From assembly GCA_944389525.1 (NCBI GenBank), contig CALXMR010000001.1, forward strand, positions 33,698 to 97,697: DNA of 64,000 nt, given 5' to 3'. Positions 1-64,000 of the stretch are shown piece by piece. The position numbers and the translations under genes were made by a program. Numbering within the stretch: the stretch's first letter is position 1; each line of letters opens with the position of its first letter. The DNA comes from an uncultured Alphaproteobacteria bacterium. GTDB lineage: Bacteria > Pseudomonadota > Alphaproteobacteria > Rs-D84. Under the pieces are notes generated by a model. The model searched no databases. It saw only the letters and a program-made list of their open reading frames with translations, and was not told where the DNA came from.

Positions 1-528
1 GGCCTCTTCCTGCATTTTCAAAAACGCGTCCAGTTCATCTTTGGTTGCAAACGCATCAACATAAATGCGTTGCAGCATTTTATTTTTTGCGTCCCCCTTC
101 CAGTATGCGCCGGCAACACTGCGAATTTTAAACGCATCACGCGGCAAATCTTTGGAACTATCCACATGCGGTCCGCGACACAAATCCACAAAATCGCGGA
201 AAGTATAAATTGATAAATCTTCCCCCGCTGCATCATATTCATTCAACCATTCCATTTTATACGGTTGGGCTGCGAATATTTCCTTGGCCTCGTCCAGTGA
301 TACATTACGCTGTTCAAACCGACCGTTTGATTTAATTAACTCGCGCATTTCGCGTTCGATTTTTGGAAAATCATCTTCGGAAAAACGGTGTTCTGTATCA
401 AAATCGTAATAGAACCCATTTTCAATGGCGGGCCCCCCTGCGAATTTAACATCTGGATATAATTTTTTCACCGCCGCCGCCAAAACATGGGCCAGCGAAT
501 GCCGTACAGTTTCAATTGGATATGACAT
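1..528 (-). CDS. thrS: threonine--tRNA ligase (partial; start codon complement at 526..528, gene continues past window start)
   Basis: The minus-strand translation begins [44 protein letters not shown]. It carries ...CRGPHV... and ...[16 protein letters not shown]..., which match the ThrRS N2/editing-domain signatures (E. coli [43 protein letters not shown]). It is absent from the ORF track because it runs off the window edge. Confidence 0.8.
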   Translation of the reverse strand, partial: [176 protein letters not shown]

Positions 529-709
529 AATAAACGCCTCTGCTTGTATTTTAAATTATGAATTTTTGTTAATTATTACATTGAACGCGCAAATGCGCAA
601 ATAGAAATCTATACCCCCGCGGGGGTTGTAGTTGTTGTGACAAAGAAAACAAAATATTTTTTCATAACAGGATTAACAATAGTACAAATTCTTTAAAAAG
701 TCAATCTGA

Positions 710-1456
710 TTAAAAATCAATTATGCAACCAAACAACACGGCGAAAAAGAAACACACACTGCCCCCGATTACAAACAGATGCCAAATCGCATGTGAAAAC
801 CGCATTTTCCGCCACAGGTAAAATATCACCCCCAATGAATACGACAATCCACCCGCCAAGATAAACCACAAACCGCGCGTTGGAATATTATGCAACATCG
901 CTGGCAGTATAAACAGCAACGCCCACCCCATTAACAAATACAGACCAACAACCCATTTTGGTTGTTGCTTTGGGTTACGCATTTTCATCACCGCACCAAA
1001 AATAACAATTGCCCATAAAATACCAAACACAGTCCAACCAATCCAACCACGCAAGTTAACCAGCAAGAAAGGCGTGTAAGTACCGGCAATCAACGCATAG
1101 ATAGCAACGCTGTCCCACACTTCAAAAAAACATTCACTTTTTCTGCCGATTGTTGCATGGCACATTGTTGACCCAAAGTACAACGTAAACATAGTTACGC
1201 CAAATATAGCACAAGAAACAATTGACCACGCATTACCAGACAAAGCCGCAAAGACAACCAATAAAGTTAAACCGGCTACTGCAAGACCAATACCAATCCC
1301 ATGCGTCAAGATATTTAAGACTTCTTCCGACTTCGTACTTGGTCTTTCCCAACGAAACAAGCCCGTAGCACGTAGAATACGTAATAAACGACTACCCCGA
1401 GGATTGTGTTTAACTTCTTTCAATTTTTTACGTATAACTTTTGTTGTTTTTGTCAT
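710..1456 (-). CDS. hemolysin III family (PAQR/YqfA-like) 7-TM membrane protein
   Basis: 248 aa, polytopic and hydrophobic, with His-containing motifs typical of the HlyIII/PAQR family. Its start overlaps the upstream gene by 4 bp (ATGA). Confidence 0.65.
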   Translation of the reverse strand: MTKTTKVIRKKLKEVKHNPRGSRLLRILRATGLFRWERPSTKSEEVLNILTHGIGIGLAVAGLTLLVVFAALSGNAWSIVSCAIFGVTMFTLYFGSTMCHATIGRKSECFFEVWDSVAIYALIAGTYTPFLLVNLRGWIGWTVFGILWAIVIFGAVMKMRNPKQQPKWVVGLYLLMGWALLFILPAMLHNIPTRGLWFILAGGLSYSLGVIFYLWRKMRFSHAIWHLFVIGGSVCFFFAVLFGCIIDF

Positions 1457-2469
1457 TTATCGTACTCCTGTTCCAATTGCTTTAAATTTACTTTATTTTT
1501 ACGATTATTCGCATAATCAATATAATATTTTGGCATACCCATCCACTTAACAAGATTTTTATACTGGCTGCGGAAATGCCCTTCACCAAAATGACACCAT
1601 ACAGTATCATTTTTATTTAACGCATCAGCAATTTGATTCAACATATACGGATCACGAAACAGCATAGTCATTTGCAGATATGCATTTGGATTTTGTTTCA
1701 AAAACTCAAAATCCTGAACCCACTTTGAATTCAAAATATTATTCATACCATTAATATCAATTGGTAAATCTGGGAAATTTTCATTCCATGCGCGTACCAT
1801 ATTTCGTCGTAATAACTTTTGAACCGAAATATCCGCTACATTACAATTTTCCCCGCATCCAGCATTAAAAACACGCAATAATTTCTGCCTATCAAATTTA
1901 TAACCGGGATAAATTTCTTGCAACGCATTAAAAACCTGAAGCTCAAACGCCTCAACCATATTAGTACATCCAGTTTTCGGCGTCGCCGCAACCGCTGCCC
2001 GAACATCTATTTTATGCCCAGGAAATGCATCATTTAATGCCGCTTGACGCGCATCGTGCCCAATATCTGCCAAGACGACTGGAACACCCAGACTTGTGGC
2101 CATAGCCGCTCCGTACTCTAATGTATTCAAACTCTTATCACTACTAATTGTAAATTCTTTACCGGGTTCCAATTTTTGCATCGCCGATAATATGTTATAA
2201 AACTTTATACGAGATACCAATGCATCGCTATCTAAATCATGTAGTTTTCGCCCGGAACTTTCATACTCAACAACAAAAACATCAGGCAAATCTTTATGTT
2301 TAAAGCAATCATTAACCATATTAAACGATTCGACAGTCGAATGCGTTTCCGCTAAATAAAATAATTTTTTTCCGTCTCGTTCAAATACTGCAACATACGG
2401 TGGCCGCCGCATACCAGCCTCCATTGGCTTTCCCATATCAATGAAAGTTTCGTCTGGTTTAAATTGCAT
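1453..2469 (-). CDS. hypothetical protein, possibly TraB/GumN family
   Basis: 338 aa, with no signal peptide. It has an N-terminal ...KKLFYLAETHST... and a C-terminal ...VWCHFGEGHF..., reminiscent of the LlGTiH / vGaaHl.G motifs of the TraB/GumN family. Its coordinates overlap both the gltX stop and the hlyIII start, so it sits in an operon. Confidence 0.45.
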   Translation of the reverse strand: MQFKPDETFIDMGKPMEAGMRRPPYVAVFERDGKKLFYLAETHSTVESFNMVNDCFKHKDLPDVFVVEYESSGRKLHDLDSDALVSRIKFYNILSAMQKLEPGKEFTISSDKSLNTLEYGAAMATSLGVPVVLADIGHDARQAALNDAFPGHKIDVRAAVAATPKTGCTNMVEAFELQVFNALQEIYPGYKFDRQKLLRVFNAGCGENCNVADISVQKLLRRNMVRAWNENFPDLPIDINGMNNILNSKWVQDFEFLKQNPNAYLQMTMLFRDPYMLNQIADALNKNDTVWCHFGEGHFRSQYKNLVKWMGMPKYYIDYANNRKNKVNLKQLEQEYDK

Positions 2470-4033
2470 TTTTTACTCTTTGCACAACACGTTCTTGTCC
2501 CATAACCTGCATAATCGAATACAAATCCGGGGTATTTGTGCGCCCCGTTACCGCCACACGCAGATTCATCGCAACATCGCCATTTTTAACACCCGCATTT
2601 GCGGCAATCGCAACAATTTTATTCCACCAAGTGTCCTTGTCATCGCAAATATCAAATGTTTCCAAAAACGCGCGCAATAAATCATGATTGAATGCATATT
2701 CAGTATTTGGTGCGAACAAATCGTCCCAGAAATAGGACACTTCATCCAAAGTCTGTTTCCATGTAATAAAATCTTTGCGAATGCGTTTTGGATTATCGCG
2801 TTCAATTGCCAAAATATTTTTCAGATATTCTGGATTACCACCGATTCGCGCCGCCCATATCGAATCGTATTCGTTTGCCCAATCACGAACGCGCCGCACT
2901 AATTCCTCAACCGACATTGTTCCAATAAATTCACGCGCCCACCATTCCAACTTTCTCATATCAAACAGCGCGCCCGACATTGGGATTTTCTTTGGTCGCA
3001 ATTGGTATTCCCAAATATTTTTAACCTGACCTTTGTTTTTTGCCTCTTCATACCCAGATGCCGCAATATTAAACAGATATTCCAACACAGCCTCGACCGG
3101 CCAACCATCGGCCAGAAAGAATGCAACATTCGCCTCGGGGTCATGACGCTTGGATAATTTTCGCTGTTTTCCAGTATCCGCATCAATTTTGTCAATTGTT
3201 GATGTATGAATATACATCGGCGGGGTCCACCCCATCATACGAAACAATTGAACATGCAGCGGGAATGATGGCAACCATTCTTCACCGCGTACAACATGCG
3301 TTGTGCGCATAAAATGATCATCACACAGATGCGCGAAATGATATGTTGGCAAACCATCATTTGATTTAATTAAAACAATATCTTCGTTATTTTCTGGGAA
3401 CCCGATTGAACCACGCACGGCATCTTTACAGAAAATTCGCTGTTGTGGGTTACCGGTCGAATATAAACGAATCGATGGCACATCACCTGCGTCCAGACGG
3501 CGAATTATCTCTTCTTCTGTGATATCACGATCGCGCGCAAATTCACCATAAATGCCGGTGGCAAATCCCGCAGCCTTTTGATTTTCACGAATGCGCGCCA
3601 TCTCGTCCGCGGTCAAAAAGCACGGATACGCCAGCCCACGCGCCAATAAATCCGCCGCCACACTGTGATAAATATCGCGCCGCTGGGACTGGTAATACGG
3701 TCCATATTCTGGGACATCATTATACTGCAATCCGAATCGCTGCATTGAATTTTTTATAATTTCTACGGCATCTGCAACCTCGCGCTTGGTATCCGTATCT
3801 TCGATGCGCAACATAAAGACACCACCCGTATCATACGCCAATTTGCAATCAATCAATGCCTGGTACAGACCACCAATATGCATATATCCTGTTGGACTGG
3901 GTGCAAAGCGCGTTACATACGCACCATCCGGCAAATTGCGTGGCGGGAATTTTTCCTCCAATTCCGCCAAAGTATATTTTGGCGCGCCGCCCAACACACG
4001 TGCAATTAAATCAGCCGATAAACCTTTACGCAT
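2459..4033 (-). CDS. gltX: glutamate--tRNA ligase
   Basis: The class I HIGH motif RFAPSPTGYMHIGG and the KLSKR (KMSKS-type) motif are present. The 524 aa length fits a GluRS. Confidence 0.9.
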   Translation of the reverse strand: MRKGLSADLIARVLGGAPKYTLAELEEKFPPRNLPDGAYVTRFAPSPTGYMHIGGLYQALIDCKLAYDTGGVFMLRIEDTDTKREVADAVEIIKNSMQRFGLQYNDVPEYGPYYQSQRRDIYHSVAADLLARGLAYPCFLTADEMARIRENQKAAGFATGIYGEFARDRDITEEEIIRRLDAGDVPSIRLYSTGNPQQRIFCKDAVRGSIGFPENNEDIVLIKSNDGLPTYHFAHLCDDHFMRTTHVVRGEEWLPSFPLHVQLFRMMGWTPPMYIHTSTIDKIDADTGKQRKLSKRHDPEANVAFFLADGWPVEAVLEYLFNIAASGYEEAKNKGQVKNIWEYQLRPKKIPMSGALFDMRKLEWWAREFIGTMSVEELVRRVRDWANEYDSIWAARIGGNPEYLKNILAIERDNPKRIRKDFITWKQTLDEVSYFWDDLFAPNTEYAFNHDLLRAFLETFDICDDKDTWWNKIVAIAANAGVKNGDVAMNLRVAVTGRTNTPDLYSIMQVMGQERVVQRVKNAI

Positions 4034-4586
4034 TTTTATTTTCCTTTTCCCATTCTGATTTTAATTTCGAATACACCGCAACATCAGTCGATGCATCGCG
4101 CAAAATATACGCACCACGCAAAACACCCTCGGCCACGTATCCGGCACGTTCAGCCACCGCACATGATTTTTTATTGCGCACATCCACGCGAATTTCCACC
4201 CGACGCATTTCCAACATATCAAACGCCAATTTTTCCATCGCACGCACCGCACGCGTCATAATTCCGCGCCCATTATAATCACGCGATAGCCAATACCCAA
4301 TCTCGGCCGTTTTATGGCTTTCAGAAATTCTTACAAAGTCAATCGAACCGACAATTTTACCATCCATAATGATATAGTAATTCGATGTCGTGATTTCAGA
4401 AGACTTCAACAAATGCGGATACATATCTTCTGGGCAATTTGACTTATCCACCCATCCCAACCATTCGGCCATATACTCACGTTGGGAATCCACCAATTCA
4501 AACAGATAACGCGCCGTATCGAACGTTGGCGCGACTTTTTCCAAACGGAAATCACCACAGTCTATTGTTTTTGGAAAATCAGTCAT
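4026..4586 (-). CDS. GNAT family N-acetyltransferase (RimJ/RimL-like)
   Basis: 186 aa with a GNAT acetyl-CoA binding core (..RVEIRVDVRNKKSCAVAERAGYVAEGVLRG..). Confidence 0.7.
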   Translation of the reverse strand: MTDFPKTIDCGDFRLEKVAPTFDTARYLFELVDSQREYMAEWLGWVDKSNCPEDMYPHLLKSSEITTSNYYIIMDGKIVGSIDFVRISESHKTAEIGYWLSRDYNGRGIMTRAVRAMEKLAFDMLEMRRVEIRVDVRNKKSCAVAERAGYVAEGVLRGAYILRDASTDVAVYSKLKSEWEKENKNA

Positions 4587-4632
4587 TTTATAAATCCTTG
4601 TTTTATCAACTTTTGAATTTTATACTAAATAT

Positions 4633-5274
4633 ATGGAAAAACAAGAAATAAGAACATTTGGCCGCAGACACGGCAAAAAATTATCCGCCCGTCAAACAAT
4701 GCTGATTGACCGGGTTTTACCGACAATTTCACCAACAAATTTGCCGGCAAATACCGGTAAAATACTGGAAATTGGTTTTGGTGCGGGCGAACATTTGCGT
4801 GAAATTGCCCGGCAAAACCCGGATAAAATCATAATTGGCGCAGAACCATTTATGAATGGCGTTGCATCATTATTATCGGCAATTACGAACGAATCGAACG
4901 TTGTTCGCGATGAATATAAAAACATTCGCGTATATCCAGACGATGTGCGCGATTTTTTGCGACAAACCGATTCGCAATTTGAACAAATTTGGATTCTGCA
5001 CCCCGACCCCTGGCCCAAGGCACGACACGAAAAACGCCGCCTGTTACATGCCGATTTTTTAAAAAATTTATTAAATTATCTGACCCCAGATGGCGAAATC
5101 ATCATCGGCACTGACCACTGGGAATATTTTGATTGGATTGTTGAAAACGCAAAAAATGCCGGATTACATGCATCCACACCAGATATAAATACCATTCATA
5201 CCCGCTATCAAAATAAAAATATGGCCGGCACATCGGCACCAAAATATCTGGTTATCCACGCCCAACAGAACTAA
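4633..5274 (+). CDS. trmB: tRNA (guanine-N7)-methyltransferase
   Basis: 213 aa with a SAM-binding EIGFGAGEHL motif and the C-terminal organisation typical of TrmB. Confidence 0.8.
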   Translation: MEKQEIRTFGRRHGKKLSARQTMLIDRVLPTISPTNLPANTGKILEIGFGAGEHLREIARQNPDKIIIGAEPFMNGVASLLSAITNESNVVRDEYKNIRVYPDDVRDFLRQTDSQFEQIWILHPDPWPKARHEKRRLLHADFLKNLLNYLTPDGEIIIGTDHWEYFDWIVENAKNAGLHASTPDINTIHTRYQNKNMAGTSAPKYLVIHAQQN

Positions 5275-5920
5275 TAAAAAACATTGTTCGCGATAAATAA
5301 TCTGGGGCAATTAAATGAACCAGACGCGCGACCTGGTCTATGCGCGATGTGGTCAATCCTGTTGCAAAATGTATCATGCCATCAAAATTATTTTCAATCA
5401 CCCCCAGCATGGCATACACGCGCCCAACAAAATCCGAATCATCGCCATTATCGTGTGTCAGTGCCAATATTAGTCCATCTGTGCGTATTTTTTTTAACAG
5501 CCCAAACAACACCGGCCAATCAAATGGTCCTATCTCGTCAATGTCTATCCCGATGAATAAATCTTTGTTAAAAAACAAATCATCCCGAATCAGATGCATC
5601 TGGGATACAAAATCGGCCAAATCACTAAACCGCACAAACAATTGCACCCCATCGGCGCCGCGTTTAAAAACGGTATTTATTTTTTGTGTGATATCCGCCA
5701 CATCCGCCCCCAGGTATAAACGGGCATATATTTTCACCCCCCTGTTTTCCAACCACGGCCATACTGTTGCGACATTTTCTGGCAACATTGATACAATTGG
5801 AATTTTTTGTGCGATAACATTTTCCGCCACGCGCGCCAAATCTGTGGCATCGCCACCACCTGTGCACCACGTGCCTACACATACATTTGTATCCAACAGA
5901 ATATTTTCACCATCTATCAT
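5252..5920 (-). CDS. hypothetical protein (alpha/beta, possibly TIM-barrel-like)
   Basis: 222 aa of coherent, non-low-complexity sequence that I cannot assign to a family by eye. The antisense part of ORF 5340..6911 covers it and is a spurious Ser-rich reading. Confidence 0.5.
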   Translation of the reverse strand: MIDGENILLDTNVCVGTWCTGGGDATDLARVAENVIAQKIPIVSMLPENVATVWPWLENRGVKIYARLYLGADVADITQKINTVFKRGADGVQLFVRFSDLADFVSQMHLIRDDLFFNKDLFIGIDIDEIGPFDWPVLFGLLKKIRTDGLILALTHDNGDDSDFVGRVYAMLGVIENNFDGMIHFATGLTTSRIDQVARLVHLIAPDYLSRTMFFISSVGRG

Positions 5921-5963
5921 TGCACTTTTTACTTTATCACAAATATGTTATAATAAAAAGCAA

Positions 5964-6911
5964 ATGAGAATCCGATACGACAATATTTTACTGGGAATAT
6001 TATGGCTGTTGGCGATGACACTGGGGGCGTCATTCTGGTTTAACACGGCATACAGTTTTGATATATTTTCATCATCGCATTGGCAATATTTATCTTATAT
6101 GCAGGCATCGCGTATGCCGGTACGCGTTGGTTTTTATATATCGATGGTGATTATTATTTTTGCCACGATATTTGGCCTGTATCTGATTGCACGACCAAAA
6201 TTACGCAAAATCAGATTACCAATTATGAAAACGGGTCGCACCACGACACAGCCTGGGGTAAATTCTGACACAAAAATTCAACAATCTGCCCCAGACACCA
6301 CACGGTCAGATGCATCCACGCTGGACCTACTGCCCGCAGAAAACCAGCCGCCACAAACATCTGCGCGCCCCCAGTCGCCATATGCATCCACGCGACCACC
6401 GCGTCTGGTACTGCCAACAACGAATTCTGGGGCTATCCATCCTGCCCCACGCCAGGCTGGCCCCAACATTCAACCCCAGACCACACCCACCCCCCAGCCC
6501 CAAGACTGGCCCGAACTGCGCGAAATTTTTGCATCCGCCGGATATGTGGTAAAACCCGCCCCACGAATAAACGGTATCCAGATTGCACTGTTGGCAATCG
6601 GCACAAATGAAACATTGTGGATTGGTGGCGTTGGTATCAAGACAACGGATATGCGAACCGCCATAGACAGACTGCAACAAATATTTTCCGACACACTGGA
6701 CGAAACATACATAGATGTAACTGGCTTTGTCATTGCGGCCCCAGATGCGGCAACATCTGAATTTACAGACATATTAATGTTTAATTCCATGTCTGAATTA
6801 CGCGAATACATGCGCGATAAATCGAATCCAGTACTGACAGATGACGATGGTATGTTTGATGCATACTCTGACTACATAGATGCGGTAATCAGTCACATAG
6901 GCAAGATATGA
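5964..6911 (+). CDS. hypothetical membrane protein with Pro/Gln/Thr-rich linker and ~130 aa C-terminal domain
   Basis: This is the first ATG (MRIRYDNILLGILWLLAMTLG) after the antisense overlap. Two N-terminal TM helices are followed by a low-complexity P/Q/T-rich spacer (PQTSARPQSPYASTRPPRLVLP..TPTPQPQ). The C-terminal domain then shows an alternating beta/alpha pattern (IQIALLAIGTNETLWIGGVGI..., DVTGFVIAAPD). Confidence 0.5.
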   Translation: MRIRYDNILLGILWLLAMTLGASFWFNTAYSFDIFSSSHWQYLSYMQASRMPVRVGFYISMVIIIFATIFGLYLIARPKLRKIRLPIMKTGRTTTQPGVNSDTKIQQSAPDTTRSDASTLDLLPAENQPPQTSARPQSPYASTRPPRLVLPTTNSGAIHPAPRQAGPNIQPQTTPTPQPQDWPELREIFASAGYVVKPAPRINGIQIALLAIGTNETLWIGGVGIKTTDMRTAIDRLQQIFSDTLDETYIDVTGFVIAAPDAATSEFTDILMFNSMSELREYMRDKSNPVLTDDDGMFDAYSDYIDAVISHIGKI

Positions 6912-7417
6912 AACAACTAACGCGCGATAACGCGGAAAAAAGATTATCAGACATGAATATGGGCGATATGCCTGTGATAGAGTATCGCCCCAACCCGGCG
7001 CGCATTGATTCAGATTGGTTTAAAAAATACAAAAAATTACGGCGCGAATTTATCATGTCGCTGACAGATTCAGTAGAGTTATTGGCGATGATGAACCTGA
7101 CCCAGGATGAATTTATGGCACTTATAATGGGACGCGCATTGCCAGATAATTTTTCACTACGTATGCGAATTCCACTGATATGGGGCGGCGATTTAAGTAT
7201 CGATAACATGTTCATGTGTCGCACATTTCCCCATTCACAAAAACTGGACAAATTTATACTCGACCAATATGGTAACGATATCATCTGGTTGCCGAATCCG
7301 GCCAAGAAAATATATATACCATTACACAACATATCTGGTGGTGACGGCGGAAACGCCACATCAGACAGACTCAGCCAGATTGCCGCGCAAATTGTCGCCA
7401 ATCGCGGCATGGAATAA
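6908..7417 (+). CDS. hypothetical protein (169 aa)
   Basis: Its start overlaps the upstream stop (ATGA), so it is translationally coupled. No family recognised. Confidence 0.45.
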   Translation: MKQLTRDNAEKRLSDMNMGDMPVIEYRPNPARIDSDWFKKYKKLRREFIMSLTDSVELLAMMNLTQDEFMALIMGRALPDNFSLRMRIPLIWGGDLSIDNMFMCRTFPHSQKLDKFILDQYGNDIIWLPNPAKKIYIPLHNISGGDGGNATSDRLSQIAAQIVANRGME

Positions 7418-7419
7418 AC

Positions 7420-7869
7420 ATGGGGGCATACAAAATGACATGCGCAGAATTTTTATCACAAATGAAAACGCACGGCGCATATATCGCGCCCCCGATGCCC
7501 CAGAATAATACTCTGATTGCGACAACCAACTTGCAACAACTGCGTGTGGCAATGTTGCCGAAATTTATGATTGAACTGTATTCGCAATGTGGCGGATTAA
7601 TACTGGATACCGGGTATATATTCGGTCCGTCTGAAATTAATCGTGGCAAGAATTACCCTGTGCCAGATATTGTCCAGATTAATCGCGATACCGCGGGCAT
7701 ACTGGCACTGTGCGGTAAAACAATTTTTGGCCGCAATGATTTATTTTTGTTTGCGTTTGATTCATTTGGTGTGTGTCAAATGCTGGATAACATAACACTG
7801 GCGGCGATGCGCACATACGATGATCCATGGCGCGCAATGACCGACTGTTTAATCGCGGGAAAATTATAA
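7420..7869 (+). CDS. SUKH (SMI1/KNR4)-like protein
   Basis: 149 aa with LPKFMIELYSQCGGL, IFGPSEI and LFAFDSFG segments. These resemble the LPxxYxxFLxxxNGG, IFg and aFa.dg.G blocks of SUKH-1 immunity-type proteins. It starts 2 nt after the upstream stop. Confidence 0.45.
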   Translation: MGAYKMTCAEFLSQMKTHGAYIAPPMPQNNTLIATTNLQQLRVAMLPKFMIELYSQCGGLILDTGYIFGPSEINRGKNYPVPDIVQINRDTAGILALCGKTIFGRNDLFLFAFDSFGVCQMLDNITLAAMRTYDDPWRAMTDCLIAGKL

Positions 7870-7874
7870 TAACA

Positions 7875-8081
7875 ATGAAAAAACTGTCTGTATCTTTATC
7901 AGGTCACCAAACCAGCATTTCACTGGAACCAGAATTCATTGATGCATTACACAAAATCGCAATGCGCGAAAAAAAATCTGTGGCATCAATTATTGAACAG
8001 ATTGACGCGGCGCGCCATGCTGATGAAAACTTGTCATCTGCGATACGCGTTTGGATTTTCAAAAAATGCTGTATATGCTGA
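7875..8081 (+). CDS. ribbon-helix-helix domain protein
   Basis: MKKLSVSLSGHQTSISLEPEFIDALHKIAMREKKSVASIIEQIDAARHADENLSSAIRVWIF matches the conserved small alphaproteobacterial RHH family (SLSGHRTSISLE...NLSSAIRV). Confidence 0.6.
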   Translation: MKKLSVSLSGHQTSISLEPEFIDALHKIAMREKKSVASIIEQIDAARHADENLSSAIRVWIFKKCCIC

Positions 8082-8104
8082 AAATAATGCATATACAGCG
8101 ATTT

Positions 8105-10114
8105 TTAATCTCTCTTTTTTACTAAATCAATACCTATTACCATCACGCACGAAAACAGCAATATTATTATCATCCAACCATCACGTCCCAACGCACGATA
8201 CGGCGTTATATGTGCACCCGCCACAGTATCATCGGCATAGCCTGATGCACCGATTGGAATTGCTGATTTAATCGTACCATCCGCCCCCACAAATGCACTG
8301 ATACCCGAATAATTTGCACGAACAATCGGCAGCCCCGATTCGATTGCATACCGGCGAACCATATCCAGGTGTTGATATGTTCCCGGTGTTCGCCCAAACC
8401 ATGTGTCATTTGTAATATTAACAATTGCATCTGGCATTTGATTCATTGGCACCAACGAATCGGAAAACACAATTTCATAACATATTGCCGGCGCGAACGA
8501 AAAATTATGCCCACCAACATCAATATTTATCACAGTTGGTCCGTTACCTGGGGTTAACTGGCCCGGTGTTGGAATTAAATCACCAAATGGTCTGTATTCG
8601 CCGAACGGCACCAGGTGTGATTTACTGTATACATGTTGTATTACGCCATTTTTGTTGGCAACAATCATGGAATTAAATAACCCATCCCCAGAATACGATG
8701 TAGCACCCAATATTATAGTTTTATCCAACGCATCTGCCATTGGGATGTTATCACCATCAACAATAACAAACGGATACGATGTTTCTGGGAAAACGATTAA
8801 ATCAGGATTTCCATTTTTTTCCGCCAATGACATCAGCGAATTTATATTCGCAACCGCATTTCGCATGGCGTCTTCGCGGGAATGAGACGCTTTTTGCGTC
8901 GCGCTGCGCGCTGGCTGTATCACCCGGATAACAGGTGACGAATTATTTTCATGCGCCGCCTGTATTATATTTTCGCGCCCCGCGCATATTCCACAGATTA
9001 CCAATACCACAAACAGCCCCAACACACCCCAAGACAATTTACTGCGGCGATTTGATAAGACTTCTGCCACGGCGGCAATCAGTCCGATTATAACAAAGGT
9101 TAACCCCAACGCCCCCCACAGCGACATAGAATTCGCTATTACAGGATATGGCAACATAATATTTGCAATCGGGTTCCACGGAAATCCGGTCAACAACCAT
9201 TCACGCAACCACAGAACAAATGTCCATGTGGCGGCGAACAAAAATGGTCTGCATGCCGGAAATGTGCGTATACACGAAATAACAACAAACGGCACAGAAA
9301 ATATAACCGCCCCCACGATACCAATTCCCACCAATGCAGGCACGGTCCACACAGCGAATTGTTCGGCCAATTCTGGGACAACATATATAGAATTCAAAAC
9401 CCACCAAAACATTGCCATGGCATAGGCCGCGCCAAACGGTGCGGTTCGCCAAAACACGCCCAAAAAACCACCAGGCACACTGCGTGTGGCCATTTTATAC
9501 GCCGCCGCAATTGCCAACATTGTCGCCCACCACATATTAAACGGCGCAAACCCCAGTGAGGCAATTGCCCCCAATACAAACATTATTGTCCCAGGTATAA
9601 TGCCACTTGTTGGGATTTTTAACTTGCGCAAACGCGACAAAAATTTTTGTCCTGGGCAACATGATAAATCGCTGCATACGGCGGAATCGTGCACATAGGG
9701 ATTTTTTATACCCAATTGTTTTAATATTTTCACTTCGGTATTTTCCATAATTTTTGCATCGTTATCATCTATGTGGTCATAGCCTTGCAGATGTAACATT
9801 CCATGCACAACCATATGCGCCACATGGTCTGTAACAGGTATATTTTCTTCCCCTGCCTCGCGCAGTACTGTATCCAGCGATATATAAATATCACCCAGTA
9901 AAATATCGTCCCCCAGTTCAAAAGACAAAACATTTGTCGGTCTGTCAATATCACGATATTTTTTATTCAGCGCATGTATTTCTGCATCATTCGTCAGCGT
10001 AATCGAAACTTCGGCACACGGTGCAACATCAATCGCCGCGGCGCACGCCACGCGTTCAAAGTCAATTTTATATTTACGCCACCGCGCATCATTATAGTTA
10101 ACACATACTTTCAT
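8105..10114 (-). CDS. fusion ORF: endoribonuclease YbeY (N-terminal ~150 aa) joined in frame to apolipoprotein N-acyltransferase Lnt (~500 aa)
   Basis: The N-terminus carries the YbeY zinc motif HGMLHLQGYDH. After a short linker come the Lnt transmembrane region and CN-hydrolase domain (LVPFGEYRPFGDL, APAICYEIVF, NITNDTWFG). The six-frame track shows a single uninterrupted frame. Confidence 0.8.
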   Translation of the reverse strand: MKVCVNYNDARWRKYKIDFERVACAAAIDVAPCAEVSITLTNDAEIHALNKKYRDIDRPTNVLSFELGDDILLGDIYISLDTVLREAGEENIPVTDHVAHMVVHGMLHLQGYDHIDDNDAKIMENTEVKILKQLGIKNPYVHDSAVCSDLSCCPGQKFLSRLRKLKIPTSGIIPGTIMFVLGAIASLGFAPFNMWWATMLAIAAAYKMATRSVPGGFLGVFWRTAPFGAAYAMAMFWWVLNSIYVVPELAEQFAVWTVPALVGIGIVGAVIFSVPFVVISCIRTFPACRPFLFAATWTFVLWLREWLLTGFPWNPIANIMLPYPVIANSMSLWGALGLTFVIIGLIAAVAEVLSNRRSKLSWGVLGLFVVLVICGICAGRENIIQAAHENNSSPVIRVIQPARSATQKASHSREDAMRNAVANINSLMSLAEKNGNPDLIVFPETSYPFVIVDGDNIPMADALDKTIILGATSYSGDGLFNSMIVANKNGVIQHVYSKSHLVPFGEYRPFGDLIPTPGQLTPGNGPTVINIDVGGHNFSFAPAICYEIVFSDSLVPMNQMPDAIVNITNDTWFGRTPGTYQHLDMVRRYAIESGLPIVRANYSGISAFVGADGTIKSAIPIGASGYADDTVAGAHITPYRALGRDGWMIIILLFSCVMVIGIDLVKKRD

Positions 10115-10128
10115 TTTTATTACACCTG

Positions 10129-12048
10129 TTATGCTATATAATTTTTATTATGTATAACATCTGCAAAATTCACATCGCCGCGTTTTGATTTTAGATTATC
10201 TGCACTACGATTAAACGCTGTCAGTTCTTTATCTTTTATTTTTTTACGCAACCGATTGACATCATTTTGTACGCGCCGATTACCATTCGCAACAGACAAT
10301 TCATAATTTTTCAGTGCCCGTTTAAAATCCCCCTGTCGTTCATATGCATACCCAGCATTATACTGTGCGGCGGCATATTGACTTTTGTCTGCGATACGAT
10401 ACAGAACCTCACGCGCCTGGCTGATTGCATCATCATAGCGCCCCAACTGGTTATAAGTCGCCGCCAAATCATTACGCAACAATGCGTTATCAGGATAATC
10501 ATGAACCATTTTTTCAAAACGCATCGCGGCCACAGTATATTGTTCTGTTTTATACGATGCGATTGCATTTTTATACGCCTCATCATACCCGATGACATAT
10601 GTTTCTGTTTCAACAGCGGCCTTGTTTTCCGCCAGTTTTGCAAATTCTTTATTTCCCAACGCGCATTCCCCAGTACTGCAAAACGCTAAAATATCTGACG
10701 GTAAATAGTTACTGACTTTGGGCCAATTTTTCAACGATTGGTTTCGTTCATTTTTTGGATTTTCCAGCCATTGTTTAAACACTTCATATGTTTTTTTATT
10801 CACACGGCGATTATTTTCATCACCTGTAAAGAACGCACTTTTCTTTTGTCCCATGACCTTAAAGAATTCGTACATTCCATTAACTGGGCAATCCAGCAAC
10901 ATTTGTGGCATTATATCACCGGTCAGTAATCCTGCCTCTAACCAGCGGCGCCAATATAATCCGCGCCCCCCTGCCAAGAATCCACCCAATTTATCTGCGA
11001 CCGTATTTATATCCGCATGCCCCAACCATGCCTTGCCGAAACTGGTGGCATCTGTTATCGGATACTTGGCAAAAACATTTTTAACCAGACTGTCTGGAAC
11101 CGCATATCCATATTCATCATACAATTTACGCAATTCATCAAAGCGCATTTGATGGTTTTTATCCCGCGGGTTTTCGATTAATTTTGAATATGCATTATAT
11201 ACAACCGAACTCATCCCCAGTGCTTCATTAGTTGTATTTATATCAACTGCACCATTTGCGACATCATAACAATATAGAACAAAGTAAGTTTCACCATCTT
11301 CCAGATGCCAACGCGCCAGTTCATATGCCTCGTCCGTGGTCATGGGCGGTGTATCCATGGTAACCCGGCTGCCATCTTTCAACATCGTAGATCCAAATCC
11401 GATTGTTGGTATCCCACGCGAATCGCGATATGGCACATGCATACCATTTTCATCGACATGTACCCCTTCTTTGACAATCAGGTCTGCGATCAGGAACGGT
11501 GTTATCGGCCGCATTTTATCCAAAAACGCCTTGTATGTACCGCGGGCTTGGTTTTCTGCCTGGTCATCAATTTTCCATTCTTTATATTCTTGGAATAAAT
11601 CTGGCCCATATTGGGTTGCCACCCGTCCACCCCCAATCAAAGACGCCAACATAAAATACCACAAAATATGTGCCGACAAATTCGGATATTTTTTTGCAAA
11701 ACTGGATAATTTTTTTTGCTTGCCGCGTTTATTTTTTCCGACATTTAACTGTGCAAATTTTTCTTCCATTTTGCGCAACGCCGCATTATCCAGCGTCAAC
11801 CATCGCGCCAGCATTAACAGAAATTGCGCCCCACCCGCCGCCAGCCATGCCGCGCCCTTGGCGGTCCGCAATCCCATAATCGCCGCCGCATCTTTTATTT
11901 CAGCGTTTTCGTCAATTTGATTTGCCGCATTTTTTGCAGTACGACGCGCCCGAATATATTCAACTGGATTTTTTTCGGCAATTTTCTGGCGCAATTTTTT
12001 TGCTGCTTCCTCTGGCGTTGCGACAATTTTTCTAAATTTTTCTGCCAT
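10129..12048 (-). CDS. membrane-anchored lysozyme-like (GH24-type) protein with C-terminal TPR repeats
   Basis: 639 aa with one hydrophobic segment (AHILWYFMLASLIGGG). The segment KEGVHVDENGMHVPYRDSRGIPTIGFGST matches the catalytic E...D..G..TIG.G block of phage-type GH24 muramidases. C-terminal TPR-like repeats are present (YNQLGRYDDAISQAREVL; YNAGYAYERQGDFKRALKNYELS). Confidence 0.6.
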   Translation of the reverse strand: MAEKFRKIVATPEEAAKKLRQKIAEKNPVEYIRARRTAKNAANQIDENAEIKDAAAIMGLRTAKGAAWLAAGGAQFLLMLARWLTLDNAALRKMEEKFAQLNVGKNKRGKQKKLSSFAKKYPNLSAHILWYFMLASLIGGGRVATQYGPDLFQEYKEWKIDDQAENQARGTYKAFLDKMRPITPFLIADLIVKEGVHVDENGMHVPYRDSRGIPTIGFGSTMLKDGSRVTMDTPPMTTDEAYELARWHLEDGETYFVLYCYDVANGAVDINTTNEALGMSSVVYNAYSKLIENPRDKNHQMRFDELRKLYDEYGYAVPDSLVKNVFAKYPITDATSFGKAWLGHADINTVADKLGGFLAGGRGLYWRRWLEAGLLTGDIMPQMLLDCPVNGMYEFFKVMGQKKSAFFTGDENNRRVNKKTYEVFKQWLENPKNERNQSLKNWPKVSNYLPSDILAFCSTGECALGNKEFAKLAENKAAVETETYVIGYDEAYKNAIASYKTEQYTVAAMRFEKMVHDYPDNALLRNDLAATYNQLGRYDDAISQAREVLYRIADKSQYAAAQYNAGYAYERQGDFKRALKNYELSVANGNRRVQNDVNRLRKKIKDKELTAFNRSADNLKSKRGDVNFADVIHNKNYIA

Positions 12049-12428
12049 TACTTTTTCCCTTTTATTTTATTGCGCCCCAGTCCTGTTTTTTTTGCAATTT
12101 TAGATCGCCGCGCGGCATAATTTGGCGCAACAAACGGATAATCATCTGGCAATCCCCATTTTTCACGATACTGCTGTGGCGTCATATTAAATTTGCGTTT
12201 AATATACCGACGCAACATAATGTGCCATGTGCCATCTTCCAAACATTGAATCCTGTCAGGCTGAATTGACGCAGCAATCTGCTGGCGACTGATTGACGCC
12301 CCGCGCAAACTTTCCCGCGCGGCGCGAACTGCCTCTGCCATCGACAGCGCTGGATTTGCCGCAATTGCCGCCGCCGCCAGATTAGCAATCGCCAATGTAA
12401 GTTCAGAATCTTTGGTCGAATTAACCAA
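12048..12428 (-). CDS. mucR: MucR/Ros family transcriptional regulator (zinc-finger-degenerate variant)
   Basis: IQCLEDGTWHIMLRRYIKRKFNMTPQQYREKWGLPDDYPFVAPNYAARRSKIAKKTGLG aligns with the Ros/MucR core (CLECG..FKSLKRHL..HH.MTPEEYREKW.LP.DYPMVAPAYA). The second Cys and the His ligands are replaced (D, Y, KF). Confidence 0.7.
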   Translation of the reverse strand: MVNSTKDSELTLAIANLAAAAIAANPALSMAEAVRAARESLRGASISRQQIAASIQPDRIQCLEDGTWHIMLRRYIKRKFNMTPQQYREKWGLPDDYPFVAPNYAARRSKIAKKTGLGRNKIKGKK

Positions 12429-12508
12429 CTTGATATCCTCTTGTTTATTTACTAAAATTCATTATATCACAAATAAAGATTAAATAAAATCAAAGTAAAA
12501 TATAAAAA

Positions 12509-13792
12509 ATGCAATCTGAAAACAGACCACTTGCCGATTTAATGCGTCCGGCCACGATTGACGAAATCGTGGGTCAGCGTCAATTATTGGGCGAAAACGG
12601 TCTGGTACGCCGTATGGTTGACAACCATAAATTATCCAATTTAATTTTATGGGGCCCACCAGGATGCGGCAAAACAACAATTGCGCGCGCATTGGCAAAA
12701 TCTGTTGATATGGATTTTGTCGCCATGTCGGCGGTATTTTCTGGCACCGCAGATATCAAGCGTGCGATGGATGCCGCGCGTATGAACCGTGAAATTGGTC
12801 GTGGGACATTGCTGTTCATTGATGAAATTCATCGTTTTAATAAAACACAACAGGATACTTTATTACCATATCTCGAAGATGGAACAGTTGTCTTTATGGG
12901 GGCAACAACAGAAAACCCCAGTTTTAATTTAAACAACGCATTGTTGTCGCGTTGTCATGTGGGTGTTTTGCAACCACTGTCCAGCGAAGATTTATTAACA
13001 TTAATGTCACGGGCAGAAAAATTCTTGGACAAAAAATTGCCACTGGACGAAAATGCACGCATACATCTGGCCCAGATGTCAGACGGCGATGCACGATTTT
13101 TGTTAAACACAATTGAATACCTGACAAACGCCAACTTTAAAAAGCAACTATCCCCAGACGCACTGGACAGCGCGATACAAAAACGCGCACCACTGTCCGA
13201 CAAGACGGGGGACGAACACTATAATTTAATATCTGCGGTGCATAAATCATTGCGTGCCAGCGATACGGATGCGGCCCTGTATTGGACCGCGCGCATGATG
13301 ACATCTGGCCAAGATCCGATGTATCTATTCCGGCGTCTGTCGCGATTCGCAATGGAAGATGTCGGCCTGGCCGATCCAAACGCGATGCAAATCGCGCTGG
13401 CGGCATGGCAATTATATGAACGCATGGGCAGTCCCGAAGGCGACCTGGCCCTGACCGAACTGGTAATATATCTGGGGACGGCACCAAAGAGCACGGCAAA
13501 TTATCGTGCCCAAACAGCAGCATACCGCGCGGCCCGCGAAACTGGCAGTTTGATGCCACCGAAAAATATTTTAAATGCCCCAACCCGCATGATGAAAGAC
13601 ATGGGATATGGCGCTGGATACATATATGAACCAGATACCGCATCTGGGTTCAGTGGCCAAAACTGTTTTCCTGAATCGATGCCACGACAAAAATTTTATT
13701 ACCCGATCGAACGCGGGTTTGAACGCGAAATAAAAAAGCGTCTGGACTATTGGGATACTTTGCGAAAAAAATTAAACAAACAATCTGACTAG
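12509..13792 (+). CDS. rarA: replication-associated recombination protein A (AAA+ ATPase)
   Basis: Walker A GPPGCGKTT, a Walker B LLFIDEIHRF segment, and MgsA/RarA C-terminal helical domains. Confidence 0.9.
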   Translation: MQSENRPLADLMRPATIDEIVGQRQLLGENGLVRRMVDNHKLSNLILWGPPGCGKTTIARALAKSVDMDFVAMSAVFSGTADIKRAMDAARMNREIGRGTLLFIDEIHRFNKTQQDTLLPYLEDGTVVFMGATTENPSFNLNNALLSRCHVGVLQPLSSEDLLTLMSRAEKFLDKKLPLDENARIHLAQMSDGDARFLLNTIEYLTNANFKKQLSPDALDSAIQKRAPLSDKTGDEHYNLISAVHKSLRASDTDAALYWTARMMTSGQDPMYLFRRLSRFAMEDVGLADPNAMQIALAAWQLYERMGSPEGDLALTELVIYLGTAPKSTANYRAQTAAYRAARETGSLMPPKNILNAPTRMMKDMGYGAGYIYEPDTASGFSGQNCFPESMPRQKFYYPIERGFEREIKKRLDYWDTLRKKLNKQSD

Positions 13793-14757
13793 CGTGATAT
13801 TTTATTTTCCAGCTCTGCCAGCATTGCCCGAACGTTTTTTAGATTATCTGTCACATACGCCTGGCATCCGACATTTGCGCGATTTATCAATCCAGACAAA
13901 ACCTTGCCCGGGCCCAATTCATATGCACATGTAATATTATACTCTGGAAATTTTTCCATTATTTCCAACCAACGCACCCCATGCGTCATTTGATCGGCCA
14001 AGGCATCTTTCACGTCCTGGGGGTTCGACATAACATTCGCCGTTTGATTAGAAAACCAGTTTGTTTTTGGTGATTTTACATCTATATTTTCCAAACGCGC
14101 ACGCAACAAGTATTCGGCATTTTGCATCAATGCACAATGTGCCGGCACAGAAACATTCAAACGCCGTGCCATTTTCGCGCCCATTGCACGCGCACGCGCC
14201 ACAACCACATCCAGCGCATCATTTTGCCCGCTGATAATAAACTGGTCGCGCGCATTATGGTTCGAAATTGCCGCAAACCCATGTCCACTGGCCGCCAGCA
14301 ATACTTTCTCTATTGTTCCCTTGTCCAGTCCGATTATACATGCCATACCACCACCATCTTGCCCAGCCATTGACATATATGTTGATCGGGCCGACAATAA
14401 CACAACTGCGTCCTTCATTGTTAAACTGCCCGCGCAATGCAGTGCAGAATATTGCCCCATTGAATGACCAGTAACGGCATAGCCAATATTGTACAAGGGC
14501 GTATCACCAAAATGTGTTTCGATAATTTTGGCAATTGATACCGAATGCGCAAATGTCCCCAGCGATATCATTTCTGGCTTGTTTAAAATTTCTTTTGGCC
14601 CAGAAAAACACGCCTGGGCAACATTCTTATGAGAAATATCGGAAACTTGTTCAAAAGTATGCCGAACAACTTGGTATTCATCGTACAAATCCCGCGCCAT
14701 ACCAACGCGCTGTGCGCCCTGGCCCGGAAAAACAAAAGCAATCTTTTCTGTTATCAT
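13789..14757 (-). CDS. fabD: malonyl CoA-acyl carrier protein transacylase
   Basis: FVFPGQGAQ and the active-site GHSMGQY (GHSLGEY type) motif. Start taken at the internal MITEKIAFVFPGQ. Confidence 0.85.
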   Translation of the reverse strand: MITEKIAFVFPGQGAQRVGMARDLYDEYQVVRHTFEQVSDISHKNVAQACFSGPKEILNKPEMISLGTFAHSVSIAKIIETHFGDTPLYNIGYAVTGHSMGQYSALHCAGSLTMKDAVVLLSARSTYMSMAGQDGGGMACIIGLDKGTIEKVLLAASGHGFAAISNHNARDQFIISGQNDALDVVVARARAMGAKMARRLNVSVPAHCALMQNAEYLLRARLENIDVKSPKTNWFSNQTANVMSNPQDVKDALADQMTHGVRWLEIMEKFPEYNITCAYELGPGKVLSGLINRANVGCQAYVTDNLKNVRAMLAELENKISR

Positions 14758-14811
14758 GTACAATATTATATGTACCAAAAATAAAGATGTCAATATTTAT
14801 AATTACAAAAA

Positions 14812-14836
14812 AATATCCCCAAATCTGGGGGATTAT
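14812..14836 (-). terminator. intrinsic terminator hairpin (atccccaaatctgggggat) with flanking A/T tracts
   Basis: A GC stem with an A7 run upstream on the plus strand, which reads as a T-tract on the minus strand. It lies just downstream of the OMP gene stop at 14841. Confidence 0.5.
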
Positions 14837-14840
14837 TAAA

Positions 14841-15572
14841 TCAAAACAATACATTTACATCGAATCCGACCTGTAATTCATCGCTTTCGAATTCATAGTC
14901 TAAATGCCCGGCATATTGCGTGCGCCCATATTGACGAACGATTTTTCCACCCAACCATTCTTGGTCATAATGCGGGTTGGTTGCCTTGCGCAGTGTAAAT
15001 TGCGCCCCCAAACGCCAATCTTCGGTTATGCGAAAATATGCCTCGGGCGCGAAATCGATATACGCCATACCGCGTTCATCATCAAAAATCCAGTTTGATT
15101 GTATTGTCGCGGCCAATGTCATACCTGCCCATTGACGACCAAAACGATACCCCGCATAGTATGTTGAATCCGCATAATACGGCGTACGCACCCGCGAAGA
15201 ACCGCCAAACTTTAACCCGAACAACACATCAGAAATAATATGTGCGCTGTTACCATTGGCCGTACCAACGCGGTAAATCCCACCCAGGTCCAGCGCGGAA
15301 AATCCATCTTCGGATCCGTCAAAATCTTGTTGAAAATGAACATTCAATCCAACAACTAATCGGTTATTTATCCCATATGATAACCGTTCACCCAAACGCA
15401 GAACATTATCCCAATATGTCAGTGTGGTTTCGGATAAAACTTCGCCTATGGCCTGCATATACAATGGGTCCGATGTATCGCGATCCAAACCAACCCCGTC
15501 TGCGCGCGCATCGCCAATTTGCGGCACAATTGTTGCGACCGCGATTAAAAATCCATATAACAGTTTACGCAT
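14841..15572 (-). CDS. outer-membrane beta-barrel protein (OmpW/porin-like)
   Basis: Signal peptide, alternating amphipathic strands, and a C-terminal Phe (..VGFDVNVLF). Confidence 0.6.
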   Translation of the reverse strand: MRKLLYGFLIAVATIVPQIGDARADGVGLDRDTSDPLYMQAIGEVLSETTLTYWDNVLRLGERLSYGINNRLVVGLNVHFQQDFDGSEDGFSALDLGGIYRVGTANGNSAHIISDVLFGLKFGGSSRVRTPYYADSTYYAGYRFGRQWAGMTLAATIQSNWIFDDERGMAYIDFAPEAYFRITEDWRLGAQFTLRKATNPHYDQEWLGGKIVRQYGRTQYAGHLDYEFESDELQVGFDVNVLF

Positions 15573-15631
15573 TCTCTCTGCCTTTTGTGTTTTTATTTAT
15601 TATTTATGCCACACTGGGACAATTCATGAAA

Positions 15632-15654
15632 CGCCGCCCCAAACGGGGCCGGCG
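15632..15654 (-). terminator. possible terminator hairpin (cgccgccccaaacggggccggcg)
   Basis: A GC stem with an AAAC loop immediately downstream of the OMP gene stop at 15672. The T-tract is weak. Confidence 0.35.
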
Positions 15655-15671
15655 TACATCCAACCTGTTTA

Positions 15672-16871
15672 TCAGAACAAGAATATCGCTTGCAAACCGA
15701 TGGTTGCCTCGGAATAATTATCGATATTCGCGTCACCCATATGCGAAAAGATTCCGGTATTCGCATCTGTTCCCCAATACGACAAATCTTTACCGTCTGC
15801 GGAATCATACACCGCCATCTTGCCGTACAGATTTAACGCAAACCAATCATTCGGCTGCCACCCAAGTGCGGCCTTGATACTCAATTGATTATGCCAGTCA
15901 TAGTATCCGAACACACCTTCGAAATTCAGTGTCCAGTCTTCGTCCAACACACTAAATATCCCCAGTCCAACTTCGCCATAAAACACATTATCAACATCTG
16001 TATCATATGCCAAAAAGAATGTTCCTGGTTCGTCTTCTGCGGTAATGCCATTGATACCATTGCCATACGAATTGCCATCAAAATTCACATACCATGCACG
16101 TCCCAATCCATATATTGTGGAACGTCCCAATTTATATCCGCCCTTTAAATCCAATATGACATTGTTGGATACATCATGCTGGTACTGGTAATAGGCGGAC
16201 AGCGTTGCAATCCAATCTGCTGTATCTGCAAACCGCCACTGTACCCCCAATCCAAACAAATTAAATCCATTATCATCCATTGAATCGTCTGGTGCGGTCG
16301 ACCAATCAAATTCATACTTTGAAATATCATATTTCGCCATTGCCAAGACAGCGAAACTGTCGGTTATACCATAACTGAAATCTTCCTTGATAGAAAACTG
16401 GCCCATATCCCATTTGCCATTTGGATCAGACACAGTGCCGTCCGGCTTTAACAAAATATCGTACGAATTCATCGTATACGACAAATCTGTCACAGAACCA
16501 AACTGGCCCGCCAACGGCTGGAAAAACGGGTGCGCCAAATAATATTTGCGTTTCAGTTCACTGCGATATGTTTCCGCCCGTGTTGTACGAACATTTGCCG
16601 ATGAATTGCCGCCCGCATATTGTTTATACAGCGCGCTGCGATTTGCAGGCTGTGTATAATAAATATTTTTTGCATCCGCCGCATCATATGTTTTGGTTGA
16701 TGTGCGCGTTTCATATTTTTCATAGTTAACCTGGGTCCGTTCACGCACGGCCGGCGCGCCTGTTAAATCGGCACTGGATGCCGCACGGGCACCAGAATTT
16801 GTTGCCGCCATCGCCGGCACACCCCCCAGAACCCCAACCATAATTGCAAACAAAGACAAATAATGTTTCAT
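15672..16871 (-). CDS. outer-membrane beta-barrel protein (porin-like)
   Basis: Signal peptide MKHYLSLFAIMVGVLGGVPAMA, aromatic-rich beta strands, and a C-terminal ..GLQAIFLF. Confidence 0.6.
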   Translation of the reverse strand: MKHYLSLFAIMVGVLGGVPAMAATNSGARAASSADLTGAPAVRERTQVNYEKYETRTSTKTYDAADAKNIYYTQPANRSALYKQYAGGNSSANVRTTRAETYRSELKRKYYLAHPFFQPLAGQFGSVTDLSYTMNSYDILLKPDGTVSDPNGKWDMGQFSIKEDFSYGITDSFAVLAMAKYDISKYEFDWSTAPDDSMDDNGFNLFGLGVQWRFADTADWIATLSAYYQYQHDVSNNVILDLKGGYKLGRSTIYGLGRAWYVNFDGNSYGNGINGITAEDEPGTFFLAYDTDVDNVFYGEVGLGIFSVLDEDWTLNFEGVFGYYDWHNQLSIKAALGWQPNDWFALNLYGKMAVYDSADGKDLSYWGTDANTGIFSHMGDANIDNYSEATIGLQAIFLF

Positions 16872-16933
16872 TGTAAAATTCTCCTTTTGTCAAAAATTAT
16901 ACCATAAAAAATCCTCATAACAAAGTAATAAAA

Positions 16934-16960
16934 GCAAAAACCCGCCATTTGGCGGGTTTT
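16934..16960 (-). terminator. intrinsic terminator (cccgcc-attt-ggcggg) flanked by A5 and T4
   Basis: A perfect 6 bp GC stem with a tetraloop, followed by a T-run in the minus-strand reading. It sits 10 nt downstream of the ftsK stop. Confidence 0.7.
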
Positions 16961-16969
16961 CTAATATTC

Positions 16970-19240
16970 CTATAATATATGTCGTTTGTTATTTGCATCA
17001 GGCGGGCTGACGATGCCTTCGGCCTCCATCCGTTCCATAAATCCGGCGGCCTTGTTATACCCTACCCCTAACCTGCGTTGGATATATGAAATTGTTGGTT
17101 TTTTATCACGCAACACATATTCTTTTGCCTGGGTATACAAGTCTGCATCTTTATCAGCCTTGCTGGCCACCGCTGGGGGCATTCCTGGGATTGCCGCGGC
17201 CACGCCGCCATCTTCCCCATCGGTCACACCTTCGGCATATTCTGGTGCGCCCTGGCCGCGCAAGAAATCCCCAACCCGGTTCATTTCTTCGTCTGATATA
17301 AACGCGCCATGTATACGAACCGGAACGCGTCCAGCCTCGCTAAACAGCATATCCCCGCACGATAACAACTGTTCTGCGCCCTTTTCACCCAGTGTTGTCA
17401 TAGAATCAATCCGACTGCGCGCCTGGAACGAAACGCGTGTCGGGAAATTCGCCTTGATAACGCCCGTAATTGTTGTTGCATCTGGTCGCTGGGTCGCCAT
17501 AACCAGATGGATACCGGCCGCGCGGGCCTTTTGTGCGATACGCTGGACACACGCCTCGACCTCTTTACGCGCCATACTCATCAGGTCGGCCACCTCGTCA
17601 ATAATAATGACAATATACGGCATATCCGACAAATCGACTTCTTGGGTTTCGAACAGTAATTCGCCCGTTTCTTCATCTGTACCAACCGCAACCTGGCGTG
17701 TTAATTTTTCACCGGCCGCGCGCTTTTGCCCAACGATTTCATTATAACTTTCTATATTACGGGCATTCACCGTTTGCAGTTGTTTATATCTATCTTCCAT
17801 TTCACGCACCGCCCATTTCAGTGCATTTACCGCCGCCGCTGGATCTAACTTTACAATTGGTGTTATCAGATGCGGGATATCATCCCAGAAACCAAAATCA
17901 ACACCCTTTGGATCAATGATTACCAGTTTGCACTTGTCTGGCGTAAAATGATAAACAATCGACATAATAATAGACTGCACAAACACCGATTTTCCCGATC
18001 CTGTACGACCCGCTATCAACATATGTGGCATTTTGGCCAAGTCATAATACATTGGATGCCCACCGATATCCACCCCCAAGGCCAACGGTATTTTGGATTT
18101 TGAATTTATAAATGTATCATTATCCACCAACGATTGGAAACGCACGGTCTGCCGCGTAATATTTACCATTTCAACACCAATCAGTTGCGTATTTGGAATA
18201 TGTGCAATACGAATATTTTCTGTGGCCATGGCACGCGTCATATCACTGACAGTCTTGCTGATATCGACCATACGCACACCACTGTCCGGCATAAATTCAT
18301 ACAGTGTCACAATTGGACCAGGACGAATACCAACCACCTTGCCGTGAACACCGTATTCGGCAAAATGTACCTCCATCGCAGATGCATTGCGTTTCAGTTC
18401 CGGTGTAATAATATTTTTACCAAAATTAGACCGTTCCAAAAACGCCGGATCCGGCAGTTCATATTCATGCACACCCCCACTGCGGCGCGATGCACGGCGA
18501 ACGCGTTTTTTTTCTGTGCGCCGCGCGACAGGTTTTTCATCTGGTTCTGTATCATCTGTATCTTCTTCATATTCTGCGTCTGCATCGTCATCTTCATCTG
18601 TATCTTCGGCGGGATATTCATTCATCGGCATCAAATGGAACACCGACAGAACCCAACGCACCCCGCGCCAGCATGCATACAGCGCGCTTTTTATATGTGC
18701 CCATTTTATATGTAACAACACAGATGCCAATGCCGCAAACACCAGTACCAGTGCCACCCCCACCATCACCGTCCAATTACCAATTAAACTGCTGACATCA
18801 GTTGCCGCCAACGCGCCAATCATACCACCAAATGATGATGTGGGGACAATCATACCAAATCCCGCCGCACCAACACACACGGCGACAAAGCACCGCAAAA
18901 AATTATATTCTGGGGCCGCATCCGTATCCCAATTCATCAACCACACCAACCCCCAACGCGCAACACATAAAATAAAGAACAATGCCGGAATAAAACCGAT
19001 TACAAACCTTAATCCGCCAACTATATTACCCATTATTGACTGATTACCAAATGTGCTGGCCGCCGCAACCCCATCCAGGTTCGGATTAAAAAGCACCAAT
19101 GCCACCGCTGCCCACAGTGCGATTACCAGCATCGCGCCCCCGCACACGCGTTTTGACAATGCCTTTAACGCACCAGAAACACTTTCCGGCAAAAAACTAG
19201 ATTTCTTTTCCATCCGACATATTTTATCACAAAAAAGCAA
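16970..19240 (-). CDS. ftsK: DNA translocase FtsK
   Basis: N-terminal TM segments, an acidic linker, Walker A GRTGSGKSV, and the gamma-domain winged helix (ISYIQRRLGVGYNKAAGFMERMEAEGIV). Confidence 0.9.
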   Translation of the reverse strand: MLFCDKICRMEKKSSFLPESVSGALKALSKRVCGGAMLVIALWAAVALVLFNPNLDGVAAASTFGNQSIMGNIVGGLRFVIGFIPALFFILCVARWGLVWLMNWDTDAAPEYNFLRCFVAVCVGAAGFGMIVPTSSFGGMIGALAATDVSSLIGNWTVMVGVALVLVFAALASVLLHIKWAHIKSALYACWRGVRWVLSVFHLMPMNEYPAEDTDEDDDADAEYEEDTDDTEPDEKPVARRTEKKRVRRASRRSGGVHEYELPDPAFLERSNFGKNIITPELKRNASAMEVHFAEYGVHGKVVGIRPGPIVTLYEFMPDSGVRMVDISKTVSDMTRAMATENIRIAHIPNTQLIGVEMVNITRQTVRFQSLVDNDTFINSKSKIPLALGVDIGGHPMYYDLAKMPHMLIAGRTGSGKSVFVQSIIMSIVYHFTPDKCKLVIIDPKGVDFGFWDDIPHLITPIVKLDPAAAVNALKWAVREMEDRYKQLQTVNARNIESYNEIVGQKRAAGEKLTRQVAVGTDEETGELLFETQEVDLSDMPYIVIIIDEVADLMSMARKEVEACVQRIAQKARAAGIHLVMATQRPDATTITGVIKANFPTRVSFQARSRIDSMTTLGEKGAEQLLSCGDMLFSEAGRVPVRIHGAFISDEEMNRVGDFLRGQGAPEYAEGVTDGEDGGVAAAIPGMPPAVASKADKDADLYTQAKEYVLRDKKPTISYIQRRLGVGYNKAAGFMERMEAEGIVSPPDANNKRHIL

Positions 19241-19262
19241 ATAATGTTAGTTATACTGCATA

Positions 19263-19964
19263 TTATTTTGCAATATCTGCGCCATGATGTTTCAGTGCAG
19301 CCTTGGTCAAATCTGCCACCGCCATACCGATAAATGCACCTAAAATAACATCAGACGGCCAATGCGCCCCCGCGCATACGCGCGATACACCAACAAGAAT
19401 CGCCAGCGACCATGTAAACCACTTTATCCGCGGCGCTAACAGCCCCAGCATCACCAACCCTGCAAAAGACGCCACCGTATGCCCAGACGGCATTGAATTA
19501 AACGCCCATTCAAACGATGGTGGGAAAAATCCGGTCATACCCAATGCCTCGTAAAATACGGGACGCGCGCGACCGATAAATACTTTTAAAAACCACCCCA
19601 GCGCACTGGCCGCAACCACAGATGTCAAAACAAATATTGCATAACTATTTCTGACCTTGTTCCATCCATCTTTACAGAACACCAGTAAACTAAATTTATT
19701 TTTATCGCCCCTGATACGCGGTTTTTCTATTGCCGCCTTTTTAATATAAAATACTAACAAAACCACCGCCGAAACAATAATCCACATTTCCGCGCAAAAC
19801 AGTTTTTCAAACACGTGCCGAAACAGTAAACAATCAAAATTACGCAAGAATAAATACAGCGGCTTGTCCAACCAGCAAATTCCCACCAGTACCAGTGCGG
19901 CTGTAATCACCGCACCCCATGCCATCCACTTCCATTTAATTTTATTATCCTTGGTCAAGAACAT
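19263..19964 (-). CDS. PAP2 family phosphatase (PgpB / undecaprenyl-diphosphatase-like)
   Basis: PAP2 motifs KxxxGRARP, PSGH and SRVCAGAHWPSD, with multiple TM helices. Confidence 0.75.
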   Translation of the reverse strand: MFLTKDNKIKWKWMAWGAVITAALVLVGICWLDKPLYLFLRNFDCLLFRHVFEKLFCAEMWIIVSAVVLLVFYIKKAAIEKPRIRGDKNKFSLLVFCKDGWNKVRNSYAIFVLTSVVAASALGWFLKVFIGRARPVFYEALGMTGFFPPSFEWAFNSMPSGHTVASFAGLVMLGLLAPRIKWFTWSLAILVGVSRVCAGAHWPSDVILGAFIGMAVADLTKAALKHHGADIAK

Positions 19965-19986
19965 ATTATTTCCCTATTTTTCTGTA

Positions 19987-21495
19987 TCACTCTGCTGTCA
20001 CCAGTCTGTTATAAACCTTGCCATCTGTTAATATTTTAACCGCGACTGCCGCCGCCAGCGCGTCTTCGTCTGCACCACTGGTAATCACTGGGCAACCACG
20101 GCGAACCACATCTGCATCGATTTCATCATCTTGGTTAAAATCCTGGGCATTAAAATCATTATTTATAACATTCAAGAAAAATGCATCTTGCTGGTTACTG
20201 GACCGAATATTAGACAGGCACACAATCGGAAAAATTCCACGACCATCGATGTTGCGCCCACTGCCCGTCTTGATTGATTTGTTCAATAATTCCAACGCAC
20301 CACCATTGGCCAAATCTATACGCGTTGCGATTCGCGCGGCCCCGGCCGTTGGCGTTCCCACCAACACCCCACGCGCATTTTCATATAACGCGGCGACTAC
20401 CGCTTCGGCTGTGCCACGGGTCATATTCGACATCAAAACAACGATTGGCGCATCTGTAACTGCATCGCCCCCAGGGATAACCTCTACCTCGTCCATGGCG
20501 GTTTCAACGATTCGCATAACAGGCCGCGCCCCAATAAACAGCCCTGCCAATTTTGCCGCAGCCCGTTCATCATCACCTGTGGCCGCACGCATATCCAATA
20601 TGATACCAGATACATCAGGATATTTTGCCAACGCCTCGTTAATAATGGCGGCGGCATTATCAGACACACGATGCACCACAATTTCCAATATTGCCCCATT
20701 ATCAGAATTTGTACGATGCACAATATCTGTATCTGCCAACACAATTGACGCACGGCGCAAAACAACATCGCGCGCACCCGCCGGCGTCAACAGTTTCATT
20801 TTTGATGTTCCAGAATTAAACCCATTCATCACAGATTCTAATTCCGCATCCGACATCTGGGCAACCACCCGACCATTTATACCAGAAATTAAATCACCCG
20901 CACGCACCCCCGCGGTATCAGCCGGCGATCCTTTGACAACACCATGCACCCGCCAATTACCACGCGCATCACGCGCCCCCGTCAGGCCGACACTGGTCAA
21001 CAGCCGTCCATCTTCGGCAATTTCTGCGGCACGCGAATATATATACCGGCCATTTTCATCAATCCCGCGCATTAAACTGTCCACAACCAATTGGTACATT
21101 TCGCTGGTTGATGCATGACGCAACACCGGGTCATTCGCACGCAATTTTAAAACCAACGCTGTTGTAATTTCCCCAAACGCATCCCAGTCCTTGTCTGCCG
21201 GGCGCGGATAATTTGCAATGATTGCATCCCGCCATACCAACACAACCCGTTCATCGGTGGCCGCGATATGCGCATTTGGATTTAAACTTTCCAGGCTTTC
21301 AATCGCAACATTAATATTTTTACCGCCCCACTTTACACCGTCTAACTTTTCATAAATATCGGCAAAGGTTGCAGAAACATCAAAAACATTTAATCCATCT
21401 TGCACAGGTTCATCTTCAAAGAACAAACTATCTGCGCACGCCGGCATTGCCACAGCGGCTAAAAACATCCATGCAACGAATTTTATCATTCTCAT
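19987..21495 (-). CDS. ctpA: S41 family carboxyl-terminal processing protease with PDZ domain
   Basis: Signal peptide, a PDZ segment (GVVKGSPADTAGVRAGDLISGING), and the S41 catalytic region (ILDMRAATGDD..). Confidence 0.75.
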   Translation of the reverse strand: MRMIKFVAWMFLAAVAMPACADSLFFEDEPVQDGLNVFDVSATFADIYEKLDGVKWGGKNINVAIESLESLNPNAHIAATDERVVLVWRDAIIANYPRPADKDWDAFGEITTALVLKLRANDPVLRHASTSEMYQLVVDSLMRGIDENGRYIYSRAAEIAEDGRLLTSVGLTGARDARGNWRVHGVVKGSPADTAGVRAGDLISGINGRVVAQMSDAELESVMNGFNSGTSKMKLLTPAGARDVVLRRASIVLADTDIVHRTNSDNGAILEIVVHRVSDNAAAIINEALAKYPDVSGIILDMRAATGDDERAAAKLAGLFIGARPVMRIVETAMDEVEVIPGGDAVTDAPIVVLMSNMTRGTAEAVVAALYENARGVLVGTPTAGAARIATRIDLANGGALELLNKSIKTGSGRNIDGRGIFPIVCLSNIRSSNQQDAFFLNVINNDFNAQDFNQDDEIDADVVRRGCPVITSGADEDALAAAVAVKILTDGKVYNRLVTAE

Positions 21496-21536
21496 TTTGT
21501 TTTTCCCTCCGGCCAGCTGTGGCGGCGCAATGACGA

Positions 21537-22406
21537 CTATTTCTGGTCACCATCGCGCAGGTTAAAGTGATACAGTATTACATTCGAAATATAAATACTG
21601 GTAAATGTCCCCATAACAACGGCGAATGTCATTGCAATTGCAAAATCGCGCAATGCCGGCCCACCAAACAAATACAATGCAACCATCGCCAATATTGTAG
21701 ACACCCCGGTCATGATTGTACGCCGCATCATTTCATTCACAGACAGGTCAATCAAATCATCCATTGGCATCTTGTGATATTTTTTGATATTTTCTTCGAT
21801 ACGATCATAGTTTACAACCTTGTCATTAATGGAATATCCCACCCCCATTAATATAACCGCAATTGCCGTCTGGTTGAATTCCAGCCCCGTGACAGAAAAG
21901 AATCCGAACATTATAACAAAATCCAAACACAGCGATATAAACGATCCAATCGCATATCCACCGCGATATCGCACCCACACATATACAGACATCAGTATGA
22001 ACGAAAACAATACCGCTAAAATACCGCCACGAATTAATTCGTTACCAATTTTTGGCCCAACGATTTGCACCTGGGAATATTCGACATTGTTCCCCAGAAT
22101 ATCTTTGATTTCTGTGACACGCGCATTTTGCTGGGCATCTGTTGCGCCACGCGGCAACCCGACACGTACCAATATCGCGCCATCATCCCCCACAGACTGT
22201 AATTCCGGGCTAAATTGTTCCAAATCCGCGCGCATTTTATCGATTGTATATTCGGCCGATACTGGTTTGACCTCCATCGATATACCACCGGCAAAATCAA
22301 TACCATAATTCAGTCCCCGCACCAACAGCGACAACACCGACAGCACAATAAACGCCCCCGCAATCCAGTACGACAATTTACGATATTTCATAAATTTCAG
22401 TTGCAT
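21537..22406 (-). CDS. secF: protein translocase subunit SecF
   Basis: 289 aa with a six-TM SecF topology, immediately downstream of secD. Confidence 0.85.
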   Translation of the reverse strand: MQLKFMKYRKLSYWIAGAFIVLSVLSLLVRGLNYGIDFAGGISMEVKPVSAEYTIDKMRADLEQFSPELQSVGDDGAILVRVGLPRGATDAQQNARVTEIKDILGNNVEYSQVQIVGPKIGNELIRGGILAVLFSFILMSVYVWVRYRGGYAIGSFISLCLDFVIMFGFFSVTGLEFNQTAIAVILMGVGYSINDKVVNYDRIEENIKKYHKMPMDDLIDLSVNEMMRRTIMTGVSTILAMVALYLFGGPALRDFAIAMTFAVVMGTFTSIYISNVILYHFNLRDGDQK

Positions 22407-22418
22407 AACAAAATCCCC

Positions 22419-23978
22419 TTACTTGCTTTTTACATATCCAATTTTTTTATTTTTGCCGTTCATATACCAATCAATAATAACCTTGGACAATGACACGCAT
22501 GTGAACAGTGTGGTCAGCACCCCAACCGACAGCGTCACTGCAAAACCACGAATCGGTCCAGCACCAAATTGGAACAACACCAGCGAACAGATTAAATTCG
22601 TCAGGTTTCCATCCAACACGGCCTTCATAGAACGGTGGAATCCTGCCTCGACCGCGCGCAGGGGCGTTGACCCCGCACGAATTTCATCGCGTATTCGTTC
22701 AAATGGCAAGATGTTTGCATCAACCGCCATCCCCAGTGTTAACACGATACCGGCAATCCCCGGCAATGTCAGTGTCGCCCCCAGCAATGCCGAAATTCCG
22801 ATAATCATCGCCAGGTTAATTAATAACACAAAACTGGCAATAACACCGAACCCGCGATAACAAACAATCATAAATATCATAATAAATATGACGCCAACCA
22901 CAGATGCAACCTTGCCTGCGGCAATGGTATCCGCGCCCAGTCCGGCCCCAACAGACCGTTCTTCGATAACTTGTAACGGTGCGGGCAACGCGCCACTGCG
23001 CAACAACACGGCCAAATCCTTGGCACCCTGTAATGTAAATCCACCAGAAATCTGGCCACGACCACCCGGGATTGGTTCACGAATTGTTGGCGCCGACAGA
23101 ACAACATCATCTAAAACGATTGCAAATCGTTCATTTACATGTTCTGTGGTTAATCTGGCAAATTTACGCGCACCAGCGGCATCAAATACCGTTGTCACCA
23201 CAGGCATATTATTTTGATCAAAATCCGCCTGGGAATCCTTTAACGATTCACCCGATACTTCTACGTGGGTATACACTGGTATTTTCTGATCTGGCGCGTC
23301 CATATATGGCAAGAATTTTGTACCGCTGGGCGCATGTCCAGACGCCAGTTGTTCTGCCGTCACATCTTCATTTACCAGATGAAATGTCATTTTCGCCGTC
23401 TGGCCAATCAGTTCCTTGATTCGTTCTGGATTATCGACACCTGGCAATTGCACCATAATGTATTTGCCGCCCTGACTTTGAATAGACGGTTCTTTGGTCC
23501 CCAGCGCATCAATACGGCGGCGCACAATTTCAATACTGCGCGACAATGCATCTTGGACCATTTCATCCTTGGCCTTTTGTGAATACGCCAATGTAATATT
23601 GCGCCCATCCACCGACACATCAACAGTGTCACCAAACACACTTCTTAGCCGCCCACGCGCACGCGACACATCATCTTCGTTGCGCACAATAAATGACACA
23701 ACGCCGTCCTTGTTACGCATATTAGAAAATCTGATAACACCCTTGTCACGATCAATCAAGGCCGCGCGTGCTTCCTCGTACAATTGTGCGGCCTTTTCCG
23801 TCATCATGGTGTCGGTATCAACCTCTAATAACAATTGCGCCCCACCTTTCAGGTCCAACCCCAATGGAATTGGCTGAATCCACGATGGGAAATAAGGCGC
23901 CAAACTGGGCGCCATTGTCGGCACCGCCAGCAACACACCAAACACCGCAGTAAAAATAATTGCCAGTTTTTTAAACAT
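22419..23978 (-). CDS. secD: protein translocase subunit SecD
   Basis: 519 aa with a large periplasmic domain and conserved SecD C-terminal TM helices. Confidence 0.85.
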   Translation of the reverse strand: MFKKLAIIFTAVFGVLLAVPTMAPSLAPYFPSWIQPIPLGLDLKGGAQLLLEVDTDTMMTEKAAQLYEEARAALIDRDKGVIRFSNMRNKDGVVSFIVRNEDDVSRARGRLRSVFGDTVDVSVDGRNITLAYSQKAKDEMVQDALSRSIEIVRRRIDALGTKEPSIQSQGGKYIMVQLPGVDNPERIKELIGQTAKMTFHLVNEDVTAEQLASGHAPSGTKFLPYMDAPDQKIPVYTHVEVSGESLKDSQADFDQNNMPVVTTVFDAAGARKFARLTTEHVNERFAIVLDDVVLSAPTIREPIPGGRGQISGGFTLQGAKDLAVLLRSGALPAPLQVIEERSVGAGLGADTIAAGKVASVVGVIFIMIFMIVCYRGFGVIASFVLLINLAMIIGISALLGATLTLPGIAGIVLTLGMAVDANILPFERIRDEIRAGSTPLRAVEAGFHRSMKAVLDGNLTNLICSLVLFQFGAGPIRGFAVTLSVGVLTTLFTCVSLSKVIIDWYMNGKNKKIGYVKSK

Positions 23979-23992
23979 ACTACAACCCTTTA

Positions 23993-24307
23993 TTATTCAA
24001 CACTGGCCACAGCGTTTTTACTTACTTCGATAACAACGCCCTTGGCAACTTCCATTTCTATTGTTTTTTCGTTAATTTTCTTGATTACGCCATAGATACC
24101 GGCCGCCATAACACGATTGCCGACCTGTAATGAATCCAACATTTTTTGATATTCAGCCATACGCTTTTTGTTTGGCCGCACCATAAATATATATATGATT
24201 GCAAATATAATCAGACAGTACAGCAACAATCCCCACCAATCCCCCGTTTGGGTCGCATTTTGTGTTGTTGTCTGCACAGCATCTGCAACAGTATTTGTTT
24301 GTTCCAT
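23993..24307 (-). CDS. yajC: preprotein translocase subunit YajC
   Basis: 104 aa with a single TM followed by the conserved YajC motif (..MVRPNKKRMAEYQKMLDSLQVGNRVMAAGIYGVI..). Confidence 0.85.
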   Translation of the reverse strand: MEQTNTVADAVQTTTQNATQTGDWWGLLLYCLIIFAIIYIFMVRPNKKRMAEYQKMLDSLQVGNRVMAAGIYGVIKKINEKTIEMEVAKGVVIEVSKNAVASVE

Positions 24308-24402
24308 GATAAATTCTCCTTAACTTTTCCAGATATTTATGTGGTCAGAATAGTAAAAAAAGCCGATTATGTAAAGAAAAATAGTTATAAATCCGCCAAA
24401 AA

Positions 24403-26151
24403 TTACACGCGTTCGAACCATGCATCAATTTCCGTAAATGGAATTATTTTATACACTGGCCGACCATGATTGCATTCCCCACCCCGCGTGGTATTTTCTA
24501 TATCCCGCAACAGTGCATCCATTTGCCGCATATCCAGTTTTTGTCCTGCACGCACGCTGTGGTGACACGCCCAATTTGCCAATTTCAAGTGCAATCGTTC
24601 ATCCAACTTTGACGAATGGCCGTGGCCACGAACCTCGTCCGCGATATCATGAAACAGTTCCGCCCAATTCAAATCCCAGTCTGCGGGCTTTTCAAAAATC
24701 GCAATCGCCGTATCACCAAACGCATCAATATGTAACCCAGCATTTCGCATATCATCCGCAATCGATAACACTGCCGCCGCATCTTCGCCGCGCATATTTA
24801 CAACAATCGGCGCCAACAACGGTTGCGTCTTTATCACATGTCGCCGCAATCGTTCATATGTAATGCGTTCATGTGCCGCATGCTGGTCCACAATTATCAA
24901 GTTTTCACCACGTACCGCCAAAATATACTTGTTACCAATTTGTCCAACCGCCCGTCCCAATGGCAAATCAGAATCATCTGGGGCGCCATATTTTTCTGTG
25001 CCGTTATCTGCCGGTACATCGATATTCAAATTCGGGGACGCCACAAACATAAATGCCGGATCTGGCCCACGGTGCGCCGCGCCACCCGAACATCTGGCAC
25101 CAGAAAAAAAATTCATTGATTGCACGCGTGGCATGACATCACCTGTGGGGCGCGTACCAGATGTGGCCTGGTTTTGATTCAATGTTTTTGCCAATGTGTC
25201 ACGCAATGTTTTTATAATAAACGCGCGCACATGTGTTGGTTCCAGAAAGTGCACCTCTGTCTTGGCGGGCGAAACATTAACATCCACACGCCGCGGGTCA
25301 ATCGCCAGGTACAACGCACACAATGGAAATTCGCGCGCATGCATAACATCCATGTATGCCGCCCGCAATGCCCCGACCAAGACCTTGTCCTTGACCGGTC
25401 GCCCATTAACAAACAAATATTGATCAACAGATGCGGCACGCCGCAGTGTCGGTTCAGATATAAACCCATACAGTTTCATTGACGCATCAGACCCAGACTG
25501 TGCATCAACCGCCAACATTCGTCCCCGCACATCATCGCCCATAACCGCGACAATTCGTTCCAACATATCTTGGTTTTTCGGAAAGAACCATTTATTATTC
25601 AATACAAATCCAACATCCGTGCGCGACATCGCCAGCCTTTTTACCACATCAACCACAGACATCATTTCCGCCCGGTCTGCGCGTAAAAATTTTAATCGTG
25701 CCGGTGTCTTGACAAACAAATTCGCCACCCGGATACGCGTTCCCCCATCCCAATCAGACGGCCGAATTTCACCGGTTGTGGCGTCAATCTGCCAACCGTT
25801 CGCATCGGTGCCATTAAATGTATCAATTGTCATATCAGAAACAGATGCGATTGACGGTAACGCTTCGCCACGAAATCCCATAAAATTAATATTTAATAAA
25901 TCATCATCTGGTAATTTAGATGTTGCGTGTCGCATTATACTGTGCGCCAGATCAGTGCGCGACATTCCGCACCCATTGTCGATTACGGAAATCATCGTGC
26001 GACCGCCATCGATGACATCAACCACAATCTGATCTGCCCCCGCATCCAGCGCATTTTCGACCAATTCTTTGACCACACTGGCGGGCCGCGTCACCACTTC
26101 GCCGGCGGCAATTTGATTTATCAAAAAATCAGGCAGAACGCGAATCGGCAT
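24403..26151 (-). CDS. mutL: DNA mismatch repair protein MutL
   Basis: The GHKL ATPase N-terminus (INQIAAGEVVTRPASVVKELVENALDAGA.., DNGCGM) and the C-terminal dimerisation domain. Confidence 0.9.
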   Translation of the reverse strand: MPIRVLPDFLINQIAAGEVVTRPASVVKELVENALDAGADQIVVDVIDGGRTMISVIDNGCGMSRTDLAHSIMRHATSKLPDDDLLNINFMGFRGEALPSIASVSDMTIDTFNGTDANGWQIDATTGEIRPSDWDGGTRIRVANLFVKTPARLKFLRADRAEMMSVVDVVKRLAMSRTDVGFVLNNKWFFPKNQDMLERIVAVMGDDVRGRMLAVDAQSGSDASMKLYGFISEPTLRRAASVDQYLFVNGRPVKDKVLVGALRAAYMDVMHAREFPLCALYLAIDPRRVDVNVSPAKTEVHFLEPTHVRAFIIKTLRDTLAKTLNQNQATSGTRPTGDVMPRVQSMNFFSGARCSGGAAHRGPDPAFMFVASPNLNIDVPADNGTEKYGAPDDSDLPLGRAVGQIGNKYILAVRGENLIIVDQHAAHERITYERLRRHVIKTQPLLAPIVVNMRGEDAAAVLSIADDMRNAGLHIDAFGDTAIAIFEKPADWDLNWAELFHDIADEVRGHGHSSKLDERLHLKLANWACHHSVRAGQKLDMRQMDALLRDIENTTRGGECNHGRPVYKIIPFTEIDAWFERV

Positions 26152-26160
26152 ATTGTTGTG

Positions 26161-26631
26161 TTATTCCTTGAATTTAACTTCCAGAATTTCATATTCTTTT
26201 TCACCACCAGGCAACTTGACGATACATGTATCACCAACGCATCGCCCAATCATCGCGCGCCCAACAGGCGAAGTGCATGAAATAACCTGTTTCCCATCAG
26301 ATTCGATATCCGACAGAATTCGACACTGCATACGATTGCCATCTTCGTCTTCGGCAACGACATGTGCACCAAACACAACCCTGTCCCCAGACAAACTGTC
26401 GATATCAATAATATCTGCATTATTTATAACATCTTCGATAAATTGGATTCGTTTATCAATTTGGCGCTGTTTTTCCTTGGCGGCACTGTAATCTGCATTT
26501 TCAGACAAATCACCCAAACTGCGTGCCCACTGGACCGTTTTTAGAATTTCTGGCCGCTGAACTTCTTTTAAATCTTTTAACTCTTTGATCAGGCTGTCAA
26601 AACCCGCCCGTGAAATCGGTCTTTTATTCAT
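26161..26631 (-). CDS. greA: transcription elongation factor GreA
   Basis: Start taken at MNKRPISRAGFDSLIKELKDLKEVQRPEI... It has the GreA coiled-coil with the acidic tip (LGDLSENADY) and a C-terminal FKBP-like domain. Confidence 0.85.
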   Translation of the reverse strand: MNKRPISRAGFDSLIKELKDLKEVQRPEILKTVQWARSLGDLSENADYSAAKEKQRQIDKRIQFIEDVINNADIIDIDSLSGDRVVFGAHVVAEDEDGNRMQCRILSDIESDGKQVISCTSPVGRAMIGRCVGDTCIVKLPGGEKEYEILEVKFKE

Positions 26632-26717
26632 GTTCAATCCTGTATGCTTTGTCTTGGGAATTATACGCATTCATTTTAATTTTGCAATTGTCTATTTTCC
26701 AGGGTATACTTTTCTGA

Positions 26718-27791
26718 TTGGATATAAAAATGCGAATTCGACCAAAGATTTTGACCAGATTCCTGATGCGCCGATTTTTTTCCGGTGTCGGGTTGGTATT
26801 ACTGGTCGTATGCGGGATAATTATGGCGGTCACATTTGTCGAACGGTTGCCATCGAATCCAACAGCGTTGGCGGCACTGTCTGAATCATGGACACGATTG
26901 TTGGAATATGTGCCACTGTTTTTACCATTGGCGGTATTTATGGGCACATTGCTGGCATCATACAACATGACAAAATCCAGTGAAAAAATCATCGTGGCCA
27001 GTGCGGGTCTGTCCCCGTACCAGATGGCGCGCCCATTTTTGGTTGGTGCGGCATTAATTGGTGTTATTGCAACAACATTGATAAATCCTTATGCTGTCCG
27101 GCTTAGCGCACAAAACATAACATCTGACCACTTGGTTTTAATTGATGGCGAAATCTGGCTGCGCGAGGCATCGGACAACAGATACATCACCATGAACGCC
27201 AAGGGTATGCACAAATCTGGCGCAATATTATTATTCGAAGACGCCACCATATATATCCAAGACCAAACATTCAAATTAACCCAGCGGGTTGAATCAGACA
27301 CGATAACATTATCTGAATCTGGTCTGAACGCGACAAACGCGACCATATGGGATAAAAACGGAATTCCATCACACCAAGAATGGCACACAAACACATTGTT
27401 AACGCCACGCACGGTTCTGGACAGATATCTGCAACCGGACCAGATATCATTTTGGAATCTGCCAGAATTTATATATAAAATGCGCACAATTGGCGTACCA
27501 GTACGCGGGCACCTGGTTCAATTTTGGACCCTGTTGTTTTTACCACTGACCATGGTTGCCATGGCAACATTAGGGGTTGCGTTTTCCCAAACGCGCCAAC
27601 GCCGCAATTACAGTTTTGGCATAAAATTTGGCATTGGAATAATCACATGCTTTGCGGTATATTTTCTGATAAACATGTTTAATGCACTGGGGGCGACCGG
27701 GGTTGTACCGCCACTGTTGGCAATAATTGCCCCGCCACTGATTATTATTGCGGCCGCCGGCGTTTTCATCGCCAGTTTTGATACCATATAA
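26718..27791 (+). CDS. LPS export ABC transporter permease (LptF/LptG family)
   Basis: 357 aa with the YjgP/YjgQ architecture: N-terminal TM helices, a periplasmic beta-jellyroll, and C-terminal TM helices. Confidence 0.7.
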   Translation: MDIKMRIRPKILTRFLMRRFFSGVGLVLLVVCGIIMAVTFVERLPSNPTALAALSESWTRLLEYVPLFLPLAVFMGTLLASYNMTKSSEKIIVASAGLSPYQMARPFLVGAALIGVIATTLINPYAVRLSAQNITSDHLVLIDGEIWLREASDNRYITMNAKGMHKSGAILLFEDATIYIQDQTFKLTQRVESDTITLSESGLNATNATIWDKNGIPSHQEWHTNTLLTPRTVLDRYLQPDQISFWNLPEFIYKMRTIGVPVRGHLVQFWTLLFLPLTMVAMATLGVAFSQTRQRRNYSFGIKFGIGIITCFAVYFLINMFNALGATGVVPPLLAIIAPPLIIIAAAGVFIASFDTI

Positions 27792-27943
27792 CAAGATAAA
27801 CAAACGGGGAAAATTATGCCATTGCGTAAAAAGAACACAAAACGAAACAAGATTATAATCTGGACATTGATTGTGGTTCTGGTGATATTGATGATTGTAT
27901 CAATTCCTGCGACACAACACATGACCGAAATTGTTTTATACCC

Positions 27944-28810
27944 ATGAATTACATAGATGTTTTTTTAGAATCACTGGCCGCAGAACGCGGTCGCAGTCGC
28001 CGCACACTGGCCAGTTATGCCAGTGATTTGCATCATGCAGACGAAACACTGCCAAACGGTTTGATGGGTGCGACCGCTGTGGATATTCAAAATTATCTGT
28101 CCCACCTGCCCCAGCGCGCGACATCAATCGCCCGCCACGCCAGTGCACTGCGCGGTTTTTACAAATTTTTAATGTTGGAAAAAATTATCACAGAAAACCC
28201 GGCGGCAAATCTGGAATTGCCGAAACGCACACGTGCACTGCCGAAATTTTTATCGGTTGATGAAATAGAACTGTTAATTTCTTCGGCGGGCGATACAAAA
28301 AATGCAACGCGTTTGCGCGCGATGATGGAATTGGTATACGCATCAGGCCTGCGGGTATCTGAATTATGCGAACTGCCGATGACGGCAAATCTGGGCGACA
28401 AACTGCTGATTCATGGCAAAGGTGCCAAAGAACGAATCGTTCCCATGCATGAACGCGCCCAACATGCGTTACACAAATGGCTGGAAATTCGTGGTGACGA
28501 TAAATCAAAATATGTATTTCCATCCAACAGTAAATCTGGTCACATAACCCGCGATGGATTTTTCAAGATAATCAAAAAATGCGCTGTATTGGCGGGAATT
28601 GATCCCACCAGGGTCAGTCCGCACGTACTGCGTCATTCGTTCGCATCCCACCTGTTGGCGGGCGGGGCGAACCTGCGCGCGATTCAAACGATGCTGGGCC
28701 ACGAAGACATTTCAACAACCCAGATTTACACACATGTATTGCCCGAAAAATTAAAAGAAACCGTGCGTGCGCATCACCCGCTGGGGCATATGGGGGAAAA
28801 CGAATTATGA
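27944..28810 (+). CDS. xerD: site-specific tyrosine recombinase XerD
   Basis: The catalytic R..H..R..Y region (HVLRHSFASHLLAGGANLRAIQTMLGHEDISTTQIYTHV) and the XerD-like LLYASGLRVSEL segment. Confidence 0.8.
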   Translation: MNYIDVFLESLAAERGRSRRTLASYASDLHHADETLPNGLMGATAVDIQNYLSHLPQRATSIARHASALRGFYKFLMLEKIITENPAANLELPKRTRALPKFLSVDEIELLISSAGDTKNATRLRAMMELVYASGLRVSELCELPMTANLGDKLLIHGKGAKERIVPMHERAQHALHKWLEIRGDDKSKYVFPSNSKSGHITRDGFFKIIKKCAVLAGIDPTRVSPHVLRHSFASHLLAGGANLRAIQTMLGHEDISTTQIYTHVLPEKLKETVRAHHPLGHMGENEL

Positions 28811-29313
28811 TAAAAAAATGCGATCATCCGGGATGCACCCGTGCGGGTACATGTCGTGCGCCAAAAACGCGTGACTTGCGTGAATATTGGTGGTTCTGCC
28901 GTGAACATGCGGCTGAATATAATAAAAATTGGAACTATTACGCCGGCATGACCCCGGACGAGATAGAGGCCGACTGGGAACAACAAACATTTGGCGCACC
29001 ATTAAAAGACAAAGACACTGCCAACCGTGATGCGGCCGATTATACAAAATTTTTAAATGATTTTATAACTGGGCGCGCCACATTTGATAAAATTCCACCG
29101 CGCAATAATACAAATATGCCGCGCACGGTGTTATCTGCCCTGCGCGTATTTGAATTACCAATCAGTGCCAGTTGGCGTGAAATCGCGGCGCGTTACCGCG
29201 CACTGGCCAAGCGGCACCACCCCGACACAGCAAAACATAAAAACGCAGCGGCAGAATTTGCCCGGGTTTCTGCTGCATACGATGTACTGAAAAAACATTT
29301 TGGAAAAAAATAA
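28807..29313 (+). CDS. J-domain (DnaJ-like) protein with N-terminal Cys-rich region
   Basis: The C-terminal part (SWREIAARYRALAKRHHPDT) is a J-domain HPD motif. The N-terminal Cys cluster (CDHPGCTRAGTCRAP..WFCREH) looks like a zinc ribbon. Confidence 0.6.
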   Translation: MIKKCDHPGCTRAGTCRAPKTRDLREYWWFCREHAAEYNKNWNYYAGMTPDEIEADWEQQTFGAPLKDKDTANRDAADYTKFLNDFITGRATFDKIPPRNNTNMPRTVLSALRVFELPISASWREIAARYRALAKRHHPDTAKHKNAAAEFARVSAAYDVLKKHFGKK

Positions 29314-29432
29314 TTATTAAATATTAAAAGTATATTTATAAATCAATTAGAACCATGCAGATATGGGCGGAAAAACGCAGGGAATGTACTGAACGCTACA
29401 TGACCGCAGTTTTTCCGTCCATAGATGCGTGG

Positions 29433-30338
29433 TTATAATTGATTTAGATAGGCGATGGCGTCCATTGCCGCACTGCACCCCGTTCCGACCGCGGTCGCGA
29501 TTTGCATTTTTATTTCTGATTCAACATCGCCGGCAACAAACATTCCTTTTGGCATTTCTGATGGAATCAGACGCCCCATGTTATCGCGCTTGACATCTTC
29601 GGTTAAATAATCTGTGTTTGCCTCATGCCCAATGGCAACAAACAGACCATCACAAATGATTTCTTGGTCGGCTGTGGTTGTGATGCACAGTTTATCGTCA
29701 TCTGTTTTGGCAATTTTTTTCAAATCAGTATTAAACAAACATTCAATGTTTTCGCGTTCAGACACACGGTTGCGCAATACTTCTTCGGCACGGGTAAATG
29801 CGCCCTTGCGATAAACAATTTTTACATTCTTGGCAATGTCGGCCAGATACAACGCATCGTTCAGTGCCGAATTACCGCCCCCCATGACGACAACATCCTT
29901 GCCATAATAAAAGAACCCATCGCATGTGGCACAGTACGAAACACCCCGGCCAAACAATTCACGCGCACCATCTATTTCCAGTTTGCGTGGCGATGCCCCT
30001 GTGGCAATTATAACCACTTTGCCGACATAGCGTTTTCCGTCATCGCATAATATGTTAAATGCACTTTCTGCGTCACCGGCGACTTCTTTGGCCGATACAA
30101 ATTTAATTTCTGCACCAAATATTTCAGCCTGTTTTTTCATAAATTCGGCCAATTCCAGACCACTGCCGGCCCAACCTGGATAATTTTCCAACACGGCAAT
30201 CCCTGCCGTCTGACCACCCAGGCGGTCACCACCCAACACCAGTGTCTTTTTCCCGGCGCGCGCGCAATACAATGCCGCGGTCAGCCCCGCCGGCCCCGAT
30301 CCCAGAATTAACACATCATACATAATAATTTCATTCAT
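29433..30338 (-). CDS. trxB: thioredoxin-disulfide reductase
   Basis: FAD-binding GSGPAG, the redox-active CATCDG, and NADPH-binding GGGNSA. Confidence 0.9.
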   Translation of the reverse strand: MNEIIMYDVLILGSGPAGLTAALYCARAGKKTLVLGGDRLGGQTAGIAVLENYPGWAGSGLELAEFMKKQAEIFGAEIKFVSAKEVAGDAESAFNILCDDGKRYVGKVVIIATGASPRKLEIDGARELFGRGVSYCATCDGFFYYGKDVVVMGGGNSALNDALYLADIAKNVKIVYRKGAFTRAEEVLRNRVSERENIECLFNTDLKKIAKTDDDKLCITTTADQEIICDGLFVAIGHEANTDYLTEDVKRDNMGRLIPSEMPKGMFVAGDVESEIKMQIATAVGTGCSAAMDAIAYLNQL

Positions 30339-30604
30339 TATAAAATCCCTGGTTTGTAATTTATTTCGGGCACCAGCATACCATAATCATGATGCACGCG
30401 CAAATAATTTTAACTGCCCCATAAAATTGGTTGATTTTTATTACACATCACAATAAAATTCACAGTGTTATGAGATTATTAGCATTGAATTGTTTTATGT
30501 TTAAATCATCCCCTGTTGGGGTGTGATTGAATTTATATACATTATATACATACAACAGCAAAATTGGCTAAATACAAACAAAACTCACAAAAGGGAACAG
30601 AATC

Positions 30605-31888
30605 ATGCTGGATATCAGATTTATTCGTGAAAACCCAGATATTGTAAAAAATGCATGTCGCGTCAAGGGATTTGACGACCATGTGGATGAAATCTTGGCA
30701 CTGGACGCGCGCGTACGCGAATTGAAAACAATAACCCAAACAATGACGGCGGAAAAAAATAAAATTACACGCGAGATTCCCACCGCCACGGACAAAGCGC
30801 CATTAATCGCGCGGTCAAAACAAATTAGTGACGAAATCGCCGCCGATATGGCAGAACTGGCCGACAAGGATGCGCGTCTGAATGACTTGATGCATCGCGT
30901 ACCGCAAATTCCGGACGCATCTGCCCCGATTGGCCCAGACGACAGCGCAAATGTCGAAGTACGCCGTGTTGGCACCCCACGCGAATTTGACTTTACCCCG
31001 CGTGCCCAATGGGATTTATTGGATATGAACGGCTGGTGGATGCCAGAAAAAATTGCACAAATATGCGGCACACGTACATACTGTCTGGTTGGCGAGGCCG
31101 CAGAATTACAACTGGCGATCGAAACATATGTTATCCAGAAACTGATTTCGCGCGGATTTACATTCATTGAATGTCCATCTATTACAAAGCCCCAAACAAT
31201 ATTTGACGCGGGTCATTTTATGGGCGCCGATCAATCAATTATGAACAACGATGTGTTTATGTTGGCGGGCACAGACAGATGTCTGGCCGGGACCGCGGAA
31301 ATTATTTTAAATTCACTGCACAGTGGTGAAATACTGCCCGAAAGCGCCCTGCCAATAAAATACGCCGGATTTTCACCATGTTTCCGCAAAGAGGCCGGTG
31401 CCGCCGGTCGTGACACCCGTGGGCTGGCACGCTTTCACCAGTTTAACAAGGTTGAACAATATGTATTTTGCACACCCGAACAGTCGGACGAAATGCATGA
31501 ACATTTGTTAAACAATCTGTGCGATGTAATCGCGGATCTGGAATTGCCGTATCGCGTAATTGCAAATTCCACTGGCGACATGGGATTTAACAAGGTAAAG
31601 ATGAACGATGTCGAGGCATGGGTCCCATCCGAAGGCGCATACAAAGAACTGGGCAGTTGTTCGTCCATCGGGACATTCCAGGCACGGCGCACAAATACGC
31701 GATATCGCGAAAATGGCACGAACGAAGTAAAGTTCTGTGCAACATTAAATAACACTGGCATTGCCGTACCACGCGCACTGGTGCCGCTGTTGGAAAATCA
31801 TCAAAATGCAGACGGCAGTGTTAACATCCCCAAGAAACTGCAACCGTTAATGGGGGGGCGCACAAAAATTGGTGGAAAACACCAATAA
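30605..31888 (+). CDS. serS: serine--tRNA ligase
   Basis: An N-terminal coiled-coil arm followed by the class II catalytic core (..FRKEAGAAGRDTRGL.., ..GTAVPRAL..). Confidence 0.9.
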   Translation: MLDIRFIRENPDIVKNACRVKGFDDHVDEILALDARVRELKTITQTMTAEKNKITREIPTATDKAPLIARSKQISDEIAADMAELADKDARLNDLMHRVPQIPDASAPIGPDDSANVEVRRVGTPREFDFTPRAQWDLLDMNGWWMPEKIAQICGTRTYCLVGEAAELQLAIETYVIQKLISRGFTFIECPSITKPQTIFDAGHFMGADQSIMNNDVFMLAGTDRCLAGTAEIILNSLHSGEILPESALPIKYAGFSPCFRKEAGAAGRDTRGLARFHQFNKVEQYVFCTPEQSDEMHEHLLNNLCDVIADLELPYRVIANSTGDMGFNKVKMNDVEAWVPSEGAYKELGSCSSIGTFQARRTNTRYRENGTNEVKFCATLNNTGIAVPRALVPLLENHQNADGSVNIPKKLQPLMGGRTKIGGKHQ

Positions 31889-31913
31889 AAAACCGGCAAA
31901 TGCCGGTTTTTTT
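31886..31913 (+). terminator. intrinsic terminator (ccggc-aaat-gccgg + T7)
   Basis: A perfect hairpin followed by a T-run, immediately after the serS stop codon. Confidence 0.75.
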
Positions 31914-32163
31914 ACCGTTGATTTTGCAGTTTTGCCGCAAATTTTGTCGACGATAAAAATGGATAATAAATACCTTTTAGTATATTTGATGAATTAACAT
32001 ACTTCATTTTTTTCAATGCTTTTAACACCCCGTTCTGTGACCCCATGTGCTGAGAATTCCACTCCGCATGCAGATCCAGCAGCAGATTAATAACCTTCCG
32101 ATGTGTTAAATATACAGAATTATTGGATACCACAAAATCATCACCAACAACAAATTCTTCCAA
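31912..32163 (-). pseudogene. possible gene remnant / orphan ORF in the 450 bp serS-typA spacer
   Basis: The frame reads ..EEFVVGDDFVVSNNSVYLTHRKVINLLLDLHAEWNSQHMGSQNG.. with no recognisable family and no clear start context. I treat it as a candidate degraded gene only. Confidence 0.2.
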
Positions 32164-32335
32164 GCCATCTTTACACCGAGAAACTTTGCTGGTTGCATCA
32201 TAATCAATCGTTTTTTACACTTCTTAGCTCTAATATAGCAAAATTTACATTTAATTAGTATATATTTGTTGAAAATACGAAATTATAGTATAATCTGTTG
32301 GTTACAATTTTTCGAGTATACGGGGTTAATCATCA

Positions 32336-34174
32336 ATGGTTATGAAAATAAGAAATATCGCAATTATTGCACATGTTGACCACGGCAAAACAACGCTGGT
32401 CGACAATATGCTAAAACAGGCCGGCACATTTCGCGAAAACGAACGCATTGTCGAACGCGTGATGGACAGTGGTGACATCGAACGCGAACGCGGCATCACA
32501 ATATCGGCCAAGCCGACATCTATCCAGTGGCACGATTATAAAATCAATATTGTTGACACCCCGGGCCACGCCGACTTTGGTGGCGAAGTAGAACGCATTT
32601 TATCCATGGTGGATGGTGTTGTATTATTGGTCGATGCCGCCGAAGGGCCCCTGCCACAAACCAAATTTGTATTATCCAAGGCACTAAAACTGGGGCTGCG
32701 TCCGATTGTATGTATTAACAAGGTTGACCGCAGTGATGCCCGCCCAGACGAAGTATTATCAGAAACATTTGACTTATTTGACAAACTGGGCGCGACAGAT
32801 TCCCAACTGGATTTTCCATACCTGTATGCGGTTGGGCGCGATGGTTGGGCCGTGCGTAATTTAACGGACGAACATCGTGATTTAACCCCACTGTTTCAGT
32901 TGATTATCGACCATGTCCCGGCCCCAGATTGCAATGGCACGCGTTGCCAAATTGACGCGCCATTTTCTATGTTGGCCACCACACTAGAAGCAGATCCATA
33001 TGTCGGTCGAATTTTAACCGGAAAAATCGAATCGGGCACGGTACGCGTTGGTCAATCGGTCAAGGCAATAAACATGCACGGCGAATTCATAGAAAATGCA
33101 AAAATCACCAAAATTATCGAACATCGCGGCATTGAAAAGGTATCGCGCGAATCGGCATCTGCTGGTGACATTGTTGTTATTGCCGGATTTTCCAAGGCAA
33201 CCGTGTCTGACACATTATGTGATCCATCTGTAACCGAACCAATTCCGGCAATGCCGATTGATCCACCGACACTGACCATGACATTTTTTGTAAACACATC
33301 GCCATTGGCGGGCCAATCGGGCAAAAAATTAACATCGCGCATGATTGGCGAACGCCTGTTCAAAGAGGCCGAAACCAACATCGCACTGCGCGTTACACAA
33401 AGTGCAAACAACGAATCGTTCGAAGTTTCGGGTCGTGGTGAACTGCAACTGGGGATTTTGATTGAAACCATGCGGCGCGAGGGTTTTGAACTTAGCGTGT
33501 CGCGCCCACGCGTTGTAATGCAAGACGGACCAAACGGCGAAAAACTGGAACCAATCGAAGAAGTTGTTATTGATGTTGATGACGAATTTTCCGGCGTTGT
33601 TATTGAAAAAATGACCAAGCGCAAGGCGCAAATCACCGAAATGAAATCATCTGGTGGCGGAAAAACGCGCATTGTATTTTCTGCCCCGTCACGCGGATTA
33701 ATTGGATACCTGTCCGAATTCCGTACTGACACACGCGGCACTGGTGTTATGAACCGTGTGTTTTCTGGATACGAACCATATCGCGGCCCAATTTCACAGT
33801 ATAGACCAGGCGTATTGGTATCAATGGAAAGTGGCATGACAACAACATACGCGTTGCACAATCTGGAACCGCGTGGTGTGTTGTTTGTTGGTCCACAAAC
33901 CGAAGTCTATTCTGGTATGATTATCGGCGAACACAGCAAAGAAAATGATTTAGAGGTAAATCCGGTTCGCGGCAAAGAATTAACAAACATTCGTTCTGTT
34001 ACATCAGATGAAAAATTATTCTTGGCCCCACCGCGCAAGATGTCACTGGAAGAAGCACTGTCCTATATCCAAGACGATGAACTGGTCGAAGTTACACCCG
34101 CAACCATCCGTCTGCGCAAGAAAGAACTGGACAGCAATATCCGAAAAAAAACACGCAAAAACACCGATGTTTAA
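32336..34174 (+). CDS. typA: translational GTPase TypA/BipA
   Basis: IRNIAIIAHVDHGKTTLVD followed by DTPGHADF, an EF-G-like domain order, and a BipA-specific C-terminal domain. Start may be the third codon (MKIRN..). Confidence 0.9.
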   Translation: MVMKIRNIAIIAHVDHGKTTLVDNMLKQAGTFRENERIVERVMDSGDIERERGITISAKPTSIQWHDYKINIVDTPGHADFGGEVERILSMVDGVVLLVDAAEGPLPQTKFVLSKALKLGLRPIVCINKVDRSDARPDEVLSETFDLFDKLGATDSQLDFPYLYAVGRDGWAVRNLTDEHRDLTPLFQLIIDHVPAPDCNGTRCQIDAPFSMLATTLEADPYVGRILTGKIESGTVRVGQSVKAINMHGEFIENAKITKIIEHRGIEKVSRESASAGDIVVIAGFSKATVSDTLCDPSVTEPIPAMPIDPPTLTMTFFVNTSPLAGQSGKKLTSRMIGERLFKEAETNIALRVTQSANNESFEVSGRGELQLGILIETMRREGFELSVSRPRVVMQDGPNGEKLEPIEEVVIDVDDEFSGVVIEKMTKRKAQITEMKSSGGGKTRIVFSAPSRGLIGYLSEFRTDTRGTGVMNRVFSGYEPYRGPISQYRPGVLVSMESGMTTTYALHNLEPRGVLFVGPQTEVYSGMIIGEHSKENDLEVNPVRGKELTNIRSVTSDEKLFLAPPRKMSLEEALSYIQDDELVEVTPATIRLRKKELDSNIRKKTRKNTDV

Positions 34175-34247
34175 TAATGAAAATATATCAACTGGTATTT
34201 AGTAAAAAATCTGGTTAATATACTATTAAACATAACAGTGCGTTGCC

Positions 34248-35096
34248 ATGAAAAAACAAGAAAAAAAATTAAAACGAATCGCCGCCATTACAATGGCGCG
34301 TAACGATGAATTCTTTCTGGGCCGCTGGATAAAATACTATGGCGAACAAATTGGCCTGGAAAACCTGTATATATATCTAGACGGCACAGACCAGGTAATA
34401 CCCAAAAACGCCGGCGCGGCGCATATAAAAAAATTGCCACATCATGACATGTCACGCGCCGCCGGCGATAAATATCGAATCGGATTAATGAATGATTTGG
34501 CACGCGAATTACTGAAAAAATATGACATTGTAATCGGATGTGACTGTGACGAATTTTTGATTGTTGATCCCAAAATAAATAAATCATTGGCCGAATATTT
34601 ATCAGAAATAAAAATAAAAAATACGGTATCTGGCCTGGGGCTGGATGTCGGCCAAAACATGAACAGCGAACCCACACTGGATGCGAACCTGCCAATATTG
34701 ACCAATCGTGAATATGCATTGCTGTCAACCCGTTATACCAAACCAGTTGTAAAAACAGTCCCCCTTGATTGGGGCAGCGGATTCCACAGCATATCTGGCC
34801 ACAACTTTCACATTGATAAAAACCTGTATCTGTTACACTTTGGCGCGGTTGATATGAAAATGCTGACGTGCAAGGCGGCCGCCCGTGGTGCAGATTGGTT
34901 GGCCCACCTGCGCCGGCGCGGCAATGGGACAATTAATGCGGTAACCACCCTGCCCGCGCATGACGAAAAATGGTTATCGCGCGCACGCACACTGCAAAAA
35001 TTTGCACGTCCAATATACGCATTGGATAAGCCTGGTATGTTTGGGATAAAGCGCGTTGTAAAAATTCCGGCACGATTAAAAAAATCAAATATATAA
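34248..35096 (+). CDS. putative glycosyltransferase (GT-A fold, GT2/GT92-like)
   Basis: An N-terminal IAAITMARNDEFFLGRWIKYYGEQIG segment and a DxD-like CDCDEF, typical of a family of LPS/glycan GT-A transferases. Confidence 0.45.
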   Translation: MKKQEKKLKRIAAITMARNDEFFLGRWIKYYGEQIGLENLYIYLDGTDQVIPKNAGAAHIKKLPHHDMSRAAGDKYRIGLMNDLARELLKKYDIVIGCDCDEFLIVDPKINKSLAEYLSEIKIKNTVSGLGLDVGQNMNSEPTLDANLPILTNREYALLSTRYTKPVVKTVPLDWGSGFHSISGHNFHIDKNLYLLHFGAVDMKMLTCKAAARGADWLAHLRRRGNGTINAVTTLPAHDEKWLSRARTLQKFARPIYALDKPGMFGIKRVVKIPARLKKSNI

Positions 35097-35101
35097 AATT
35101 T

Positions 35102-36133
35102 TTATTTTCCATATTTTACCAAAAATTCTTGGATACGCCGGTGGTATCGATGCGCACGCCGCGTTGGTGGATTATCCATAACGCCATGCAGATACAGTTT
35201 ATTTATATCCCGCGCCGCGGTTATTAAATCTTTTTCATTATCCAGTTCACGCACCTTGCGCATAGAAATAATGATAAAGGGCCACAAGAACTCGCGCTGA
35301 AAGTGTGCAAATTCCGACCCAGTCGCATTTTTCGAATACAAATCAAATGTATACTTTAATCCCACGACAATTGATTCAATCATACGCAATGCCTTGGAAC
35401 TATTCAGCACAGACGATGGGTTTGGCATATAAAAATACAATGGTAATTTTGTAATCATCGTCCGTGGCCGACGCAACATAATTGCCGACCACCATGGAAA
35501 ATCTTCCATAATAATACCGCGAATAAATGGCACAGGTGCAACCAATGCCCGCCGATACAACGCCAACACCGGAAAGCAATGCCGCCGCACCGGACGGCGC
35601 ATCCACAGTGCCCTGTTGCGTTCTGTGCTGTGCATCAAAATCGAATCGGTTTTCCAATAACGAATGTGCCGAACATTGTAAATTATATTCCGCTTTGGCG
35701 GTAACAATTTTGATATATCATGTCCAGCATGCATCATTTTTTTTACAAATTTATGAAACACCGTATCAAATTGAAACAGCACCATATCTGCATTTTGCTT
35801 TTCCGCGATACCACATGTTATTTCCAGTGTTTGTGGATGGATAAAATCATCACTGTCCAGATACAAGATATACTTTCCACGCGCCGCCGCTGTACCGACG
35901 TTTCGTGCATCCGACAGGCCACCATTTTCCTTTGTCACGATTTTAAAACGACCATCACGCGCCGCATATTCTGACAAAATGGCAGCCGAATTATCCGGAC
36001 TGCCATCGTTTACACAAATCGCCTCCCAATCTTGAAAAGTCTGGTTTTGCACACTGTCCAGACATCTACGCAGATATTTTTCAACATTATATACTGGTAT
36101 CACGATTGAAATCACAGGATGACTATGCGGCAT
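35102..36133 (-). CDS. glycosyltransferase family 2 protein (paralog 1)
   Basis: ISIVIPVYNVEKYLRRCLDSVQNQTFQDWEAICVNDGSPDNS, with DSDD (DxD) and ENGGLSDARN; this is a classic GT2 N-terminal core. Confidence 0.8.
   Translation of the reverse strand: MPHSHPVISIVIPVYNVEKYLRRCLDSVQNQTFQDWEAICVNDGSPDNSAAILSEYAARDGRFKIVTKENGGLSDARNVGTAAARGKYILYLDSDDFIHPQTLEITCGIAEKQNADMVLFQFDTVFHKFVKKMMHAGHDISKLLPPKRNIIYNVRHIRYWKTDSILMHSTERNRALWMRRPVRRHCFPVLALYRRALVAPVPFIRGIIMEDFPWWSAIMLRRPRTMITKLPLYFYMPNPSSVLNSSKALRMIESIVVGLKYTFDLYSKNATGSEFAHFQREFLWPFIIISMRKVRELDNEKDLITAARDINKLYLHGVMDNPPTRRAHRYHRRIQEFLVKYGK
35831..36100. repeat. direct repeat copy A (~270 bp, last ~125 bp identical) shared between tandem GT2 genes
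   Basis: By-eye alignment of 35831..36100 against 36865..37136 shows near identity (ggataaaatcatcactgtccagatac ... atatactggtat). The final ~125 bp are identical. Confidence 0.8.
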
Positions 36134-37157
36134 TTTTACACTTCCCTTTTATAAACTGGTGAATATCTGTGCGCAACCGCCGCATCCATCGGCATGACGG
36201 CGCATCCAGTGCACCAATTTTTTCCAATTCGCAAAAACGCCGGCGCGCATCTGCGATATCAGCCTTGTTATCCAAATAGCGCACCTTGCGAAACGCCCAT
36301 TTTATAAAATACCATTTAAACTGTACTGACCACATGCGCATCTGATATTCTGTGGCATATTTTTTATATCGCGTATATGCATCTGTTATTCCATCACACA
36401 AACTGTGCAGTATGCGCAACTGTTTCGCCGACAGAACAATTCCGCCAAAATTTGGAACATAAAAATACAACGGCAACGGCGCAATTGTGACGCGCGGATT
36501 TTTCAGCATAACGGCCGACCACCATGGAAAATCTTCGAATAATATACCCTTGATAAACGGCGTATCTGCAATCAGACTGCGCCGATACATATTTTTCCAA
36601 ACCTGGCAATGTTTAATCAACCAGCGGCGGCGTGGATTGAACATATTATGTGCGCGTTCTGTTGCATATGCGTATACATCATCCGTGACCAGTGTTTTAA
36701 CTGATGCCGGGTTATATTTTTTATGCATGCGTCCTGGCACAACGCCATCAGTATCCATTTTCAGAATATGGCGCACCATTAATTGTGGCCGATAAATTCT
36801 GTCATATGTAAAAGACACAATATCCGAACCATCACGTACGGCTAAAAAGTGTGCGATTTCCATTGTTTGTGGGTGGATAAAATCATCACTGTCCAGATAC
36901 ATGATAAATTCGCCCTGCGCATGTCGCATACCGGCGTTTCGTGCATCCGACAGGCCGCCATTTTCCTTGGTCACGATTTTAAAACGACCATCACGCGTCG
37001 CATATTCTAACAAAATGGCAGCCGAATTATCCGGACTGCCATCGTTTACACAAATCGCCTCCCAATCTTGAAAAGTCTGGTTTTGCACACTGTCCAGACA
37101 TCTACGCAGATATTTTTCAACATTATATACTGGTATTATTATTGAAATTGCCGGCAT
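36123..37157 (-). CDS. glycosyltransferase family 2 protein (paralog 2, tandem duplicate)
   Basis: It has the same GT2 core as 35102..36133. The N-terminal ~90 aa are almost identical to that gene, and the C-terminal halves have diverged. Confidence 0.8.
   Translation of the reverse strand: MPAISIIIPVYNVEKYLRRCLDSVQNQTFQDWEAICVNDGSPDNSAAILLEYATRDGRFKIVTKENGGLSDARNAGMRHAQGEFIMYLDSDDFIHPQTMEIAHFLAVRDGSDIVSFTYDRIYRPQLMVRHILKMDTDGVVPGRMHKKYNPASVKTLVTDDVYAYATERAHNMFNPRRRWLIKHCQVWKNMYRRSLIADTPFIKGILFEDFPWWSAVMLKNPRVTIAPLPLYFYVPNFGGIVLSAKQLRILHSLCDGITDAYTRYKKYATEYQMRMWSVQFKWYFIKWAFRKVRYLDNKADIADARRRFCELEKIGALDAPSCRWMRRLRTDIHQFIKGKCKNAA
36865..37136. repeat. direct repeat copy B of the GT2 5' segment
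   Basis: See copy A. Confidence 0.8.
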
Positions 37158-37174
37158 ATATATCCCCCTCCACT

Positions 37175-38083
37175 TTAATCTTTGTACATTTTGTTTATCA
37201 TCACATCTGCAAAACTGCCAGGGATTGGTTTATCAGTACCACGATAAGTCAACTTTTGAAAACACGCCCCCGCCGTTACTGCATCAAAAGTCTTTTTATC
37301 AAAAGGTTCATTCTGATACGACCACCACAACGCATGCGTTGGATCTTGGTCGACATGGGGCATTTTTTCAAAATATTTTTTTGCCCGCGGATCACCCATC
37401 ACCATCGTCTTGAACAGCAACTGGTGCATAAAGTAATCAAAACTGTGGTTTTCATGTGTCCAATAATCAAAAATCATGGCACGCCACGCGTCCAACAAAT
37501 ATGCCCCGCGGCGCGCACGAATAAAGCAATTCTGCATAAAACTGTACGGACTGCCGACGTTTTTACCGGCCAGATACACAAAGAAATCTTCTTTGATAAT
37601 CCAATCAGGAATTGGTGCGGTTGCAAAATCAGTTGAATCCATCCATATACCACCATATTCATACAACAATTCAACACGACAAATATCCGCAAAATGTGCA
37701 TTTTTTATTTTTCCGGCCGCCCGCTTTTTCCAAATAATATCCGGCAAAGTTATAAATTTGCGCAACTGTTTTTCATCCAGTACAACCAATTCTTGGCGAC
37801 AATTTTTTCTGATACTGCGAAAACATGCCTGAACCAAATCCGGGGCGTTTTTTTCACCCTGTAACCATATTGACCATATTTTTTCATTTTTATCATCGCG
37901 CACCACAGGCCGTTCCACCACCGCGGCCGCGGCCGGCAAATATCGTTTAAAATAGTGGGGGATTATACGCGATATAACATCACTGCGCACTGCGCGGCGC
38001 GTTGCCCGATCACGCCAAAACCAATTAAACACATGTCCGCGTAATAAAACATCAGACATCGCAATCATTCGCGCCAGATTCAT
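37175..38083 (-). CDS. glycosyltransferase, GT32 / capsular polysaccharide synthesis (Caps_synth) family
   Basis: ELLYEYGGIWMDSTDF resembles the GT32 YGGiYlDlD motif. The protein is ~300 aa and soluble. Confidence 0.5.
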   Translation of the reverse strand: MNLARMIAMSDVLLRGHVFNWFWRDRATRRAVRSDVISRIIPHYFKRYLPAAAAVVERPVVRDDKNEKIWSIWLQGEKNAPDLVQACFRSIRKNCRQELVVLDEKQLRKFITLPDIIWKKRAAGKIKNAHFADICRVELLYEYGGIWMDSTDFATAPIPDWIIKEDFFVYLAGKNVGSPYSFMQNCFIRARRGAYLLDAWRAMIFDYWTHENHSFDYFMHQLLFKTMVMGDPRAKKYFEKMPHVDQDPTHALWWSYQNEPFDKKTFDAVTAGACFQKLTYRGTDKPIPGSFADVMINKMYKD

Positions 38084-38103
38084 AAATCCCCCTTTTTTTA
38101 TAT

Positions 38104-39192
38104 TTATTCCATATCTAAACCACCTTGCGGCGTATCCACATCATCATCTGCGGGACCGGTGGTCATTTCTTCGGCGATTCCGTTGGCACGCGCCATAATT
38201 TTATCCAGCAATTCTTGTTGCACATCCGGATGATCACGCAACCACTGGCGCGCATTATTTTCGCCCTGGCCCATTCGTTCATTATTGTACGAATAGAAAC
38301 TGCCCGCCTTTTCGATTAAATCGTATTTCACGCCCATATCCAGAATTTCACTGATACGCGAAATACCTTCGCCATACATGATTTTAAAGTCAACGGTACG
38401 GAACGGCGGCGCAACCTTGTTTTTCACCACCTTGACCCGGGTTTCATTACCAATAACAGTTTCTTTGTCTTTTATCTGACCTGTGCGGCGAATATCCAGA
38501 CGAACCGATGCATAGAATTTTAATGCATTCCCGCCCGATGTTGTTTCTGGATTACCAAACATAACACCAATCTTCATACGAATTTGATTGATAAAGATTA
38601 ACAGCGTATTACTGCGCGATACAGAACCCGCCAATTTTTTCAAACTCTGCGACATCAGACGCGCGGTTGTCCCAACGAACGAATCACCAATATTTCCTTC
38701 TAATTCTGCCTTTGGTACCAATGCCGCAACCGAATCGATAACAACAACATCCACCGCCCCAGATTTAATCAATGTATCAGCGATTTCCAATGCCTGTTCA
38801 CCGGAATCAGGCTGGGATATAATCAGGTTTGCAACATCCACGCCCAATTTTTTTGCGTAACTGGGGTCCAATGCATTTTCTGCATCGATATATGCGCATG
38901 TACCACCTTTTTTTTGCGCTTCGGCCACGGCATGCAACGCCAGTGTTGTTTTACCACTGCTTTCCGGGCCAAAAATTTCGACAATGCGCCCACGCGGATA
39001 TCCACCAATCCCCAGCGCAATATCCAACCCCAACGAACCGGACGAAATCGCCTCTATATTCTGTTGGGAACCATCACCCATTTTCATAATGGCTTCTTTG
39101 CCGAATTGTTTTTGAATTTGTGCCAACGCAGATTCCAACGCCGGATTTTTTGCCGCCGCGCCGCTATCTTTGACTGCTTCTTTCTTTGCCAT
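38104..39192 (-). CDS. recA: recombinase RecA
   Basis: Walker [13 protein letters not shown] and the RecA L1/L2 loop regions, with the expected 362 aa length. Confidence 0.95.
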
Positions 39193-39279
39193 AAAAATCC
39201 CCTTTACTTTTCAGGAAAATAATACAATTTATTTACCGCCCACGCAACGAAAATTCCATTTTTTTCGCGCCGTACATAT

Positions 39280-40473
39280 TTACTTTTTGGCAACCACCAC
39301 CATCGCCGCCAACGCCCCAATTACCGCGGTCACAATCCATACCGCCGATGTTGCCCCAAATGTCGCGATACACAGCGCCCCCAGCAATGGCGCAATAATA
39401 TTTGGCAGATTTACACTGGTGCGGAATATTCCATAATATTTTGTTTGTTCGGCCTTTTTCGTCCCGTCAAAGAACAATAAATCATGTACAGATTCCATCA
39501 ATGCGCCAGAAATTTGCCACATAATAAAGATAACCAGCAATGGCACCCCCGTGACAACAGTGGCCATCGCAGAAAACACCGCAAACGATAAAAAGCCCGC
39601 CACCAGCCATTTTTTCTTGCCATACTTTTTAACCAGGCCGGCCATCATTTCTGACAAAATCAGATACGGAATAATCCCCAGCGTCAACACCCACCCCAGC
39701 ACATCTTTGGAAAAACCATTTTCAATAACAACAATCGGCACATATAAATAGCGCATTGCCCGCAATGAATAGTATCCAAAATTCACCGCATATGCACGCG
39801 GCATTCCACGATGACGAAAAAACGCAACCGCATTTTTCCACAGCGCGCGCGCCGTCCGGCGTGGATCTGCCGGTTTTATTTTTTTGTCTGGTTGAACAAT
39901 TTTAAAATACTTAAACACCCCCCATCCGGCCAAATAAATCAATGCCGATGCAAAGAACGCCGCCCTATTACCATATTGATTTGCAATTGCGACCGCAATC
40001 ATTGGCGCCATCAGCGCACCAACATTTAACCACAAATGGTATCGCGAGTTTAATCGCGCCATACCAATTTTCTGGGAAAAGTCAGACATAAACAGCGGAA
40101 TCAAAACCCCAACCAGTGTTATTGCAATACCTGTTGTATAGTCCAATATAATAAATGTACTGGGGCGGATAGAAAAACTCATCATCGCATAGCACACCCC
40201 CAGCATCAGCATACAAAAATAAAAGACCCGCGCCTTTGTAAATCGGCGCAACAGTTCGTTTGCAAACAATCCCACAATCATGCAGAACGCGGCATAAATA
40301 CCAACATAGACACCAACGACCGCCGAATTCATAAATATTTCCATCAGAACCAACGAATATACGGCATTATAAATACCGTCTGCGAATCCAGTAAACAGCC
40401 CCAGATTTGCAAACGAATATCCGCTGACCCCGCTTTTTACAGAAATATATTTATCCCGTGCCATAGCGGACAT
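39280..40473 (-). CDS. MFS transporter
   Basis: 397 aa with ~12 predicted TM helices in a 6+6 arrangement. Confidence 0.6.
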   Translation of the reverse strand: MSAMARDKYISVKSGVSGYSFANLGLFTGFADGIYNAVYSLVLMEIFMNSAVVGVYVGIYAAFCMIVGLFANELLRRFTKARVFYFCMLMLGVCYAMMSFSIRPSTFIILDYTTGIAITLVGVLIPLFMSDFSQKIGMARLNSRYHLWLNVGALMAPMIAVAIANQYGNRAAFFASALIYLAGWGVFKYFKIVQPDKKIKPADPRRTARALWKNAVAFFRHRGMPRAYAVNFGYYSLRAMRYLYVPIVVIENGFSKDVLGWVLTLGIIPYLILSEMMAGLVKKYGKKKWLVAGFLSFAVFSAMATVVTGVPLLVIFIMWQISGALMESVHDLLFFDGTKKAEQTKYYGIFRTSVNLPNIIAPLLGALCIATFGATSAVWIVTAVIGALAAMVVVAKK

Positions 40474-40555
40474 ATTATATCACAAGAAACACAAAAATAA
40501 AAACATCCGTGCACACGCACGGATGGATTTATTATTTACACCCTGTACCCGGGTT

Positions 40556-41026
40556 TTATTTATTATTCGCTGGCACGCCAGCCGCCGCCGTTTGACCTTG
40601 GGCCTGTTTTTGTCTGTCTTCGTACAGTTTTGCAAAATCAACCGGTTGCATAACGAACGCCGGGAACCCAGATTCTGCGGTCATACGGGTAATCAACGCA
40701 CGCACAGATGGGAACAGCATTGTCGGCACATCGATCAACAGTGCGCGTTTTTTTGCTTCTTCGTCTTTTTCTTCGCCCATCTGAACCAATCCCGAATATG
40801 TTGATTCAATCAAGAAAATAGATTTATCACCATCGTTCAGTTTTGAATGAACCTTGGTAACCAGATCAACCATGAACAAATTGTTTTCTGCGCCCTTGAT
40901 TTGAATATCGATATTTATTTCTAATTTTGCCTGGCCATTATCATTTTTAAAGAATAATTCTGGTACATTTGGGCTTTCAAAAGAGAAATCTTTCAAGAAT
41001 TGTGAAATGATGTTAAATTTTGCCAT
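40556..41026 (-). CDS. secB: protein-export chaperone SecB
   Basis: MAKFNIISQFLKDFSFESPNVPELFF... matches the SecB N-terminus (..iqriY.KDlSfE.P..P..f). 156 aa. Confidence 0.8.
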   Translation of the reverse strand: MAKFNIISQFLKDFSFESPNVPELFFKNDNGQAKLEINIDIQIKGAENNLFMVDLVTKVHSKLNDGDKSIFLIESTYSGLVQMGEEKDEEAKKRALLIDVPTMLFPSVRALITRMTAESGFPAFVMQPVDFAKLYEDRQKQAQGQTAAAGVPANNK

Positions 41027-41107
41027 TGCGTTTACTCCTTTTTTTCCGCATCATTTTATGGTAATATAACACTATGAATATGGTTTTACAAGTGGGGGGC
41101 TAATAAA

Positions 41108-42211
41108 ATGTTATCTGGGATAAAAAGCATGCTGGTTCGCACATTGGCGGTTTTTTCATGTGTGGCGGCACTGACATCGTGCGATTTGTCCACCCCAACC
41201 CACCACGGTGATAATTCTGTAATACCATCAAATTTAAAACGCGTATCGTATAATGAATTGCCGGGCTGGCGTAATGACGATGTTCGCTATGCATTACAGG
41301 CGTTTCGTAATTCATGCCGGGCAAAGATACAATATACCGGCCGCGTTATCCCAGATCGTGCCCTGTTCGAAGAAAAGTGTCGCATGTTACCATCGGCATC
41401 GGCCGATGTGGCAACAATTCGCGCATGGTTTGAATCGAATTTTCAACCGTACCAGATATTGGACGACAACGGTGGCGATCGCGGACTGTACACCGGATAT
41501 TATTCGCCGGTAATTCCGGGCTGTCGCACCAAAACGGCCCAGTGTAATGAACCACTGATGGGCGTACCAACCGATGGTCGTAATTACAAGGGTGTGCCAA
41601 AGAAGACAATTGTTGAACAGCAAATCGGCCGGCCGTTATATTGGGCCAACATTGTTGATGTACAAAACATTCAAATCCAGGGCAGCGGCATGGTCCAACT
41701 GGATGATGGAACATTGGTAAAATTAAATTTTGCCGCGGTGAACGATATGCCATTTAAATCGATTGGTGAACAATTGCGCGCGCGCGGCATACGCCCACCA
41801 AACGGATATTCGGCGGATGCCGTATGGCAATATTTGAAACAGAACCCCACACTTGCCCGCGAGGTTATATATAACAATCCGCGCTATATTTACTTTTATG
41901 AATCCGTCCCGCCAGATGTAATTGGCAAATTGGGTACCCCACTATCCAAGATTCGTTCAATTGCGATGGATGACGATATTTATACATTGGGCATGCCGGT
42001 ATATATTGATACAAACCTGTCCGATGGTCGCCGTTTCAGCCGCCTGATGATTGCCCAAGACACCGGCAGTGCGATAAAAGGCTGGATACGCGCCGACATA
42101 TTCTTTGGCAAGGGTGACGAGGCATACGAATTCGCCCACGGTCAACACGCCCAGGGTCGCATGTATATCCTGATGCCAAAGGAATACACCTATGTCAAAC
42201 CAACCGAATAA
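41108..42211 (+). CDS. mltA: membrane-bound lytic murein transglycosylase A
   Basis: A lipoprotein signal (..AALTSC), the MltA domain, and a C-terminal 3D domain (QGSGMVQLDDGTLVKLNFAAVN; IAQDTGSAIKG). Confidence 0.8.
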   Translation: MLSGIKSMLVRTLAVFSCVAALTSCDLSTPTHHGDNSVIPSNLKRVSYNELPGWRNDDVRYALQAFRNSCRAKIQYTGRVIPDRALFEEKCRMLPSASADVATIRAWFESNFQPYQILDDNGGDRGLYTGYYSPVIPGCRTKTAQCNEPLMGVPTDGRNYKGVPKKTIVEQQIGRPLYWANIVDVQNIQIQGSGMVQLDDGTLVKLNFAAVNDMPFKSIGEQLRARGIRPPNGYSADAVWQYLKQNPTLAREVIYNNPRYIYFYESVPPDVIGKLGTPLSKIRSIAMDDDIYTLGMPVYIDTNLSDGRRFSRLMIAQDTGSAIKGWIRADIFFGKGDEAYEFAHGQHAQGRMYILMPKEYTYVKPTE

Positions 42212-42524
42212 GAAAATCATGTCACGCGCCGCCCGCCCCCAGACCATTGCCGGGGCGATGGGCGGACTGTTGCGTATGTTTGGAATTCGCGCATCTGATT
42301 CAGACCTGGTCATGCGATGGGCGGAAATAATGGGTCCAGAAATTGCAAACATTGCAAACATTGCCGCAATAAAAAAAATGAAAGATGGCCGATTTAATAT
42401 AACACTGCGCCCGACAAATCCGGCATTTACATTGCAACTGTCATATATGTCAGATGAAATAAAAAATAAAATAAATAAATATTTTGGTCGCGATGCGGTC
42501 GCAAAAATCAGTTTCCGAAAATAA
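42192..42524 (+). CDS. DUF721 (DciA-like) domain protein
   Basis: A small basic protein directly after mltA, as in many alphaproteobacteria (..NITLRPTNPAFTLQLSYMSDEIKNKINKYFG..). Confidence 0.5.
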   Translation: MSNQPNKKIMSRAARPQTIAGAMGGLLRMFGIRASDSDLVMRWAEIMGPEIANIANIAAIKKMKDGRFNITLRPTNPAFTLQLSYMSDEIKNKINKYFGRDAVAKISFRK

Positions 42525-42680
42525 TCACTGGAAAAATGTAACACCACACCCAGTTCCCCTCTATGGAGGGGTGCCGCGCAGCGGCGGGGTGGTCAGAGTG
42601 GTCAAGAAACTATTGCCACACTGCCCCACACCCTCTCTCTTGTCATTGCGAGTGCAGCGTGGCAATCCATTTAATAAAAA
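42525..42680. other. structured intergenic element (multiple hairpins) between convergent genes
   Basis: It contains cccctc-tatg-gagggg, a long imperfect hairpin ggggtggtcagagtgg...ccacactgccccac, and gtcattgcgagtgcagcgtggcaatcc. No ORF is present. Confidence 0.3.
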
Positions 42681-42705
42681 ATCGCCCAAACGGGCGATTT
42701 TTTAT
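42675..42705. terminator. bidirectional intrinsic terminator (cgccc-aaac-gggcg flanked by A6/T6)
   Basis: A perfect hairpin with A- and T-tracts on either side. It serves the convergent genes ending at 42524 (+) and 42702 (-). Confidence 0.7.
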
Positions 42706-43028
42706 TTCATCATTTTTCTTTCCCACCACACGGCAATCGCAGGCACCAAGAATAAAATCACACCGGCCAACCCCCACATTGCCAATGTACCAACGGCATA
42801 AACATAAAATACTGGTGCCGATACCCCGGTCAATAACACCCCCATAAATATAAACCCGGGAACAAATGTCAATAACCATACCAGCAATACTAAAACAGTA
42901 TTCACCACAAAGGCGCACATCAATGTACGCTGTATCGACAGCAATTTCATATTATGAATTTCCACCCAATCTGTTTTCATATTGCACCCCTTTTGTTCAT
43001 CATAATGATTATACCATAAATCAGACAA
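42702..43028 (-). CDS. small 2-TM membrane protein, unknown function
   Basis: 108 aa with two hydrophobic helices. It starts 2 nt after the ruvC stop, so it is co-transcribed with yebC-ruvC. Confidence 0.5.
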   Translation of the reverse strand: MSDLWYNHYDEQKGCNMKTDWVEIHNMKLLSIQRTLMCAFVVNTVLVLLVWLLTFVPGFIFMGVLLTGVSAPVFYVYAVGTLAMWGLAGVILFLVPAIAVWWERKMMK

Positions 43029-43030
43029 TA

Positions 43031-43507
43031 TTAAAATTTGAATCTGCTCATATTCGCGTGTGCCAATGCAATTGCAATCGCATCACTTTCATCTGCTGTT
43101 TTTGGTTTTGCCGCCGGCAACAAAATTCGCACCATTTTATACACTTGCTCTTTATCCGCATGCCCCGCCGATGTCAGCGCTTTTTTTATAACATTTGGTT
43201 CATATTCAAAAACAGGTATATCGCGATTTGCCACCGCCACAATTGCCGCCGCGCGTGCATGCCCCAACGCCAGTGTTGTTTGCGGATTTTTATTTACGAA
43301 TGTAATTTCAATGCTGCACGCATCTGGCGAAAATTTATCACACAATTCATCCACCCCACGGAAAATCGTGGCCAAGCGCGCCGGCAATGGTAATGTGGCC
43401 TTTGGCAGAATAACCCCACTGGCAACATAGTGCCGCGCACCACCATTTGAATCAATTATGGCCCACCCCGTATGTAACAGTCCTGGGTCAATTCCTAAAA
43501 TTCGCAT
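43031..43507 (-). CDS. ruvC: crossover junction endodeoxyribonuclease RuvC
   Basis: MRILGIDPGLLHTGWAII.., the catalytic D/E residues, and the expected 158 aa length. Confidence 0.9.
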   Translation of the reverse strand: MRILGIDPGLLHTGWAIIDSNGGARHYVASGVILPKATLPLPARLATIFRGVDELCDKFSPDACSIEITFVNKNPQTTLALGHARAAAIVAVANRDIPVFEYEPNVIKKALTSAGHADKEQVYKMVRILLPAAKPKTADESDAIAIALAHANMSRFKF

Positions 43508-43592
43508 TTATATCACCATATATTTATATACATATATAATATATAAAAAGTGCCGCATATGCGACACCTTTATTTTTGCCAAACAACCAAAA

Positions 43593-44309
43593 TTACGCGG
43601 CCGCGGTAAAGACCCGCTGCACATCGTCATTATCATCCAATGCATCAACCAATTTTTCCAACTTTGCATATGCTTCGTCATCCAGATCCATTGGCATATT
43701 CGGAATCCATGTCAGTTCTGCTTTTTCTGGTTCACCCAGTTTATCTGCCAACGCCTTTTGCACCGTGATAAAATCATCAGGCTTTGTTGTAATGATAAAA
43801 CCTTCTTCGTCTGATTCCAGATTATCGGCATTTGCATCCATAATGATTTCCATCATTTCATCTTCTGTTTTACCAATTGATGCCGGATAGAAAATCTGAC
43901 CAGCGCGTGTGAACATGAAAACAACACTACCTTCTTCGCCCATATTGCCACCATTTTTGGCGAAAATATTACGAACCTCTGGCACGGTGCGGCGTGGATT
44001 ATCGGTTAACGCCTCTACAATAACTGGGACCGCGCCCGGACCATACCCTTCGTACCGAACGGCGACATAGTTTTCTGTATTTGCGCCAGACGCCTTGTCA
44101 ATTGCGCGTTTAATATTGTCATTTGGCATCGAATTTTTGCGTGCATTCAGAATCGCCAGACGCAACCGCGGATTATTATCTGGGTTTTTATCACCCAACT
44201 TTGCCGCCATTGTTATTTCACGCGCCAGTTTTGTAAACAATCCGCTGCGCGCGGCATCCACTGCGCCCTTTTTATGTTGAATATTGTGCCATTTGCTGTG
44301 TCCACTCAT
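43593..44309 (-). CDS. yebC: YebC/PmpR family DNA-binding transcriptional regulator
   Basis: MSGHSKWHNIQHKKGAVDAARSGLFTKLAREI is the hallmark N-terminus. Confidence 0.9.
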   Translation of the reverse strand: MSGHSKWHNIQHKKGAVDAARSGLFTKLAREITMAAKLGDKNPDNNPRLRLAILNARKNSMPNDNIKRAIDKASGANTENYVAVRYEGYGPGAVPVIVEALTDNPRRTVPEVRNIFAKNGGNMGEEGSVVFMFTRAGQIFYPASIGKTEDEMMEIIMDANADNLESDEEGFIITTKPDDFITVQKALADKLGEPEKAELTWIPNMPMDLDDEAYAKLEKLVDALDDNDDVQRVFTAAA

Positions 44310-44361
44310 AATTTGACCTTTTATATATCTTGGATTAAAATTACTGACAAAAGGATAACAA

Positions 44362-44937
44362 ATGATTGGAAAATTGCAAGGAATTGTTGATTACGCCGGC
44401 GATGATTTCATTATCTTGATGGCGGGACCCGTGGGGTACAAGGTTTTTACCTCCGAATACCTGACCCCGAAAACAACCGTATCATTATGGATTGAAACCG
44501 TTGTCCGCGAAGATTCAATTCGCCTGTTTGGTTTTTCCAGTCTGCAATCACAAAACCTGTTTGTACAGTTAACCGGTGTATCCGGCGTTGGCGCGCGTAT
44601 TGCCATGGCAATCATGCGAACGATACAACCCGACACATTAATGTCGGCAATCGCCACAGGGGACGCCAAGACAATCGCCACCGCCCCTGGCGTTGGGAAA
44701 AAGGTCGCAGAAAAAATCATTGTCGAACTGAAAAATAAAATTGCCGGCCCTGCGTTCAGCTTTTCGTCTAACACGACATCTGGCACCCTGCCCGATTTGC
44801 TGGCGGCACTGGAATCATTGGGATACCGCAGACTGGACATCGTGGACATGGCACAAAAACTGGTCGCCGCGAACCCAGGCACGGATGTATCCAAACTGGT
44901 CCCAATGGCACTAAAAGAAATCAGTGGGAATAAATAA
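44362..44937 (+). CDS. ruvA: Holliday junction branch migration protein RuvA
   Basis: MIGKLQGIVDYAGDDFIILMAGPVGYKVF.. and the HhH motifs (GVGARIAMAI, APGVGKKVAEKI). Confidence 0.85.
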   Translation: MIGKLQGIVDYAGDDFIILMAGPVGYKVFTSEYLTPKTTVSLWIETVVREDSIRLFGFSSLQSQNLFVQLTGVSGVGARIAMAIMRTIQPDTLMSAIATGDAKTIATAPGVGKKVAEKIIVELKNKIAGPAFSFSSNTTSGTLPDLLAALESLGYRRLDIVDMAQKLVAANPGTDVSKLVPMALKEISGNK

Positions 44938-44939
44938 AC

Positions 44940-46250
44940 ATGAACAATAATGACATAATTTTTGCGCTGTCATCAGGACACGGAAAATCCGGTGTGGCAG
45001 TAATTCGTGTATCGGGCGATGATTTACGCGACCTGTTTTTAAAAATTACAAATCGTAAATCCGCAGATGCCCGCCACGCATACTTTGCAAATTTTCGTGA
45101 CACATCCGGCGATTTAATTGACCAGGTTATCGCGATATACTTTGCTGCGCCGCACTCGTTCACCGGCACAGATATTATTGAAATACATTCCCATGGCGCG
45201 CCGGCGGTGGTTGATAAAATTTTTGCGTATTTGAATTCTGTGGGTGGTCGCATGGCAATGCCTGGGGAATTTTCACGCCGCGCGTTTTATAACAACAAAA
45301 TGGATTTGACTGATATTGACGGCCTGGCCGCATTGCTGGATGCACAAACCGATGCCCAGCGTAAATCCGCACTGGCATCCATGATGGGCGGGGACAGCGA
45401 AATATACAACGCATGGCGAACCCAGATGATTGAAATTTCCGCATACGCGGGGGCAATGTTGGATTATGCAGATGATGAATTACCCGCAAACATCGGTCAA
45501 ACAATCCGTGACCATACAAAAAAATTATACGATGAAATCAGTGCGGCCATTTCGCGCTATACGGCGGTTCGCGCCATACGCAGCGGATTTAATGTCGCAC
45601 TGGTTGGAAAAACGAATGTCGGGAAATCATCACTGTTTAATGCGATTTTGGGCGCAAATCGTGCAATCGTATCAGACATCCCTGGCACAACCCGCGATGT
45701 AGTATCGGCCAGTTTGGATATTGGCGGATACATGGTAAATTTATCAGATACGGCGGGCATCCGCCGCGCCACCGACCAGGTCGAAAAAATCGGAATTGCC
45801 CGCACAAAATCTGAAATTGAAAACGCAGACATAATAATAAATGTATACAGCACAGAAAACAATCCGCGCATTCCAAAGACAATAAAGCCGAACGAAATTT
45901 ATGTAATAAATAAATCAGATTTATCACCAAACAAAAAACATAAAAATGTAATTTATACATCCACAAAATCTGGTGCGGGCATTCGTGAACTAACCGCAAT
46001 CATATGTGATAAAATATCTGCAATTGCAAAAACGGCAGAAAATGGTGTTGCGGTCAACGCCCGCACCCGCGAGTTGTTGGTAAATGCCGCTGGTGAATTA
46101 AAATCTGCACTGGATGCACCGGTGGAAAATTATGATATTTTTTCTGAACACACCCGCCACGCCGCGGACGCCATTGGTCGAATCCTGGGAACCATCACCG
46201 CCACGGATGTCCTGGATGCCACATTTTCACAATTGTGTTTAGGAAAGTAA
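44940..46250 (+). CDS. mnmE: tRNA uridine-5-carboxymethylaminomethyl modification GTPase MnmE
   Basis: An N-terminal THF-binding domain (IFALSSGHGKSGVAVIRVSG), the G domain (GKTNVGKSSL, DTAGIR), and a C-terminal CxGK motif (LCLGK). Confidence 0.9.
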   Translation: MNNNDIIFALSSGHGKSGVAVIRVSGDDLRDLFLKITNRKSADARHAYFANFRDTSGDLIDQVIAIYFAAPHSFTGTDIIEIHSHGAPAVVDKIFAYLNSVGGRMAMPGEFSRRAFYNNKMDLTDIDGLAALLDAQTDAQRKSALASMMGGDSEIYNAWRTQMIEISAYAGAMLDYADDELPANIGQTIRDHTKKLYDEISAAISRYTAVRAIRSGFNVALVGKTNVGKSSLFNAILGANRAIVSDIPGTTRDVVSASLDIGGYMVNLSDTAGIRRATDQVEKIGIARTKSEIENADIIINVYSTENNPRIPKTIKPNEIYVINKSDLSPNKKHKNVIYTSTKSGAGIRELTAIICDKISAIAKTAENGVAVNARTRELLVNAAGELKSALDAPVENYDIFSEHTRHAADAIGRILGTITATDVLDATFSQLCLGK

Positions 46251-46332
46251 ATTATTAAACAAACAAAATAACTATATAAAATTACAAAATAATTTTTAAA
46301 GTTATAAATTTGCTTTAACTTTATATTATGAA

Positions 46333-46364
46333 TAAAAAACCGGGGCATTTGCCCCGATTTTTAT
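46333..46364. terminator. bidirectional intrinsic terminator (cggggc-attt-gccccg with A/T tracts)
   Basis: It lies between the convergent mnmE (+) and acyl-CoA ligase (-) stops. Confidence 0.7.
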
Positions 46365-47941
46365 TCGTGTCTATCTGGATATTTACCCTCTATCAAATTC
46401 TGTCGCACAACATGGTGTTTGACCTTTTGCGTGCTGGTTGTGGGCAAATCATCTGTTGTCATGGCAAAGTGTGTCACCCATTTATAAGACGCAACTTTCT
46501 TGTTCGCCTGGGCCACAGCCGCCGCCAATTTTTCCATGGTCATGCCTGGCTCTACACTAAACACACCGTATGTCACGGTTTTGTTTTTAACCTTGTGTTC
46601 GAACACAGCCACATTCTTGACCCCGGGTATTTCCATAAACAGTGCCTCTAACTCATCAGGATAGACGTTTTTCCCAGAATCCAGAACGATAACCTGCTTT
46701 TTGCGACCGGCAAAATGCAACTCGCCATTTTTGTCCATCGACACCATATCCCCGGTATTAAAGAATCCGCGTTCGTCAAACACCTGTTCATTTACGGCCT
46801 GGTTATTCATATACCCGCCGAACACCTGGTGACCACGCACCCACAGAACGCCAATACCGTCTTCGTTTTTATCACGAATTTCGCATTCATTGTTTGTGGT
46901 TGGTCCCCCAAACGCAAAAGGATATCTTTTCTTGGTCGGTTTTGAGATACAGATTGGTCCCACCGTTTCAGTCAATCCATATCCCTGGATAAATGTCAGT
47001 CCCAACCGTTCATAGAAAGTTTCCACCTCTGGCTTAGTTGCGGCACCGCCGGCAATCAGCAATTTTGCCCGCCCACCAAACACGGCCAGCACCGGTTCTT
47101 GAACTTTTTTCACCAATTTGCCCAATCCGATTTTTTGCAGCGTCTTGCCGTATTTCAGCACAATTGATGCCAGCCACCATTTATGCTGTGCCTTGATATT
47201 TTCGATAATACGGTTACGCAACACTTCCCACAGACGCGGTACCGCCGGTATCACATGCGGGCGATATTTTTTGAAGTCTTCCATAATTTCTTTGGGATTG
47301 ATGCTGGGCTGTAACAAGACACCCGCGCCATAATGCAGTGTTGCCAATATTTCCACCGCGAACCCAAAAATATGATACATTGGCAAGAATCCATACATAA
47401 TGAATCCCGGTTTAATCCATTCATGCATATCTTCCAGTGAATTAGCACACTCAATCAGGTTAAAGTGCGTCAACGGCACCACCTTTGGCGTACCGGTTGA
47501 CCCCGATGTAAACGACATCGTTGCCGTATCCAGTGATTCCACCTTGGCCGGTTTTAATTTTGGATCTATTTTTCCATCTTTCTTGGTTATATCATAAAAC
47601 TTGAATTTCTTGGTTTTATAAAAGAAAGATTTTTCCGCGCACACCAGATGACAATCTGTGGTTGCGGTCATGTTATCGTATTCAAACGGCGTCAGATTCG
47701 TATCCAACAGCAACGCCACACCGCCCAGATACCATATTGCAAACAGTGTTATTGGAAATTCTGGGATATTATGGGCCAAGACCCCGACAACATCGCCCTG
47801 TTTCACCCCCGCATCACGCAGCGATGCCGCGCGCGCGCGAACCAAATCAATAAATCCGGTGAATGTAACATTTTCACGCACCAGAAACAAATTGTCTGGA
47901 TATTCGGCCGTTGTCCGTTCCAGCAATTGATACATATTCAT
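46361..47941 (-). CDS. AMP-dependent synthetase/ligase (long-chain fatty acid--CoA ligase-like)
   Basis: AMP-binding motif I (FTSGSTGTPK) plus the C-terminal motifs. 526 aa. Confidence 0.8.
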   Translation of the reverse strand: MNMYQLLERTTAEYPDNLFLVRENVTFTGFIDLVRARAASLRDAGVKQGDVVGVLAHNIPEFPITLFAIWYLGGVALLLDTNLTPFEYDNMTATTDCHLVCAEKSFFYKTKKFKFYDITKKDGKIDPKLKPAKVESLDTATMSFTSGSTGTPKVVPLTHFNLIECANSLEDMHEWIKPGFIMYGFLPMYHIFGFAVEILATLHYGAGVLLQPSINPKEIMEDFKKYRPHVIPAVPRLWEVLRNRIIENIKAQHKWWLASIVLKYGKTLQKIGLGKLVKKVQEPVLAVFGGRAKLLIAGGAATKPEVETFYERLGLTFIQGYGLTETVGPICISKPTKKRYPFAFGGPTTNNECEIRDKNEDGIGVLWVRGHQVFGGYMNNQAVNEQVFDERGFFNTGDMVSMDKNGELHFAGRKKQVIVLDSGKNVYPDELEALFMEIPGVKNVAVFEHKVKNKTVTYGVFSVEPGMTMEKLAAAVAQANKKVASYKWVTHFAMTTDDLPTTSTQKVKHHVVRQNLIEGKYPDRHE

Positions 47942-48011
47942 AATAAAAATTCCCTTGTGTTTTTTATATTGGACAGACTATATTATATCCACCAAGGAAA
48001 AGATTGCAAAT

Positions 48012-48782
48012 ATGAAAATACTAACACTAAATATCAACTCTATCCGCGCCCACGCAGAAAGTTTTATCGACATACTGCGCGCCGGCCAGTATGACACCAT
48101 ATTGGTCCAAGAATTAAAGGTTGAAACCGCGGGTTTTCCCCACAATCTGTTTGATGAATACGGATATAATGTCAAAGTTTTTGGCCAAAAATCATGGAAT
48201 GGGGTTGCAACATTTTCTAAATATTCTATCGAAGACACAACCATTGGCATGCCGAATTATTCTGACCCAAACGCGCGATTTATTGAATGCGTGGTTGATG
48301 GTCGCGTGCGTATAATAAATGTCTATATGCCAAACGGCGACACGGTTGATTCACCGAAATTCCCGTACAAATTGGAATGGATGCGCGCATTCACAGATTA
48401 TATTTCACAATACATAAATTCACCCGAACCGGTAATTATTGGCGGCGACTATAATGTCGCACTAACCGATGCCGATGTATGGAAGCCATCTAATTATGTT
48501 GGCATTGCGATTGCGGCACCGGCGGCGCGTGAAATCATGCAATCTTGGCTGTCTGCTGGCTGGACCGATGTGTGGCGCAAAATGCACCCCGACACAATTG
48601 ATTACACATGGTACGGATATCGTGGCCGTGATACAATTGGGAACAAACAAGGATTGCGCCTGGATTACTTTCTGGCAAACCCGGCGGCAATGCAATTGAT
48701 TAAATCATGCGAAATTGATATGAACCCGCGTTTGGCGGCCAAGCCCACCGACCATTGTGGACTGGTACTGGAACTGGACTAG
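48012..48782 (+). CDS. xthA: exodeoxyribonuclease III
   Basis: MKILTLNINSIRA.., the EEP nuclease fold motifs, and a C-terminal ..DHCGLVLELD. Confidence 0.85.
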   Translation: MKILTLNINSIRAHAESFIDILRAGQYDTILVQELKVETAGFPHNLFDEYGYNVKVFGQKSWNGVATFSKYSIEDTTIGMPNYSDPNARFIECVVDGRVRIINVYMPNGDTVDSPKFPYKLEWMRAFTDYISQYINSPEPVIIGGDYNVALTDADVWKPSNYVGIAIAAPAAREIMQSWLSAGWTDVWRKMHPDTIDYTWYGYRGRDTIGNKQGLRLDYFLANPAAMQLIKSCEIDMNPRLAAKPTDHCGLVLELD

Positions 48783-51289
48783 TCATCAACACGCGCCAGA
48801 TCATCGTAAATTTTGTATTTTCTGTCGCGCGTTGGGCGATATTCATACCCCGCCCCACCCACAGAATACATATTTACCAGTTCTGTTGTTTTATCATACG
48901 CGGCGCGCATCATTATATCTGTGGTCGGGGCATCGTATTCGATTGTCCGCACATTACCACTTTTTAATTGCAAGAACAGCATTATCGGCGTTTGTGATTT
49001 TTCCGTTGTATGTACATGAAATCCGCCAGTTTTTAGCATTAATGCCTCTAATGGTAACTGTGGCATTGTACCATCCAACAACTGTGCCTTGGTTGGCACG
49101 GCCCCGGTTTTTATATCCAACACACCGCCATCCCACACGCGGTCTGCGCGTGCACGAATATTGCGTCCTGCGATATTTACCATGCCACCAATTTCTGGAA
49201 CGGCCCCAGGAATTTGTTTCATTATGTCTGTGACCAATGGGGCAATTTCAGTAAACCGCCGATGCCAGAAATGGAACATAACACTGTCTGGCCCCAATAA
49301 CTTTAATGCCGCCGCATCCATTTCACGCACCAACGCATCTGGCGACCAATCGCGCGCCTGTTCAATCACCCCATGCACCAAGTTCCCAAAATGTCGCGCA
49401 TCTGGCATTGTCCAATAATCATCCAACACGCGCAAACGCAAGATATGCTGTACATAGAACGCATACGGATTATGAATTAATTTTTCCAGTTCCGTTACAT
49501 AAACATCCGACCAATCTGCCGGTGGCGTTGGCACAGAATAATCCAGTGGCCGTGGCGCGGGACAATCGCGATTACGCACCGCGCGCAAGATATCATCTGC
49601 CACCGTTATATCATATGCACCACACCGCACCATCACACGCGATAAAAAACGCGATACAGTTGTCTGGACCCCACCAGATACTCGACTGCGCGTCCAATAT
49701 ACATCCGCCCCACACGACAAGTTTATAAAATCCAACGCCTGCAAGGATACTTTTCTATCTGGCGATGGCAATCCAATTTTTTGGGCGACATCGCGTGGCA
49801 ACCATGCGTTTTCATATCCACGCGCTGGAAACATTCCATCGTTTAACCCGGTCAGAATCACAACATCGGCCGTTTGCATACGCGATTCAATTGTTCCCAA
49901 CACGCACACACGCGCATCAGATTTCATCGGATTACGCACCCCTGTCCCACCAATAACATCACCCAGGAACGCACGCGCATCAGACAAATTTACACGCATA
50001 TCATTCTGTTCCAAACAATCAGATAAATCCATAATCGCACGCCACACAGAAACAGACGCCACATCATCTATATCAAACGCCGGTGCTAAATCCACCACAC
50101 CATCATCCACCATTTGCGTGATTGTGCGCATTAAATTACACCCATTGCGCACATACAGTTCATTAAAGACACTATCATCACCGCGTTCAATCCACGCATC
50201 AAACGCATTCAATATTGCCCGCCCCGCCCCGGTCATGGTGCCTGGCACCGCCCCAGAAAAATCCGCATCAATTTGCCGCGCGGCAAACGCCGTGGCGATA
50301 CGCTGGTTTCCGGCGGCGTCTGGTGTTATAACCAACACCGATTTATTATCATTAACCGCACGCGATGCGATTTCGGCGATAACAGATGCTTCTTCGCTTT
50401 CGCGGTCGCACTCGATTAAATGACAGTGCTTTACCGCGTCTGTATTTATATCAACAGATAGATTATTAGAAAACGCCGCATTCATAAATTTAATCGCGCT
50501 GTTGCCAACATCAATCGGGATAACATCACCAGGCAGCACCCCAACACGGGATAAAAATTTATATTCTGCATTATATGGATTTGTATTTAATTCAAATTCA
50601 GATTTTTCCCCACCAATGTACCCAGACAAAATAATCCACCCGTTTTCTGCCGCCGCCACGGCCGCCATCAAATCAGCGGTCGCCGGAACACTGGCGGTTG
50701 AACCACAAACGATAACTGCGCTGTATGCAGGCAATTTATCTATCCACGCGCGAATATCGCGATTACGCACCTGGGCGCTTGTCATACGCGCCCCATAAAA
50801 TTCGTTCTGTGCACGGGATATAATATTTAATATTTCGGCCTTGCGCTGAAAGTGTGTGGCGTATTTTTCATCCACCAATTCTGTCCAATTTATTTGCGCG
50901 GCATCCACCCCTTCGTTTTCCAGGTAATCTTGCATTCGCAATAAATCATGTGCCACTGGCAACGCCGCCGATATAGTACCAATACTGGCATCTGCCGCCA
51001 ACAAACGCGCCATAATTATAACACGCTGTGTATTTGAAATTTCGCCTGGTGCATCTGTTGCGGCGGTATCGTCATCGTCCCCTTCGCCCAGTGCGACCAG
51101 ACGCGGTAAAATAACACTGTGCCCTGCGCGCGCAACCAGATATTTTTCCACGGTTCGCACGGCGCGCCTGCTGGGCAAGAATATCAGCATATCTGCAATA
51201 TCACCACCCGCCCGGTCAATCACACACCCCAGCGCATCCAACATACGCGCCGGATTTGTTGCACAAAAGATATTTTTATTTGATGCCAA
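48779..51289 (-). CDS. addB: double-strand break repair protein AddB (alphaproteobacterial type)
   Basis: 836 aa with an inactive-helicase-like N-terminal region and a C-terminal PD-(D/E)xK nuclease block (ADRVWDGGVLDIKTG). Confidence 0.7.
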   Translation of the reverse strand: MASNKNIFCATNPARMLDALGCVIDRAGGDIADMLIFLPSRRAVRTVEKYLVARAGHSVILPRLVALGEGDDDDTAATDAPGEISNTQRVIIMARLLAADASIGTISAALPVAHDLLRMQDYLENEGVDAAQINWTELVDEKYATHFQRKAEILNIISRAQNEFYGARMTSAQVRNRDIRAWIDKLPAYSAVIVCGSTASVPATADLMAAVAAAENGWIILSGYIGGEKSEFELNTNPYNAEYKFLSRVGVLPGDVIPIDVGNSAIKFMNAAFSNNLSVDINTDAVKHCHLIECDRESEEASVIAEIASRAVNDNKSVLVITPDAAGNQRIATAFAARQIDADFSGAVPGTMTGAGRAILNAFDAWIERGDDSVFNELYVRNGCNLMRTITQMVDDGVVDLAPAFDIDDVASVSVWRAIMDLSDCLEQNDMRVNLSDARAFLGDVIGGTGVRNPMKSDARVCVLGTIESRMQTADVVILTGLNDGMFPARGYENAWLPRDVAQKIGLPSPDRKVSLQALDFINLSCGADVYWTRSRVSGGVQTTVSRFLSRVMVRCGAYDITVADDILRAVRNRDCPAPRPLDYSVPTPPADWSDVYVTELEKLIHNPYAFYVQHILRLRVLDDYWTMPDARHFGNLVHGVIEQARDWSPDALVREMDAAALKLLGPDSVMFHFWHRRFTEIAPLVTDIMKQIPGAVPEIGGMVNIAGRNIRARADRVWDGGVLDIKTGAVPTKAQLLDGTMPQLPLEALMLKTGGFHVHTTEKSQTPIMLFLQLKSGNVRTIEYDAPTTDIMMRAAYDKTTELVNMYSVGGAGYEYRPTRDRKYKIYDDLARVDD

Positions 51290-51830
51290 TTATTGTCCTT
51301 AACGCGTCCAGTCCTGTTTTCTTTTCTGCCGATGTTTCCAGTATTTCTGGAATCATTGCCGGATGCACATTATAATCGATTTTTGATTGCGTTTGTTCAC
51401 GCACCCGCTTGTCCTTTTTGGTATACACAACCTGGTATGATATTCCGTTTTTATCGCAAAAATCCATCAAGTCTAAATCAGCCGGTCGCGCCCCGATGCG
51501 CGAATCAATTAAAATAAACAGCCGCCGCAATTGTCGCCGCGTCATCAAATATTCTTCCAATCTGTACAGCCACCGCAATGCATCCCCGCGCGACACCCGC
51601 GCATATCCATACCCCGGCAAATCAACAATCATTATTCTGTCATCGACATTAAACAGATTCAGCGTTTGTGTGCGTCCTGGCGTATTTGATGTACGCGCGA
51701 CATTCGCCCCAACAATTGCATTTATCAATGATGATTTTCCAACATTACTGCGCCCGACAAAGGCATATTCCGGGAACATCGTATTCGGCAAACTGGCCAC
51801 CGTATCAAATGCACCAACGAATTTAATCAT
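51276..51830 (-). CDS. engB: ribosome biogenesis GTP-binding protein YsxC/EngB
   Basis: Start taken at MIKFVG... It has EYAFVGRSNVGKSSLINAIV, TPGRTQ and DLPGYGY motifs. Confidence 0.85.
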   Translation of the reverse strand: MIKFVGAFDTVASLPNTMFPEYAFVGRSNVGKSSLINAIVGANVARTSNTPGRTQTLNLFNVDDRIMIVDLPGYGYARVSRGDALRWLYRLEEYLMTRRQLRRLFILIDSRIGARPADLDLMDFCDKNGISYQVVYTKKDKRVREQTQSKIDYNVHPAMIPEILETSAEKKTGLDALRTIIGIK

Positions 51831-52623
51831 CTGCGCCCCCTTTGTCCAGCATGCGCCGATACGCCTCTTTCTTGGATATTCCGGCACGCCGCGCTAAATC
51901 AGCGGCCGCCGCCTTGGTCGAAGATGCCGCAATATCATTTACGATATTTGTAATTTCGCTGTCTGTCATTTTTTTATCTGGCGCCGGTGCAACCACAATT
52001 ACAATTTCGCCACGCGGGGCGTCTATGTGCATTAAATCTGCGGGATATCCGATAATTGCCTGTTCATGAATTTTTGTAATTTCACGAACAATTGCGATTT
52101 GTCGTTCTGGCATCACACGCGCCAATGCGGCAATCGTATTCATGATACGACTGGGACTTTCGTAATAAATAATCGTATGGCGTATTTTGTTATCATCATG
52201 CAACTTTTTTTCATCGAAAAATCCACAGAATGTAAATCTGTCTGTTGGAAACCCAGATAACACCAACGCCGATATCGCCGCCACTGGACCGGGCACAACA
52301 TACACTGGAATATTTTCCGCACGCGCGGCACGAACCAACCGAAACCCCGGATCGCTGATTCCCGGCATACCGGCATCAGACACCGCCGCAATTGTCGCCC
52401 CGGCGCGTAATTTTTCAATCAATTGTGGCACAACATCGCGTTCATTATGCTCATGACACGACACGCGCGGCGTTTTGATATCAAAGTGCGCAGCCAACCT
52501 GGCAAACACACGCGTATCTTCGGCGGCAATTAAATCAACATTACGCAAAACATCAACCGCCCGTGGTGACATATCGGACAAGTTTCCAATTGGTGTTCCA
52601 ACAATATACAGCCCTGTTTGCAT
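51823..52623 (-). CDS. rsmI: 16S rRNA (cytidine1402-2'-O)-methyltransferase
   Basis: LYIVGTPIGNLSDMSPRAVDVLRNVDLIAAEDTR matches the RsmI tetrapyrrole-methylase-like N-terminus. Confidence 0.85.
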   Translation of the reverse strand: MQTGLYIVGTPIGNLSDMSPRAVDVLRNVDLIAAEDTRVFARLAAHFDIKTPRVSCHEHNERDVVPQLIEKLRAGATIAAVSDAGMPGISDPGFRLVRAARAENIPVYVVPGPVAAISALVLSGFPTDRFTFCGFFDEKKLHDDNKIRHTIIYYESPSRIMNTIAALARVMPERQIAIVREITKIHEQAIIGYPADLMHIDAPRGEIVIVVAPAPDKKMTDSEITNIVNDIAASSTKAAAADLARRAGISKKEAYRRMLDKGGADD

Positions 52624-52671
52624 TCGTGTTCCTTTTATAGTAAAATAATACAAAATAAAATGGATTTTTCA

Positions 52672-54279
52672 ATGCATATGAACAGAATTTTTGGATTTTT
52701 GGCATTGCTGTTCATCGCTGGATGTGCCGGCGATGCCCCCGACCATACAGATTGGTTCAGTGAATATGGCACACTGGAAACCGGTACCCCGGTACAAATG
52801 CAATACGGTTCACCCGATATGCAAATGGGCGTGCCGTCTGATAATTTGATTGGCGCCCCTGTGCACAGGATGGCGGTATTGTTACCGACCAGTGGCCCCA
52901 ACGCGAATGTCGGCAATGAAATCCGCACATCTGTTGAAATGGCGGTATTACAGAACGCGCCGCAAAATCTGTCTGTGTCATTTTATGATACGGCATCCGA
53001 TACAAACGCGATGAATGCGGCATTGGCTGACAACCCGGCGATAATCATCGGCCCAGTATTTTCAAACGATGCACGCACATTGCGTGATATAAAGCCTGCA
53101 ACCACCCCAGTACTGTCATTCACATCAGATGCCACGGCGGTCGGTGACGGTGTTATGTCTGTGGCCCTGTTACCCAAGAATAGTATAGAAGCAATTATCC
53201 AAGAAATGCAGGCCGACAAAATCAGTGAATTTATAATCATCGCCCCCGATGACGCATCTGGCCACCTGATGGCGGGCGCGGCAGACACGGCCGCCCAGAT
53301 ATACGGTCTGCCCGTATCTGGGATATTCTATTACACACCGCATGATACAGAATCAATCAAGAACACCGCGATGGATGCATCAATGAACGCGGCCCGCACG
53401 GCGGCAAACAATCGTGCCCGCGCGGTATTATCCGATATTCTGACCGCAGAGCAGTTAAATGTATTGGAAAAATCATCACTGACCATACAACTGGACAGAA
53501 TATCAAAATCAGAAACATTGGGCAAACTGCCTTATAACGCCATATTATTCTTGGGTGACGGCAACGACACAGAAACATTGGCGTCATTTTTGCGCTATTA
53601 CGGCGTTGCCGCGCGTGATGCCCGCTTTTACGGCACCGCGTTATGGGATGGTTCCGACATAACATCAGACATAACGATGGCAGGCGCAAAATATGCCACC
53701 TTGCCTGACCTGCCACCATCGTTTGTATCGTTATATGAACGGATATCTGGACGCATACCTGGCCGTATGGCGGCCCTGGGCTATGACGCAACAAACATGG
53801 CAATCGGCATGATATATTCACAGAAATCAGACGCGGCATACTTGCTGGACCCCAGTGGATATGCCGGTGTAAACGGCCTGATGCGTTTGAATCCCACGGG
53901 CGAAAACGAACGCGGTCTGCGCATTGTTCAACTGACTGGCAACGGCACCGTGCAAACCGTGCGCGATGCCCCGGCAAACTTTATGGTACCCGTATATCAT
54001 ATAGAGCAGCGAAAAATCAAACCTGCTGAATCAATGGAACTGGAAACCCCGGGCATTGACCCAGACGATTATATAACAATACCTGTGCGGTTCCGGGATA
54101 AATATGAATCTGAAACATACGGCGCGCACATCACCGCCCCAGAAACACCCAGTGCAGCTGATGTGATAACCATCCTGCCCGAAGATGACAGTGATATAAT
54201 CATATCGCCTGATTTTGAACCCGTTGCACTGGAATCCGTGAACAAAACCTATATCGACAGCGTGGAAATAACTGAATAA
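52672..54279 (+). CDS. LpoA-like lipoprotein (penicillin-binding protein activator family; periplasmic-binding-protein fold)
   Basis: A lipoprotein signal (MNRIFGFLALLFIAGC), a Leu/Ile/Val-binding-protein-like domain, and divergent placement from rsmI, as with E. coli yraL/yraM (rsmI/lpoA). Confidence 0.5.
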   Translation: MHMNRIFGFLALLFIAGCAGDAPDHTDWFSEYGTLETGTPVQMQYGSPDMQMGVPSDNLIGAPVHRMAVLLPTSGPNANVGNEIRTSVEMAVLQNAPQNLSVSFYDTASDTNAMNAALADNPAIIIGPVFSNDARTLRDIKPATTPVLSFTSDATAVGDGVMSVALLPKNSIEAIIQEMQADKISEFIIIAPDDASGHLMAGAADTAAQIYGLPVSGIFYYTPHDTESIKNTAMDASMNAARTAANNRARAVLSDILTAEQLNVLEKSSLTIQLDRISKSETLGKLPYNAILFLGDGNDTETLASFLRYYGVAARDARFYGTALWDGSDITSDITMAGAKYATLPDLPPSFVSLYERISGRIPGRMAALGYDATNMAIGMIYSQKSDAAYLLDPSGYAGVNGLMRLNPTGENERGLRIVQLTGNGTVQTVRDAPANFMVPVYHIEQRKIKPAESMELETPGIDPDDYITIPVRFRDKYESETYGAHITAPETPSAADVITILPEDDSDIIISPDFEPVALESVNKTYIDSVEITE

Positions 54280-54306
54280 AAAATGTCCCAAACGGGACAT
54301 TTTTTA
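54277..54306. terminator. bidirectional intrinsic terminator (gtccc-aaac-gggac with A6/T6)
   Basis: It lies between the convergent LpoA-like gene (+) and the cupin gene (-). Confidence 0.7.
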
Positions 54307-54681
54307 ACACGCATCAGCATCGGCAAAACCAAATTGGGTCAGCGAATTTTCGCGCGCCTGGATACAAATAAATTGCATCTCGCCTGCCCCCGTATTTTCA
54401 ATTGTACGCGCCGCACCAGTCGCAATACGAACCGCACTGCCCGCCTTAACTGGAACTTGTTCACCATCAACCGTAATTATACCTGTACCAGATAAAATAA
54501 TATAAACTTCTTCATTTTGATGATGCACATGATTAAACGGAACCTTGAAACCCGCCGGCACAGAGTTTATCGACACTTCGCAACTGGTCAAATTCAACGC
54601 ATCGTGCAAAAATACTTTGCCGTTTTCACGCTTTGCAATTTCATCCATTGAACCAAAATCAGATTTAGTATATTTTGACAT
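54304..54681 (-). CDS. cupin domain protein
   Basis: 125 aa with the two-motif cupin core (..PFNHVHHQNEEVYIILSGTG.. / ..GSAVRIATGAARTIENTG..). Confidence 0.65.
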   Translation of the reverse strand: MSKYTKSDFGSMDEIAKRENGKVFLHDALNLTSCEVSINSVPAGFKVPFNHVHHQNEEVYIILSGTGIITVDGEQVPVKAGSAVRIATGAARTIENTGAGEMQFICIQARENSLTQFGFADADAC

Positions 54682-54864
54682 TCATTTCCCCTTTTTTGTT
54701 AAAAACTGTGCATGAAATATATGGATAAAAAATCATTTTGTAAAGTACGCACAAAAAAGTAAGCATACATACCTATTGGTAATTTTTGCCGGATTTCGTA
54801 CATATATACGATGAAAAAAATTTTTATAATTGTCTTTTTTGTATATTACTGTATAATTTGAAGT

Positions 54865-55200
54865 ATGAAAAATAAAACCAAAGAAATTATATCTGCACAA
54901 TGCCCCGTTGCACTGACAGTATCACTAATCGGCAACAAGTGGAAATTAATGATTATGCGCAATTTACTGATGCGACCATGGCGATTTAATGAATTGCAAA
55001 AAAGCATTGGCATCATCAGTCAAAAGGTATTGGTCGATAACCTGCGCGCAATGGAAACAGATGGTCTGGTAATTCGTACCGTATTCCCCGCGGTTCCACC
55101 ACATGTTGAATATTCACTGTCTGAAATTGGTCAATCAATGCGCCCAATATTAACCGCCATGGAAAAATGGGGCACCGAATATCAGAAAAAGCATTTATAA
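54865..55200 (+). CDS. HxlR family transcriptional regulator
   Basis: 111 aa with a winged HTH (CPVALTVSLIGNKWKLMIMRNL..F.EL). It is divergent from the cupin gene, a typical regulator/target pair. Confidence 0.75.
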   Translation: MKNKTKEIISAQCPVALTVSLIGNKWKLMIMRNLLMRPWRFNELQKSIGIISQKVLVDNLRAMETDGLVIRTVFPAVPPHVEYSLSEIGQSMRPILTAMEKWGTEYQKKHL

Positions 55201-55202
55201 AA

Positions 55203-55238
55203 CAAAAAACCGACCATTCGGTCGGTTTGTGTTTTTTA
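55203..55238. terminator. intrinsic terminator (ccgacc-attc-ggtcgg + T-rich)
   Basis: A hairpin directly after the hxlR-family stop, followed by gttttttattt. Confidence 0.65.
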
Positions 55239-55289
55239 TTTAATATATAATCATTCTGTTACTATCACAAATATATAAACACATCACAT

Positions 55290-55838
55290 TTACCTAACAT
55301 CAGATTTATTTACGACTTCGATACCAGACTCAAAACTTTCAACAAAATGCCAACCATCGTCATCCAAAGTAAAATGAAAACATTGACAATTTTTAATATG
55401 CCCAACACGCATTCCCGCCGCCCAACACAACGCACGCGTCACGCCACCATGCGATGATATGGCAATGTCTGAATATTTGCTTTGCGCAACGATACGCCCC
55501 AACGCGCCACTAATGCGCTTGAAATTATTATCTATGCGATGCTGTGCATCAACATCATCGGTGTACCAAAATCCGAATGCAACCTCGATAAAATCATCTT
55601 CGATAACAATCGGTGCCGCCGGATGATATTCACCCACAATTTCGGCCGTACGCACCGCCCGTGGCAATGGCGAAGAATAAAACGCATCTATTTTTTTATC
55701 ACGCAAAAATTCGGCCAATCGTTCGGCCTGTTTAACACCATCAGACGTCAAATACGCATCTGTACGATTGCCCTCTCTTGCGCCTTCGGCGTTTTCATTT
55801 GTTTGTCCATGCCGAAAGAAATAAAAATTCCGCACCAT
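55290..55838 (-). CDS. histidine phosphatase family protein (phosphoglycerate mutase-like)
   Basis: A RHG catalytic motif (FYFFRHGQTNEN) and a downstream SHGG segment. Confidence 0.7.
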   Translation of the reverse strand: MVRNFYFFRHGQTNENAEGAREGNRTDAYLTSDGVKQAERLAEFLRDKKIDAFYSSPLPRAVRTAEIVGEYHPAAPIVIEDDFIEVAFGFWYTDDVDAQHRIDNNFKRISGALGRIVAQSKYSDIAISSHGGVTRALCWAAGMRVGHIKNCQCFHFTLDDDGWHFVESFESGIEVVNKSDVR

Positions 55839-55859
55839 ATTGCACCCCCACAGGAACAA

Positions 55860-56444
55860 CTATTTATTCACATATTCCGAACGCAATTTGGACCACATCA
55901 TATTATCGTATAATTTTCCATCTGAATACACACCACTTTGACGTGCAATACCGTCCAAATGAAATCCAGATGATTTTATTGAATTGGCTGAACGCACATT
56001 ATCCTGGCTGCATTGCCGAACTATACGATTGGCGCCCAAATTTTCAAACGCAATACGTTCTATCTCGTCCGATGTTTCACGCGCAAACCCATGTCCCCAT
56101 GCCGAACGAACCAACCATACGGTCGCCATTTGCAATGTCCGCGTTGCATCATCATAAAAAAACAACCGCCGATATCCAATAAATTTATCATTTTGAAACA
56201 AGTATAATGCAACACCATTATCTGCCGTCCAATCTGATTCACGTTGCATAAATTTCAATACTTCATCAGCCGATTTTGGAACGATGTTATCAACGCCAAT
56301 TGAATTAAAATAAAAATCAGATGGATTTTCATCTTTTATTGCATTAAAAATTATTTCCGCGTTTTCATGCGTCACATCCAGTTGCCGCATTTCTAAACGC
56401 GCTGTTTTTATAACCCGTGGCAATTGTTTTATTGGATTTACCAT
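55860..56444 (-). CDS. GNAT family N-acetyltransferase (RimJ/RimL-like), second paralog in window
   Basis: 194 aa with a GNAT core (..WGHGFARETSDEIERIAFENLGANRIVRQCSQDNVRSANSIKSSGF..). Confidence 0.7.
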   Translation of the reverse strand: MVNPIKQLPRVIKTARLEMRQLDVTHENAEIIFNAIKDENPSDFYFNSIGVDNIVPKSADEVLKFMQRESDWTADNGVALYLFQNDKFIGYRRLFFYDDATRTLQMATVWLVRSAWGHGFARETSDEIERIAFENLGANRIVRQCSQDNVRSANSIKSSGFHLDGIARQSGVYSDGKLYDNMMWSKLRSEYVNK

Positions 56445-56560
56445 TACCTGTCTCCTATTTTACCAACAATCCAGATTTTACTAAAAAAACGCCGGTTTTA
56501 CAATAACCCAGTTTGGCAAATTACGAACCTGTGGTTCTCATCTCACCACTCCATCACAAA

Positions 56561-56592
56561 ATAAAAATGCCCCATTCGGGACATTTTGATTT
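56561..56592. terminator. intrinsic terminator (tgcccc-attc-gggaca with A/T tracts)
   Basis: It lies downstream of the GNAT gene stop and adjacent to the tRNA-Tyr 3' fragment. Confidence 0.55.
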
Positions 56593-56611
56593 TGGTGGGA
56601 GTGGGTGGATT
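56592..56611 (-). repeat. 20-nt duplicate of the tRNA-Tyr 3' end (att-like direct repeat)
   Basis: ttggtgggagtgggtggatt is identical at 56592..56611 and 56761..56780. The latter is the true tRNA 3' end (...aatccacccactcccacca). Confidence 0.8.
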
Positions 56612-56727
56612 GTAATTCCCACCGCAATAAATTGCGGCGGGTCCCTTTCACTGCGCGCTGGCGCGCTTGTTCCGAACCAAACAATCTAGCGATTGTATGG
56701 CCTAATCCATATACCACACCCCAAAAT

Positions 56728-56758
56728 ATAAATACCCGCCATTCGGCGGGTATTTATA
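56728..56758 (-). terminator. intrinsic terminator (cccgcc-attc-ggcggg) immediately 3' of tRNA-Tyr
   Basis: A perfect 6 bp GC hairpin with AT-rich flanks, 4 nt beyond the tRNA CCA end. Confidence 0.65.
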
Positions 56759-56761
56759 CTT

Positions 56762-56848
56762 TGGTGGGAGTGGGTGGATTCGAACCACCTCAGGCTTAAG
56801 CCAACAGATTTACAGTCTGCCCCGGCTCTCCAACTCCGGCGCACGCCC
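56762..56848 (-). tRNA. tRNA-Tyr (anticodon GTA), class II with long variable arm, CCA encoded
   Basis: On the minus strand: GGGCGTG-CG-CCGG-AGTTGGAGAG-CCGG-G-GCAGA-CTGTAAA-TCTGT-TGGCTTAAGCCTGA-GGTGG-TTCGAAT-CCACC-CACTCCC-A-CCA. One C-U mismatch at acceptor pair 4-69. Confidence 0.8.
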
Positions 56849-56930
56849 AATCTCGTCTTCCGCCCGCCTGCGCCAGCGGCTTCGGTGGGCAATGGATTTT
56901 CAGCCCTTGCTGCGCTGCGGTGAAAATCCC

Positions 56931-56948
56931 TGGTGCGGGCAGCGGGAA
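56931..56948 (-). repeat. 18-nt duplicate of the tRNA-Gly 3' end (att-like direct repeat)
   Basis: tggtgcgggcagcgggaa is identical at 56931..56948 and 57045..57062, which is the true tRNA-Gly 3' end. Confidence 0.8.
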
Positions 56949-57044
56949 ACCGCGCGTATAAAAACACAACGAGTTGCGTTATTAGCAACGAGTTGATGTT
57001 TGCATCGCAAGGTTACCCAACTCATCGGCACCCCATCTCGTTTC

Positions 57045-57119
57045 TGGTGCGGGCAGCGGGAATCGAACCCGCATTTCAAGCTTGGAAGGCTTGCATACTA
57101 GCCTTTGTACTATGCCCGC
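57045..57119 (-). tRNA. tRNA-Gly (anticodon TCC), CCA encoded
   Basis: On the minus strand: GCGGGCA-TA-GTAC-AAAGGCTA-GTAT-G-CAAGC-CTTCCAA-GCTTG-AAAT-GCGGG-TTCGATT-CCCGC-TGCCCGC-A-CCA. The acceptor stem pairs perfectly. Confidence 0.9.
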
Positions 57120-57193
57120 AACAAATAAAGCCCTGTGATTATATACTAAATTTAACTAAACGCAAGTATTTAATTCACCAGGGCTGTTTTTAA

Positions 57194-58069
57194 CTAGCGA
57201 ATACCATGTATGATATCTTCCATTTCCAACAAGAAATCCATATCATACCCGCGGGCTTTTAAACGCTGCAACATCAAATGTGCTGCCTCTGCGACACCCA
57301 GGCTTTTGCATATTTCAACAACAGTTACAATTTCATCACGGTTCATTTTATCGGTTGGCATTAATGCAACCGCGACCCCTAATTCACGCAGTGCGGCGCG
57401 CATATACGCCCCACGATGATCCCGGCAACCGTATTCAAATAATACAGCGTATGTTTTGGCATTATTCAAAAAATCGCCATAATAATACGCCGCTGTATTA
57501 ATATTTTTCATAACACGATTTTCAATCGTTTCGCAAATTTTTTCATCAGAATACAAATATTCAATCGATGTCATTTCACTATTATCGTCCTCATATACTG
57601 CACGCAATCCATCCGCAATCGCCTGTTTGCGTGCGGCCAAATCCTGGAACAATTGGGCATTTTCTGGGCATCCGCGCTGTGCCAATACTGTATATATTTC
57701 CGCAGAATTTTGTTGATCATACCAATTCATCTCATCATCCGAGACTATACTTTTCAACAGTGTATCTTCAATAACCGCACAGGCGGGGCGAATGGCCAAA
57801 TCGGTATCTTCTGATTCCACACTGGCAACATCTGGCACAACCGTATCGTCTGGCACACTTGTCGGTATTTCTGTGGCAACTGCCGCTGCTGGTGTTGTTG
57901 CAACAGGGGCATTTTTGGCACCAATTATCCCACCATCATACAGCACCCATGCCGCCGCACCAACCAAGATTAATACAACCAACACAGTCCATAACCGCAC
58001 CCGCCGTGCATGACGTTTTGTATTGCTGCGTGATGTATTTGATGTTTTTTCTTTCATTTTCCCCCCCAT
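57194..58069 (-). CDS. membrane-anchored hypothetical protein (paralog family member 1; Cys-bracketed helical modules)
   Basis: An N-terminal basic segment plus TM anchor (RLWTVLVVLILVGAAAWVL) and a P/T/V-rich linker. Its modules C..IE..L..Y..QN..Y..LA..GC.ENA and its C-terminus DMDFLLEMEDIIHGI are shared with 58760..59479. Confidence 0.55.
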   Translation of the reverse strand: MGGKMKEKTSNTSRSNTKRHARRVRLWTVLVVLILVGAAAWVLYDGGIIGAKNAPVATTPAAAVATEIPTSVPDDTVVPDVASVESEDTDLAIRPACAVIEDTLLKSIVSDDEMNWYDQQNSAEIYTVLAQRGCPENAQLFQDLAARKQAIADGLRAVYEDDNSEMTSIEYLYSDEKICETIENRVMKNINTAAYYYGDFLNNAKTYAVLFEYGCRDHRGAYMRAALRELGVAVALMPTDKMNRDEIVTVVEICKSLGVAEAAHLMLQRLKARGYDMDFLLEMEDIIHGIR

Positions 58070-58083
58070 CTGGTTTATTTAAC

Positions 58084-58767
58084 TTATAGTCCTGGTATTG
58101 CACTGCCATCATTCAGTGGCGCATGGCATTCACCATCCCCATCGTCTGGACAGCACATAAATTCCAGATTACCTGTATCCCGGAATGTTTCACCATCACA
58201 ACATCCGAACTTATTCGGCGCATCCCCATTCGGGCACAGACCGGCCGCCATATTTGCCACCGCTGTTTCAGTATCAATTACCACCGCTGATTTATCGATG
58301 TCATCACCGCAATCAGCACTGTATTGATTGCGCAACGGCTGTAATTCGTCATCTGTGGCCCCGCCCGATTCCAGCGCACTGATATCCGCCGTCAATCCAT
58401 CGCACAATGTGCGCCGCGCCGTCAGATAATTTGTCAGCACATTGTATGCAGTCACGGTTTCCACCGCCGTGGTTACAGGCACCGCCGTATCTGTTGTTGC
58501 CACCACAGACATAGTTGATACCCGACCAGACGTTCGCCGCCCTGCGGCCGCACGCGCACAACTGGTCCGATATTGATTTTGCAAATTGGCCAATTCTGTC
58601 GCCGTTGCATCATCAGGATTCGCAATCGCCGTCAATTCGCCAATACGATTACTAATTGCTGTACAATCAACCGCCGCCCTATCTGCGACCGTGCCATCTG
58701 CCGCCACGGCCACCCCCAGTGGCATACAAATCAAGAATGCAAAAAACCCAACTAGACTTTTATTCAT
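58084..58767 (-). CDS. secreted Cys-rich repeat protein
   Basis: A cleavable signal peptide (MNKSLVGFFAFLICMPLGVAVAADG). It has two internal ~40 aa repeats, each bracketed by Cys (DCTAISNRIGELTAIANPDDATATELANLQNQYRTSCA / LCDGLTADISALESGGATDDELQPLRNQYSADCG). The C-terminus is a CC..CC..C cluster. Confidence 0.55.
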   Translation of the reverse strand: MNKSLVGFFAFLICMPLGVAVAADGTVADRAAVDCTAISNRIGELTAIANPDDATATELANLQNQYRTSCARAAAGRRTSGRVSTMSVVATTDTAVPVTTAVETVTAYNVLTNYLTARRTLCDGLTADISALESGGATDDELQPLRNQYSADCGDDIDKSAVVIDTETAVANMAAGLCPNGDAPNKFGCCDGETFRDTGNLEFMCCPDDGDGECHAPLNDGSAIPGL

Positions 58768-59479
58768 TTATTATCTGTTCCATTTGTAAGATAAAATCAG
58801 TTGCTGGATCAACCAAGCGTTCAATTTTATCCAAAAACTCCCTGGCTTCTTGTTGCATATCCAGTTTTTTAAATGTATCTATTACGATTTCTGCATCACC
58901 TTCGCCCATATCTTCTTCGGGTTGTAATGCGGATGCAATTTCCAATTCACGCAACGCCAAAGCCTTGTACATATCTGCATTTTCGGCACATCCCTTGTCC
59001 GCCAGTGAACTGTAAGTATCGGCGTTTTGCAAATGTTTCCAATATTCTGGGCTGTCTTCGGAATACAGACGCTGGACCAACAGTTTTTCAATACGCATGC
59101 ATGTCGACATAATTTCTGGCCGCGATGCAGGTGTATCCACACTGGCCACTGAGGCGGGCGCATCGCGTTCAATTATAACCAGACGCCCGGCGCATCCACT
59201 TGTATACGCGGCGTTTAATTCGTTCAAGATTTTTGCATCTTCGGCATTTGCGCCGCGTTGCGTAATGGACACAATTTCATTTGCGATTGCATCACATTGT
59301 TCAATGCTCAACACATCGCGCGCGACCGGTTCGCCCCTGTATGTCAGGCCCAACATCAATCCACACACAAACAGCCCCGCCAACGCAATTGCACCCCAAA
59401 CCTTGTGCGATGTACTGCAACAGTTAATTGGACATGGCGCCGGCTGCTTTTTTGCCGTTGTCTTTTTTGTTTTTTGCAT
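58760..59479 (-). CDS. membrane-anchored hypothetical protein (paralog family member 2)
   Basis: A TM anchor (GAIALAGLFVCGLMLGL). The module EQCDAIANEIVSITQRGANAEDAKILNELNAAYTSGCAG resembles the repeat of the secreted protein. The STCMRIEKLL..YSEDSPEYWKHLQNADTYSSLADKGCAENADMYKAL module and the C-terminal TDFILQMEQIINE parallel member 1. Confidence 0.55.
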   Translation of the reverse strand: MQKTKKTTAKKQPAPCPINCCSTSHKVWGAIALAGLFVCGLMLGLTYRGEPVARDVLSIEQCDAIANEIVSITQRGANAEDAKILNELNAAYTSGCAGRLVIIERDAPASVASVDTPASRPEIMSTCMRIEKLLVQRLYSEDSPEYWKHLQNADTYSSLADKGCAENADMYKALALRELEIASALQPEEDMGEGDAEIVIDTFKKLDMQQEAREFLDKIERLVDPATDFILQMEQIINE

Positions 59480-59522
59480 TGCTTACACCTCTCTCTCTTT
59501 TTACTTTATATTATATCATATA

Positions 59523-60233
59523 TTATTCCACAATTCCGTCATGAATTGTAATTTTTTTATCTGCACGCGATGCCAGATTCATATCATGCGTCACGAACAA
59601 CATTGCCATTTTATTTTTCCGCACCAAATCCAACAGCAAATCAAATACTGCCACCGCATGTGATGGATCCAGACTGCCGGTTGGTTCATCGGCCAATAAT
59701 ATTTCTGGATTATTCGCCAACGCGCGGGCAACCGCGGTGCGCTGTTGTTCACCGCCCGACATTTCCCCCGGCAGATGCGATGCCCGGTGTGCAACATTTG
59801 CCGCACGCAATAATTTCATTGCCCGCGCCATTGCACTGCGTTCATCCACACCGTTGGCCAACATCGGCAGCATAACATTTTCCAACGCGGTAAAATCAGA
59901 CAATAAATTATGCCGCTGGTATACAAACCCAATTTTACGCCGGCGCATCATTGTACGCATTTCATCGTCCATCTTTTGCACAGGGGTCCCCGATAACAAT
60001 ATACTGCCCCCTGTGGGCTTGTCCAATAAACCAACACACTGCAACAGTGTAGACTTACCACTGCCCGATGGTCCAACCAGTGCGATAATTTCCCCACGAT
60101 GCAAATCGAAACCACCCCCGCGCAGAATATGCAACGGTTGGCCGCCTTCGATAAAGGTCTTTTTAATATCACGCACAGACAATACAACATCGCCCTGCTT
60201 AATTTTTGATAAAGAATTCAATATATTCGCCAT
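59523..60233 (-). CDS. lolD: lipoprotein-releasing ABC transporter ATP-binding protein LolD
   Basis: Walker A GPSGSGKST, the signature LSGGEQQRTAVARAL, and Walker B LLADEPTG. It sits in the operon with lolC/E. Confidence 0.75.
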   Translation of the reverse strand: MANILNSLSKIKQGDVVLSVRDIKKTFIEGGQPLHILRGGGFDLHRGEIIALVGPSGSGKSTLLQCVGLLDKPTGGSILLSGTPVQKMDDEMRTMMRRRKIGFVYQRHNLLSDFTALENVMLPMLANGVDERSAMARAMKLLRAANVAHRASHLPGEMSGGEQQRTAVARALANNPEILLADEPTGSLDPSHAVAVFDLLLDLVRKNKMAMLFVTHDMNLASRADKKITIHDGIVE

Positions 60234-60240
60234 TATGAAA

Positions 60241-60990
60241 TTAATTCCTTTCAATATTATGTTGCAATTTTTTTTGTTTCTTTATTTCATCCAGTATAAT
60301 TTTTATTCTGTCCGGTTGAATAAACACGTGTGGCCCGTCACCAATTAAATTTATAAATTCTTCTTTACGTTGTTCTTTTCTTATCCGCGCCAAATCGTGT
60401 TTATTGTCGATATAATATTTTATATCCATGGGCGCGTATCCATAACTGACACCGTCCAAAATTTCAAAAAAATCTTGCAGATTTTTATTATCCCAATTTA
60501 TATCCAACAATTCTGGATTTAATTCAATCGTCTGTGACAATAAATCAGCAACCCGCGCCACCACAGTACTGCGTTGTTGTTGAATATAATCCGCCAATTG
60601 ATTTTTGTCCGCATCAGACAAATTTTTAACCGGACCACACATTTTATCAATCAGATTCAACTTTTCTTCTTCCGTTATTGGCACCATATTTTTATCTTCC
60701 TGTGCCATCCGTTCCATCCCGGCTATCATAGATTCCGCATACCCGCGGGGATTGGTTATACGCCCAACATCGAACGTATAAAAGAAAAACAATGTCCGCA
60801 CTTGTTCTTCGAATTTCTGTGGCGTTACATTATTTGGATATTTATATTCATGGAATAATTTTATTGGTAAATGGATACCACGCGCTGTTAAAAAATCCTG
60901 ATAATTTTTTGCGCTGGACGACCAATGACCACCAGGCACAACGGTATTATAAACCAGCGTTCTTAAAACTAATTCTAAATTTTTATTCAT
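60241..60990 (-). CDS. hypothetical protein (249 aa) inserted between lolC/E and lolD
   Basis: There is no signal peptide or TM and no recognisable family. It overlaps the lolC/E stop by 8 nt and ends 8 nt before the lolD start. Confidence 0.5.
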   Translation of the reverse strand: MNKNLELVLRTLVYNTVVPGGHWSSSAKNYQDFLTARGIHLPIKLFHEYKYPNNVTPQKFEEQVRTLFFFYTFDVGRITNPRGYAESMIAGMERMAQEDKNMVPITEEEKLNLIDKMCGPVKNLSDADKNQLADYIQQQRSTVVARVADLLSQTIELNPELLDINWDNKNLQDFFEILDGVSYGYAPMDIKYYIDNKHDLARIRKEQRKEEFINLIGDGPHVFIQPDRIKIILDEIKKQKKLQHNIERN

Positions 60991-62239
60991 TTCTTAAAAC
61001 CTCAACCGGGTCTGTGCTGGCGGCCTTCCACGCGGGATACAGTGTCGCCAAGAATGCCAACAACACGGCAATTAACGCGATTCCAACAACCTCGCCTATA
61101 ACTAATTTAGATGGTAATTCTGACAAATAGTATAATTCAGCGGGAAATAAATCGCGCCCTGTTGCCCACTGAAAGAATTGTCGTATTGGTTCAATATATA
61201 TCGCAATCAGAACACCAAACACCGTTCCGAAAAACGCACCCAAAACACCAATACTGGTCCCAGACAAAATAAATATCTTCATCATGGAACGGCGCGACAC
61301 ACCAAATGTACGCAACACGGCAATATCTTTGGATTTATCTTTGACCAGCATGACCAAACTGGACACGATATTAAACGCCGCCACAATTACTATCAGCATT
61401 AATATTAAAAACATAACATTCGATTCAACCTGTAACGCACCAACAAACCCACGATTTAAATCACGCCAATCACGAACAACAAATCCATTCGGCAACAGAT
61501 TTGCCAACGCATCACGAACCGCAACCGTATCTTCGGGATTATGCAAGAACAAATCAATATGCGTAACGGCACCCGGAATATTTAAATACTTTTGTGCGGT
61601 TTCCAGCGGCATAAATATATACCCAGAATCATATTCATACATCCCCATAAAGAACGAAGACATAACCGGATACGCCATAATACGCGGCATCGAACCAAAC
61701 GGCGTTGGTGTTGCCGCATTCGCCGACACCAATGAAATATTATCACCCATTCCCACACGCAACGCACGCGTCAGCGATGCCCCCGCAACCAATTCGCCAT
61801 CATGGATTTTATCCAACGGCTTGCCATATATTTTTGTACCACTTTCAACCTTGGCCGCCAGGTCAGACATCTTTATCCCGCGAATCATTGCGCCCGTATT
61901 ATTACCATTTGCAGTGGCCATAACCTGCCCTTCGGCGATGGGGACAATACCTGTGGTATTTGCGGCAACGACTTTGTTCTGTTTCATTTTATCAATCAAG
62001 AAATCATAGTCCGCGATTGCACCATCTTGGTGATAGACAACAACATGCCCATTCATTCCGATAATGCGCGACAACAGCGTATCATGAAATCCGCCCATCA
62101 CCGACATTACAACAATCAGTGTTGCCACCCCCAATGTAATACCAACCAGCGACACCCACGAAATCACAGAACCAAATCCGCGCTTTTTCGCGCCTAAATA
62201 TCTGAATGCAATTTTGCGTTCCAGCCTTGAAAACAACAT
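60983..62239 (-). CDS. lipoprotein-releasing system permease LolC/LolE family
   Basis: The N-terminus IAFRYLGAKKRGFGSVISWVSLVGITLGVATLIVVMSVMGGFH is the LolC/E hallmark. It has a MacB-like periplasmic domain and a 4-TM FtsX fold. Confidence 0.8.
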   Translation of the reverse strand: MLFSRLERKIAFRYLGAKKRGFGSVISWVSLVGITLGVATLIVVMSVMGGFHDTLLSRIIGMNGHVVVYHQDGAIADYDFLIDKMKQNKVVAANTTGIVPIAEGQVMATANGNNTGAMIRGIKMSDLAAKVESGTKIYGKPLDKIHDGELVAGASLTRALRVGMGDNISLVSANAATPTPFGSMPRIMAYPVMSSFFMGMYEYDSGYIFMPLETAQKYLNIPGAVTHIDLFLHNPEDTVAVRDALANLLPNGFVVRDWRDLNRGFVGALQVESNVMFLILMLIVIVAAFNIVSSLVMLVKDKSKDIAVLRTFGVSRRSMMKIFILSGTSIGVLGAFFGTVFGVLIAIYIEPIRQFFQWATGRDLFPAELYYLSELPSKLVIGEVVGIALIAVLLAFLATLYPAWKAASTDPVEVLRNE

Positions 62240-62251
62240 TTTATTTTACCC

Positions 62252-63589
62252 TTAATCTTCTTCGCTTAAAAACGCACGCAGCGCATCACCCACCAGTTGG
62301 TCTGGATTAACCGATTGCACATCTGTTTCTTCGACAATGGATATTAAACGCGGCGACATAAACACAACCAGTTCCGCAAACGGACTGATTAATGTTTCAG
62401 GCGTTGTAACAAACGAATGTGTCGGAATACCAATTATTACATAATTATCACCAATACTAGACGGTATATTAAACGATGACAATTCACCATTACTGGTGCG
62501 TAAAACAATTTTCGCATCGATTTTATCAGTACCACCAAAATCACCATATGTACCAGTTGCACCGATTATCAAATCTGTTTCCAATCTGTCTTCTTTGCTG
62601 CATTGCCCGATATCAAAGCGCGACTGCCATCCATTTGGGATGATAAACTGTCCTTGGGAAATCAAGACAACATTCGCCTGTTGCGACAAAAATTCTTGCA
62701 GTGTTTTTGTATTTATTTCTGGTCCAACAACCAACGCGCGACCAACCACACCCGGGATAGACATCTTGATATTTTTATCACCAAACGCCGGTAATAAATT
62801 CATCCATATAATTGGGTTATCTGTACGCGGATACACACGATATACATCAATATCCCATGCCAGCATGTATTTTTTAGACGCAAATTCAGATATTATTTTT
62901 GTCACTTCGCGTTCTGTTTGATAATTACCTTCGAATACAACGGTTTTATCCTGCCAATCGACCAGCAAGTTGCGCATATCTGCACCATGCATCGCATCCA
63001 GCAATGCCATGATTATATTTTCATTCTTGGGCATTTTTATCATCCACTTTGCCCGATTATCCAGATGAATTTCGGCGTTTTCTGCATCGTACGAATAATA
63101 CGCGCGGCCCATTTTCGCCATCAATTCAACCGTATCAGCCAAATTTCCTGATGACACCGTCCCAGAAATTTTATCGGTCAATTCACCATCTTCGATAACA
63201 GAAATATCTGTACCTTCTAGTAACTTGTCCAACGCCTCTTTAACACTCAACTGTTTAAATTCGTAATCCGAGACCACTAATTCAGGCAACGCATCCCCCA
63301 CCCCCAGACGCACCATTTCTATTTTTTCATGTGGCACAACAGATACAACATTTTGATTATCCCAATCAACCGTGCATCTTTTTGGCAGTTCTATGGAAAA
63401 CCGTTGTGCGGTATCTGTGGTCAGGGCGGCCTTTTTCGGAAAGATTGGCACAGAATTTTCATCAATCACAAAATTTTCAACAACATTTATTGTGTCGTAT
63501 TGGGGAACTTGTTCTTGACGCTGCTGATTGGCGCATGCCACCACCGTCACAGAAAACATAGCCAACAAAAAAAGATTTATTTTTTTCAT
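62252..63589 (-). CDS. lipoprotein of unknown function with secretin-N/STN-like N-terminal modules
   Basis: A lipobox (..SVTVVAC). The segment QLSVKEALDKLLEGTDISVIEDG resembles the STN/secretin N0 signature, and a second KH-like module follows (IIMALLDAMHGADMRNLLVDWQDKTVVFEG). The C-terminal beta-rich region lacks the canonical secretin GG motif. Confidence 0.4.
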   Translation of the reverse strand: MKKINLFLLAMFSVTVVACANQQRQEQVPQYDTINVVENFVIDENSVPIFPKKAALTTDTAQRFSIELPKRCTVDWDNQNVVSVVPHEKIEMVRLGVGDALPELVVSDYEFKQLSVKEALDKLLEGTDISVIEDGELTDKISGTVSSGNLADTVELMAKMGRAYYSYDAENAEIHLDNRAKWMIKMPKNENIIMALLDAMHGADMRNLLVDWQDKTVVFEGNYQTEREVTKIISEFASKKYMLAWDIDVYRVYPRTDNPIIWMNLLPAFGDKNIKMSIPGVVGRALVVGPEINTKTLQEFLSQQANVVLISQGQFIIPNGWQSRFDIGQCSKEDRLETDLIIGATGTYGDFGGTDKIDAKIVLRTSNGELSSFNIPSSIGDNYVIIGIPTHSFVTTPETLISPFAELVVFMSPRLISIVEETDVQSVNPDQLVGDALRAFLSEED

Positions 63590-63601
63590 ACCGTCCCCTT
63601 C

Positions 63602-63928
63602 TTAGATATTCATTGCGCGTTCAAATTCTTCCAGTGTCATTTCGTATATTGGTTTTTGCGTTGGCGTAACCATCTCTTTGACGCGTTCATATTGCACACG
63701 AAACTTTTCAATCACCGCGGCGACATCGTCCGGCACAGATTGTTTTTTTGCATCCAACAACCTGCGCCCGTATTCATAAACAAATTCCAATGTATCTGCC
63801 GCAAAGAATCGCCCCGCATAATTTTCGGTTGCAATCCCGCCCTTTTGCACACAGATTGCCGACATCATCATCGTCATCTGGTTGTAAAAGTTTGCCAGTT
63901 TAATAAAGTTCTGAACCGTCAATGCCAT
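63602..63928 (-). CDS. hypothetical protein (108 aa)
   Basis: A coherent ORF heading the minus-strand run that includes the lipoprotein and lolCDE. No family recognised. Confidence 0.4.
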   Translation of the reverse strand: MALTVQNFIKLANFYNQMTMMMSAICVQKGGIATENYAGRFFAADTLEFVYEYGRRLLDAKKQSVPDDVAAVIEKFRVQYERVKEMVTPTQKPIYEMTLEEFERAMNI

Positions 63929-64000
63929 GTCTCTGTCCTATGCCCCTTTTTCCCCATTATAAAAACTATTGCCCCCATAAGGCAATTAAATTATAATACA

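Follow-up and report, generated by a model that had tools for sequence, protein, structure and literature searches.

Three consecutive minus-strand genes, here called P3, P2 and P1, lie between the lolCDE genes and two tRNA genes in the window, which is the whole 64-kb stretch of DNA that was analysed. A first-pass annotation had taken their products for one family of Cys-rich proteins that a tRNA integration site had brought in or helped to diversify. The locus raises the question of what these proteins are and what they may do in the cell, and whether the neighboring tRNA hotspot brought them in or they were inherited with the operon.

The three genes and the operon

The three open reading frames proposed on the minus strand are real, with one probable correction of a start codon. 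Their coordinates are as follows; the letters of the architecture denote the modules described in the next section, and SP is the signal peptide.

58760..59479, minus strand: P3, 239 aa, architecture H-B-C, 57 homologs
58084..58767, minus strand: P2, 227 aa, architecture SP-H-H-K
57194..58057, minus strand: P1, 287 aa (291 aa with the start at 58069), architecture B-B-C

P3 has the ribosome-binding site AGAGAGAGAGGTG ahead of its ATG. The start of P2 overlaps the stop of P3 by 8 nt, and this overlap recurs in gene calls on related contigs. For P1, a start at 58057 (MKEK, 287 aa, GGGGGG ribosome-binding site) is more likely than one at 58069, since it matches the homologs and the gene calls on related contigs. 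Additional family members were sought across the 64-kb window and none was found.

The genes ahead of P3 are the following.

63602..63928, minus strand: conserved 108-aa protein of no known family, first operon gene
62252..63589, minus strand: conserved lipoprotein of 445 aa with lipobox VVAC, second operon gene
60983..62239, minus strand: lolC/E-type permease (TIGR02212, E 1.5e-122, over the curated cut-off)
59523..60254, minus strand: lolD, ABC ATPase (TIGR02211, E 9.7e-74), 43 nt upstream of P3

A promoter-like site lies at 63985-63956, upstream of the 108-aa gene. The 445-aa lipoprotein displays 73-86% identity across full-length loci and matches no family or PDB entry. Directly after lolD, 86 of 87 related loci have an anchor gene of the P3 type and then one or more K-bearing genes. 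LolD adjoins a P3-type gene in every locus with recovered flanks, and the more distant family members still adjoin lolCE or lolD. Gene order in related loci is kept across the whole region from uvrB to lppC, and the adjacency to lolD is therefore weak evidence of a functional link.

Modules of the family

The family is composed of four modules: a hairpin (H), a Cys-bracketed three-helix TPR-like unit (B), a set of three C-terminal helices (C) and a six-Cys motif (K). Module HMMs find them arranged as B-B-C, H-B-C, B-C, H-B-B-C, H-H-K, H-K and K, and two distant relatives are fusions (P0286, H-B-B-K; P0302, B-C-K). Each H or B module has exactly two Cys, located at the open end of the hairpin. 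The pair is invariant in B, with one Cys at the N terminus of helix 1 and the other in the turn after helix 2. The count of extracytoplasmic Cys is even in 172 of 179 P3-like proteins.

P3 carries a cytoplasmic Cys/His motif (aa 16-26), then a TM helix (aa 23-47) with the invariant Cys39 and the hairpin H (aa 60-101) closed by C62 and C96. A disordered stretch (aa 97-125) links these to a TPR-like domain that consists of B (aa 124-187; C127, C164) and C (aa 190-239). Conservation analysis of the homologs shows the cytoplasmic residues C21, S22, H25 and K26 to be nearly invariant. The AF2 model places the helices of H at residues 59-75 and 79-95, and its pLDDT is above 90 over aa 126-238.

59177..59302, minus strand: H module of P3, a two-helix hairpin with C62/C96, then a C-A-G-R motif

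P1, in the 291-aa numbering, has a TM helix (aa 18-45), a disordered linker (aa 49-90), two B modules (B1, aa 94-157, with C97 and C134; B2, aa 176-238, with C179 and C215) and C (aa 241-288). The AF2 models of both P1 and P3 are all-helical and show, besides a single TM helix and disordered linkers, helical domains modelled with confidence (pLDDT >90). Antiparallel helix pairs are stacked in them as an alpha solenoid, as in TPR and Sel1-like repeats. Foldseek matches to the PDB are generic in fold, the best E being no better than 0.05. The N-terminal anchor that had been ascribed to P1 and P3 is evident in both, as a basic tail, a single predicted TM helix and a low-confidence linker rich in Pro, Thr and Ala. 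The two proteins are predicted to cross the inner membrane once, their N terminus being cytoplasmic.

BLASTP (E 8e-15) and hhalign (99.5%, E 1.3e-22) both show P1 and P3 to be homologous, and P1 is a true tandem paralog of the P3 type. It is restricted to one subclade, unlike the P3 and P2 types.

P2 is of a different build. Its signal peptide (aa 1-23) ends in AVA, followed by AD, and agrees with the cleavable signal peptide expected for the middle gene. Hairpin 1 (aa 34-71; C35, C70) follows and leads into AAGRRTSGR. The distal part comprises a Thr/Ala/Val-rich linker, hairpin 2 (aa 122-153; C121, C153) and the K motif (aa 171-218), which contains six Cys.

58114..58257, minus strand: K motif of P2, C-x(5-9)-G-CC-x2-E-x11-CC-x(5-6)-C-[FY/H]-x-P

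The C, G, CC, E, CC and C positions are invariant among the 19 copies of K compared, so that the CC...CC...C cluster noticed earlier at the end of P2 belongs to a conserved motif. K is present behind the anchor gene at every locus.

When the whole profiles of P2 and P3 are aligned by hhalign, the match is weak (9.3%, E 0.0035), so the comparison was moved to single modules, with an HMM checked against real ORFs and shuffled sequences as decoys. Built from P3-type hairpins only, this HMM matched 56 P2-type ORFs at E<0.1, and 28 of these also passed E<1e-3. The search covered 12,908 six-frame ORFs, of which none outside the P3 and P2 types fell below E 2.8, and shuffled P2 sequences all scored far lower. 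What P2 and P3 have in common is the Cys-closed helical hairpin only. No direct similarity was detected between P1 and P2, and the idea that H and B are variants of one ancestral unit finds no support in hhalign (probability <1%).

The relatedness that had been suggested for all three proteins therefore holds for P1 with P3, and for P3 with P2 through the hairpin, and does not extend to P1 with P2. Likewise, the single Cys-bracketed pattern that had been quoted for all three occurs in P3 and P2 and is missing from P1. The Cys-bracketed units of P1 are a second type of module, not detectably related to the hairpin. Nor do the H modules of the anchor and of the K protein strictly co-occur, as loci with BC and HKK exist (detection being limited by threshold). 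A hairpin-to-hairpin pairing of the two proteins is unsupported for that reason.

Database searches and closest known systems

P1, P2, P3 and the K motif alone gave nothing usable in Pfam, NCBIfam, PHROGs and PADLOC. Neither P1 nor P3 matched a TPR or Sel1 family in Pfam (hmmscan E<=1), and NCBIfam likewise had none. PADLOC contained no family at E<=0.01 for P1-P3, and PHROGs gave weak matches only (E>=0.005), over the TM and linker region of P1. Sequence searches of the PDB with the P1/P3, P2 and K profiles returned no match, or only noise at E>=0.09. The K motif by itself had no Pfam match and no PDB sequence match, both at E<=10. The family is rare, with only 202 cluster representatives among 1.84 billion proteins, and all organism names recovered for it are Candidatus Enterousia or Alphaproteobacteria MAGs. 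The description of a lineage-specific, uncharacterised extracytoplasmic family with paired Cys stood up to these Pfam, NCBIfam, PHROGs, PADLOC and PDB searches.

Several identities were considered and rejected. P3 could be taken for a lipoprotein from its L-F-A-C-G sequence beside the lol genes. The residue in front of the Cys, a small one (A, G or S) in a lipobox, is too variable, as A, S or G occupies it in just 76 of 122 bearers of the L-F-x-C-G motif of the P3 type and V, I, T, L, M or F in the rest. The cytoplasmic tail is conserved, as a cleaved signal peptide would not be expected to be, and this also speaks against a lipoprotein. P2 was dismissed as a lipoprotein since its homologs do not keep the Cys that lies within the signal peptide. 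LolA and LolB fold as an unclosed beta-barrel with a helical lid; P1-P3 match neither family in Pfam or NCBIfam, and the models of P1 and P3 are all-helical. An anti-sigma factor is not indicated, as the cytoplasmic tail is only ~22 residues and no zf-HC2 or anti-sigma domain was matched.

Among the closest known systems are helical-repeat proteins outside the cytoplasm. The Helicobacter cysteine-rich proteins (HcpA, HcpB, HcpC and others), which are Sel1-like, consist of extracytoplasmic alpha/alpha repeats, each bridged by a Cys pair (PMC1941758). Each B module of P1 and P3 is likewise a helical repeat with one Cys pair, and the Hcp proteins are, as here, a lineage-restricted family with several paralogs (PMC1941758). 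However, P1 and P3 lack a Sel1/TPR match in Pfam (E<=1) and a sequence match in the PDB (E<=10), though Hcp structures have been solved, and the family profile matched no Hcp chain in the PDB. The two Cys of a B module, spaced by 36-37 residues, enclose a helix-loop-helix, whereas the Cys spacing within one Hcp repeat is much shorter. Membrane anchoring is a further difference of P1 and P3, and they come together with a hairpin module and with a putative partner protein that bears the six-Cys motif, both missing from Hcp. Periplasmic TPR-type scaffolds of envelope machines, such as PilF/PilW, TadD, the TPR domain of BepA, and BamD, are likewise among the closest systems. For the K motif only, granulin-type and other small Cys-ladder domains compare in having ~45 residues, vicinal CC pairs and turns rich in Gly and Pro. 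The Cys order in K is C, CC, CC, C, six Cys rather than the twelve of granulin, and we take the resemblance to granulin as a lead, with no claim of membership.

Proposed role in the cell envelope

The window encodes LptF/G, Lnt, MltA and LolCDE. The presence of LptF/G, Lnt and MltA indicates a cell with outer membrane and periplasm. The 26 window proteins scanned included no Dsb, and a check of ten window proteins for Dsb or LolA found neither, in a 64-kb window that is too small for conclusive absence. The Rs-D84/Enterousia lineage is widespread in human and animal guts, with genomes of about 1 Mb (PMC12306168). It is anaerobic, lacks respiratory chains and standard transporters, and was proposed to depend on partners and to have many unexplained membrane proteins (PMC12306168).

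We propose that the block would form the distal part of the lolCDE operon in a Candidatus Enterousia of the order Rs-D84, a bacterium of reduced genome. P3 (H-B-C) and P1 (B-B-C) would be inner-membrane anchors whose flexible linkers hang the helical-repeat domains in the periplasm, and P2 (signal peptide, H-H-K) would be exported and soluble. The Cys pairs may act as disulfide staples, against which speak the lack of respiratory chains in the lineage and of a Dsb gene among the 26 window proteins scanned. P3 and P1 could then serve as membrane-tethered scaffolds for protein binding, with the K-bearing protein as the probable partner. A membrane-tethered periplasmic scaffold with a Cys-knot partner is the most likely role that we infer. 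The unit would serve the cell envelope of the lineage and be neither accessory nor mobile. To this reading as a whole, a lineage-restricted set that ends the lolCDE operon, serves the envelope and pairs P3/P1 scaffolds with a K-bearing protein, we would give about an even chance.

An effector or adhesin had also been suggested. Such a role is unlikely for P1 and P3, because they are anchored in the inner membrane of a cell that encodes LptF/G, Lnt and LolCDE. A modified version is that P2 and other K proteins are exported past the periplasm as adhesins or effectors toward the organism on which these reduced-genome bacteria depend, with P1 and P3 helping to present or release them. The proteins diverge fast, the anchor and K genes have repeatedly been duplicated in tandem, and the secreted proteins are rich in Cys. 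Partner dependence and many unexplained membrane proteins have been proposed for the lineage (PMC12306168), and the Helicobacter cysteine-rich proteins, as the nearest analogs, are both secreted and immunogenic (PMC1941758). Against this stand the inner-membrane anchors of P1 and P3 in a cell with an outer membrane, the fixed position of the genes across the clade rather than strain variation, and a neighborhood with no secretion system. The dN/dS of the family genes is 0.10-0.23, compared with 0.03-0.06 for the lol genes; it indicates purifying selection, and positive selection is not seen at gene-wide resolution. We consider export toward a partner unlikely.

Alternatively, the TPR-like anchor protein might assist LolCDE directly, alone or together with the K protein, for instance in passing on or accepting lipoproteins where periplasmic Lol components are missing or divergent. 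Synteny is kept over the whole region, hence the adjacency to lolD is non-specific. P3 and P2 also evolve several times faster than LolCE and LolD (in a far clade, P3 and P2 are 32% identical where LolCE is 87%), as the obligate partner of a conserved machine rarely does, and neither LolA nor LolB is similar to them. We judge a direct Lol function slightly less probable again. A bolder form of the envelope reading is that the anchor and the K protein make up a lineage-specific periplasmic arm of lipoprotein and outer-membrane biogenesis, or a tether from the inner to the outer membrane, replacing components that were lost or never present, with K as a small, new Cys-knot ligand-binding domain. 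It might be so, but we rate it a long shot.

The conserved Cys could be redox-active or metal-binding instead of structural staples. This would cover, in P3, the TM Cys and the CxxxCC..H motif on the cytoplasmic side, and in K the CC pairs. The invariant Cys39 in the TM helix, the near-invariance of C21, S22, H25 and K26, and the six invariant Cys of K with two vicinal CC pairs are in line with it, and in an anaerobic lineage without respiratory chains the route of periplasmic thiol oxidation is in question. Yet a CxxC motif is missing, and so is any fold resembling thioredoxin or a cytochrome. The Cys of each pair, 32-37 residues apart, flank a helical hairpin, as is the geometry of structural staples, and the TM Cys and the cytoplasmic motif are missing from P1 and from distant family members. 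We rate thiol or metal chemistry highly unlikely and prefer the scaffold with putative structural disulfides.

Inheritance beside a tRNA hotspot

Both tRNAs next to P1 have direct repeats of their own 3' ends, and the att-like footprints reported there are genuine.

57045..57119, minus strand: tRNA-Gly(TCC), 74 nt beyond the P1 stop codon
56930..56948, minus strand: att-like repeat of the tRNA-Gly 3' end, exact 19 nt, 114 nt downstream
56762..56848, minus strand: tRNA-Tyr(GTA)
56583..56611, minus strand: repeat of the tRNA-Tyr 3' end, 29 nt, 90% identity, exact 19-nt core, 169 nt downstream

A strong terminator hairpin at 56564-56587 comes after the tRNA-Tyr repeat. The 19-nt repeat of tRNA-Gly is absent from the sister strain L093. 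In related loci the two tRNAs usually come after the P3-/P2-type pair, and the place of tRNA-Gly is kept in most.

The three genes are inherited core genes, not foreign DNA inserted at the tRNAs. The P3/P2 pair, an anchor and a K protein, is found after lolD at the same place in 86/87 loci rather than showing presence/absence polymorphism beside the tRNAs; only P1 is clade-restricted. The codon and GC texture had been described as deviant. P1 and P3 lie within ~1 sd of the window genes in GC, GC3 and synonymous codon usage, and P2 is high in GC (z 2.3) with ordinary GC3 (z 0.4), so that its excess is due to amino-acid composition. Codon usage is thus native, and with the constant position it contradicts acquisition or diversification at a tRNA integration site. 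That an element integrated at tRNA-Gly or tRNA-Tyr delivered the three genes is barely credible: the att-like repeats at both tRNAs, an island with recombinase, restriction-modification and Fic genes at the hotspot in one sister strain, and the limitation of P1 to one subclade would fit, but the block lies on the 5' side of tRNA-Gly while the repeats and variable cassettes lie on the 3' side of the tRNAs, no relatives were found in phage or plasmid collections, and P1, rather than being imported DNA, is paralogous to the resident P3 type.

Meaning for the lineage

The analysis removes a false lead, in that the block is not cargo of the genuine integration hotspot beside it. It also turns three hypothetical proteins into a defined family, with a four-module grammar, a topology, a fold class, an invariant pair of anchor and K protein, and a fixed address after lolCDE. 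This description suffices for building profile models and for designing binding and localisation experiments. The family has not been described before, and its general kind is already known; on present evidence it is another uncharacterised lineage-specific envelope family and brings no new principle. As core lineage-specific envelope proteins, its members are obvious candidates for what sets the surface of Rs-D84/Enterousia apart.

Gene order

P3, P2 and P1 are three neighbouring genes at the end of the lol operon. The first-pass annotation called consecutive minus-strand ORFs here, and all three are present; the P1 start probably shifts.

57194..58069, minus strand: P1, ORF with the upstream start; likelier start at 58057, four codons later
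58084..58767, minus strand: P2, ORF of 227 aa
58760..59479, minus strand: P3, ORF of 239 aa
60241-60990, minus strand: u249, family-less 249-aa ORF wedged in the operon, overlapping its neighbours lolC/E and lolD by 8 nt and 14 nt
62252-63589, minus strand: 445-aa lipoprotein, 73-86% identical among related loci
63602-63928, minus strand: 108-aa protein, 61-88% identical among related loci

P1 most likely starts at 58057 rather than 58069, because this start gives MKEK..., a GGGGGG ribosome-binding site, and a match to the 283-288-aa homologs and to the gene calls of related contigs. P3 has a good ribosome-binding site and begins 43 nt past the lolD stop. Its own stop overlaps the P2 start by 8 nt, and P2 and P1 are 14-26 nt apart, depending on the P1 start. 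Beyond P1, on the same strand, lie tRNA-Gly(TCC) and tRNA-Tyr(GTA). Upstream of P3, lolD, u249, lolC/E and the genes of the 445-aa lipoprotein and the 108-aa protein are packed with gaps or overlaps of at most 14 nt; P3-P2-P1 is therefore the distal end of the lol operon.

The 445-aa lipoprotein and the 108-aa protein open the operon in every related locus with the upstream flank recovered. Family and PDB searches gave no match for either, and both are further conserved lolCDE-attached proteins without a known family. The u249 gene has the lowest GC of the region (0.355, z -2.9). Some close relatives have it and others lack it, and a NUDIX gene occupies its spot in a distant lineage. The spot looks like a genuine insertion site within the operon.

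Modules and relatedness

The proteins are built from four modules.

H, hairpin closed by two Cys: P3 aa 60-101; P2 aa 34-71 and 122-153
B, unit of three helices with a bracketing Cys pair: P3 aa 124-187; P1 aa 94-157 and 176-238
C, three helices at the C terminus: P3 aa 190-239; P1 aa 241-288
K, six-Cys motif C...GCC..E...CC...C.PP, from alignment: P2 aa 171-218

Profile comparison detects no relationship between H and B. By sequence, the homology of P1 and P3 is clear (BLASTP E 8e-15; family-profile hhalign 99.5%, E 1.3e-22). The whole-protein similarity of P2 to P3 is weak (BLASTP E 0.008, hhalign 9.3%), and BLASTP and hhalign find none between P1 and P2. An HMM trained solely on the Cys-bracketed hairpins of P3-type proteins matches nearly all P2-family proteins, with both P2 hairpins in register, and their scores exceed those of all 740 shuffled P2 sequences. 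Among 12,908 six-frame ORFs of the window and 87 loci, used as real-ORF decoys, it matches P3-type and P2-type ORFs only; 56 P2-type ORFs fall at E<0.1, and no unrelated ORF does better than E 2.8. The mutual kinship proposed for the three proteins holds for P1-P3 and, at module level, for P2-P3; for P1-P2 it finds no support.

Architectures among 325 family proteins include B-B-C, H-B-C, B-C, H-B-B-C, H-H-K, H-K and K. Two distant members, P0286 (H-B-B-K) and P0302 (B-C-K), are fusions that link the anchored type with the K type. P2 orthologs share one layout order-wide: signal peptide, hairpin, A-x-G-R-R, acidic/Pro-rich linker and K.

Many genomes, though not the window, also carry a small K gene of 81-89 aa, a TM helix followed by the K motif (for example 9384-9638 in locus L004 and 8665-8934 in L001). 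It often sits between the P2-type and P1-type genes, and elsewhere is fused into P2 as H-K-K. The small protein has a second K subtype, PDENGCC..GEVYTDMG..GFNCCP.

Predicted structure and cysteines

AF2 models of P3 and P1 were made from 44-sequence alignments. P3 is predicted to have a TM helix (aa 23-47), hairpin helices (59-75, 79-95) and disorder (97-125), and its helical domain, aa 126-238, is confident (pLDDT >90). In the P1 model, the TM helix (aa 18-45) is followed by a disordered linker (49-90), two B units and C. The basic N-terminal tails suggest that both N termini are cytoplasmic. Each H or B unit has an invariant Cys pair, at the start of helix 1 and just past helix 2, the open end of the hairpin, and the extracytoplasmic Cys count is even in 172 of 179 P3-like proteins. 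This placement and the even counts fit putative disulfide staples.

P3 orthologs keep a cytoplasmic juxtamembrane motif, C-P-x-N-C-C-S-x-x-H-K (59402-59434, minus strand), and an invariant Cys39 (59363-59365) inside the TM helix (L-F-x-C-G). P1 and distant relatives have neither.

Distribution and conservation

Curated families, PDB sequences, phage families and defence families hold no match for P1-P3 or K, which agrees with the initial view that the proteins have no recognisable family. When 1.84 billion representatives were searched exhaustively by profile, only 202 proteins passed E<=1e-3; the 150 matches listed span 66-346 aa. A locus identical to that of the window is present on a 423,972-bp metagenome scaffold. 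The relatives are MAGs labelled Candidatus Enterousia or "uncultured Alphaproteobacteria", from guts of human, chicken, horse and ruminants; the closed genome of one has 958,618 bp. Enterousia belongs to the order Rs-D84, has genomes <1 Mb, lacks the TCA cycle, respiratory chains and standard transporters, and is possibly partner-dependent (PMC12306168). Genes for LptF/G, Lnt and MltA, along with SecDF-type genes, also lie in the window, and thus the cell has an outer membrane.

A single 679-aa ORF (8105-10144, minus strand) joins a YbeY endoribonuclease domain (aa 31-144) to the domains of Lnt, the apolipoprotein N-acyltransferase (aa 192-634), either as a gene fusion or as two genes without a stop between them. 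Three other ORFs have no match in a Pfam scan at E<=0.001: one of 175 aa with 14 Cys (42854-43393, plus strand), and two with signal-peptide-like N termini, of 243 aa (14841-15596, minus strand) and 399 aa (15672-16889, minus strand).

In 86 of 87 fetched loci, the first gene past lolD encodes an anchored (H)B(B)C protein, and one or two K-bearing genes follow; one short contig stops ahead of the K gene. Only the subclade to which the window belongs carries the extra B-B-C gene, P1; tandem duplicates of their own are present in other subclades. Far more distant members also adjoin lolCE or lolD. Comparison with close relatives gives dN/dS values of 0.10-0.23 for P1-P3, as against 0.03-0.06 for lolCE and lolD; P1-P3 are therefore constrained yet fast-evolving. 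Identity to the far clade is ~32% for P3 and P2 and 87% for LolCE.

Two related loci, L094 and L008, are equidistant from the window in the 108-aa protein, the lipoprotein, lolCE, lolD, P3 and P2, and unequal at P1 (57194-58057; 88% vs 79% identity, dS 0.43 vs 0.75). This contrast points to recombination at the block's P1 end.

The tRNA hotspot and the origin of the block

Att-like footprints had been reported at both tRNAs, and direct repeats of their 3' ends bear this out.

56930-56948 and 57044-57062: tRNA-Gly 3'-end repeat, 19 nt, exact, 114 nt apart
56583-56611 and 56752-56780: tRNA-Tyr 3'-end repeat, 29 nt at 90%, 169 nt apart

The remnants enclosed between the copies are short and non-coding. 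The sister strain L093 lacks the tRNA-Gly repeat, genomes differ in the length of the Gly-Tyr spacer (5 to 230 nt), and the stretch from the tRNAs to lppC varies genome by genome. In L093, whose P1 is 95% identical to that of the window, an island directly 3' of tRNA-Tyr (11284-20417, equivalent to window ~54300-56560) encodes a serine recombinase and a resolvase, HpaII restriction-modification, a pair of DNA methylases, Fic and an HATPase_c_3 protein; at this position the window has genes for GNAT, histidine phosphatase, HxlR and cupin proteins. This strain-variable four-gene cassette is flanked by two copies, 88% identical, of a 25-nt palindromic terminator-like hairpin (54279-54303 and 56563-56587; AAAAATGTCCC...GGGACATTTT).

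The integration hotspot is real and lies 3' of the tRNAs. That P1-P3 are island cargo acquired at this site can be practically dismissed, since the repeats and variable genes all lie 3' of the tRNAs and P1-P3 lie 5', with native composition. The codon and GC texture said to set the genes apart is ordinary: P1 and P3 are within ~1 sd of the 51 genes of the window in GC, GC3 and synonymous codon usage, and P2, whose richness in Ala, Gly, Thr, Asp and Cys accounts for its high GC (z 2.3), has ordinary GC3 (z 0.4). Searches of phage and plasmid collections by tblastn found no relatives of P1-P3. The initial observation was largely right, and its account of the origin was wrong.

Proposed role

The analysis establishes the targeting signals, fold class, shared modules and fusions of the family, the tight conserved linkage of its anchor and K genes, and its core status. 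We give an even chance to the following role. P3 and P1 would be membrane-tethered periplasmic protein-binding scaffolds, stiffened by the putative disulfide staples and carried on flexible linkers; the K-bearing protein would be their partner, and the unit would serve the cell envelope. That they are instead partner- or host-directed factors is unlikely. A direct accessory role in Lol is quite unlikely; the genes do adjoin lolD, but in these small genomes synteny extends over everything between uvrB and lppC, so this conserved adjacency is weak evidence for function. Thiol or metal chemistry as the task of the cysteines is very unlikely.

The closest analogs of P1 and P3 are periplasmic TPR scaffolds and the Helicobacter cysteine-rich Sel1-like repeat proteins, in which every repeat is disulfide-bridged (PMC1941758). 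P1 and P3 are not TPR or Sel1 members by sequence; their models are similar in fold class. The K module has no known counterpart among curated families and PDB sequences; it may resemble granulin-type Cys ladders. The P1-P3 family is an undescribed, lineage-restricted form of helical-repeat envelope protein with putative disulfide staples, and its significance is modest unless the family is tied to lipoprotein trafficking or envelope tethering.
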